In this document: positions 1 to 64,000 of the stretch, in pieces
How positions within the stretch are numbered: position 1 is the first letter of the stretch
Layout: the number at the start of each line of letters is the position of its first letter
Origin: Macrostomum lignano
Taxonomy: Eukaryota
DNA: 64,000 nucleotides
Assembly: GCA_002269645.1 (NCBI GenBank)
Contig: NIVC01000561.1
Span: 372,001 to 436,000, forward strand
Direction of reading: 5' to 3'
The notes under the pieces: generated by a model
Seen by the model: the letters and a program-made list of their open reading frames with translations, nothing else
What the model was told of the DNA's origin: nothing
The model's database searches: none
Made by a program: the position numbers and the translations under genes

Positions 1-211
1 CTGTCTAACACACAGGTGACACTCCTGTCTAACACACAGGTGACACTGCTGTCTAACACACAGGTGACACTGCTGTCTAACACACAGGTGACACTCCTGT
101 CACCTAACTGACAGGTGACACTCCTGTCTAACACACAGGTGACACTGCTGTTCAACACACAGGTGATACTGCTGTTCAACACACAGGTGACACTGCTGTC
201 TAACACACAGG
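1..211. repeat. Minisatellite, ~24-bp unit (ctgtctaacacacaggtgacact[c/g]), truncated by the window edge
   Basis: Tandem copies of the unit are directly visible from position 1 to ~211. Confidence 0.9.
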
Positions 212-1639
212 TGGTTGACACAGCCCAAAGTTGCTGTTTCATCGGGCTGAAAATTCGGTAACAGAAAAGTGCAGGAGAAGAGAATTCGAAAAAGAGATGT
301 GAATTATACAGCATTCGTACTGCTGCAGTCGGTGAAAGAGTCATAAATTCCTTATTCAGAAATTTCTAAACCCAATAAAAGTAATGAAAGAATCTGGAAC
401 CAGGTCTTGGTCCCGAATACTGGAAAATTATGTAAAAACAGATTGCTGGTGACCCCGATGCCTTCTACCGTCATGAATTGAATGAATGATTGCTTCAATG
501 TTTCCCCAAGACAGAAAATCCGTGTAGGTTTCCAGGCTACTTGAATTAGAGCCCTTGGGCTGGTACATGCATACGCAGGTCGAGTCCAGATCAGAACTCA
601 GTCTGACTACTGCCAGTAGCTTTAATGCAAAATTGCTTAAATACGACCGAAAGTCAGAGACTCGGCACCTGAGCGAAAGTCACAATTGTCGAACAGCCAA
701 GCAGACACTCCAAGAAGAGGATGTTAGACACTTAGGAGGGCCGCAGCCGTAGCCCAGTGGTCCATTGCGGTGCTCTGATGGGCCAGCGGCCCAGGCTCGA
801 TTCTAAATGCAGTCACATCAATCTTTGATCGTTCAATTTAGGCCCAACCCCCAAGGCGCAGTGAAGTGTACATGCCTAACGATAAATAAAGTTGGGGCCG
901 CTGTACACTCCTGTGTGAGTGAGTGCCTGTGCGTATGACTGCGTACGTATCCGCGCGCTTGTGTGCCTGCTCAGGGGAGTCGGCGGAATGGGCAGCAATG
1001 CCTCTCGCTGGTTGTGCGACAATGTCGCTTAAAGTGCGCCATAGGGTGCACACAGCCTCCTGCTTCTAAAACTTCTTTTGAAAGCAAATTCAAGGTCAAT
1101 ACCAAGACTGGTGCCTCTCAGACCCTAACTAAAATGCAGGCTTATGTCAAAAGACTGCAGTTAAGATGATGCTGCAGCTGCATCAGTGCAACTCCCAGAC
1201 TTCTGACGTAATGGTTTTTTGTTTCGTGCAAGTGATGTGAGCACCCACTGTCCCCGAATCTAGAACTCTGGTGAGCCCTTTAGTGTGATTATATTACTCA
1301 GTTTGAAAGCTTAGCTGACAGAAACAGATCATTCAATAATCCGGAAATTTATTTTTAAAAATTGTTTGACAAAAAACTGGCATCGAGGATTCTGCTGGCT
1401 GAGTCGAATTCTATAAATGACTCGATTAAAATATATTTTGGTTTTCAGTAGGTAAATAATTAGTAATTGATATTGGTAAACTGATAAAATCCTTGAAGCA
1501 GAATTAACGCTGGTAAAGATAAATTTGTTTAAATAGCAGAAAACTAAGATAAAATCCAAGATCTCTACTGTCCAAGAAAACAAATGTTGGATAGTCAAGT
1601 TTTACACGCATGGTTATGAAAACATCTCGAATCTTGAAA

Positions 1640-1895
1640 TTATTGATAGTTATGCAGAAAATCTGTTGGAGAGTCGCCACCGGAGGGGCATGCAGAAGCT
1701 GAGCAAAAGTAAAAGCTGGGGACATGCCAGTGCTTTGTTCCCCCACCCACCAATGGGGACCCGTTCTGGAATTCAATAATTTTGCTTAACTCTGCCAAAT
1801 TAAGTGCCCACAACACCGATTCACAAAATGATGCAGGAATTGAGTCATGCGGAATTCTTGGCTTGTCCCCCATCATAAAATCCACGGCGACGCCC
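1640..1895 (-). pseudogene. ORF fragment resembling the terminal exon of the ANK-cGLR genes (remnant or alternative tail exon)
   Basis: Translation FCESVLWALNLAELSK..SPLVGG aligns by eye with ILESLLRALVAAESLK..LPLVGG at 7970-8098 and with exon 4 of both full copies. An acceptor-like tttccag lies at 1896. Confidence 0.4.
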
Positions 1896-2135
1896 CTGGA
1901 AATTACAGAAGAAATGAATAGAAAATGTAAAATATACTGAAGGATGATAAATATGAATTGTCTGGTGTGAGAAGAAAACTTAAAAAATAATTAATAAAAA
2001 ACTCTGGTTGATTAAAAATGAGTTTATAGATCTGGGAGGGGCACGGGTCCAGCCTCTTTATGCTGAGACTTCCCATCCAGACAAAGTCATGTGAACTGAA
2101 ATGTCAGTCAGCAGCGATCCAAATCCATGGAGCAG

Positions 2136-5100
2136 TCAGCCCTCAGCATCCTCTTGCGGTCCGGGCAGCTGCCGCATCTCGCCAGCTTCATCCTCAGATC
2201 TCAGCCTCTCAGCTGCATCCAGCGCCATTGACAGCACCTCCATGCCTAGGCTTAATGCTCTCTCATCCTCAATCTGGAATGGTGGCAAAGGCACAACAGT
2301 GAAATTCACAAAAACTTTACTGACAATTCAATCACCATCTGCTGTTTCAAGGATTTACAACTGCTGCAACTTTACATGGCTACCTAAATTGAAATTGGAT
2401 AAAAAAATTGTTTAAATTAAATTCAGACGTACGAATTCATGGATTCGCTCGAGAAAAGGCTGTAGAGAAGATGGCAAGTCAGGGTCGCTCGGTACGGCAT
2501 CGATTTCTGACTGCAGGAACTGCTGCAGGGCCTGCGGATCCGCGGCTTCGGCTCTGAGGTTGCGGAGGTCTTCTGGTGTCTCATCATGCAGGATGCAATG
2601 CAGCACACCCGCCAAAGAGTTTACGATGAAGCTCCGAAACTCAGGAAAATTTTCAACCTGTAATTTCAGAATGTTTACGAAAGTCAGGGGAGAAACACTG
2701 AACAATTATTGAGGCAATCTTACCGAAATTAAAATAACATCAAGAAGTTGCGGAAACTGCTCAAACATTTCACTTATAGTTTCGAAAAGGCAAATTAAAC
2801 TCCCAACACGCATTTCCGATATTGTCATCCAAACTTTGCTGGACACAGCTGAAATCATTTCCAGATTGGGCTCAACATTCTGCGACTCAGTTAAAGCTGC
2901 CTCATCCTGAGCAGCCAGACTCGCCAGAAGTTTTCTAAAATCTACTTGGGGAATCAGCAACCGGCCAAGTTCAGGTGCAAAATTGTCTCGGATGATAATC
3001 CTGAATATCTTCTTGACGCGAGATGGCAGGAATCCAAAATCCAGATTCTCTTCGAACACAAAATCCGGGATCGTGGCGGAGTCTGTTGTCTCCTCCAGGT
3101 GCCGCCACACGAGCTCCTTCGCCTCGCCCACCGACAGCAGCTCGCTGCCTCCGCCAGGACTCTCCGGACACTCGATGCCGCTGCTCTCCTGGCCCGTCAG
3201 TCCTGCTGCAGCACCGGCCGCATCCAGCGGTGCTCCGACTTTGAGATGCGCCATCAACCTGAGGCTCTCTCTGGCTGATCTGGCGCAGTCTGGCAGCTCA
3301 CCGATCAGCTGCAGCAGCTCCGACAGGTGCTCGGACTCCGACTGACCCCGCCGGTCCGAGCCGAGTTTAAGCAGGTAATGCCTCACCAAGCCGTAGATTG
3401 AGCTGTAGTTTGAGTACTGCTGCGCGTAATTTAACAAACCGATATTCTCCAAAATCTGGAAAGGCTCGAACCGCACAGAGTTGCTCGCATTTTCTTTCAA
3501 CTGGCCTTGGAATCGATGCAGCCAGAGAGGAAGCTCTTCAATCACCCCATTGACCGCATCCACAATGTCTTTCTTCGGCTGCTGACCCTTCTTGAAGTAC
3601 ACGTCGGCATCTCGTAGGAAGAAGTGCTTCATGCACACTGCATCGGAGTCTGAGCTCTCCATCATCTCAACCAGCAGCTGCAGCGACTGCCGCACGAGTT
3701 GCAGCAAGTTGTCTGGCTTCCATTCTTCTTCCGGCGTCTCGTCGAGCATGTAGAACAGCAGGTTCTTGGCCATGTACGTCTTCAGACCGCTCACCTTCAT
3801 CTCGATGCTGATCACCTTCTTGATGAGGAACTTGACGAGGATGAAGAACTGGCCCTGCACGGTGGTGAGGCTGTGCATGACGGCTCTCTCCAGCAGGGTT
3901 GTGCTCACCCGCATGCAGCTGCCAGGCCGTTTGTGAGGAGGCGACGCAGCGACCGCGTGGCACTTTGGAGAGTCGCCGAGAGCCTCCTGGTTGAGCTGGT
4001 TCAGGATGCGCTGAGACATCTGGGACGGCTGGCCTCTGCGGTTTGTGTAGCCGGGCTGCAGCAGCTCAATGCGGGGGTAGCGGCAGCAGGGCACGGCAGG
4101 TATTAAATCGATATTCACTTTAGTCGAAGAAACCAATAAACACTCTGCCGGTGACTCTGGTGAGGATTTCATTGTTGCCATGTTGGGTCCTGTTGCTATG
4201 AGTGTGTAGAAATGTGTGTTTAGCCTCATAAATTCTGCCTAAGACAATACGAGTACGAGATTAATTGCGGCGTTCTGTGCTAGTCTCTATGGGTAGATAC
4301 CACACCACCCACCCTAACTACAGCAGGCTGTGCGAATGCCAAGACTTCACGCAGACAATTCTGCCAGTGTAGGGCCCGTGTGGCACTGCAAAGCGCACGA
4401 AACAAGCAGAGCTCTCAGCGACCATCTACTAACCATTGGGCTTATACACTTAAAAAGCTACTGGTTTATAACATCTCTATGCTCGTGATATACAAGCACT
4501 GAGCTAGCTACTCACAGCCATGCTCATAGTAGGCGTGTCCGTTCTCGCACTGCACTCGGATCGCATCTCCGCCGCAGCCACTGCAGGCGGTCCAGCCGGC
4601 AGAGCCGCAGTCCAGGCACAGAAGTCTATCGGACTCCATGAAGGTGACGTCAATGTCGGAGTCCGGACTGATCTCCCCGTTCAGAGTCTCCAGGCTGCTG
4701 CCCCATCCGTCTGCGAAGCTGCCGAACACGAAGATGTTCTTGTTGTCCATCAGGTCTCTCAGGATGTCCTGCAGCACGGCCGCAGCGCCGCTCTGAACTG
4801 CCGCGTTGGCCTGCTTGAACCCGGCGGCTCGCATGGCTTCGGACAGCCGCGAGCTGAACTGGCGCTGCTCCTCCGCTGACCGGACGGTCGGCGCTGCGAG
4901 CGACGCTGCGGCTGGGCGGGACGGCTCTGGGGCTGAGAAAATTGAGGAAATTAAACTGATAATCGCATCCGGTGGGATTTCTTCTCCGGCAGCAGCAAAT
5001 GCCTTTCTGACTGAGTCATTGCCTGGCAACGTAATAAGATACGAAAGCTTGAAAATCCACGGTCCTGTCTGATCCCAGCTGACACCAGCATCGATCAGAA

Positions 5101-6571
5101 GTTGCACCGCCTCTGTGAAACCAGCCCGGATAGCATCTTCAAACCAATTTATTCTGGTTTTTTCATTGATGTCGGCAGAAGCCTCAATCAGCATGCGAGC
5201 CATAGACAGCTGCCGATCCGAAATGGCCAGACTGACCAAATCCTTGTTGTTATTGCTGCTCATATCGACTGAAGCTCCAGCTCGAATCAGCTCGCTGACG
5301 ATCTCTTGGTTTTCTTTATTAACGGCCAGGGCCAGGGGAGTTCGGCCATTGCTGTTCAGGAGGTCGACCCTGGCTCCAGCTCTGAGCAGCATAGCAACCA
5401 GCTCTGCTCTTCTTTTATGAACTGCTATGTGCAGCGGCGTGTCGCCATCCAAGTCTTGAGCGTCGACATTCGCCCTGGCACCGATCAGCAGCTTTGCGAT
5501 CTCCTTACAACCACACCTGACTGCGAGATGAAGAGGCGTTAAACCGAGCCATAATGATGAATCCACATTGGCTCCGGCTCTGAGGAGAACTGCGGCTCCC
5601 TCAGTCGCACGGTCGCTTACCGCGGCAAGTTGAAGAGGAGTGCAGCCTTCGTCTGCAATTTCGAAATTCACACCTGCGCTAATGAGTTGGCTCATGACGT
5701 CAATGTTCCCAGATACTAAAGCCACATGCAGTGGAGTTGAACCATGAGGACAGTTCGGGTTTCGCCTGTCGGGATCTGCAGCGGCACTCAGCAATATTCG
5801 AACGATTTCGGCATTGTCCTGTCTTGCTGCAGCGCTCATCGCTGGCCCGCCTTTCCGGTCAACATGACTCCGCTGCGCTTTGATCAGACTCAGCAGCGCT
5901 TTTTCAAGCCGCAGAAATATACTCAGACGAAAAGCATCTGTCAGAGTACGCGGCAGTTTCAGAAGGGCCTCCAACTCGAGCTCCGAGGCGCAGCAGTTCG
6001 AGTCCGCTCCGGCGGCAGTCAGGGCGTCCACAGCTCCAGCCCGGCCGAGCATGACGCACAGATACAGCGGAGTCGGCAGCGGCCCGGCAGCTCCCGAGAC
6101 CGGCGGCGGCTCCTGACGGCTGTCGGTGGCGGCGCAGGTCGGTCCGGCCAGCAGCCGCGCGATGTCGTCGCCGGACTCAACGGTCGCGGCCAGGTGCATC
6201 GGCAGGGCGCCGCCCACCGTCCGGACGGCTGGACTCGCTCCGGCTCGCAGCAGCAGCCGCGTCAGTCGCTCGCTGCCACCGAGGACGGCCTCGTGCAGCG
6301 GCGTAGAGCCGTCAGCTGCGGCCAGGTCGACGTTCGCGGAGGCCTCCACGAGCAGCCGCGCGGCTTCTGCATTTCCTAGAAAGCTGGCGACGTGCAGGAA
6401 GGACCTGCCGTTAGAGTCCTGCTCGTCAGGACTGCCGCCACGGCTGAGCCACTCAGTGGGGAGGCCGCAGTCTCCCGAATCGAGCGACTCGAGTACCGAC
6501 TCGAACTGCGGCGGCTCAGGTGGGTCGAGAGGTCGCTCGGAGGGGGCCAAAGGCGGTTCCTGGGCCGTCAT
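2136..6571 (-). CDS. Ankyrin-repeat / cGAS-Mab-21-like nucleotidyltransferase (cGLR-like) protein, copy 1, ~1296 aa, 4 coding exons
   Basis: Exons 6571-4516, 4195-2724, 2657-2433 and 2273-2136 join in frame through GT-AG introns of phase 1, 0, 0 (donors gtgagt, gtaaga, gtacgt). Exon 1 has ~12 ankyrin repeats (e.g. GSTPLHEAV, GLTPLHLAV, GDTPLHIAV) followed by VFGSFADGWG..SDIDVTF. Exon 2 has VNIDLIPAV (third Asp), MRVSTTLLERAVM, KTYMAKNLLFYML..W and CMKHFFL, which match the Mab-21/cGAS C-lobe pattern. The start codon is uncertain: an acceptor-like site at ~6602 and a strong donor at ~7385 may indicate an extra 5' exon. Confidence 0.85.
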
Positions 6572-7969
6572 GACTTTCTGTGCTGCACTGTGCTCTGTTT
6601 CTAAGAAATGAAGTGTGAGGTGAAGCTTTAACAGTCCCCAACCTTTTGCTTTTTGGCCCCACTCGCACCGAGAGCAGAATTCGCTTGTGAGCACTCGTGC
6701 AGCAACTCTAACCGTATTCCTTCCTGCTCAGGACTCACCTGTGACCAGGGGGAGCGAGGGCTCTGCCGAACGCCCTGTGGTTTTGTGCAGACAGTTGAAA
6801 GAATGAAATTCAACAGCAAGGTGTTTTGTTGTGCGTCTTTCTGCCGGTCAGACAGACCTGGCTGTCTTGAAGCCAAATCGCACAAATATATGCAGTGCCA
6901 TCGCTTGTGCTGCAAGAGTGGCGCCGTGTTAAACACTGTAAACTGAAATTTTATGAGCAAATCAGTATTAATAAATTTAAAGCTTCTATAAACGGAATTC
7001 GTTAACTACATACGAGTACAGGTCCTTGCTATATTGCTGCTGCAGTCAGCTGTCTGTTTTCAATACCCAGTGCAGTGTTTATATTGAACACGAAACATTT
7101 ATTGCGCACCGACTGCAGGACGGCGTCTGCATAGCAACTAATTCACACCAAATATCGGTGTCAAGCTTTTAATGGGCATTTGGTTTTAACGGAGTCACAG
7201 AATTTCCAACTCTTGGATTCATTTCAAACACTTGAGAACCAGACCGCCCCAATCAGACCCAGTGGTTCATCAGGCTTTAGTGCATCATATGTTGGATTTA
7301 TGCAACTGTTACACAATGATTGATTCTGACAATCAAGTACCCTAAAAGCATCCTAAATGAGGTAAATCATACGCCTGTCACTCACCCATCATCAGAACCA
7401 TGAAAATTTGCGCCGTTGTTCATGAGATGGTGAGATTGCATTCGTACATTGCCGTCCCATGTGCAGTGTTTAAATTGCACTTTTCCCTGCCTACATGAGT
7501 AAGGCCTCAGCTTGTAGCGGCGCCTTGGAGGCAGACTCGCTTTTATGGCCTTCAACTGCATCTCACATAAAGAGCCGAGCTCTGCTAAAGACCTGCAAAG
7601 ATCATCCTTGAACTCATTCACCTTTGTTTTCCACAATTGTTGTCTTTTAATATTGATAATCAGTGATTTTTATATATATTTGATGGATTTATTTATTCAT
7701 TTATTCATTTACTTACTTATTTATTTATTTATTGATGAATTGATGAATTGTTTGTTTAATTGATTGATTGATTATTTGATTTTTTGATTGATTGATTGGA
7801 TTTGATCTATTCAACACAGCAAATTTTCGAGTGTAAGAAAGTATAGTTTTAGTATAAAAAAGCAATTAAAAAATTTCTGTTTTGGTACATCTCCATCTCA
7901 AGGTCGGAGCTGTTTATCGTCACTGACTGTCTCGCTAGAATCGAATCGAAAAGTAGTATCGGGACTCAT

Positions 7970-8306
7970 TCATCCCCCAACCAGAGGTAGTTGATCCCAG
8001 ACAAAATACTTTAAAACCTCAGATTTAAGACTCTCAGCTGCAACCAGAGCCCTGAGCAACGACTCCAAGATTGGGTTCAGGTCTCCTTCATCAGCAAGCT
8101 GGAATGGCTGCAGATGCTCAACACTGAAATTTCCTTTAACTTAGTGAAATTCAATCATTATAATCTATTTCAAGGACTTTAAACTGCTGCAGTTGTTATA
8201 ACACTAAATTGAATTGTCGCTATTTGAGAAATTATTTTCTTTAAATTCATTCAAATTTGAATCAACGAGTCAAGAAATTCGGGCAGGGCCAGCCTGTATG
8301 AAGAAC
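7970..8306 (-). pseudogene. Remnant of a third ANK-cGLR paralogue (end of exon 3, intron 3, exon 4)
   Basis: 8098-7970 reads LADEGDLNPILESLLRALVAAESLKSE..QLPLVGG*, homologous to copy 1 exon 4 and behind the same ccattccag acceptor. 8100-8250 aligns with copy 1 intron 3 (tcaatttag..tgcagcagtt..tccttgaaa..tgattgaatt). The exon 3 equivalent appears to carry a stop (NFLTR*), lacks the donor and is cut by a minisatellite. Confidence 0.65.
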
Positions 8307-8712
8307 CGCCAAGAGACAGGGGCGCCCACCAAGAGACAGGGGGGCCCACCAAGAGTCAGGGGCGCCCACCAAGAAACAGGGGCGCCCACCAAGAGTCAGG
8401 GGCGCCCACCAAGAGACAGGGGCGCCCACCAAGAGACAGGGGCGCCCACCAAGATACAGGGGCGCCCACCAAGAGACAGGGGCGCCCACCAAGAGACAGG
8501 GGCGCCCACCAAGAAACAGGGGCGCCCACCAAGAGTCAGGGGCGCCCACCAAGAGACAGGGGCGCCCACCAAGAGACAGGGGCGCCCACCAAGAGACAGG
8601 GGCGCCCACCAAGAGACAGGGGCGCCCACCAAGAAACAGGGGCGCCTACCAAGAGACAGGGGGCGCCCACCAAGAGTCAGGGCGCCCACCAAGAGACAGG
8701 GGCTTTCACCAA
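8307..8712. repeat. GC-rich minisatellite, 20-bp unit (ggggcgcccaccaagagaca), ~20 copies
   Basis: Direct tandem copies; they explain the repeat-derived ORFs 8214..8753 and 8262..8612. Confidence 0.95.
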
Positions 8713-9990
8713 GAATTGCAAACTGCGATATGTCGGAAGCAGCTGTCCAGTGAGTTCTGGGCTGCCACGCCTCACTCTGATGGGTGTGCGATCGCCCCAT
8801 CTGACCAATGCACACGCAATCAACGGTTCATTATTTTACCTTTGAACTGACAGTGAGGAATGAGTGTTTGAAAACAATTAAGTGCACAACAAAATTTGTT
8901 TTTTTCGTAGTGTATTCTTTAGCTACGAGGTTAAATTTAGGTTTTATTTGGCTAAAAAGTATTGTCAAATTTCCAGCGTCCAAATTCACAGATTCCGGTG
9001 TGACGAATATTTTGGTCTGACGTAAGAGGTCGCGTCCTGACGGGCTGCTTAGCGAGTTAGCAAATTAGCGAGGGAACACGGAGAACCTTGATTGTGATCG
9101 ATTACGAACAGGTAGATTATTTAATTATTTGTATTTTTCTCAAACTTGAATGGTAGTGGTATAATAATCACATGCAATTTATTGAGCAGGCAAAAAACGA
9201 ATCAGGTTTGGGTAGATCTGGCGGGTAGAGTTCTTTAACAATAGTCACTGTAATGAACTTGCCAGCGGTATCCTCCAAAGCCACAGAAATTCAAAATGTT
9301 AAATATAACTATTATAATTCAGTAAAACAAAGTATTGTTTGCCAATTGTCAATAATCATAGGAATACAACCAATTGATAGAGATAAAATACACATTTTAA
9401 TTATTTTAGTGAATATACGTGTAAAAAGAAGAATTGGATAGGTAAAGGAACCGTAGGTGTTTAAATTAATCTCAACAATGACAAAAACTATTGATAAAAA
9501 CCGACACTAATTCAGTTATGTATGCTCTGCAACATTGAAAAGTCGCCACTCTATGCGGCAGTGAGCAATTTCTCTTGGACTGTTCTGAAGTAAAAGATAC
9601 GAAAAAACTGATCGGGGTGGCTTTAATTCAGACTACTGTGCAAGTATTTCACGCAAAACTTACACATTTTCCACAAATGAGCTTATTTAATCAATATCTG
9701 ACACTTATAACACAATGAAACGGACAGTGTACTAGAGCTAGTATGCTATATATACTACTTGGAAACAGTCCGAAGTGCCACCTTGCCTGCAAGTAGATAT
9801 TTTTCGCTCTTCTCACTGCGAATGACGCAACTTTTGGAACTCTGAAGTTGTATTGTCACTGGTAGGGCCGGGTCACGTGTCTGCTAAGGTGTATGTAGAT
9901 TAAGAGGACAAATCTTCAATCCATTTAAAACTCATGACGAACGCTAAACGAGGGCGTGCTGTTGAACTGCTAGAATTCAGTGTGGGTGAA

Positions 9991-10266
9991 TCAGTGAAAC
10001 TGCTTCAAGATTTCTTGTATCGCAAGCAACAATTCGAACGCTGCTGACACAAAGTCCCGCAAGACTGGTGGCTCTGAAAGGTAGTCAGTGCCTTCATCTG
10101 CGTGGGTCAGCAGCCAGAGCTGATTGTTTTCTGCTGCGAGTTGCAAGGAGCAACCACCTTTATGGGTAACTTGTGGATTGAAGGTTGAATGAGGAGTTCT
10201 CTTTGACAAGCAGCGTAGGTAAGATATGCGCAGGCTGGCACTTTGACAGTTGCTGAGTAAATACAA
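9991..10266 (-). pseudogene. Possible degenerate fragment of the 3' end of ANK-cGLR exon 2
   Basis: Weak similarity by eye: PQV..LAAE and IQEILKQF versus copy 1 PQV..LAAQ and ISEMFEQF. Confidence 0.3.
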
Positions 10267-10674
10267 ATTACAGCATACAAGATATAGTCCACTGCCCGTC
10301 CCATTGAGTAGGGAGAGACTGCAGGAAGTACATTACAGCAGTAAACTGTGATTTCGTAATTGTACATTGGAAAGATTAAAATTTAATTATTCAGAAATCG
10401 ATCGCATATGGATATATGAACATACAAAGAAACCATTTTTAGTATATGGATCTCTGAGAATCAGTAAAATTTCAGTGAGTCGTAGGGTGAGAACAAGATG
10501 CAGGTATGAGAGCATAGCAAGGTGATGCCTCACACAGCAATCAGTGAGGCACCTCAGCTCCAAGAGTAACAAAACAATTCCGCATACCGCAGTGGTCAAA
10601 CTCAGATGACAGTCTGATAGAGCAAAAATTCATCTTGCCGCTGCGAGTTGACAGGCTAAAGAGAAAAATGAAAG

Positions 10675-13600
10675 TCAATCCAGCGGCTCCTCCTGCAGCC
10701 CAGGGAGCTGCTGCATCTCGGCAGGCTCAGCCTCGGATTGCAGACTCTCAACTTCATCCAGGGCCAATAGCAGAGCGTCTCGAATGAAGTTTTCATCAAA
10801 CAGCTGAAACAGGAGGGATTTCCAAAACTGTGAACATTGCTGGACAAAAAGTATGGCTGGCATTTTTGTTTACTTGATCGAGACATCAAAAGTTACTCGT
10901 ATTTACAAAGTTATGCCTTTTGATGTTAGAAATTATCATTAATTGGGATTACCGATTTCAAGAATTTAGTGAAAAACGATCTAGAAGCTTCATCTGACTG
11001 CAAGAACTGCGGAAGCGATTGGCTAATTAGGGTGTCCAAATACAACTGCAGCAAGATTTGCTGCAGCCCTTGATTAGGCACAACTGCAGCACGAAAGAGG
11101 CGGATGCCCTCAGGTGGCAGCTGTCGAAACAAATGGCGAAAAAATCCTGAAATTGAATTGTTCCTTCGGCTCCGAAATTCTGGGTTTGCCAGCACCTGAA
11201 AAATATAAAGATTAAAATCGAAAAGCATAAACAAAAAACCAATGATGTGAAGTGTGACAGTCAAAGTAAAAATTCAAATGAAATCTTACTAATGATGTGA
11301 CAAAAAGAAAGAGATTTGGAAACGCCTGATGCATCCGACGGATCATTCCAAAATAATCGAGCCAAGCCCCATTTTCAAAACGTTCAGCCAGATGAAAAGC
11401 GTCGCAGCGCTGAAAAGCTGCGGCAACATGAATATTTCTGTCGATGTTTTGCGACTCCAATGGGGCTGACTCCCGGCCAGTCAGCGAGTCATGAAGCCGG
11501 ACAAAGTCTACTAAAAGCAGCACTGTCTCACTGACAGGATGGAGAATGATAAAATGTTGCTTTGAAGCAGCTGGCAAGAATCCGAAATCCAGTTTCTCTT
11601 CGAATAAAAACTGAAGCACTGCGGCAGAGTCGGTCTCCTTCAGGTGCCGCCACACGAGCTCCTTCGCCTCGCCCACCGACAGCAGCTCGTTGCCTCCGCC
11701 AGGACTCTCCGGACACTCGATGCCGCTGCTCTCCTGGCCCGTCAGTCCTGCTGCAGCACCGGCCGCATCCAGCGGTGCTCCGACTTTGAGATGCGCCATC
11801 AACCTGAGGCTCTCTCTGGCTGATCTGGCGCAGTCTGGCAGCTCACCGATCAGCTGCAGCAGCTCCGACAGGTGCTCGGACTCCGACTGACCCCGCCGGT
11901 CCGAGCCGAGTTTACGCAGGCAATGCCTCACCAAGCCGTAGATTGAGCTGTAGCCTGAGTACCGCTGCACGTCACGTGAAAAATGAAAGTCCCACAAAAG
12001 CCGGAAAGGCTCGAACCGCACAGAGTTGGTCGCATTTTCTCTCAACTGGCATTGGAATTGATGCAGCCAGCGAGGAAGCTCGTCAATCACCCCATTGACC
12101 GCATCCACAATGTCCTTCTTCGGCTGCTGACCCTTCTTGAAGTACACGTCGGCATCTCGTAGGAAGAAGTGTTTCATGCACACTGTATCGGAGGCTGAGC
12201 TCTCCATCATGGCAACCAGCAGCTGCAGCGACTGCCGCACGAGTTGCAGCAAGTTGTCTGGCTTCCATTCTTCTTCCGGCGTCTCGTCGAGCATGTAGAA
12301 CAGCAGGTTCTTGGCCATGTACGTCTTCAGACCGCTCACCTTCATCTCGATGCTGATCACCTTCTTGATGAGGAACTTGACGAGGATGAAGAACTGGCCC
12401 TGCACGGTGGTGAGGCTGTGCATGACGGCTCTCTCTAGCAGGGTTGTGCTCACCCGCATGCAGCTGCCAGGCCGTTTGTGAGGAGGCGACGCAGCGACCG
12501 CGTGGCACTTTAGAGAGTCGCCGAGAGCCTCCTGCTTGAGCTGGTTCAGGATGCGCTGAGGCATCTGGGACGGCTGGCCTATTGAGTAGCCGGGCTGCAG
12601 CAGCTCGATGCGGGGGTAGCGGCAGCAGGGCACGGCGATTATGCGATCGATATCCACATGGGTAGGAAGAAGCTTTGAGAACTCTGGTGATGGTTGATTT
12701 GTCGCCATGTTGGGTCCCGTGGCTGTGAATGTGTAAAAGGGTGTTGTTTGCTTAAGAAACAGTTGACTGAATGATTTTTGCACTTTAATTTATCTTGATT
12801 CCAGCAAAGACTCTCTTGCTGCATTAATGCTTGGCGCTGCCATGCATTGTCATTTGTTATTTCTGTGGCTACTTTAGTAATCCACACACCAAATGCCGAT
12901 ATAATTTTTCTTCATTAGCTGGGTGCAGCTAAAAAGGAAAGAGCACGGAAAGGCAAAAAAACTAAGGGGGGATTATCACAAGCCTGAAATATCATAACTC
13001 CTAAATTGATAGCAACACTCATTATAAACCCAAACTATCATAAACCAGAAAAACAGAACTCCGAAGGTTCTACAATAGCAATGTAGCAACATTGTAGCAA
13101 TGTCCAAAACTATTTTAGTTTTCGGAGTTGTGATATTTTAAGTTTTTTTATATTTCGGGTTTATGTTGGCGAACCGGAGCCTCCAGGCCACACGTTAACT
13201 ACAGCAGTTAGTGTGAATGCCAAGGCTTCACGCAGACAATCCTGCCAGTGTCGGGCCCGTGCTGCACTGCAGAGGGACCAGGAAACTTGGAAAAACAAAT
13301 GCTCTATATCATGACATGCTCAGGAAGCACTGAGCTATACTCACAGCCATGCTCATAGTAGGCGTGTCCGTTCTCGCACTGCACTCGGATCGCATCTCTG
13401 TCGCAGCCACTGCAGGCAGTCCAGCCGTCTGAGCCGCAGTCCAGGCATAGAAGTCTATCGGACTCCATGAAGGTGACGTCAATGTCGGAGTCCCAGCTGA
13501 TCTCCCCGTTCAGAGTCTCCAGGCTGCTGCCCCATCCGTCTGCGAAGCTGCCGAACACGAAGATGTCCTTGTAGTCTATCAGGTCTCTCAGGATGTCCTC

Positions 13601-15289
13601 CAGCGCGGCCGCAGCGCCGCTCTGAACTGCCGCGTTGGCCTGCTTGAACCCGGCGGCTCGCATGGCTTCGGACAGCCGCGAGCTGAACTGGCGCTGCTCC
13701 TCCGCTGACCGGACGGCCGGCGCTGCGAGCGACGCTGCGGCTGGGCGGGGCGGCTCGGGGGCTGGGAAGAATGCGGAAACTATACTGATAATCGCATCCG
13801 ATGGCATTTCCGCTCCAGAAGCAAGCAGCAACTTTCTGATTGAGGCATTGCCTGGAAACATAGTAAACAACGACAGCATAAGGCCCATCGGTCCTGTCTG
13901 ATCCCAGCTGACACCAGCATCGATCAGAAGTTGCACCGCCTCTGTGAAACCAGCCATTAAGGCAACTGCAAACCACTCTGAGCTGTTTTTCCCATCGATG
14001 TCGGCAGAGGCGTCAATCAGCATGCGAGCCATGTACAGCTGCCGACGCTCGATGGCCTTGCTGACCAAATCCTCATTGTTATTGCTGCTCATATCGGCTG
14101 AAGCTCCAGCTCGAATCAGCTCGCTGACGATCTCCGGGGATGTTTTATCAACAGCCAGGGCCAGGGGAGTTTTGCCATTTCTGTTCAACACGTCGACCCT
14201 GGCTCCAGCTCTGAGCAGCATGGCAACCAGCTCTGCTCTTCTTTTATCAATTGCAATGTGCAGCGGCGTGTCGCCATTGGGGTTTCGAGCGTCGACATTC
14301 GCCCCGGCAGCGATCAGCAGCGTCGCAGCCTTCTTCATATCCGTTTGGACTGCGCCATGAAGAGGCGTTGAACCGAGAATTAAAACATGGGCTACGGCTC
14401 TGATGAAATCTGCGACTGCCTCAGTGCTCAAGTCGCTTGCCGCAGAAAGTTGATGAGGAGTGTCGACTTTTTCGTTCATTGTTTCGACATTCACACCTGC
14501 GCTAATGAGCTGGTTCATGACGTCAGTGTTCCCAAATATTACAGCCTCATCCGATGGAGTTGAACCAAGAGAGCAGCTCGGGCTCCGCCAGTCGGTATCT
14601 GCAGCGGCACGCAGCAATATTCGAACGATTTCGGCATTGCCCAGTTTCACTGAAGCTTTGATCGCCGGTCCTACAAAATAATCAATCAGACTAAGCGGAG
14701 CTTCTATCGGAACCAACGGCAGTTTCAGAAGGGCCTCCAGCTCGAGCTCCGATGCGCAGCAGTTCGGGTCCGCCCCGGCGGCAGTCAGGGCGTCCACAGC
14801 GCCAGCCCGGCCGAGCAGGACGCACAGATACAGCGAAGTCGGCAGCGGCCCGGCAGCTCCCGAGACCGGTGGCGGCTCCTGACGGCTGTCGGTGGCGGCG
14901 CAGGTCGGTCCGGCCAGCAGCCGCGCGATGCCGTCGCCGGACTCAAAGGTCGCGGCCAGGTGCATCGGCAGGACACCGCTCACCGTCCGGACGGCTGGAC
15001 TCGCTCCGGCTCGCAGCAGCAGCCGCGTCAGTCGCTCTCTGCCACCGAGGACGGCCGCGTGCAGCGGCGTAGAGCCGTCAGCTGCGGCCAGGTCGACGTT
15101 CGCAGAAGCCTCCACGAGCAGCCGCGCGGCCTCTGTGTTTCCTAGAAAGCTGGCGATGTGCAGGAAGGACCTGCCGTCAGAGTCCTGCTCGTCAGGACTG
15201 CCGCCATGGATGAGCCACTCAGTGAGGAGGCCGCAGTCTCCCGACTCGAGCGACTCGAGCACCGACTTGAACTGCGGTGGGTCCGCCAT
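10675..15289 (-). CDS. Ankyrin-repeat / cGAS-Mab-21-like nucleotidyltransferase (cGLR-like) protein, copy 2, ~1249 aa, 4 coding exons
   Basis: Exons 15289-13345, 12722-11290, 11195-10953 and 10803-10675 join in frame with the same intron positions and phases (1, 0, 0) as copy 1. Same ankyrin block, same VFGSFADGWG..SDIDVTF, VDIDRIIAV at the third Asp, and a near-identical Mab-21 core. Exon 3 starts VLANPEFR (copy 1 VENFPEFR); exon 4 ends EMQQLPGLQE (copy 1 EMRQLPGPQE). Confidence 0.85.
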
Positions 15290-18141
15290 GATTGTCTGTG
15301 CTGCCTTTTTACTGATTTTTGGTGCCACAAATGTTTATTGCCAGTTTTTTGTAAGAAGCTCCAGCTCTGGTTGATAGGAAGAATTTCTTATTTTTCTGTT
15401 TTCTTATGCTTTATCCAGACAGTTAAGTGCTTATGGCTATGTTGAAAGCAACAAAGCGAGCGGGCGACAACTGTGGTGGAAATATTGATAATAGACTCAA
15501 TAGAGTCTGGTTTTTTCCGTGTATTTAGTTTACTGTTGCAGTTGTTTATGCCGTCCAGATGATGAGAGCCTCTGATTGTCACGTGATTTACTAGGAGAGA
15601 GATGAAAAGCTTTCTTATTCTTTTGTACGAGTACTTCTGCTCTCCTTCTTGCTGTTCGACGTTTTGAGAAACCGAAGTTCAATCTTGACGACCTTGCTTC
15701 GAACCTTTAATATTTGGGCTGAGTTACTTTTTTATTTAAGTTTATTGTTAAACTTTTCTTAGTTGCATGGAATAAACTACTGGCAGAATCAGTTAATCAA
15801 TTAAATAGCAAAAAACGTGTGCTGTAGCCGATATATGCAGGTTTGCATGTACTTTTCATGATACAGTACTGATGAAGGGTTAATCACTTCACTAGCTAAC
15901 TGCAATGTCAAATGAATAATTACAGTCGATTGTCCTGTTGCCGACGATGTACATCGTAAACTACAAGTAGTACATGTGCTGACTCTTACTGCAAGGTAGT
16001 AAACATGCATTATAAGTTAACCGTCTACCTTTGCAGTTTGTTGCTCATCAGATAACAGAACTGGGTAAATTCTGTGCATCCGGCTACTGCATCTCAAGTT
16101 TTTATTGCCATTTTAATCATTTTAAGAATTGGTTTTTGGTATCTGCACTATGTCGACCAATTAACCATTCTTAATTGTTCACATTTAGTTTTCATTCGCA
16201 ATGATGTAGATACGTTACGTTTCTAATACGGTGCATGTACATGTAGTAGCCGATGTACTGCAGCAGGTCGTTATTCTACAAAGCAAATCTAGCTGCGGCG
16301 ATGCAGACTTAAGGCTTCGGTACAAGTTAGAAGATGCAGAAGAGGGACTCGATCTGCAGTCCCAAATGACTTACATGTAAATTTCTTGAAGGCTGGGAAT
16401 TTAAAATGAATGTCATCTGTGCCGACTGTACTCCACTGAAAACCGATTAAACCGAGTAACCATGTCGACGAAGGACAGAAGAAGCTCCACTATGCTAGCA
16501 TGCAATCAAGCCGTGGCATGCATCCACTAGCCTAATTAGAGACAGGGGCGCCCACCAACAAGCAATACATGTATCTGCTCGCCAAACAAAACTCACTTAC
16601 AATTATGTAGTGAGCCCATTTCTGAACAGTTGATGCATTATATATATTTAGCTCGTACTGCAAGCGCAGACAACAATTAATTCAAGTTCTTTCACGGATT
16701 TTTTTCAAGTAAACATGACATGATTGTGATCGAAACTTCATGTATTAACTGGCATGATACTTACTATAAGTAAATTTCTGCACAGGTACACTGTACATGC
16801 GCGCACGTCCCGCAGTTAACTTTTATTTTAACCGAAGGCTATTTCAATATCGCAAGTTTCCCAATCTTTAACTGTTTAAATATATTTTCCCAATTTTTAA
16901 GGGTTCAACAAGTCGGCGGGCCCCTACGAGAAGTTTTGGAACTTCAGAAAATTCGGAAGAAATTCGAAAAGTTCCAGAGAATACTGAAAAAAGACATGTA
17001 TAAACGAAATATTTTTGTCCTTGTGTAATTGTATTTTATAGATCGAGTATCTCAGGCTCGGAGCTTGAACTCGAGGAACACTCTGCGGGTCAAGATAATC
17101 GACTGATCTCCTGGGAATATCAAGGACTACTTAAGAAGTGTTCTTAATTCTTATGGGGAATATTTCCTGGATCTGCCACTGCTTGCTTTCGATTTTTTAA
17201 ATTGTTAAAATTTCGTTTAAATAGTTTAAACCGGCAGTTTGTAACATTTTAACGAACAAAACGTTTTGTGAACTTTCTAATGCGTTACTTCTTTTTTAAA
17301 AACAAAAATCCTGATTAATTTTTCATTTTAAAAAAGAAACATCTTTAATACAGTTATCGTTGACTTGCGTTGCTAATATTTTTAACAGTAAGATCTCTTG
17401 ATATTTTTTCACAAGTAACACGCAGTCACCGGGATATGCGTGATTACATAACTTCCGTTACGTCCGCTTGTCAGTCTATAGAGTAGCCTAGAATTTATAT
17501 CGTTTGATTACATTACTAATGAATGTCGGTTAATCTAAGGTTACTAAAGCGAAACTCATAGTATTGGTTCGAAAAGTATTCGTAGTTTAGCATTAGGCTT
17601 ATGCCGCTTATGTCAAGTTGCCTTCGTATCAATTAGTCAAGTTGCCTTTAATTTAGGTTGGGTTTAGGTCATGCCAATTCATACTTTGGCATGAATCTTC
17701 TTAGCTCTAGATAGCTATTTTATACTTTTAAGTTTTTCATATTAATCAAGATTTTTCAATGTAAAATCCACATACACTGATGTTCTAAAACCTTATGGAA
17801 TAAGCCCCCCTACTTTAATTTTTTGTAGCTTAGCTTTGTTTTCTACTCTAACTGGGTTGGGCCACTGGCCTATTATGATATTTTTATTTTTTAGTGTTTC
17901 ACAAGGTATATGTATAAAATTAAATCTAAATTTAATTGATATAGGCCTATGCATTATATGTATTGATTTGTTTAGATAATTATAGATTTTTGTTTTCTAC
18001 GTTGACTTTGTGCAGTTAGACTTGTTAAATGTATATAGAATATTTAATAATATATCTAGGCCTATCAAATTTTAAAGCATAAACTTATTAATTCTTTTGC
18101 ATGACAGCAAGAGACAATCATAATTTGCAAAACAATATCTC

Positions 18142-27539
<9,398 letters not shown>

Positions 27540-27564
27540 TTGGCTGCTGATTCTCCTGGCAAAT

Positions 27565-27935
27565 CATGGGATCTATTTTTCCCCAGTTTATAGTCTGGGG
27601 ATTTATTTATCCCCATTTTATAGTCTTGGGATTTATTTATCCCCAATTTATAGTGTGGGGATTTATTTATCCCCAATTTATTGTGTGCGGATTTATTTAT
27701 CCCCATTTTATAGTCTTGGGATTTATTTATCCCCTAATTTATAATCTTGGGATTTATTTATCCCCAATTTCAAATCTTTGGATTTATTTATCCCCTAATT
27801 TATAATCTTGGGATTTATTTTTACCCAATATTCTTGGGTTTAATTTATCCCAAATCATCTTGGGATTTATTTATCCCCAATTTGTAATCTTGGGATCCAT
27901 TTATCCTCAATTTATGATCTTAGGATTTATTTATC
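27565..27935 (+). repeat. ~31-bp tandem array, each unit containing the inverted repeat gggat-ttattt-atccc, directly after the PCSK stop codon
   Basis: About a dozen units visible, starting <30 bp after the TGA at 27539. Confidence 0.85.
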
Positions 27936-29084
27936 ACTAATTTCTATTCTGGATTTTCTTCATCCTCAATTTCAAATCCTGGGATTTAATACTTGGCAAA
28001 TCTAAGTCGATAAAATCAATGGAGAACAAGCAGCTGTCGCAGTTCATTGCTGGGCCCCCCTCTTCTCTTTTGCCAGTTGTTTTGGAAGCTTTCAGTCCAG
28101 TGTGTGCCTGTGTGTTTGTGTTGCGGCTTGTTAAACAAATCACTTATATAGTATATACATATATTTAAATATCATGTTTACCTACAAATACAAATGCCTA
28201 CAAACAAGATTCATTATTGAATTAATTGTTTTTAAAAACCTACACAACTGACGTGTAATTTCAATTTGAGATGAGCTCTTTCGATCTCATTTAATCCTTG
28301 ATTTTTCCCCACATTAGTTACTAACTTCTGTAATTCCGATTGACAGGTGCTGACTATACTACTTATCTTTCCCCCTCGCATGTCAGTTAGTAGTACAGTG
28401 CGCATTTTCCTATTTGTTTTGTTTCGAATTCAATTTTAGTAAGAAGAATGAATGAGGACAACTGCAAGCGACTTTCCATTTTAACAAATTGTTATTTTTT
28501 GTTTAAGTGTGCTCCGGTTTTTAGCACTATTATTTTAAACCCTTTTTTCAGCTGACGTCACACCGCCAACATTCGATGCGTTTTTCTGACCAACTAACAA
28601 ATTTCTAACCAATGAATATTGCTTTTTTGTTTTGGGAAATTTTTTTTAAATTAAATACCTGACTGAATTTTAGATTTTATTTTTTTAATTGCGTTACTAA
28701 ATTTATTTATTGAATTATTTATTTGCTGAAAAAATTTTGTTTAAACAAGTTGTCAAATAAATTTAGTGCTCATGTGGTTGGTCAGACTGTTCGAGTTCGA
28801 CTGCTCAACACAAAAGTTTGAGGGGTTCAATAGATGCTGTTGTGTTTCAATTTTTTTAATTTACTATTTTACTTAATTTTACTTAATTTTACTATTTAAT
28901 TTTACTAATGTGAGTAGACATAGTAGCGTTTTTAGTCGAAAATTATATTCGCATGAAGATATTATATATCTTGTTAGATATGGTGTTTTTATCTGTTAGA
29001 CTTCATAGTCCTACGTTAGACATTTAAATACGCATCCCTGTTAGACATTATAATCTCGTCTGTTTCCTGTTAGACGTACAGGCA

Positions 29085-29932
29085 GGTTTACCTGTTAGAC
29101 GGGCAGGTTCACACCTGTTAGACAGGCAGGTTCACACCTGTTAGACAGGCAGGTTCACACCTGTTAGACAGGCAGGTTCACACCTGTTAGACAGGCAGGT
29201 TCACACCTGTTAGACAGGCAGGTTCACACCTGTTAGACAGGCAGGTTCACACCTGTTAGACAGGCAGGTTCACACCTGTTAGACAGGCAGGTTCACACCT
29301 GTTAGACAGGCAGGTTCACACCTGTTAGACAGGCAGGTTCACACCTGTTAGACAGGCAGGTTCATACCTGTTAGACAGGCAGGTTCATACCTGTTAGACA
29401 GGCAGGTTCACACCTGTTAGACAGGCAGGTTCACACCTGTTAGACAGGCAGGTTCACACCTGTTAGACAGGCAGGTTCATACCTGTTAGACAGGCAGGTT
29501 CACACCTGTTAGACAGGCAGGTTCACACCTGTTAGATAGGCAGGTTCACACCTGTTAGACAGGCAGGTTTACACCTGTTAGACAGGCAGGTTTACACCTG
29601 TTAGACAGGCAGGTTCACACCTGTTAGACAGGCAGGTTTACACCTGTTAGACAGGCAGGTTCACACCTGTTAGACAGGCAGGTTTACACCTGTTAGACAG
29701 GCAGGTTCACACCTGTTAGACAGGCAGGTTCACACCTGTTAGACAGGCAGGTTTACACCTGTTAGACAGGCAGGTTCACACCTGTTAGACAGGCAGGTTT
29801 ACACCTGTTAGACAGGCAGGTTCACACCTGTTAGACAGGCAGGTTTACACCTGTTAGACAGGCAGGTTCACACCTGTTAGACAGGCAGGTTTACACCTGT
29901 TAGACAGGCAGGTTTACCTGTTAGACAGGCAG
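29085..29932. repeat. Intergenic minisatellite, 23-bp (cacctgttagacaggcaggttca)
   Basis: Highly homogeneous tandem copies. Confidence 0.95.
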
Positions 29933-30243
29933 GTTTTTTGTGAGCTCCAAGTTTCTTCAACATGTGAAGTTGTCCCAGGCATAAAATTGGGTTGAACAGT
30001 TTCTGACCATCATCATTTTCTTCATCATGAAAAGTGCATGCAAAACCAGACTGACTCATCTATTTTGCTCTGCCATGCTAAATCCGACAATCCGAAGCCA
30101 GCCAGACTGTCTATGGCCGCCACCGGTCCGGCCGCACTCCAAGCTACCCCTGCAGTGGGGAATCAGTGCAGACACCAGAATAAGCAGTCGGGTTTAAAGC
30201 ATCAATCAATCAGTTATTCAACCATAGTCGAACCCGAATCTTC

Positions 30244-32101
30244 ATGGAAGCCGCAGGCGGAGACACGGGGAAGTTCAACTGCCGACACAGCCAGACCGGC
30301 TTCGTGTCCGCTGTGAAGGGCAAGCGGAATGGCGGCGAGACCAGCGAGATCCGGGTGCGCTGCGACTGCCCGCCGCAGACCCTTCTGGCCACTCTGGCGC
30401 ACTCTCTGGTGGAGGCCTCCTGCTCCGGAGTGGCCGGCCGAGGTCTGGATAACGCCGAGCTTGAGATTGAGTCCGCCGAGGAGCCGTACCGGCCGGTGCT
30501 GCTGGCTCAGATTGGCGAATGCCGGCATCAGATTCGCTCCGCGCGCAACGTTGCTCATGGCGGTGTGGCGGCTTCTCTGCAGTTGATTAGCGGCAGAATT
30601 TTCCTGCGCGGCGACATCCTGCTTGTCAGCGGAGGTGAGCCGAGTCGGGTAGAGTTCGTCTACTCATGAGTAGAAAGTTTAGAGTGTGGCGTGAAAATTT
30701 CTGTTCAGTGTTCAGCCTACGATGGAAATTGGTCATTGGTCATTGGTACAAGTACGAGCCGTATGTCCGTGAGCTCTGTGTGTCTGACGGGTCATGGGGA
30801 TGTGTGTATGACGGGTCATTGGTGTGTGTGTGTGCGTATGACAGGTCATTGGTATGTCCGTGATTTGTGTGCGTATGACGGGTCTTTGGTATGTCCGTGA
30901 TCTGTGTGTGTCTGACGGGTCATTGGTATGTCCGTGATCTGTGTGTGTCTGACGGGTCATTGGTATGTCCGTGATCTGTGTGCGTATGACGGGTCATTGG
31001 TATGTCCGTGATCTGTGTGTGTCTGACGGGTCATTGGTATGTCCGTGATCTGTGTGTGTCTGACGGGTCATTGGTATGTCCGTGATCTGTGTGCGTATGA
31101 CGGGTCATGGGGATGTGTGTGTATGAGTGTATGACGGGTCATTGGCATGTCCGTGATCTGTGTGTGTCTGCCGGGTCATTGGTATGTCCGTGATCTGTGT
31201 GTGTCTGACGGGTCATTGCTAAATGTCCGTGATCTGTGTGTGTCTGACGGGTCATTGGTATGTCCGTGATCTGTGTGTGTCTGACGGGTCATTGGTATGT
31301 CCGTGATCTGTGTGTGTCTGACGGGTCATTGGCATGTCCGTGATCTGTGTGTGTCTGACGGGTCATTGGTATGTCTGTCAGCAGGCACTAGGGCACTAGT
31401 TTTGGCGCCCGGAAGCAAAATTATTGATTTTCACAACGGGTCACAAGGGGTTGGGGTACAAAGCAGTGTTCGTGGGCTGCTGCACACCCTGTGTGAATCG
31501 GTGCACCTGCTCAAGAGTCAGTGGAACGCGCCTGACTGCTCGCCCAAATCCATTCCCACAAGGCACCGCATTCTACAGCGAGAATTCCCACCTGTGGATG
31601 GCGCCGCAGAACACCTCAACATCGCCAGCCGGTCAGAGCAGCCAGTCGTTACCGGCGGCGCCCACCATCAGCGGCGCCATGGCGCAGCGCAGTGACCTGT
31701 TCGCCTGCGTAGCCGACGATCTGGACGGTGCTTGTCTGTTCTACGACGCCGAGCGCAGCCTCCTGCAGCTGGGCAGCCAGCAGTCCATTCTGCAGCGGCC
31801 GCTGCTGCACCTGGGCGGCCGGCAGTTTCGTCTGGACCTTCTGGCCCGCCAGCTGTCCAACTTGGACCGGATTCGCCCCGCCAGCAACAAGGACCTGCCC
31901 AGCGCCGAGGCCGCGTCAGCTGCGGCGTCCGCCTTACTGAAGTCCTCGGCTCAGCGGCAGTCAACGGTTGGGCTGCTGTCTGTCTGTCTGTGTCTGTCTG
32001 TCTGTCTGTCTGTGTCTGTGTCTGTGTCTGTCTGTCTGTCTGTGTCTGTCTGTGTCTGTCTGTCTGTGTCTGTCTGTCTGTGTCTGTCTGTCTGTCCGTC
32101 C

Positions 32102-32143
<42 letters not shown>

Positions 32144-32292
32144 GTGTCTGTCTGTCTGTCTGTCTGTGTGTCTGTCTGTCTGTGTGTCTGTCTGTCTGTC
32201 TGTCTGTCTGTGTGTCTGTCCGTCTGTGTGTTTGTCTGTCTGTCTGTCTTTCTGTCTGTCTGTCCTTCTGTCTTAGTGTCTTAGTGTCTTAG

Positions 32293-32334
<42 letters not shown>

Positions 32335-32452
32335 CCTGTCTGTCTGTCTGTCTGTCTGTCTGTGTGTCTGTCCGTCTGTTTGCCTGTCTGTCTGTCTGTC
32401 TGTCTGTCTTTCTGTCTGTCCGTCCTTCTGTCTTAGTGTCTTAGTGTCTTAG

Positions 32453-32500
<48 letters not shown>

Positions 32501-32536
32501 CTTCTGTCTTAGTGTCTTAGTGTCTTAGTGTCTTAG

Positions 32537-32605
<69 letters not shown>

Positions 32606-32633
32606 GTCTGTCTGTCTATCTGTCTGTCTGTCT

Positions 32634-32672
<39 letters not shown>

Positions 32673-32838
32673 GTCTGTCTGTCTGTCTATCTGTCTGTCT
32701 GTCTGTCTTCTGTCTGTCTGTCTGCCTGTCTGTCTGTCTGTCTGTCTGTCTGTGTGTCTGTCCGTCTGTGTGTTTGTCTGTCTGTCTGTCTGTCTTTCTG
32801 TCTGTCTGTCCTTCTGTCTTAGTGTCTTAGTGTCTTAG

Positions 32839-32891
<53 letters not shown>

Positions 32892-32919
32892 GTCTGTCTG
32901 TCTATCTGTCTGTCTGTCT

Positions 32920-32970
<51 letters not shown>

Positions 32971-33006
32971 GTCTGTCTGTCTGTCTATCTGTCTGTCTGT
33001 CTGTCT

Positions 33007-33045
<39 letters not shown>

Positions 33046-36000
33046 GTCTGTCTGTCTATCTGTCTGTCTGTCTTCTGTCTGTCTAATATTCATAGAGACC
33101 ACTGCTCGCACCGCACAGGGCTCTCTGAACCTGGACGTGGCTACCAACAGTCAGTCTGGCGGTGACTCCCTCGCCCCATTGCGAACTTTGCTGCTCCTCG
33201 GAGGCCGGTGCCTGCTGCACAACGACACAATAGTGGTGCTGTCGGGCTTGCTGCACTTTGTCGGCAGCTGGTACCGAGTGCAGACCGCGTGCAGCGGCTC
33301 CGGGTTTCAGCAGGTGAGAAAAACACGGGCAGGAGCCAGCTCTAGCTGGGATTAAATTTCAAATAAACTGAGAGAGTTGCGTCAGACAGAGCTCATCTTG
33401 CACGCCCTTGTCCAAACCGAACCCAGTCAATTCCAAGAATCAGCGGTTCGTCCATGCTGAAGCGGCAGCGTAAAAAGCCTTCAACAGTCAGGCGGCACAA
33501 CGGTGAAGAAGCAGAAGCGGCAAGGAATGTTGCAGAAGCTGCTAGCGGCTCTTCCGCGACTGGTGGCGACCGGCCTCTCCTGCTGAACAACGTGTGGCTG
33601 TACACACAGGGTGGCACCGTGTTCATAGGCGGCTCGGCGCTGCTCACAGAGGCCCAGCTAGCCATGTCCGCTGATTTCAAGCCCGTGCCTCTGGACCAGC
33701 AGGAGCGGCTGCTGGCCAGCCTGCCCTCCTCTACTAGGAGACAGGTGCCCTGCCGGCTCTTTCTGCAGGTGCGTGGGAGTTGGGGAAGTTGAGGAGGTTG
33801 AGGGAGTTGGGGAGGTTGAGGGAGTTGGGGAGGTTGAGGGAGTTGGGGAGCTTGAGGGAGTTGGGGAGGTTCAGGGAGTTGGGGAGGTTGAGGGAGTTGG
33901 GGAGGTTGAGGGAGTTGGGGAGCTTGAGGGAGTTGGGGAGGTTGAGGGAGTTGGGGAGGTTGAGGGAGTTGGGGAGCTTGAGGGAGTTGGGGAGGTTGAG
34001 GGAGTTAAGGAGGTTGAGGGAGTTGGGGAGGTTGAGGGAGTTGGGGAGGTTGAGGGAGTTGAGGAGGTTGAGGGAGTTGGGGAGGTTGAGGGAGTTGGGG
34101 AGGTTGAGGGAGTTGGGGAGGTTGAGGGAGTTAAGGAGGTTGAGGGAGTTGGGGAGGTTGAGGGAGTTGGGGAGGTTGAGGGAGTTGGGGAGGTTGAGGG
34201 AGTTGGGGAGGTTGAGGGAGTTGGGGAGCTTGAGGGAGTTGGGGAGGTTGAGGGAGTTAAGGAGGTTGAGGGAGTTGGGGAGGTTGAGGGAGTTGGGGAG
34301 GTTGAGGGAGTTGAGGAGGTTGAGGGAGTTGGGGAGGTTGAGGGAGTTGGGGAGGTTGAGGGAGTTGGGGAGGTTGAGGGAGTTGGGGAGGTTGAGGGAG
34401 TTAAGGAGGTTGAGGGAGTTGGGGAGGTTGAGGGAGTTGGGGAGGTTGAGGGAGTTGGGGAGGTTGAGGGAGTTGGGGAGGTTGAGGGAGTTGGGGAAGT
34501 TGGAGAGGTTGAGGGAGTTGGGGAAGTTGAGGGGGTTGGGGAAGTTGAGGGGGTTGGTGAGGTTGATGACATTGTCGGGCTTGGGGAGAGATGAGAAAAT
34601 TTGGGGAGAATGGAGGAACTGGCTAAGGTTCATAGTGTCGAAATAGAGCTTTGAGAATTACAAAAAATCTCGAAGTTGAAATTATATTTCTTCTAGCATA
34701 CTACACTACTGTCCACCAGTCCACCAGTAGTAGTACAATACGATTTTCAAGTGAATTTCCATTTGAAATTGAAACATTGAACCCTGCTGCGCACTCAGTC
34801 TGGCAGGTTCAGCCTCGGCCCCGGCTCCTGCAGTCTGCGCGCGGTGGCCGGGGTGGCCTGGCTGCGAGGTCGCAAGGCGCCGCTCGGTGACGTGGATTCC
34901 GCCGCCGACCAGCTGCTGGTCCGTGACGCTGTAGTCTTCCTGACGCAGTGGCCCAGCGGTGGCAGCGGCGACACTGGCAGCGCGCACTGGATTGAAGGCC
35001 GCGACCTGCTGTACAAGGACGGCCTGCTGTACCTGGACGACTTGACGCCGGTGCTGAAGGGCGGCCGGATCTGCCTGGGACAGCAGGAGATGCAGCTGGA
35101 GTGGCTGTCCGGATGGAGCGGTGAGCTGCGCGGGAGGCTGGGGTGCAATTAAAGTACATATCAGGGGGTGGTCAGACTTTTGCGTTAGAAGGCCGAGTCT
35201 CAAGGCGCAGAAGTGTCTGCCTGACTGATGATTAGGGGGTTGCGGTGCCGATGTCATGTACAAAGCTCAAAGCCCCTCAACAAACTGGCTGAATCCACCA
35301 TTGGCATCCACCAATCGCAGACGAGTCCAAAGTCAACGGCAGTCAGGACAGCGACTTCAGTGCCGAAGAGCAGCAGCAGCAGCAGATCAGCCAGACGGGT
35401 TCATCAGAAGGTTTGGTCGGCGTCAGCGTGACCGACTCATCGACAGATCTGGGAGAGTCGGACCTGATCACCGACTGCATCTGCCTGCTGGAGTCGGGCG
35501 GCCGCTGTTTGCATATCCTGCGCGGCCGAATGCGGCTAACAGCCAGCGAGGCCGGCAGGAGCTCCGTCGAGACGGTCCTGGTCGACCGGGGCGTCGCCTA
35601 TTTTGTGGCCGAATCAGGCCGGCCAACTAGAATGACGGCCGGGTTTCCGCCGCCGAGGATTGTCGGCTGGCCTCTGATGCCGCGGCCGAGCGAGTCGGGC
35701 AGGCAGTGGGCGGGCTGGGTGGACCGGCAGCTGGACACGGCCACGTTCGAGAAGGCTCGGCTGACGCTGAACCGCGGCACCTTGTGCCTCAACGGCGAGG
35801 TGCCACTGATGAGAGGCTGCCAGCTCTTGCTGAACGGTCAGGTTTACGATATCCGGCAGCCCTCGATGCCGCTGGTTCAGCTGGAGCGCAGCCGCGAGAG
35901 CGAGTCGTTGCAGAGACTGCAGCAACTTCAAGCCGAACCAATCGACCAAGCAGAACTCAGGGAAACTGAAAACCGGCAAGATTATACTGAAGTAAATGCT

Positions 36001-36237
36001 GGACTGGGGAAAGGATTTCCTGATAAAGCAGCGCAGCAGCAGCAGCAGCATCGGCAGCAGCAGCAGCAACAGCAGCAACAGCAACAGCAACATCAGCAGC
36101 AGCAGCAGCAACATCAACAGCAGCACGGCTTTATTGGTGGTTATTCAGTGGTTGCCAATCGTCAAACTGACGCACTCATCTTCAACCTCAAAGCCAGGTT
36201 CCCCGACGGACTGCGCTTTTTGTTTGACGCGGCGTGA
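30244..36237 (+). CDS. Uncharacterised multi-exon protein with repeated Gly-centred hydrophobic (beta-hairpin-like) motifs and a C-terminal polyQ tract
   Basis: GC-rich coding-like blocks bounded by splice sites: 30244-30634, ~31385-31967 (frame change inside unresolved), ~33098/33119-33313, ~33427-33768, 34799-35120, 35321-36237. The last two join in phase (gtgagc / cgcag). No family recognised. Confidence 0.6.
30750..31378. repeat. Intronic minisatellite, 37-bp (gacgggtcattggtatgtccgtgatctgtgtgtgtct)
   Basis: Directly visible; period 37 measured at 30914/30951. Confidence 0.9.
31975..33085. repeat. Intronic (GTCT)n microsatellite with cttagtgt interruptions
   Basis: Directly visible. Confidence 0.95.
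33775..34560. repeat. Intronic G-rich minisatellite, 18-bp (gggagttggggaggttga)
   Basis: Directly visible; source of the GVGEVE / LRELGR / TSPTPS ORFs. Confidence 0.95.
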
Positions 36238-37277
36238 ACTGTACTTACAGATGTACATGTACATCACGTGCTTTTACTAGTTTCCTGACTCAATACGCAC
36301 TGTGCGAATGCACAAAAGCGTAATGATTTTAACTTTAATATGCATCATTTTGGTTTCACCGTTTATTGTCCAAACTTTAAAAAATGTCTAAAAAATAAAA
36401 ATCAGACAGTAATGCATGTCGGATGGTTTTATTGCAATGCTCGTATCAACAATGAGTTTAAGTAAACAAGTTAGAATGTATTCTCTAATTATACTGGTAC
36501 CTAATTTAACATACTTTAACATGTATATGGCACCTGTTTCAAGGATATATACATGTAACATTTGTTTAATAACTCATTACATTTTCTTTTAAGTAAATTC
36601 CTCCTGAATCTTTAGGCTCGTATATGTACATGTATATATGTACATGCGCATCATTACTAAAATAGCATTACAAACAATTAGTATCACATCTTGTGTACAT
36701 GTTATAATCAAGGACGACTTACGATCTGGCTGGCTGCAGTAATTCATGGGAAACCTGTGACGCAACAGGAACTGCCTGCTTAAAAACCCTATAATAATAA
36801 GGAGAAATGGTTAGTACAGCAGAACTTTAAATACTGTACATACATGTAAGAACGATAAGGGAAACGAGTTTCTAGGTCGAGCTTAATCCACCGAACTCAG
36901 AAATTAAGTTAAATTTGACGTCGTCACTGTATAACAAATAAATTGATAAATATAATCAAAGCGCAGAGCAATTAAATTATTTTTTTAATTAAGTGTAAAA
37001 CAAAAACAAGAAATTCTCTTATCTTGCACAGGCGGTAAACAAATCTAGATGCTTTAAATTCCCTGTCACCTGTATTAAGAAATTAAAGACGCGGAGTTTG
37101 GGGGGAAAGGAGGTGCTAAAAGAAAGTGAAGATCGAGCAAGACAAAAAATAACTGTCTCAGATTAGCACTCCATTCTGTTCTGTGATTACTAAAAGTAAT
37201 CAGCGCGACAAATAGACGCTCTAATTTACGTTTGTCAGCATCTTCGGTGTCTACCATTTAAACGACCGCGCCGCTAA

Positions 37278-37976
37278 CAAGGACGACACTTAAGTAGAAG
37301 GACGGGAAACCTCGTTTCTTAGAAAATTTTTGAAGGCACTTTTTCCCTAAAAAATACACTGCGGAGATAGGAAATTTTCATTTCTTCAGCACAAAAATTG
37401 CTATTACTTTTGATAGGAGGCAGATCCAGTGTTCATGTTTTGATATGTTGTGCCTTTTTTATTGCTCTATCGATATTTATAAAGCTTTCCGTTCAGAAAA
37501 TTAGATTTCTATGCTAATTTTTTATTTTACGTATATTTTCACGCGTCTTGTGCTTGAAATACATTAGACTGCCACGGCTCGGCTCTTTGGTTTCATGAGT
37601 CTATTTTGTCATTCTTAACTGACTGTGTAGCAAATATTCGTAACAGAGATGATAAAATAGATTCATAAAACCAAATATTGGAGCTGTGTCATGCATTATT
37701 GTGATTTTCAGGTACAGGAAATATACGTAGAATAAAAAATTAACATAGAAAGCTAATTTTCTAAACGAAAAGCCTTATAAATATCGATAGAACAATAAAA
37801 AAGCACAACACATCAAAAGATGAACACTGAATCTCCCTCCTATCAAAAGTAATAGCAATTTTTGTGCTGAAAAAATGAAAATTTCCTATCTCCGCAGTGT
37901 ATTTTTTCGGAAAAAAGTGCCTTCAAAAATTTTCTAAGAAACGAGGTTTCCCGTCCTTCTACTTAAGTCGTCCTTG
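37278..37976. mobile_element. Non-autonomous DNA transposon (MITE/foldback), 699 bp, ~260-bp inverted arms, 8-bp TSD gccgctaa
   Basis: 37278-~37538 is the near-perfect reverse complement of ~37718-37976 (termini caaggacgac...gtcgtccttg). gccgctaa occurs at 37270-37277 and 37977-37984. An 8-bp TSD is typical of the hAT and P superfamilies. Confidence 0.88.
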
Positions 37977-38439
37977 GCCGCTAAACGACCGCTCAGCTAC
38001 GATCGCAACCACCCTCCCCCCGGAATTTGAGGACCCTGGCAGCCGGAGTAAAACAGGAGAAAGAAATTCCGTTGGATTCATCAGCGCGATCTCCGGATTT
38101 ATTCGGGCGAACGCAACGCCGACCGGTTTCGAAGAAACCCGAAGAACCCCAATATAAATTTAATTTTTAATTTTCAAATTTATATTTTACAAGCTGTTGA
38201 AACCCGCGGATTTTGAACCCGGGGAACTCCATTCCCCGGAATTTTTTTTGCATGTATTCTAAAATCTGAGGTAAAACTCAAACAAAAACTTGTTCCCTTG
38301 TTAATAGTTAGGATAGAGTTAAACATAAAATAGTGTACATTCATGTAAAATTAGGATTTGAGGCAAACATTGATATTGTTGGCTGGGGTGCTGCGCAGAA
38401 TGTCAGGCAAACTCTGGCCTCTATGTACCTCTGCCTCTC

Positions 38440-40270
38440 CCTATGTCCTTTGCATCCTTTGAAACTTCCATCTTCTTTTCTGTTTCCTATCTTCTCTCTC
38501 GTCTCTTCTCTCTCTCCCCTCTTATCTCTTCTTTCTTCTCTCCTTTCTCGTCTCTTCTCTCATCTCTTCCCTCTCCCCTCTATTCTTTTCTCTCTCTTCT
38601 CCTCTCTTCGCTCTGGTCTCTGGTCTCTCATATCTCCTTTCTCCTGTTTTATCTTTTCTCATTTCTCTCTGCTCTCTACTCTCTCTTCCCTCTGCTCTCT
38701 GCTCTCTCTTCCCTCACCTCTCTTCTCACTCCTTACTCTACCCTCTCTCAACACTTGCCTTATCTCTACTCTCTCCTTTTTCCTCTCTTCTCTCAACTCT
38801 TTCCTCTCCTCTGTCCACTCTCTCCTCTCATCTCTCTGCTCTCTCCTATCCTATCTCTCTTCTCTCTAATCTCTCCTCTCTTTCCTCTCCTCTCTCGTCC
38901 TTTTCACCAATTTCCCCTGTCCTCTCAATTCTCTCCCTTCCCCTCCTCTCTCCTCACTCACTTCTCATCTCTCCCTTGTCCCCACATCTCATCTCTTATT
39001 TCTTATCTCTCCTCTCTTCTCTCTACTCTCCCATCTCTCGTCTGTTCACTCTGGTTTCTGCTCTCTCATCTCCCCTCTCTCATCTGTCATCTTTACTCTC
39101 ATATGTTCTCTCACCTCTCTCTTCTTGTACTCCTCTCTTTCCCCTTTTTTGACTCAGGACTCTCTTTCCTTTCTTCTTTCTTCTCGTCTCTTCTCTTCTC
39201 TCTTCTATACTCTCTCCCTCTCTTGTCTTCTCTCTTCTCTCTCCACTCTCCTCTCTCCTCTCTTATATCGTCTGTTCACTCTCATCTTTGCTCTCTCATT
39301 TCCCTCTCTCTTCTGTCATCTCTACTCTCCTCTCTACTGTGTACTCTTCTCTTTCCCCTCTTCTGACTCCTCTCTTTCCTTACTCCTCTCTTCTCTTCCC
39401 TCTTCTATACTCTCACCCCTCTATTCTCTTCTCTCGTCTCTCCGCACTCTGCTCTCTCTTCCTTCATCTCTCATTTCCACTCTACTCTCTCATATTTCCT
39501 TTCATCTCACTCATCTCTACAATCTCATATCTTTCCTCTCTCCTCCTCTTCCCTTTACTCTATCATCTCTCCTTTCTCCTCTCTTCTTTCTCAACTCTCT
39601 CTCTCTCATCTCTATCTTCTCTCTTCTCACTCGTCTCCCCCCTCTTATCTCGTCCCCTCTATCCTTTCTAATCCCCCCTCTCGATACTCTCATCTCCTCT
39701 TTGTTCTCTCATCTCACTCTTCTCTACTCTCCTCTCTCATCGATCCTCTGTCTCATCTCTCCCCTCTTCTCTCTCCATCTTCTCACCTCTACTATTTCCT
39801 CTCCCTTCTCTCTCCCCTCCTCTCGCTTCTTCGTCCCATATTCTCTGCTCTCTCCTCAACCTCCTCGTACGTCTCTCTTATCTCTTATATCTTATATCTT
39901 ATCTCATCTTCTCACTCTTCCCTCTCTCATCTCTTATCTCCTCTTCTCACTCCTCTCTCTCCCCTTTATCCCCCTCTTATCTCCTCTCTAATCTCTCCTC
40001 TCGATTCTCTCTCATCTGCCTCTCTGTTCTCTCATCTCTCATCTCTTCTCACTCTTCTCTACTCTCCTCTCTCATTGATCCTCTGTCTCATCTCTCCCCT
40101 CTTCTCTCTCCATCTTCTCACCTCTAATTCCATCTCCCTTCTCTCTTCCCTCCTCTCGCTTCTTCCTCCCGACTCCCATATTCTCTGCTCTGCCCTCGAC
40201 CCACCGTCTCTCCTGATATCTTCTATCTATTCTCTTATCCCCTCCTCCCTTTCTAATAGTCTATTCCTTT
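38440..40270. repeat. Degenerate CT-rich low-complexity tract
   Basis: Pyrimidine-only composition on the + strand; the Ser/Leu-rich ORFs are artefacts. Confidence 0.9.
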
Positions 40271-42809
40271 TTCTTTTCACTCTCATCCGGCCCGCAGCCA
40301 TAAGCTTGATTCTTTATCTGGCCTTTGAGATAAAAATCTGCCGATCCCTGCTTCGAAAGCCAGTTTGTGAGGCGTAGTACTATCATGGTTGTTATAATTT
40401 CTCGTGCTCTTTCTGGCCAATTAGCAGTCCTGAGAGGAATTTGTGTATCTCCATTCTCTAGCTCCACCACCACAGTCTGCAGCAGTCTAACAACCAAGGA
40501 AATACGCATTTCTTAGGAGGTTTTTTAAATTTTCAAGTACCTTATTTGTATCTTAATGTTAAAATTTTCATGGTGTAAGCAATTTAGTAGGATCGCATTG
40601 TAATCAGTTCATTGTAATCATTAATTTTTCGCTATTTTTACAAACCATCCCACCATTGTCTTGACTCTTGATTTGCCATCCACTGTTAAACTGCTGCAGA
40701 CTTGTCTTATACAGAGGACAGTGGTTTGAATCTCTCGCTAAACTGTCTCTCCTCTCCACGCCTCTCTAATCGCGGTCGCGGGGTACAGAGAAGGCTATTA
40801 AAAAGTTATTCCAAAACACTGTACACTCGCTATGTACATTGAGCCCTATCGCCTGACCCTTCGTCTGAGCTGGGGGAATGAGTGAGTGAGCGGCACAAAC
40901 AACAGAAAAAGCAGACAAACTTCACATGCTTACAGTTTCTGTCCTGATTGAGATACAGAGTTGAGACTTTACATGTAGGCAGAGAATGAGTCAATAAATA
41001 ATTGTGTCAAATTTGAAGTCAATCGCTCCACGTGGAGCAAAACTATGGCAGCCGAAAGTTAGGCATTTTAAAACCTATTCACACCCTTTGCCCAGATCGG
41101 GAAAGAGAGGCAGGCGGCCGGAGGTTGGGGTGGCTGCCTCGCTGAAAAAAACAGCCTAACTTTAAAAGTGCACAGCGGCTTTCAGGATTAACTTTGAGAT
41201 TTGAAATTTTACACGATTGTGTCAAAATAGTTGAAAATTGCCTGTGTCAAATTTGAAGGGAATCGGTAGAAGTGGAGCGGCGCTATGGAGGATTTAGTGA
41301 AAAAATTGCGCATTTTGAGCAGTTTTTTGTACTTTTAGGTAGGAAGACTTGAGTCTAGGAAATTAAAAGGTAGCCTAAGACATTCTCCGTAGTAAGTTTA
41401 GGGTGGGTGTAAAGTTTGGTGTCATTTGGTTGAGCGGTTTGGGAGTCCATAGCGATCAAAATTGTCCACACACAGACAGACAGAGTTTTGATTTTTATAT
41501 GTAGAGATTTCTTCTCAGCCCGCCCCACCCCCAGAAGATGGATAGTTGCCAGTTTGAATACTAAATAACTAAAATTACATGTCCATTTAGTTTCATCTTT
41601 AGGTTGAGCTTTAAACATAGGCCTATTCATCTTTTTATAACTTGCTTGCTTTGCTTTTTGCTTGAGTTTCTAAGTTGCATTATTTTGTTTTAAAAATTTA
41701 ATTTTACTAGGCCTATTTTTAGCGCTTATAAATAACATAGTCGCAACTCGCAAGTCAAGTCTTATGGTTATAAAAACTAAAATTCTAGCAAAAATGATTT
41801 GGAATAAGCCTAGGCCCTATTATATTATTATTAACTAGGCCCCTAAGCCTAAGGCCTTAATGTATTATAATTTTATTTAGAACTCTCTTTGGCATAGTTC
41901 TAGTTTACTTCATTATATTCCAGGATGGAATTCTTGTATTTCTTAAGTCAAACGGAATTATGCAATTTTTTTATGGCGCGCAAAATATTTTTATTGGTTG
42001 CATTTTTTATTTTGGTACTTAGCACGTTGCAAAATGTTCATCTAAAAAAGAATAAGACAATAACGAAAAATGCATTCTAATAAAATGTAGTGATTTGAAT
42101 TTCGTCCAAATATGTATGTTAGAGAATGTTACGAGTTTCTACTTTTTATAGAGTTTTTAAATTTTTACTTTTGTGCCTTATTTAGTTTTTACTTTTTATT
42201 CTTTTTTTCTTCGTGATCTTAGCTAGTAGGATTATCTTTTGCAAAATCCAATATCTCAAGCGCACTTTTGCATATTAAGAATTAGCAATTTTGTCTAAAA
42301 TTCTGAGACACATTTTTTCAGGATTTTTTGATGCAAAATTGCATTTTTTTGTGCAATTGCATAACGCGTTTTGATTTTTCTGCAAGAATTCCATCCAAGG
42401 TTATATTCCAACCCCCCTACCCTTGAATAGAGGGCAAAAAAGTTTAATGCAGTAAACTAGAACTATACCCTCTCTTTTTAGCCTTTCTGTTAATATAAAC
42501 CTAGGCCTAGCTAGATATTTAAATACATTGTTATTAGTAAATTAAATTCTATTTATATATTAATATCAAAACAGTCTAAAAATTTATAAACTTAGGAAGG
42601 TACTTTCTTAAACCAAAAATAAATATTTTTTTCTTTAACTAATTATACATTTGAAGTCATTATTCATTTTAAAAAAATTATTTTGAAATCTTCCAAATGT
42701 AAAATAAATAGTGTTATACCTTAATAGGGGTCCTACTATGGTATAGTTATGATTATAAGAGCAGTTATTTAATTAAATATCAGTGTTTTTTAAACTAAAT
42801 ATTCTAAAT

Positions 42810-43585
42810 CATTTTGTAGATCTAATCTACTTGATCTCATTGAATCTATAAATCTAATCTATACTTGATCTCATCTCATTCAATCTGCAAATCTAATCTA
42901 TACCTGATCTTATTGAATCTGCAAATCTAATCTATACCTGATCTCATTGAATCTGTAGATCTAATCTATACTTGATCTCATTAAATCTGCAGATCTAATT
43001 CTAATCTATACCTGATCTCATTGAATCTGCAAAACTAATCTATACCTGATCTCACTGAATTAGTAGATCTAATCTTTACTTGATCTCATTGAATCTACAG
43101 ATCTAATCTATATCTGATCTCATTGAATCTGCAGATCTAATCTATACCTGATCTCATTGAATCTGCAGATCTAATCTATACCTGATCTCATTGAATCTGC
43201 AGAACTAATCTATACCTGATCTCACTGAATTAGTAGATCTAATCTTTACTTAATCTCATTGAATCTACAGATCTAATCTATATCTGATCTCATTGAATCT
43301 GCAGATCTAATCTTTACTTAATCTCATTGAATCTGCAGATCTAATCTATACCTGATCTCATTGAATCTGCAGAACTAATCTATACCTGATCTCACTGAAT
43401 TAGTAGATCTAATCTTTACTTGATCTCATTGAATCTGCAGATCTAATCTATACCTGATCTCATTGAATCTGCAGAACTAATCTATACCTGATCTCACTGA
43501 ATTAGTAGATCTAATCTATACCTGATCTCATTGAATCTGTAAATCAAATCTACCTGATCTCATTAAATCTCCAGATCTAATCTAT
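42810..43585. repeat. 34-bp minisatellite (gatctcattgaatctgcagatctaatctatacct) ending immediately before the sulfotransferase ATG
   Basis: Period 34 measured at 43141/43175. Confidence 0.9.
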
Positions 43586-43593
43586 TTGTTCTT

Positions 43594-46495
43594 ATGCTGC
43601 AAGTCTTACGCCATACCCAGCACCGTCTGTTATCAACTGGTCGCACAGTTCTGTCCCAGTCCAGACAAACCAATAAATCTGGAGCTGACAGTAAAAGTGC
43701 AGCTGCACTAATAGCAGCTAGTGCGGCAGCGGCCACCTTAGGTGCAGTGGGTTTCACCTGTTGGCGAGGTCATCAGCAATGGAAGTCCAAGCTGGTTCGT
43801 GATAAAAAATTCGAGTCTGTACAGTTCGTTAAAGCTGAGGTTGATCAATCAAAAGCCAAGTCAGATGCAGAGAGCAGCTATTTTTGTTGGTTACCAACCG
43901 ATGTTTATCGAGCTCTTGACGGCGTGGCTTCAATGCCAGTTCGTTCTGGTGACATCTTTGTCGTATCGTTTCCCAAAGCTGGCACCACTTGGCTCCAGGA
44001 GCTCGTGTTTATGTTGGCCACCGACTTTGATTCAAAACTGGCTGAGACTGTCAGCATTGAGGACCGGTTTCCATATTTGGAATATCCTTACCCGGGACTC
44101 GCCACTATTAAGCGTTGGCCTATGAACACTTCTAGGCGATTTATTAAATCTCATCTGCCCTGGGGCTTGCTGCCTAGATCTGTTGTGGACGACAAGTTGA
44201 GCAAGAGTTCAGGTGCTAAAGTGAGTTTAATGGCTTTAAAAAGTTTATGAAACTTTCTTTGATAGAATAATTGGAAATCCTTGAAAAGAAAGATAGACCT
44301 AGGGGGTTACTGGATGTAGGTAGGACTATGACTAGTGTTTGAGATCTGCTGCAGGGTTATGGTAAGGCTATGGTTAGGGAAATAAGATGCAGGGTTGAGA
44401 TAAGGGTTGGTTAAGAAAGGGAGATGCAGGGTTGAGAGGTTGGGTTAAAGAAGGGAGATGCAGGGTTGAGAGGTTAGTTTAGGAAGGGAGATGCAGGGTT
44501 GAGAAGTTGGATTAAAGAAAGGAGATGCAGGGTTGAGAAGTTGGATTAAAGAAAGGAGATGCAGGGTTGAGAAGTTGGATTAAAGAAAGGAGATACTGGG
44601 TTGAGAGGTTGGGTTAGGAAGAGAGATGCAGGGTTGAGAAGTTGGGTTAAAGAAAGGAGATGCAGGGTTGAGAAGTTGGATTAAAGAAAGGAGATGCAGG
44701 GTTGAGAAGTTGGATTAAAGAAAGGAGATGCAGGGTTGAGAAGTTGGATTAAAGAAAGGAGATACTGGGTTGAGAGGTTGGGTTAGGAAGAGAGATGCAG
44801 GGTTGAGAAGTTGGGTTAAAGAAAGGAGATGCAGGGTTGAGAAGTTGGGTTAAAGAAAGGAGATGCAGGGTTGAGAGGTTGGGTTAGGAAGAGAGATGCA
44901 GGGTTGAGAAGTTGGGTTAAAGAAAGGAGATGCAGGGTTGAGAAGTTGGGTTAAAGAAAGGAGATGCAGGGTTGAGAAGTTGGATTAAAGAAAGGAGATG
45001 CAGGGTTGAGAGGTTGGGTTAGGAAGAGAGATGCAGAGTTGAGACGAGAGAAGAGAATCAAAGATAAGGTTGCACACTCAGAGAATACATGACTTAGAGA
45101 GCAGCTTCCCATTAGCAGTCAAGCAGCTCGCAAACAAACCCGATCCGCAGGTAATCTACCTGGCCCGTTGTCCGAAAGACACGTCAATCTCCTATTATCA
45201 TTTCCTTCGCATGCTCAGCCCACTGATTGGCTACACGGGAGATTGGTCAGGGGATTTCGTTGATCGATTCTTGGATAGTAGCGGAGACCGACCGCTGCCC
45301 TATGGTCCTTGGCTTGACCACGTGGAGGCGTTCTGGCGTGTCAGCTGCGACAGGCCTGATCGGGTGATGTTTCTCACGTATGAGGAGTTGATGGCGGATA
45401 CAGCAGGCTGTGTGATCAGGATTGCTCGGTTTCTGGGAGTCACTGAGCCCAGTCAGCGGCGGGTGAATGAAGTGAGTGAGCGGGTAGTTTATGTGAATGA
45501 GTGATTATTGGGCTTCTTAGTTTCTTAAAATTGTCACAACCTGCGAGAGGCCTGCGTGAAGGTGAGGAATGACTAAGTGGAGGTGAGAAATCACTGAGTG
45601 AAGGTGAGGAATGACTGAGTGAAGGTGAGGAATGACTGAGTGGAGGTGAGGAATCACTGAGTGAAGGTGAGGAATGACTGAGTGAAGGTGAGGAATGACT
45701 GAGTGGAGGTGAGGAATCACTGAGTGGAGGTGAGGAATCACTGAGTGAAGGTGAGGAATGACTGAGTGGAGGTGAGGAATGACTGAGTGGAGGTGAGGAA
45801 TGACTGAGTGGAGGTGAGGAATGACTGAGTGGAGGTGAGGAATGACTGAATTGAGGTGAGGAATGACTGAGTTGAGGTGAGGAATCACTGAGTAAAGGTG
45901 AGGAATGACTGAGTGAAGGTGAGGAATGACTGAGTGAAGGTGAGGAATGACTGAGTGGAGGTGAGGAATCACTGAGTGAAGGTGAGGAATGACTGAGTGG
46001 AGGTGAGGAATGACTGAGTGGAGGTGAGGAATGACTGAGTGGAGGTGAGGAATGACTGAGTGGAGGTGAGGAATCACTGAGTGGAGGTGAGGAATGACTG
46101 AGTGAAGGTGAGGAATGACTGAGTGGAGGTGAGGAATGACTGAGTGGAGGTGAGGAATGACTGAGTGGAGGTGAGGAATGACTGAGTGAAGGTGAGCAGT
46201 GACTCAGAGACTACCCACCCCACACCCTGCGCAGATCGTGGACTTCTGCAACTTTCATCGGATGCGCCTGAGGCCAACAACCAGCTACTCCTGGTACCGG
46301 CGCTACGGCGCTCACGATCCCAGAATGGGATTTTATCGGGCTGGCCGGGCTGGCGGCTGGCGGAGTCTGATGTCGGCTGATGAGGCGGCCCGGTTCGATG
46401 CGGAGCTGCTGGAGCCGCTGCGAGCTGGCTGCGGCCTGCGGCTGGGGGAGACGGGAGAAAAGAGTCCGGCTGCGGCTGATGAGGGACCTTCTTGA
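43594..46495 (+). CDS. PAPS-dependent sulfotransferase (cytosolic SULT fold) with N-terminal extension, 402 aa, 3 exons
   Basis: Exons 43594-44220, 45151-45471 and 46235-46495 (phase 0, 0). 5'-PSB loop DIFVVSFPKAGTTW, catalytic His (FIKSHLP), 3'-PB motif IYLARCPKDTSISYYHF, YGPWLDHV, and the C-terminal RAGRAGGWR (RKGxxGxWK-like). Confidence 0.92.
44370..45045. repeat. SULT intron 1 minisatellite, 34-bp (aggagatgcagggttgagaagttggattaaagaa)
   Basis: Directly visible. Confidence 0.9.
45560..46195. repeat. SULT intron 2 minisatellite, 21-bp (gagtggaggtgaggaatgact)
   Basis: Directly visible; source of the IPHLHSV ORF. Confidence 0.92.
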
Positions 46496-46559
46496 CCAGT
46501 TCCCCACCTGCACCTTCTCTCCTTTATTTTTCTCCAGTCTCCCCAAATCTCTCAATCTT

Positions 46560-46975
46560 CCCATATCACTTAGTCTCCCTAATCTCCCCATCTCCCTAAT
46601 CTCCCCATCTCCCTAATCTCCCCATCTCCCTAATCTCCCCATCTCCCTAATCTCCCCATTTCCCTAATCTCCTCATCTCCCTAAACTCCCCATCTCCCTA
46701 ATCTCCCCATCTCCCCATCTCCCTAATCTCCCCATCTCCCTAATCTCCCCATTTTCCTAATCTCCTCATCTCCCTAAACTCCCCATCTCCCTAAACTCCC
46801 CATCTCCTTAATCTCCCCATCTCCCTAAACTCGTCATCTTCCTAATCTCCCCATTTTCCTAATCTCCCCATTTTCCTAAACTCCCCATCTCCCTTACTCC
46901 CCATCTCCCTAAACTCCCCATCTCCCTAATCTCCCCATCTCACTAATCTCCCCATCTCTCTAGACCCTAATCCCT
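46560..46975. repeat. 17-bp repeat (atctccctaatctcccc) downstream of the SULT stop
   Basis: Directly visible. Confidence 0.88.
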
Positions 46976-47046
46976 AATTTCCCTAATTTATAAAAGTAGT
47001 CGGTGTAATTTCCAATTTTTGTATCCGGTGATTGAAAATTGCAACA

Positions 47047-47052
47047 AATAAA
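47047..47052 (+). terminator. Candidate polyadenylation signal (AATAAA) of the sulfotransferase
   Basis: Canonical hexamer ~550 bp after the stop, followed by a T-rich tract. Confidence 0.5.
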
Positions 47053-47214
47053 AGATAACCGTGCTCTGATTTTTAGAAATCCATAACATTTTTATGTTTT
47101 TTTATTTCCCAGCAGTAAATTTCATTGCATGCTACTCATCAGTAGCCAGTAGTGCCTAGACAGCACACTCCAGGCCTCATCCCACGCCGACCCCCTTCAG
47201 CATTCCGCGGTGGC

Positions 47215-50200
47215 ATGAAATTACCTTGGCGGCCTTCGGAGGCTGCATGTCAACTGCCCATCGGCGGCATCAGGAGCCCGTCAACCACTCGATATTCGGT
47301 CGTGTTCCTGGCTATATTGGCCGTCTACAATGTGGCCGCTTGGCTGTTGTTCGGCTCGCAATATCCTTGGCGGGCTCTGTCTGCCAGGGCTAATGTGCTG
47401 TTCGTGTCTGAGCTGGGTGAACTGCTGGCCATCTGGCTGCTGTGGCGCTGGGTGCATCCGGGACGCGACATTTGGGAGCGAATCGTTGGCATCTTGATGA
47501 CGCCTGTGTATCTGGGGACTGTGCTGGCCCTGCCTGCGGGTCTGCTGCTGTCGGGCGGAGCTCAGGTTGGGCTGGCTTTGAGTCATGATTCACGCCATTC
47601 GGTCACCTGATTCACGCCATTCAGTCATATGATTCACCTTATTTAGTAACCTGATTCACGCATTTCAGTCACCTGATTCACATCATTCAGTCACCTGATT
47701 CAAATCATTCAGTCACCTGATTCAAATCATTCAGTCACCTGATTCAAATCATTCAGTCACCGGATTCACATCATTCAGTCACCTGATTCACATCATTCAG
47801 TCACCTGATTCAAATCATTCAGTCACCTGATTCAAATCATTCAGTCACCGGATTCACATCATTCAGTCACCTGATTCAAATCATTCAGTCACCTGATTCA
47901 CATCATTCAGTCACCTGATTCACATCATTCAGTCACCTGATTCACATCATTCAGTCACCTGATTCACATCATTCAGTCACCTGATTCAAATCATTCAGTC
48001 ACCGGATTCACATCATTCAGTCACCTGATTCACATCATTCAGTCACCTGATTCAAATCATTCAGTCACCGGATTCACATCATTCAGTCACCTGATTCACA
48101 TCATTCAGTCACCTGATTCAAATCATTCAGTCACCGGATTCACATCATTCAGTCACCTGATTCACATCATTCAGTCACCTGATTCACATCATTCACTCAT
48201 CTGAGTCACATTTACTCATCTGATTCACATCATTCATTAGTGAGGCGCACTTTTTCCCAGTGACGTCACCCATTCACGCCGCCCCCAACCGCAGGTGAAT
48301 CCGCTAGTGCTGGCCTGCTACATCTGCGGCGGCCAGTGCCTGCAGTTTACATTTTACGCTCTGCTCGCGCACTGCTTGTCAATGTGCTATCGATTCTTGA
48401 TCGGCACGCGGCTCGGTCCGATGCTCAATAAAGGATTTTTTTGCGCAGCTCTGCCATTGGCTGTTTCGGTTGCCATGACAACTGCTGGACTGTCCGGCGT
48501 GAGCAGCTCCGCCCTGTCTGCGGGTCGCGGCATTCCAGTTCGTCGGATCGACATCGAGCTGCCTCGGCTGCCTTCATCGATGCGCGGCCTTCAAGTGGCT
48601 CTGGTGTCCGACCTGCACATCGGCCCGACTGTGGGTGTACCTGATGTGGCCGGGCTGGTCACCCAGTTGAACGGTTTGAAGCCGGATGTGGTGGCTCTGG
48701 TTGGCGATCTGGCTGACACGCCTGGCACTCAGTTTCTCAGCGCTGCGGCTCCGCTAGCCAATGTTCAGGCTAAGCTGGCCAAGGTGTACGTGACTGGCAA
48801 TCACGAATACCTGACTATGCGGCCCCAGGCTTGGATTCGGGCTGTTGCTGCTGCCGGCTTCCAGCCTCTGGCCAATCAGGCTAGGTGAGGCTGCAGGACT
48901 GGATGAGTCTGGGTGACTTAGATGAGGCTTGATGACTTGGATGAGGCTGGATGACTTAGATGAGGCTGGGTGACTTAGATGAGGCTGGGTGACTTAGATG
49001 AGGCTGGGTGACTTAGATGAGGCTGGGTGACTTAGATGAGGCTGGGTGACTTGATGAGGCTGGGTGACTTAGATGAGGCTGGGTGACTTAGATGAGGCTG
49101 GGTGACTTGATGAGGCTGGGTGACTTAGATGAGGCTGGGTGACTTAGATGAGGCTGGGTGACTTAAATGAGGCTGGGTGACTCAGATGAGGCTTGATGAC
49201 TTAGATGAGGCTTGGTGACTTGGATGAGGCTTGGTGACTTGGATGAGGCTGGGTGACTTAGATGAGGCTGGGTGACTTAGATGAGGCTGGGTGACTTAGA
49301 TGAGGCAGGGTGACTTAAATGAGGCTGGGTGACTTGATGAGGCTGGGTGACTTAGATGAGGCTGGGTGACTTGGATGAGGCTTGGTGACTTAGATGAGGC
49401 TGGGTGACTTGGATGAGGCTTGGTGACTTAGATGAGGCTGGGTGACTTGATGAGGCTGGGTGACTTAGATGAGGCTGGGTGACTTAGATGAGGCTGGGTG
49501 ACTTAGATGAGGCTGGGTGACTTGATGAGGCTTGGTGACTAAATTGAGGCTGGGTGACTTAGATGAGGCGACTCAGATGAGGCTGGGTGACTTAGATGAG
49601 GTTGGGTGACTTGATGAGGTTGGGTGACTGGATGAGGCTGGGTGACTAGATGAGGCTGGGTAAGGCAGGGCTGCGTCAGACACTGGGTGAGTATTTATTG
49701 AATATTTGATAAGGTGCCTGGAGACTGAGTAGGTTACCTGATGAGGCTAGTAAGAGGCTGGGTTAAAGACTAGTTGAGGCTGAATGAAAGACTTGATATG
49801 GCTGACTGGAAACCATGGCAACCGCTCTTCCCCATCGCAGACGCATAGGCGGCCTCTGTCTGGCGGGCGTCAATGACCAGTTCGCGGACGTGGCCACGGA
49901 CTCGGCGGAGCTGCACTACAACCTGAGTGCCGCCCTGTCTGCTTGCAGACCCTCTGACGCGGTGGTGCTGCTGGCACACCAGCCCAGCGTTGCTAAGGAC
50001 GCCATCTCGTCCGGTGCCAACGTGGATTTGATTCTGTGCGGCCACACCCACGCTGGGCAGTTCTTCCCGCTGACCATTCTAGCTAAGCTGGTGTTCCCCT
50101 TCAACTACGGGTATTACAGGGTGGGCCGCTATCAGATCTTTGTCACCTCCGGTGCCATGTACTACGGGCCACCTTTGAGAACTCTTACTCAGCAGGAGAT

Positions 50201-50222
50201 TGCGCTGGTTAGGCTGGTCTGA
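47215..50222 (+). CDS. TMPPE: Transmembrane protein with calcineurin-like metallophosphoesterase domain (TMPPE-like), 3 exons
   Basis: Exons 47215-47565, 48295-48884 and 49841-50222 (phase 0, 2). Several N-terminal hydrophobic helices, then all five metal-binding motifs: SDLH, GDLAD, GNHE, LLAHQP, GHTH; C-terminal IFVTSG..YGPPLR..EI. Confidence 0.88.
47590..48235. repeat. TMPPE intron 1 minisatellite, 22-bp (attcagtcacctgattcacatc)
   Basis: Directly visible. Confidence 0.92.
48895..49665. repeat. TMPPE intron 2 minisatellite, 19-bp (gatgaggctgggtgactta)
   Basis: Directly visible. Confidence 0.92.
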
Positions 50223-50259
50223 CCTGCCTGAGGAGTGATGCAGCTTGGGAGAGTGATTA

Positions 50260-51130
50260 CTTAGTTCCAGAGAGTGACAATTGAGAGTGCCCGAATTCGA
50301 GTAGAGAGTGACAATTGAGAGTGCCCGAATTCGAGTAGGGAGTGACAATTGAGAGTATCCGAATTTGAGTAGAGAGTGACAATTGAGAGTGCCCGAATTC
50401 GAGTAGAGAGTGACAATTGAGAGTGCCCGAATTCGAGTAGAGAGTGACAATTGAGAGTGCCCGAATTCGAGTAGAGAGTGACAATTGAGAGTGCCCGAAT
50501 TCGAGTAGAGAGTGACAATTGAGAGTGCCCGAATTCGGGTCGGGAGTGACAGTTGAGAGTGCCCGAATTCAAGTAGGGAGTGACAATTGATAGTGCCCGA
50601 ATTCGGGTCGGGAGTGACAATTGAGAGTGCCCGAATTCGGGTCGGGAGTGACAATTGAGAGTGCCCGAATTCGAGTAGGGAGTGACAATTGAGAGTGCCC
50701 GAATTCGAGTAGGGAGTGACAATTGAGAGTGCCCGAATTCGGGTCGGGAGTGACAATTGAGAGTGCCCGAATTCGAGTAGGGCGTGACAGTTGAGAGTGC
50801 CCGAATTCGAGTAGGGAGTGACAATTGAGAGTGCCCGAATTCGGGTCGGGAGTGACAATTGAGAGTGCCCAAATTCGGGTCGGGAGTGACAATTGAGAGT
50901 GCCCGAATTCGAGTAGGGAGTGACAATTGAGAGTGCCCGACTTCGAGTAGGGAGTGACAATTGAGAGTGCCCGAATTCGGGTAGGGAGTGACAATTGAGA
51001 GTGCCCGAATTCGGGTCGGGAGTGACAATTGAGAGTGCCCGACTTCGAGTAGGGAGTGACAATTGAGAGTGCCCGAATTCAAGTAGGGAGTGACAATTGA
51101 GAGTGCCCGAATTCGAGTAGGGAGTGACAA
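50260..51130. repeat. 34-bp minisatellite (gagtgacaattgagagtgcccgaattcgagtag[a/g]) after the TMPPE stop
   Basis: Contiguous units with period 34 and no unique spacers. Confidence 0.93.
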
Positions 51131-51984
51131 TGGCCCCAGTGCACTAAAATTAAATGTGTTTTTGTTTTTCTATTATAAATCTCAATATTTTCATTGTTTT
51201 TTCTTATATTTACTTGTTACAGTTTTGTTATACAAATCTACATATTAAAACTAATTATATCAACTTTATTAATAATTATATTAGGCCCAGTTTCTTAATT
51301 TGGCGTCTTTATCAACATCGAGCACTGCGTGTACTTTTCATATTATAATTTACTTACACTTAATTAATTAATCTGCCACTACCGCCTCAATATTCAAAAG
51401 TACATCGTGTAACTATTCAGCTGAGATGTGTTGACGGTAGTGGCAGATTTTTCTCATATAGAAATTAATTCTTTCAATTTAGTATTTTTTCGTTTTGTAA
51501 ACGCTTCTGAATCATTTCCAATCCCCGATGCTGCTGCAAATTCTGCCCAATCAGGAAATAAATGCGCATCCATCGCTACTTTCAGTAAGCTGTTTAATGC
51601 GTTTTTTAGTTTTTACTGGTAAATCTGTTTTATTGTGTTTTTAAATTTGGTTTGTTATTTTTTAATTGTGAGAAGTTGCTCAAATAAAGAGCCACAATAC
51701 CCTGGAAAATTGTATCGAAGCCGATATGTATCGAAATCAATTTTAATAAGGAACAATTTTCATTGCAGGCTCGTTGGAGAGTTCGGGGGAGTTAGGAAAA
51801 ATCATGCGAATTCGCTTGCGTAGACGGCAAAGTGTATTTAATAATTCTTTATAAACTTGATCATTTTCAATGTTGCATTGCAATTTTGAATAGATTTACT
51901 TGTACTTGCAATATTGTGTCCATAAGTGGTTACTGTAGGTACGTTAAGTGAAATAAATAACATAATTTAACATTGTGGATATTT

Positions 51985-52455
51985 CCAGCAATCACCTTTC
52001 TGATATTTCTAGGAATCGCCTTTCTGATATTTCCAGGAATCGCCTTTCTGATATTTCCAGCAATCACCTTTCTGATATTTCTAGGAATTGCCTTTCCGAT
52101 ATTTCCAGGAATCGCTCATCTGATATTTCCAGGAATCGCCTTTCTAATATTTCCAGGAATCGCTCATCTGATATTTCCAGGAATCGCTCATCTGATATTT
52201 CCAGGAATCGCCTTTCTGATATTTCCAGGAATCGCTCATCTGATATTTTCAGGAATCGCCTTTCTGATATTTCCAGGAATTTCCTTTCTGATATTTCCAG
52301 GAATCGCCTTTCTGATATTTCCAGGAATTTCCTTTCTGATATTTCCAGGAATTTCCTTTCTGATATTTCCAGGAATTTCCTTTCTGATATTTCCAGGAAT
52401 CGCCTTTCTGATATTTCCAGGAATCGCCTTTCTGATTTTTCCAGGAATCGCTTTC
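51985..52455. repeat. 24-bp minisatellite (ctttctgatatttccaggaatcgc)
   Basis: Directly visible. Confidence 0.92.
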
Positions 52456-53032
52456 GAATCGAATCGGTAGTTCGAGCCTATATAACTCGTACTGTGCATT
52501 AAAATTAAAATTTATCATTTCAGGCATCACTGATTGGTAGTGAGCGGTGTACCGATTATTAAAGGAAATCAACATGCAAGCAATCAAACAAAATTAAAAT
52601 CGTTGCAAAAGAGCCTAGTTCCTAGTTAGACATCACCCAATCTAGCCCTGCAAAGATAAACATTGCTTTTACTACTGACAATCCTTCATCAAGCCAGCGG
52701 CTGACCAAACAAAAATGGGGATTCAAATGGGACATTTAATTTTGTTGTCTCGTGTAAATTATTAAATTATACACGCTGTCGAATATAGAGACTGAGATGG
52801 GTCCCCGCAGTGCAAGACACAACTAGAGTCATGGTAACAGGATTCTTAGGAATGGTGGCGCCAGCACCAGAGGCGCCAGCACATTTGATATTCATTCTAT
52901 AAAAACCTCATTTTCAAAAGCTTAAAATTCAAAGGTGATTAATAATTTTAAGGGCGCCGCTGCAGATGGAGAATTGTCAGTGGAAGGCAATTTTGCTTAT
53001 CCAAAACCTCAGCCTAAAAGTACGTAGATTCG

Positions 53033-54464
53033 CTACTGCAGAAACTGCTCCTGCGGCTCCTGCGGCTGCTGCTGCTGCCTGCGCCTTGGCGGCGGCCCTT
53101 CTCTCTGCTTGGCCGTGAAGGCGTCCTGACTCGTAGATGTTGCCCATCCGCCGCTCGCATCCGCTCCGGCCGCGTGACCGCCTAGCGAAGCTGTGCCGGT
53201 CAGCTCGCCGCGGTGCCGCACCGGTGCCTGCCGGGGCTGCTGCGGCACCGAGCTGCTGGCCGAGGCGAAGTCTTCGTTGGTCACCGAGCGGCCGGCGAAA
53301 GGGCCCGACGGCATCTGGGTGGAGATTGGGGGGCGACTGGTTCACCAGCTGATGTTGTATGGGCTCTGTGGCCTTCAATCCCTCCCACTCTGCCTGACCT
53401 CTGATACTTTCCTCACACCCTCTCTCCATCACCATCACACCCTCTCTCCCTCACACCCTCTCCCCTTCACACCCTCTCCCCTAACACCCTCTCTCCCGCA
53501 TACCCTCTCCCCATCACCATCACACCCTCTCTCCCTCACACCCTCTCCCCATCACCATCACACCCTCTCTCCCTCACACCCTCTCCCCATCACCATCACA
53601 CCCTCTCTCCCTCACACCCTCTCCCCTTCACACCCTCTCCCCTAACACCCTCTCTCCCGCATACCCTCTCTCCCCTTCACACCCTCTTCCTTTAACACCC
53701 TCTCTCCCTCACATCCTCTCTTCCCTTTACATCCTCTCCCCTAACACCCTCTCCCCCTCACACTCTCACACCCTCACACCCTCTCCCCTAACACTCTCTC
53801 CCCCTCACACTCTCACACCCTCACACCCTCTCCCCTAACACCCTCTCCCCCTCACACCCTCTCTCCCTCATACCCTCTCCTGCTCACACCCTCTCCAACT
53901 CACACCCTCACACCCTCTCCCCCTCACAACCTCTCCATCTCACACCCTCTCCCCCTCTGATCCTTTCCTCTCCTTTCCTTTCCTCCCTCTCTCCCCTTCA
54001 CACCCTCTTCCTTTAACACCCTCTCCCCTAACACCCTCTCTCCCTCACACTCTCACACCCTCACACCCTCTCCCCTAACACCCTCTCTCCCTCATACCCT
54101 CTCCTGCTCACACCCTCTCCATCTCACACCCTCACACCCTCTCCCCCTCTCTCCACCGCTCCCCATCCATCATACTGCCTTCCCGATTCCTCAAAATGCC
54201 TCTGCCCCAGCCTGAGCCGCACACCTGGATCTCCCCAGCAGGTCGAATCGGCTGCCTCCTCGTCGCCGCCTCGCCGCCACCGCCGCCAGCCTTGGCGAAG
54301 AACTTTCCAGTCGCCTCTTCGCCGCCCAGGCTGATCAGCTGATCGACTGGCCTCACGGCTCGAACTCGCTCGGCCGGGCTGTGCGTAGAGGCGCCAAAGT
54401 CGCCCTGGTAGGCAGAGCGAGCCGGAGGCTGCTGCTGAGCATCCTGCTGCTGGCTGTGGTGCAT
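53033..54464 (-). CDS. Low-complexity Ala/Gly/Gln-rich orphan protein, last two exons (upstream exons probable)
   Basis: GC-rich blocks 54464(54480)-54225 and 53314-53033 join in phase 0 (atccag|gtgtgc ... cacccag|atg) across a repeat-filled intron. An acceptor at ~54480 implies further 5' exons, with candidates near 54710-54775 and 55625-55710. Confidence 0.5.
53410..54160. repeat. Irregular C-rich repeat (acaccctctccc..) in the intron of the orphan gene
   Basis: Directly visible. Confidence 0.85.
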
Positions 54465-54809
54465 CTCTGTCTCTGTCTGATGGGTCAAACACAGGCAATT
54501 ATTGCCTCTGAGAATTATTTATACAATTTGCAGCGGTTGGGGCTTCTATAGCTACCTGTACTGGCTGGTTGCTATAACAACTGATTGGGGGCAAGGGGAA
54601 TGGGGACGAGATTTATTGTGGAGCGGATGGAGGTAAGGAGAGAGCTGACGGCCGCCTTGCCATCTATTGTACGAGGCATATTGTATATTGTGTCTAAATT
54701 TAGCAACCTGCCATCCCGCACAGTTGGAGACTCGCTTGAGTTCTTTTGCCTCCACATCTACATTCTCATCGCCTACAGCTCTGGTTGTACAGACCTATGG
54801 TCTTTCTCT

Positions 54810-55625
54810 CCTTGTTCTTCACACCCTGTCCTTCTCTCCCTGTCCTTCTCTCCTTGTTCTTCACACCCTGTCCTTCTCTCCCTGTCCTTCATACCCTGTC
54901 CTTCTCTCCCTGTCCTTCACACCCTGTCCTTCTCTCCCTGTCCTTCTCTCCCTGTCCTTCTCTCCCTGTCCTTCTCTCCCTGTCCTTCTCTCCCTGTCCT
55001 TTTCTCCCTGTCCTTCTCTCCCTGTCCTTCTCTCCCTGTCCTTCTCTCCCTGTCCTTCTCTCCCTGTCCTTCTCTCCCTGTCCTTCTCTCCCTGTCCTTT
55101 TCTCCCTGTCCTTTTCTCCCTGTCCTTCTCTCCCTGTCCTTCTCTCCCTGTCCTTCTCTCCCTGTCCTTCTCTCCCTGTCCTTCTCTCCCTGTCCTTCTC
55201 TCCCTGTCCTTCTCTCCCTGTCCTTCTCTCCCTGTCCTTCTCTCCCTGTCCTTCCATCTGTGTCCTTCTCTCCCTGTCCTTCCATCTGTGTCCTTCTCTC
55301 CCTGTCCTTCTCTCCCTGTCCTTCTCTCCCTGTCCTTCTCTCCCTGTCCTTCTCTCCCTGTCCTTCTCTCCCTGTCCTTCTCTCCCTGTCCTTCTCTCCC
55401 TGTCTTTCTCTCCCTGTCCTTCTCTCCCTGTCCTTCTCTCCCTGTCCTTTTCTCCCTGTCCTTCTCTCCCTGTCCTTCTCTCCCTGTCCTTCTCTCCCTG
55501 TCCCTCTCTCCCTGTCCTTCTCTCCCTGTCCTTCTCTCCCTGTCCTTTTCTCCCTGTCCTTCTCTCCCTGTCCTTCTCTCCCTGTCCTTCTCTCCCTGTC
55601 CTTCACTCCCTGTCCTCTCCCTGTC
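54810..55625. repeat. 14-bp minisatellite (ccctgtccttctct)
   Basis: Directly visible. Confidence 0.93.
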
Positions 55626-56129
55626 CACGACAAGCCGGAGTTCTGCAGGACTTTTCCTGCAGAGCCGGCAACGCTGAGCACAGAATATCCAACCAGAACA
55701 GTTCCTGATGGTAGGTCCGCTTGCTGGCATTTATTAGGGAATCAGTGCGAGCACAGGATATTTCACATATCCGTCCGGTTCTCCAGCTGGTACTCAATGT
55801 ACAGTATAATGATGCATAATACGCGCTCAGTTCAAATTTCTGTGAGACTTAGCTTGTATACATTAATGCCTTTTATAGACATTAAAAAATCGCTAAATAT
55901 CCTTTTCCGCTACTTATTAGTAGGCTATCACTTGTACAAAGATAGATATTCATCTGAGTACATAGATTCTGCAATTTTAATTGGTGCTTTGATTCATAAC
56001 CACTCAAACCCCATAAAGTTACTTTAGGAACCTGGTGACGACGAGTGTCATTATGTTTTGGTTAAGGGTTTGTTAAGACTGGGAACATAATCTGGGGAAT
56101 ACAAAATCTGGAGGATGCGAAGCTGTAAA

Positions 56130-56281
56130 CACAGACAGACGGGCAGACAGACAGACAGACGGACAGACACTAAGACAGACAGACAGACACTAAGACAGAC
56201 AGACAGACAGAAGACAGACATACAGACAGACAGAAAGACAGAAAGACAGACAGACAGACAGTCAGACAGACAGACAGATAA

Positions 56282-56330
<49 letters not shown>

Positions 56331-56371
56331 AAGACAGACAGACAGATAAACAGACAGACAGACAGACACTA

Positions 56372-56440
<69 letters not shown>

Positions 56441-56570
56441 GGCAGACAGAAAGACAGACAGACAGACAAACAGACAGACTGACAGACAAACAAGCACTAA
56501 GGCAGGCAGACAGAAAGACAGACAAACAAACACCAAAGCAGACAGACAGACAGACAGACAGACACATCGA
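56130..56570. repeat. (GACA)n microsatellite
   Basis: Directly visible. Confidence 0.93.
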
Positions 56571-57159
56571 CTGAAAAGTCAAACTGTGATTGTTGCAGGA
56601 CCTGCAATGTCCATATTATACAACGACAAGTAGCTTGCAACTCTGATGATAATTTGTTTAGTTCAGCCCCGAGGCGGCTAAAAGCAGTTCGTATTGCACA
56701 CGCAGTTCAAGCAACCAATGAGATGAACTGGAGTATGCGACTGGTTCGTTGTCTCTGATAATTACTTTGAGCCGAACCGTATGCACTAAGTTTGAATTGC
56801 CCAGAGCACTGAGTTTATCATGCAGGTATTCACATATGAACATTTATAAAAGTATCTTCTTACTGATTAGCAATTGGATAGGAAGCAAATTTGAGAAATC
56901 TAAAAAAAATCAACTCGAGTGGCAATAGCTCACAATATTTTCAGTTAAAGTACGTACAGCTTGAAAAAGTTACACACGTGAGTTCACAAAGGTTTATCAG
57001 TGCTTTTGTCTAATTAGCAACCAATCTTTCGAGTTTTCGACAAAAGCCCAAACAGAAATATAACCTTCAGAACGCACCTCAATAAACCCTCTCTTCTTGG
57101 ATTTTATGCTCGTAGTTAATGAGTTATTTATAGACAATAAAATTTTATTCGTCTCCACT

Positions 57160-57395
57160 CCACTTTCTTCCCTTCCCTGCACTCTGGTTGGCTGATCTTA
57201 TCTAAGCAACCTCACTCCGACTTCTTCCCTTCCCTACACTCTAATTGGCTGACTTAATCTAGGCAACCACCTCACTCTGATTTCTTCCCTGCCATGCACT
57301 CTGATTGGCTGACCAAATCTAGGCGACCACCTCACTCCGATTTTTTCCTTTCCCTGCACTCTGAATGCCTGACCAAATCTAGGCGACCACCTCGC
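57160..57395 (+). promoter_or_regulatory. Four ~60-bp tandem units, most with a CCAAT-box-like ctgattggctga, upstream of the Amt ATG
   Basis: Units at ~57180, 57237, 57297 and 57357; the middle two have an intact ATTGG. Regulatory function is inferred. Confidence 0.4.
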
Positions 57396-57455
57396 TCATT
57401 TAGTCCTTCGCTCTAGCACCCGAACCAGCCAACCCATCCTCCTCTTCGACAGCAG

Positions 57456-63461
<6,006 letters not shown>

Positions 63462-63849
63462 CGATGTTGCTAATGAGAATTGATATTAGCTGCTTTCTCT
63501 ACTGAATCAGTAGTATGGTGCAGACTTCAATCTTTATTTACGTATTAAATAATAGTAGCGAAATTCGTGTGAAAAAGTGACTTTTATTGTCGGCGTATCC
63601 ATATCCATCTCAAAAGAAGCTTAGGTTTGTTTCCCCACATCTAAATGCGATTTATTTCTAATAGTCATAAGAAATAGATTTGTTGAGTTAAATAATCTTC
63701 TCAAGGATTAGCAGAGCTTAGAGAGGCAAAGCGAAATTTTTTTTCAGTTTATTTTCAACCAATTCCATGGATGTCTGTGCAACTGTTCCAGTAGAGCTGG
63801 TCACCAAAACTGGATTAAAATGTTGCAATCAATCAATTTTCTAACCCCC

Positions 63850-64000
63850 TGCACCCACCTCATGATCCACTCCCTTCCTCCTCCTCCAGCACCCACCTCG
63901 CTCCACTCCTTCCTCCTCCAGCACCCACCTCGCTCCACTCCCTTCCTCCTCCTCCAGCACCCACCTCGCTCCACTCCTTCCTCCTCCAGCACCCACCTCG
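63850..64000. repeat. C-rich 33-36-bp repeat (cacccacctcgctccactcccttcctcctcctccag), truncated by the window edge
   Basis: Directly visible. Confidence 0.85.

What the first reader, a model, noticed from the sequence alone, without database searches (positions are those of the whole stretch)
2136..15289. Tandem cluster of ankyrin-repeat-fused cGAS-like receptors (ANK-cGLR): candidate invertebrate innate-immune sensors
Seen in sequence: the ORF track splits each gene into an ankyrin ORF and an unrelated-looking ORF, but a conserved phase-1 intron (4515-4196; 13344-12723) joins them in frame in both copies. The product is one ~1250-1300-aa protein: ~12 ANK repeats, then GS-x20-DID...D, then a Mab-21 helical lobe and a helical tail. 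Established: the hG[S/G]..[D/E]h[D/E]..[D/E] triad defines Pol-beta-fold NTases, including cGAS, OAS and cGLRs, which make nucleotide second messengers. Inference: all three acidic catalytic residues are intact, so these are probably active cGLRs. The ankyrin array may replace nucleic-acid binding as the sensing or autoinhibitory module, detecting proteins. I cannot check whether this exact architecture has been described in this lineage.
Basis: partly seen in the sequence, partly recalled or inferred. Interest (0 to 1): 0.88.

Follow-up and report, generated by a model that had tools for sequence, protein, structure and literature searches.

The report
Flatworm ankyrin-fused cGAS-like receptor gene pair
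Two neighbouring flatworm (Macrostomum) genes each encode a long ankyrin-repeat array fused to a cGAS-like enzyme with an intact active site; they are real, but this gene type and this flatworm family are already catalogued, and their function is still untested.

Summary
Two minus-strand, four-exon genes (2136-6571 and 10675-15289) encode 1296- and 1249-aa proteins with about 12-13 ankyrin (ANK) repeats. These are followed by a nucleotidyltransferase (NTase) N-lobe (GS-x20-DID), a third Asp and a Mab-21 C-lobe. The conserved phase-1 GT-AG intron sits at the stated coordinates.

The cGAS-like receptor (cGLR) assignment is supported:
- Pfam Mab-21_C scores at its threshold.
- A family profile hits cGAS in the PDB (E=2e-5).
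- The nearest relatives outside the family are bona fide Mab-21 proteins.
- A confident AlphaFold model of the 88%-identical M. lignano counterpart (pLDDT 89) matches only Mab-21-family structures in the listed top 50, led by Cv-cGLR1 and cGAS.
- The catalytic motif is intact in 57 of 65 paralogues.

The window is Macrostomum. A syntenic tandem locus exists in M. lignano (PAA90449/PAA90450).

Novelty is low. Li et al. 2023 list ANK-cGLR fusions as a known architecture. Their domain table holds ankyrin hits for PAA-prefixed accessions, the prefix of M. lignano proteins. They also cloned five M. lignano cGLR domains, one 48% identical to ours. None is among the 15 active enzymes they describe.

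Activity, ligand, product and downstream receptor remain inferred. The acidic core (pI about 5.6-6.0) and fast-evolving ankyrin array (dN/dS about 1) fit non-nucleic-acid sensing but do not show it.

The parts
2136..6571 (-). Copy 1 gene (ANK-cGLR, 1296 aa). Exons 6571-4516, 4195-2724, 2657-2433 and 2273-2136.
   Evidence: Spliced model is open over 3891 nt with all introns GT-AG. It is 72% identical over its full length to M. lignano PAA90450.1 (P0002). Its start and stop match that annotated model.
4997..6409 (-). Copy 1 ankyrin-repeat array, about 12-13 repeats, residues about 55-525.
   Evidence: Pfam Ank_2 E=4.8e-56, Ank E=5.1e-54. Repeat count by inspection of the translation. dN/dS against the M. 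lignano counterpart is about 1.0.
4516..4897 (-). Copy 1 NTase N-lobe, encoded in exon 1 in the same ORF as the ankyrin array. Holds GS (4718-4723), DID (4649-4657) and a CxxC-x7-CxxC insertion (4574-4618).
   Evidence: Coordinates. G, S, D and D are invariant in A1 and at least 90% conserved in A3 with bona fide Mab-21 proteins. In the AF2 model, GS follows strand 1 and DID lies on strand 81-87.
4196..4515 (-). Copy 1 intron 1 (320 nt, phase 1, GTGAGT...TCATAG). It splits the NTase domain.
   Evidence: The same junction residue appears in annotated M. lignano proteins.
2724..4195 (-). Copy 1 exon 2. Holds the third catalytic Asp (D715, 4107-4109), the Mab-21 C-lobe (Pfam PF20266 hit at residues 814-895, about 3567-3812), a post-core helical region and the start of the tail.
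   Evidence: Mab-21_C scores 24.1-26.1 bits against a cut-off of 24.1. The profile hits cGAS at E=2.1e-5. The third Asp lies on strand 151-160 of the model.
2136..2657 (-). Copy 1 exons 3 and 4 with introns 2658-2723 (66 nt, holds an in-frame TAA) and 2274-2432 (159 nt). They encode the C-terminal tail, which has no recognisable domain.
   Evidence: The tail has no Pfam or PDB match. The C-terminus QLPGPQEDAEG is identical to that of P0002.
10675..15289 (-). Copy 2 gene (ANK-cGLR, 1249 aa). Exons 15289-13345, 12722-11290, 11195-10953 and 10803-10675. Introns 12723-13344, 11196-11289 and 10804-10952.
   Evidence: It is 73% identical to M. lignano PAA90449.1 (P0004), the upstream gene of the syntenic pair.
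13345..13711 (-). Copy 2 NTase N-lobe: GS 13547-13552, DID 13478-13486, CxxC-x7-CxxC 13403-13447.
11770..12722 (-). Copy 2 third catalytic Asp (D674, 12646-12648), Mab-21 C-lobe and post-core helices.
   Evidence: The core is 92% identical to copy 1 with dS about 0.03, which points to gene conversion.
6572..10674 (.). Intergenic spacer between the two copies, including a 20-bp satellite at 8309-8714.
   Evidence: TRF. The same satellite lies within the M. lignano locus: a short array between the two annotated genes (L001 6139-6265) and a long array at 22740-25566.

Best explanation
These are two tandem paralogues of a large ANK-cGLR gene family that the databases searched hold only from Macrostomum.

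**What is shown**
- Each gene encodes a cytosolic-type protein in which a 12-13-repeat ankyrin solenoid is fused, within one exon, to a cGAS/Mab-21-fold nucleotidyltransferase. No signal peptide or transmembrane domain was noted, but this was not specifically tested.
- A family-specific helical extension and tail follow the enzyme domain.
- The gene structure, domain architecture, fold-family membership and conservation of the G-S / D-x-D / D catalytic constellation all rest on tool results.

**What is inferred**
- The enzyme is competent to use NTPs. Like other cGLRs, it probably makes a cyclic or linear oligonucleotide second messenger.
- It is normally held inactive.
- Its activating input is not double-stranded nucleic acid. 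More likely it is a protein or other ligand engaged by, or relayed through, the fast-evolving ankyrin array, by relief of autoinhibition or by induced oligomerisation.
- The product then acts on an as yet unidentified receptor, either STING if Macrostomum has one or something else.

**Evolution of the locus**
- It evolves by tandem duplication.
- The catalytic core is homogenised by gene conversion.
- The middle and C-terminal ankyrin repeats and the tails diverge.
For: - **Gene models.**. The same exon junction is present in annotated M. lignano proteins.
- **Family assignment.** Pfam Mab-21_C reaches its gathering score. The single sequence hits Sp-cGLR1 (8gjy; identified) at E=0.009. The family profile hits cGAS at E=2.1e-5.
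- **Wider search.** The exhaustive profile search gave 879 hits. Of these, 76 clusters score E<=1e-30, and all 30 proteins looked up are M. lignano. The next tier are PF03281+PF20266 Mab-21 proteins.
- **Structure.** AF2 of the 88%-identical counterpart core with a 57-sequence alignment gave pLDDT 89.4 and pTM 0.90. GS sits at the strand-1/helix turn, DxD on strand 2 and the third Asp on the neighbouring strand.
- **Fold comparison.** All 50 Foldseek hits listed are Mab-21 family: Cv-cGLR1 at E=2.6e-6, then cGAS, MAB21L1, Sp-cGLR1, MiD51 and MB21D2. No TUTase, PAP or OAS appears among them.
- **Catalytic motif.** It is invariant in A1 and intact in 57 of 65 family members.
- **Non-nucleic-acid input.** The core pI is 5.6-6.0 and the whole protein 4.85. 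Li et al. 2023 report pI >8.5 for dsDNA/dsRNA-sensing cGLRs and propose non-nucleic-acid ligands for acidic ones.
- **Ankyrin as the variable module.** Identity between the two copies is 63-68% in the middle and C-terminal ankyrin repeats against 92% in the core. dN/dS is about 1.0 in the ankyrin array against 0.58-0.68 in the core. An N-terminal extension with ankyrin motifs is the majority architecture in the family.
- **Synteny.** The tandem arrangement is shared with M. lignano NIVC01000110.1.
Against: - No activity data exist for these proteins.
- Li et al. 2023 cloned five M. lignano cGLR NTase domains, including PAA57558.1, which is 48% identical to ours. The 15 active enzymes they describe came from other phyla. 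Either the isolated domains are inactive with dsDNA and poly I:C, or they were not pursued.
- Pfam's Mab-21 NTase-lobe model (PF03281) does not hit these proteins.
- The GS-to-DxD spacing of 20 residues is longer than the roughly 11 residues of human cGAS (that figure is from my own knowledge, not a tool result). The 'FGS...SDIDV' wording also resembles non-canonical poly(A) polymerases (my own knowledge), although the Pfam hits there are below threshold at E=0.03-0.2.
- dN/dS is high overall, about 0.8. Relaxed constraint could explain this as well as diversifying selection. Gene conversion also distorts dS.
- Copy 2 has several degenerate ankyrin repeats.
- The structure model is of the M. 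lignano counterpart, not the window protein, and the catalytic geometry could not be measured.
- No STING or other receptor was found or sought successfully.
Confidence: 0.6

Rival explanations
1. The proteins are non-enzymatic Mab-21 scaffolds. The Mab-21 domain would act as a nucleotide-binding or purely structural adaptor, as in MiD51 or MAB21L1, and the ankyrin array would recruit partners. No second messenger would be made.
For: MAB21L1 and MiD51 are among the Foldseek hits with scores similar to cGAS. No flatworm enzyme is among the 15 active cGLRs described by Li et al.. Some paralogues have lost the catalytic residues, for example P0078, P0068 and P0070.
Against: G-S, D-x-D and the third D are kept in 57 of 65 paralogues despite divergence to about 25% identity. 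Li et al. describe the MAB21L1/2/3 genes as lacking a predicted functional active site; that MiD51 also lacks the full acidic triad is my own knowledge. Conservation of exactly these residues is hard to explain without catalysis.
Confidence: 0.17
2. The enzyme is active but is not a cGLR-type signalling synthase. It would be a template-independent RNA or protein nucleotidyltransferase (TUTase/PAP-like tailing, or NMPylation), targeted to substrates by the ankyrin array.
For: There are weak sub-threshold Pfam hits to MTPAP-like_central (E=0.027-0.21), NTP_transf_2 and Polbeta on the N-lobe. The 'FGS...SDIDV' wording is PAP/TUTase-like (my own knowledge). One chimeric M. lignano model is labelled 'PAP-associated domain-containing' (P0012).
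Against: The C-lobe is Mab-21_C, not PAP-associated. All 50 structural matches listed are Mab-21 family, with no TUTase or PAP. The nearest relatives outside the family are PF03281+PF20266 proteins. P0012 is visibly a chimera interrupted by transposon-like sequence.
Confidence: 0.08
3. One or both window copies are decaying members of an over-expanded family, that is, nearly neutral or incipient pseudogenes, with no current function.
For: Overall dN/dS is about 0.8, and about 1.0 in the ankyrin array. Copy 2 has degenerate ankyrin repeats, such as 'TPSDEAVIFGN' in place of 'TPLHxA'. The family is very large and many database members are fragments.
Against: Both copies keep open reading frames of about 3.8 kb across four exons with intact GT-AG sites. 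Catalytic residues are intact in both. Core dN/dS is 0.58-0.68, below 1. The syntenic M. lignano genes are annotated as full-length.
Confidence: 0.1
4. The long protein is a gene-model artefact. The ankyrin ORF and the downstream ORF would be separate genes.
For: A raw ORF scan splits them. No transcript data could be checked here.
Against: The GS/DID half of the NTase is in the same ORF as the ankyrin repeats, and the third Asp and C-lobe are in the next exon, so neither ORF alone encodes a complete domain. The phase-1 GT-AG intron is conserved in both copies. Annotated M. lignano proteins use the same junction. AF2 folds the joined sequence into one confident bilobal domain.
Confidence: 0.03

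Closest known systems
ANK-cGLR fusion proteins catalogued by Li et al. 2023 (Cell; bioRxiv 10.1101/2023.02.22.529553), for example in Stylophora pistillata, with PAA-prefixed (M. lignano-type) entries in their domain table
   Same: An N-terminal ankyrin-repeat array is fused to a Mab-21/cGLR NTase with a predicted functional active site. Their Table S2 lists Ank_2 hits for PAA67649.1 and PAA58690.1. PAA is the accession prefix of every M. lignano protein looked up here.
   Different: The window genes themselves, and their counterparts PAA90449/PAA90450, could not be found in the stored supplement, which is truncated. No ANK-cGLR has been characterised functionally in the searchable literature.
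M. lignano cGLR constructs #89-93 of the Li et al. 2023 biochemical screen, especially #91 PAA57558.1 (Mlig007108g1)
   Same: They belong to the same paralogue family. #91 is 48% identical over about 500 aa to both window proteins. It shares the GSFxDGWGxxL...SD[IV]D motif, the 'PCCxYP' motif and a near-identical C-lobe.
   Different: The constructs are NTase domains only. #91 comes from a 585-aa model with no ankyrin array. They are not among the 15 active enzymes described.
Cv-cGLR1 (PDB 8GJW), Sp-cGLR1 (8GJY) and vertebrate cGAS
   Same: They share the bilobal Mab-21 fold and are the best structural matches. The G-S / [DE]h[DE] / [DE] active-site constellation lies on equivalent secondary-structure elements.
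   Different: - Sequence identity is only 9-19% in the Foldseek alignments, and TM-scores are 0.4-0.57.
- The core is acidic, whereas Li et al. report pI >8.5 for nucleic-acid-sensing cGLRs.
- The GS-DxD loop is longer. There is a CxxC-x7-CxxC insertion in the N-lobe.
- A helical extension of about 75 aa and a tail of about 290 aa follow the core.
- The N-terminal ankyrin array has no counterpart in these proteins.
Human MB21D2 / MAB21L1 / MiD51 (orphan or non-catalytic Mab-21 proteins)
   Same: They share the fold and appear among the Foldseek hits. Like MB21D2, the ligand is unknown.
   Different: The window proteins keep the full acidic triad. Li et al. describe the MAB21L1/2/3 genes as lacking a predicted functional active site; that MiD51 also lacks the triad is my own knowledge.

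Membership tests
cGLR / Mab-21 family (cGAS-like receptors) | Mab-21 C-terminal helical lobe (Pfam PF20266) | tested here: met
   PF20266 scores 24.1 bits on the full protein, equal to the cut-off, and 26.1 bits on the core. The family profile hits cGAS chains at E=2.1e-5 over the same helices. Paralogues score 21.6-28.1 bits.
cGLR / Mab-21 family (cGAS-like receptors) | Pol-beta NTase N-lobe with hG[GS] ... [DE]h[DE] ... [DE] on the canonical strands | tested here: met
   G617-S618, D639-I-D641 and D715 in copy 1; 580-581, 602-604 and 674 in copy 2. These are invariant in A1 and at least 90% conserved with bona fide Mab-21 proteins in A3. Their positions on strands were read from the AF2 model of the 88%-identical counterpart. 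Distances were not measured because no coordinates were available.
cGLR / Mab-21 family (cGAS-like receptors) | Recognition by the Pfam Mab-21 NTase-domain model (PF03281) | tested here: not met
   There is no PF03281 hit at E<=1 on the window proteins. The link is only transitive: the family profile retrieves PF03281+PF20266 proteins at E about 1e-15.
cGLR / Mab-21 family (cGAS-like receptors) | Bilobal cGAS-like three-dimensional fold | tested here: met
   The AF2 model has pLDDT 89.4 and pTM 0.90. All 50 Foldseek PDB hits listed are Mab-21 family, with Cv-cGLR1 at E=2.6e-6 and cGAS at 1.1e-5. This was done on the M. lignano counterpart P0002, because the tools refuse spliced window proteins.
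cGLR / Mab-21 family (cGAS-like receptors) | Ligand-activated synthesis of a nucleotide second messenger | not testable with these tools
   This needs a biochemical assay. The literature gives no positive result for any Macrostomum cGLR.
cGLR / Mab-21 family (cGAS-like receptors) | A cognate downstream receptor (STING or equivalent) in the same genome | not tested
   No gene in the window matched an immune or receptor family among the ORFs scanned. M. lignano is absent from Li et al. Table S5, and literature searches found nothing.
ANK-cGLR fusion architecture (Li et al. 2023) | Ankyrin repeats and the cGLR NTase in one polypeptide | tested here: met
   The ankyrin repeats and the GS/DID motif lie in the same uninterrupted ORF, 4508-6694 in copy 1 and 13304-15328 in copy 2.
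Non-canonical poly(A) polymerase / TUTase | PAP/TUTase palm domain plus PAP-associated C-terminal domain, with structural similarity to them | tested here: not met
   Only sub-threshold N-lobe hits were found: MTPAP-like_central at 12-15 bits against a cut-off of 27. No PAP-associated domain was found. No TUTase or PAP appears among the 50 Foldseek hits listed.
2'-5' oligoadenylate synthetase (OAS) | OAS-type C-lobe and structural similarity | tested here: not met
   There is no OAS Pfam hit and no OAS among the 50 Foldseek hits listed.

The most novel reading that the evidence does not exclude
The Macrostomum ANK-cGLRs would be an NLR-like, massively diversified receptor family. There are at least 76 clusters at 50% identity.
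- A hypervariable ankyrin solenoid, not a basic nucleic-acid groove, would give each paralogue specificity for a pathogen or host 'guardee' protein.
- Ligand binding would switch on synthesis of a nucleotide signal.
- That signal would be read by a non-STING pathway. Catalytically dead paralogues fused to a caspase (PAA93319.1) hint at a direct link to cell death.

This would be a new activation mode for cGLRs and a new immune repertoire in a phylum said mostly to lack cGLRs.
Probability: 0.2. Interest if true: 0.75.

Novelty: new member of a known kind. Interest (0 to 1): 0.38.

Why it matters
cGLRs are a major family of animal pattern-recognition receptors, but most are orphans. Only dsDNA and dsRNA are established ligands.

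ANK-fused, acidic cGLRs are good candidates for sensors of something other than nucleic acid. Macrostomum lignano is a tractable laboratory flatworm with RNAi and transgenesis (my own knowledge) that carries dozens of them.

The window adds two intact, precisely modelled members. It also documents how the locus evolves: tandem duplication, a core homogenised by gene conversion, and divergent ankyrin repeats and tails.

It does not reveal a new kind of system. The architecture and the flatworm family are already in the dataset of Li et al. 2023, and UniProt already labels relatives as Mab-21 domain proteins.

Tried and rejected
- I did not try to get round this. I used the allowed M. lignano counterpart core (P0002, 88% identical to copy 1's core) instead.
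- **First AF2 run unusable.** With a 5-sequence alignment it gave pLDDT 42.7. It was not searched. It was redone with 57 sequences.
- **One Pfam call failed.** It exceeded the residue limit.
- **TUTase/PAP and OAS readings rejected.** See the membership tests.
- **C-terminal tail (residues about 1010-1296).** A profile of nine paralogue tails found nothing significant in the PDB (best E=0.17) or in Pfam. Its function is unknown.
- **Very long family members.** P0033, P0049 and P0088, with WSC, RING and homeodomain hits, look like merged gene models from an older assembly. They were not used as evidence.
- **Counterpart accessions in Li et al.** PAA90450, PAA90449, PAA80900, PAA93879, PAA93319 and PAA83064 were not found in the supplement. 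Three of the files are truncated in the library, so absence means nothing.
- **STING in Macrostomum.** Literature searches gave nothing. A database search was not attempted, because hits cannot be filtered by organism and no query sequence was to hand.
- **Species identity.** The 3' half of copy 1 and its downstream flank are 92.5% identical to M. lignano DV1. The proteins are only 72-73% identical to the syntenic genes, and no exact match exists in the protein collection. The window could be a homeologous or unassembled M. lignano locus or a sister species.

Full report

Yes. The six-frame scan shows two pairs of long minus-strand ORFs: 4508-6694 with 2706-4229, and 13304-15328 with 11212-12783. 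Reading the minus strand, I built both genes and translated them.

- Copy 1 has exons 6571-4516, 4195-2724, 2657-2433 and 2273-2136. It encodes 1296 aa.
- Copy 2 has exons 15289-13345, 12722-11290, 11195-10953 and 10803-10675. It encodes 1249 aa.
- All six introns are GT-AG.
It is phase 1 in both copies and gives the same junction, YYEHG-S-TGPN.
- The motif is as described: G617-S618, 20 residues, D639-I-D641, then D715. In copy 2 the residues are 580-581, 602-604 and 674.
- Pfam finds strong ankyrin signal (Ank_2 E=4.8e-56). The translation shows about 12-13 repeats.
- tblastn finds only these two copies in the window.

One refinement matters. The ankyrin array and the GS/DID half of the NTase are in one exon and one ORF. 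The fusion is therefore visible without any splicing. The intron cuts the catalytic domain itself, so neither ORF alone is a complete enzyme.

**2. Where does it come from?**

The only close relatives in 5.8 billion clustered proteins are Macrostomum lignano (free-living flatworm) proteins at 40-85% identity. They are named 'hypothetical', 'ANK_REP_REGION' or 'Mab-21-like HhH/H2TH-like domain-containing'.

- The annotated proteins P0002 (PAA90450.1) and P0004 (PAA90449.1) carry the same exon-1/exon-2 junction.
- They lie in tandem on NIVC01000110.1, in the same order as the window genes. A third, unannotated copy lies downstream.
- Window 4118-1, including the non-coding 3' flank, aligns to that locus at 92.5% identity.
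- The whole proteins are only 72-73% identical to the syntenic genes, and no exact match exists.
- The window is therefore a homeologous or unassembled M. lignano locus, or a sister species.

**3. What is the enzyme domain?**

Sequence evidence:
- Pfam Mab-21_C (PF20266) scores 24.1-26.1 bits against a cut-off of 24.1.
- phmmer against the PDB puts Sp-cGLR1 (8gjy; named) first at E=0.009.
- A seven-sequence family profile hits cGAS chains at E=2.1e-5.
- PF03281, the N-lobe model, does not hit. Only sub-threshold PAP-like and NTP_transf_2 signals appear there.

An exhaustive profile search of 1.84 billion representatives gave 879 hits.
- 76 clusters score E<=1e-30. All 30 proteins I looked up among these and the other hits are M. 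lignano.
- After a gap, the next tier has E of about 1e-21 to 1e-11. Among the sampled proteins of that tier outside M. lignano, all four carry PF03281+PF20266, and one of them also has the TPR fusion that Li et al. list as a cGLR architecture.

Structure evidence:
- The tools refuse spliced window proteins. I therefore modelled the core of P0002, which is 88% identical to copy 1's core.
- A shallow alignment failed (pLDDT 42.7).
- A 57-sequence alignment gave pLDDT 89.4 and pTM 0.90.
- In that model, GS sits at the end of strand 1 and the start of a helix. D81 and D83 lie on strand 81-87, and the third Asp lies on strand 151-160. This is the canonical Pol-beta NTase arrangement.
- Foldseek against the PDB lists only Mab-21-family structures in its top 50. 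Cv-cGLR1 (8GJW) leads at E=2.6e-6, followed by cGAS, MAB21L1, Sp-cGLR1, MiD51 and MB21D2. No TUTase, PAP or OAS appears.
- TM-scores are moderate (0.4-0.57), as expected given the insertions and a helical extension of about 75 residues.

That criterion is not met, so the cGLR-family reading stands.

**4. Is it likely active?**

- G, S, D-x-D and the third D are invariant among paralogues down to 26% identity.
- They are at least 90% conserved when bona fide Mab-21 proteins are added.
- They are intact in 57 of 65 family members that cover the region.
- The exceptions have clear substitutions. P0078, for example, has DIN and a Thr in place of the third Asp.

This pattern argues for catalysis in most members, including both window copies. 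It is inference, not demonstration.

**5. What is known already?**

Li et al. 2023 (bioRxiv 10.1101/2023.02.22.529553, PMC9980059; the Cell paper on cGLR diversity) cover much of this ground.
- They list ANK- and TPR-fused cGLRs as recognised architectures (Fig 1C, S2A, Table S2). They show ANK and death-domain fusions in the coral S. pistillata.
- Their Table S2 contains Ank_2 hits for PAA67649.1 and PAA58690.1. PAA is the accession prefix of every M. lignano protein looked up here.
- Their Table S3 shows five M. lignano cGLR domains cloned for the biochemical screen, #89-93.
- #91, PAA57558.1, is 48% identical to both window proteins over about 500 residues.
- #90, PAA45980.1, is cut from a 936-aa protein whose close cluster relatives are labelled ANK_REP_REGION-containing.
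- The 15 active enzymes they describe are from insects, anemones, molluscs, hydras and corals.
- The text notes that 'most platyhelminthes' have no cGLR beyond Mab21-like proteins. Macrostomum is the exception within the phylum.

I found no paper that characterises an ANK-cGLR or discusses Macrostomum cGLRs.

**6. How might it work?**

- The core is acidic (pI 5.6-6.0) and the whole protein has pI 4.85.
- Li et al. report pI >8.5 for dsDNA/dsRNA-sensing cGLRs. They propose non-nucleic-acid ligands for acidic ones.

The two window copies are mosaics.
- The first four ankyrin repeats and the NTase/Mab-21 core are 90-92% identical, with dS of 0.03-0.08.
- The middle and C-terminal ankyrin repeats are 63-68% identical, with dS of about 0.22.
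- The tails are 36% identical, with dS of about 1.4.
- This suggests that gene conversion homogenises the core while the ankyrin repeats and tails diverge.

Against the syntenic M. lignano genes, dN/dS is about 1.0 in the ankyrin array, 0.58-0.68 in the core and 0.7-0.77 in the tail.

An N-terminal extension is the majority state in the family, and most of these extensions carry ankyrin motifs. In a crude motif census, 46 of 59 members have an extension of at least 84 aa (Pfam on samples).

The most economical mechanism has four steps:
1. The enzyme is a cGLR held inactive.
2. The ankyrin solenoid is the variable ligand-recognition or autoinhibitory module, sensing a protein or other non-nucleic-acid cue.
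3. Activation leads to synthesis of a nucleotide second messenger.
4. A receptor not yet identified reads that messenger.

I give the composite reading about 0.6. Identity as an ANK-Mab-21/cGLR-family gene is about 0.95. Catalytic signalling is about 0.55-0.6. Ankyrin as the sensor is about 0.4. The rivals are a non-catalytic scaffold, another NTase chemistry, decay, and a gene-model artefact. They are weighed in their own sections.

**7. What remains unknown?**

- The tail of about 290 residues has no Pfam or PDB match.
- A CxxC-x7-CxxC insertion in the N-lobe might bind zinc. It is not at the position of the cGAS zinc thumb (that position is from my own knowledge). It is not conserved across the wider family.
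- The STING status of Macrostomum could not be determined.
- The neighbouring genes are ordinary: a subtilase, a sulfotransferase, a metallophosphoesterase and an ammonium transporter.

**8. Verdict**

The family assignment is well supported. The functional reading is plausible but untested. The novelty is modest, because this is a new pair of members of an already catalogued architecture in an already sampled lineage.

Interest is 0.38. What remains interesting is that ANK-cGLRs are functionally orphan, and that Macrostomum offers a large, fast-evolving repertoire of them in a tractable animal.

Noticed in passing
M. lignano protein P0078 (PAA93319.1, 2111 aa); not in the window: This paralogue is annotated as ANK + Mab-21 domain + ANK + C-terminal caspase (Peptidase_C14, E=2.8e-27). 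Its NTase motif is degenerate (D-I-N, and the third Asp replaced by Thr), so it looks like a catalytically dead cGLR module fused to a caspase. It could hint at a cell-death output, or it could be a merged gene model.
   Followed up: partly
window 2136-6571 compared with 10675-15289: Divergence between the two copies is mosaic. dS is 0.03-0.08 in the first four ankyrin repeats and the catalytic core, about 0.22 in the middle and C-terminal ankyrin repeats, and about 1.4 in the tail. This pattern suggests recurrent gene conversion of the core, or exon or segment shuffling among paralogues.
   Followed up: partly
L001 (M. lignano NIVC01000110.1) about 18110-21800: A third, unannotated ANK-cGLR copy lies downstream of the two annotated genes in the syntenic M. 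lignano locus. The window ends about 2.1 kb downstream of copy 1's stop codon, so a third copy could lie just outside it.
   Followed up: partly
window 4574-4618 and 13403-13447: A CxxC-x7-CxxC motif (CLDCGSAGWTACSGC), followed by C...GH, is inserted between strands of the NTase N-lobe. It may be a small zinc-binding knuckle. It is present in the closest paralogues and only partly kept in distant ones.
   Followed up: no
window 2658-2723 compared with P0002: The 66-nt intron 2 of copy 1 contains an in-frame TAA and must be spliced. The annotated M. lignano protein P0002 reads through the equivalent intron in frame, adding 'RLRHNYLLSVSPLTFVTILNFQ'. That is probably intron retention or an annotation slip.
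   Followed up: partly
window 8309-8714; also 1-213 and 19038-19533: A 20-bp satellite of about 20 copies lies between the two genes. It recurs as a short array between the two annotated genes of the M. lignano locus and as a long array further downstream. The 24-bp satellite at 1-213 also matches arrays in that locus, downstream of copy 1's counterpart (L001 17490-17998). A different 24-bp satellite lies at 19038-19533.
   Followed up: partly
window about 20000-62800: There are many long minisatellite and low-complexity arrays with extreme strand skew (GC skew down to -0.68 and up to +0.52). They produce spurious repetitive ORFs in several frames.
   Followed up: no
window 25067-25555, 43594-44247, 48295-48885, 57456-60900 (all + strand): The neighbouring exons encode a subtilase (Peptidase_S8), a sulfotransferase, a calcineurin-like metallophosphoesterase and an ammonium transporter in three exons. 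None of the ORFs scanned matched an immune-related family.
   Followed up: partly
protein P0109 (MES9883983.1, 'MAG: Sedimenticola sp.', 3.9-kb contig): A 766-aa protein with Mab-21 NTase and Mab-21_C domains is deposited as bacterial. It is most likely animal-host contamination of a metagenome-assembled genome.
   Followed up: no
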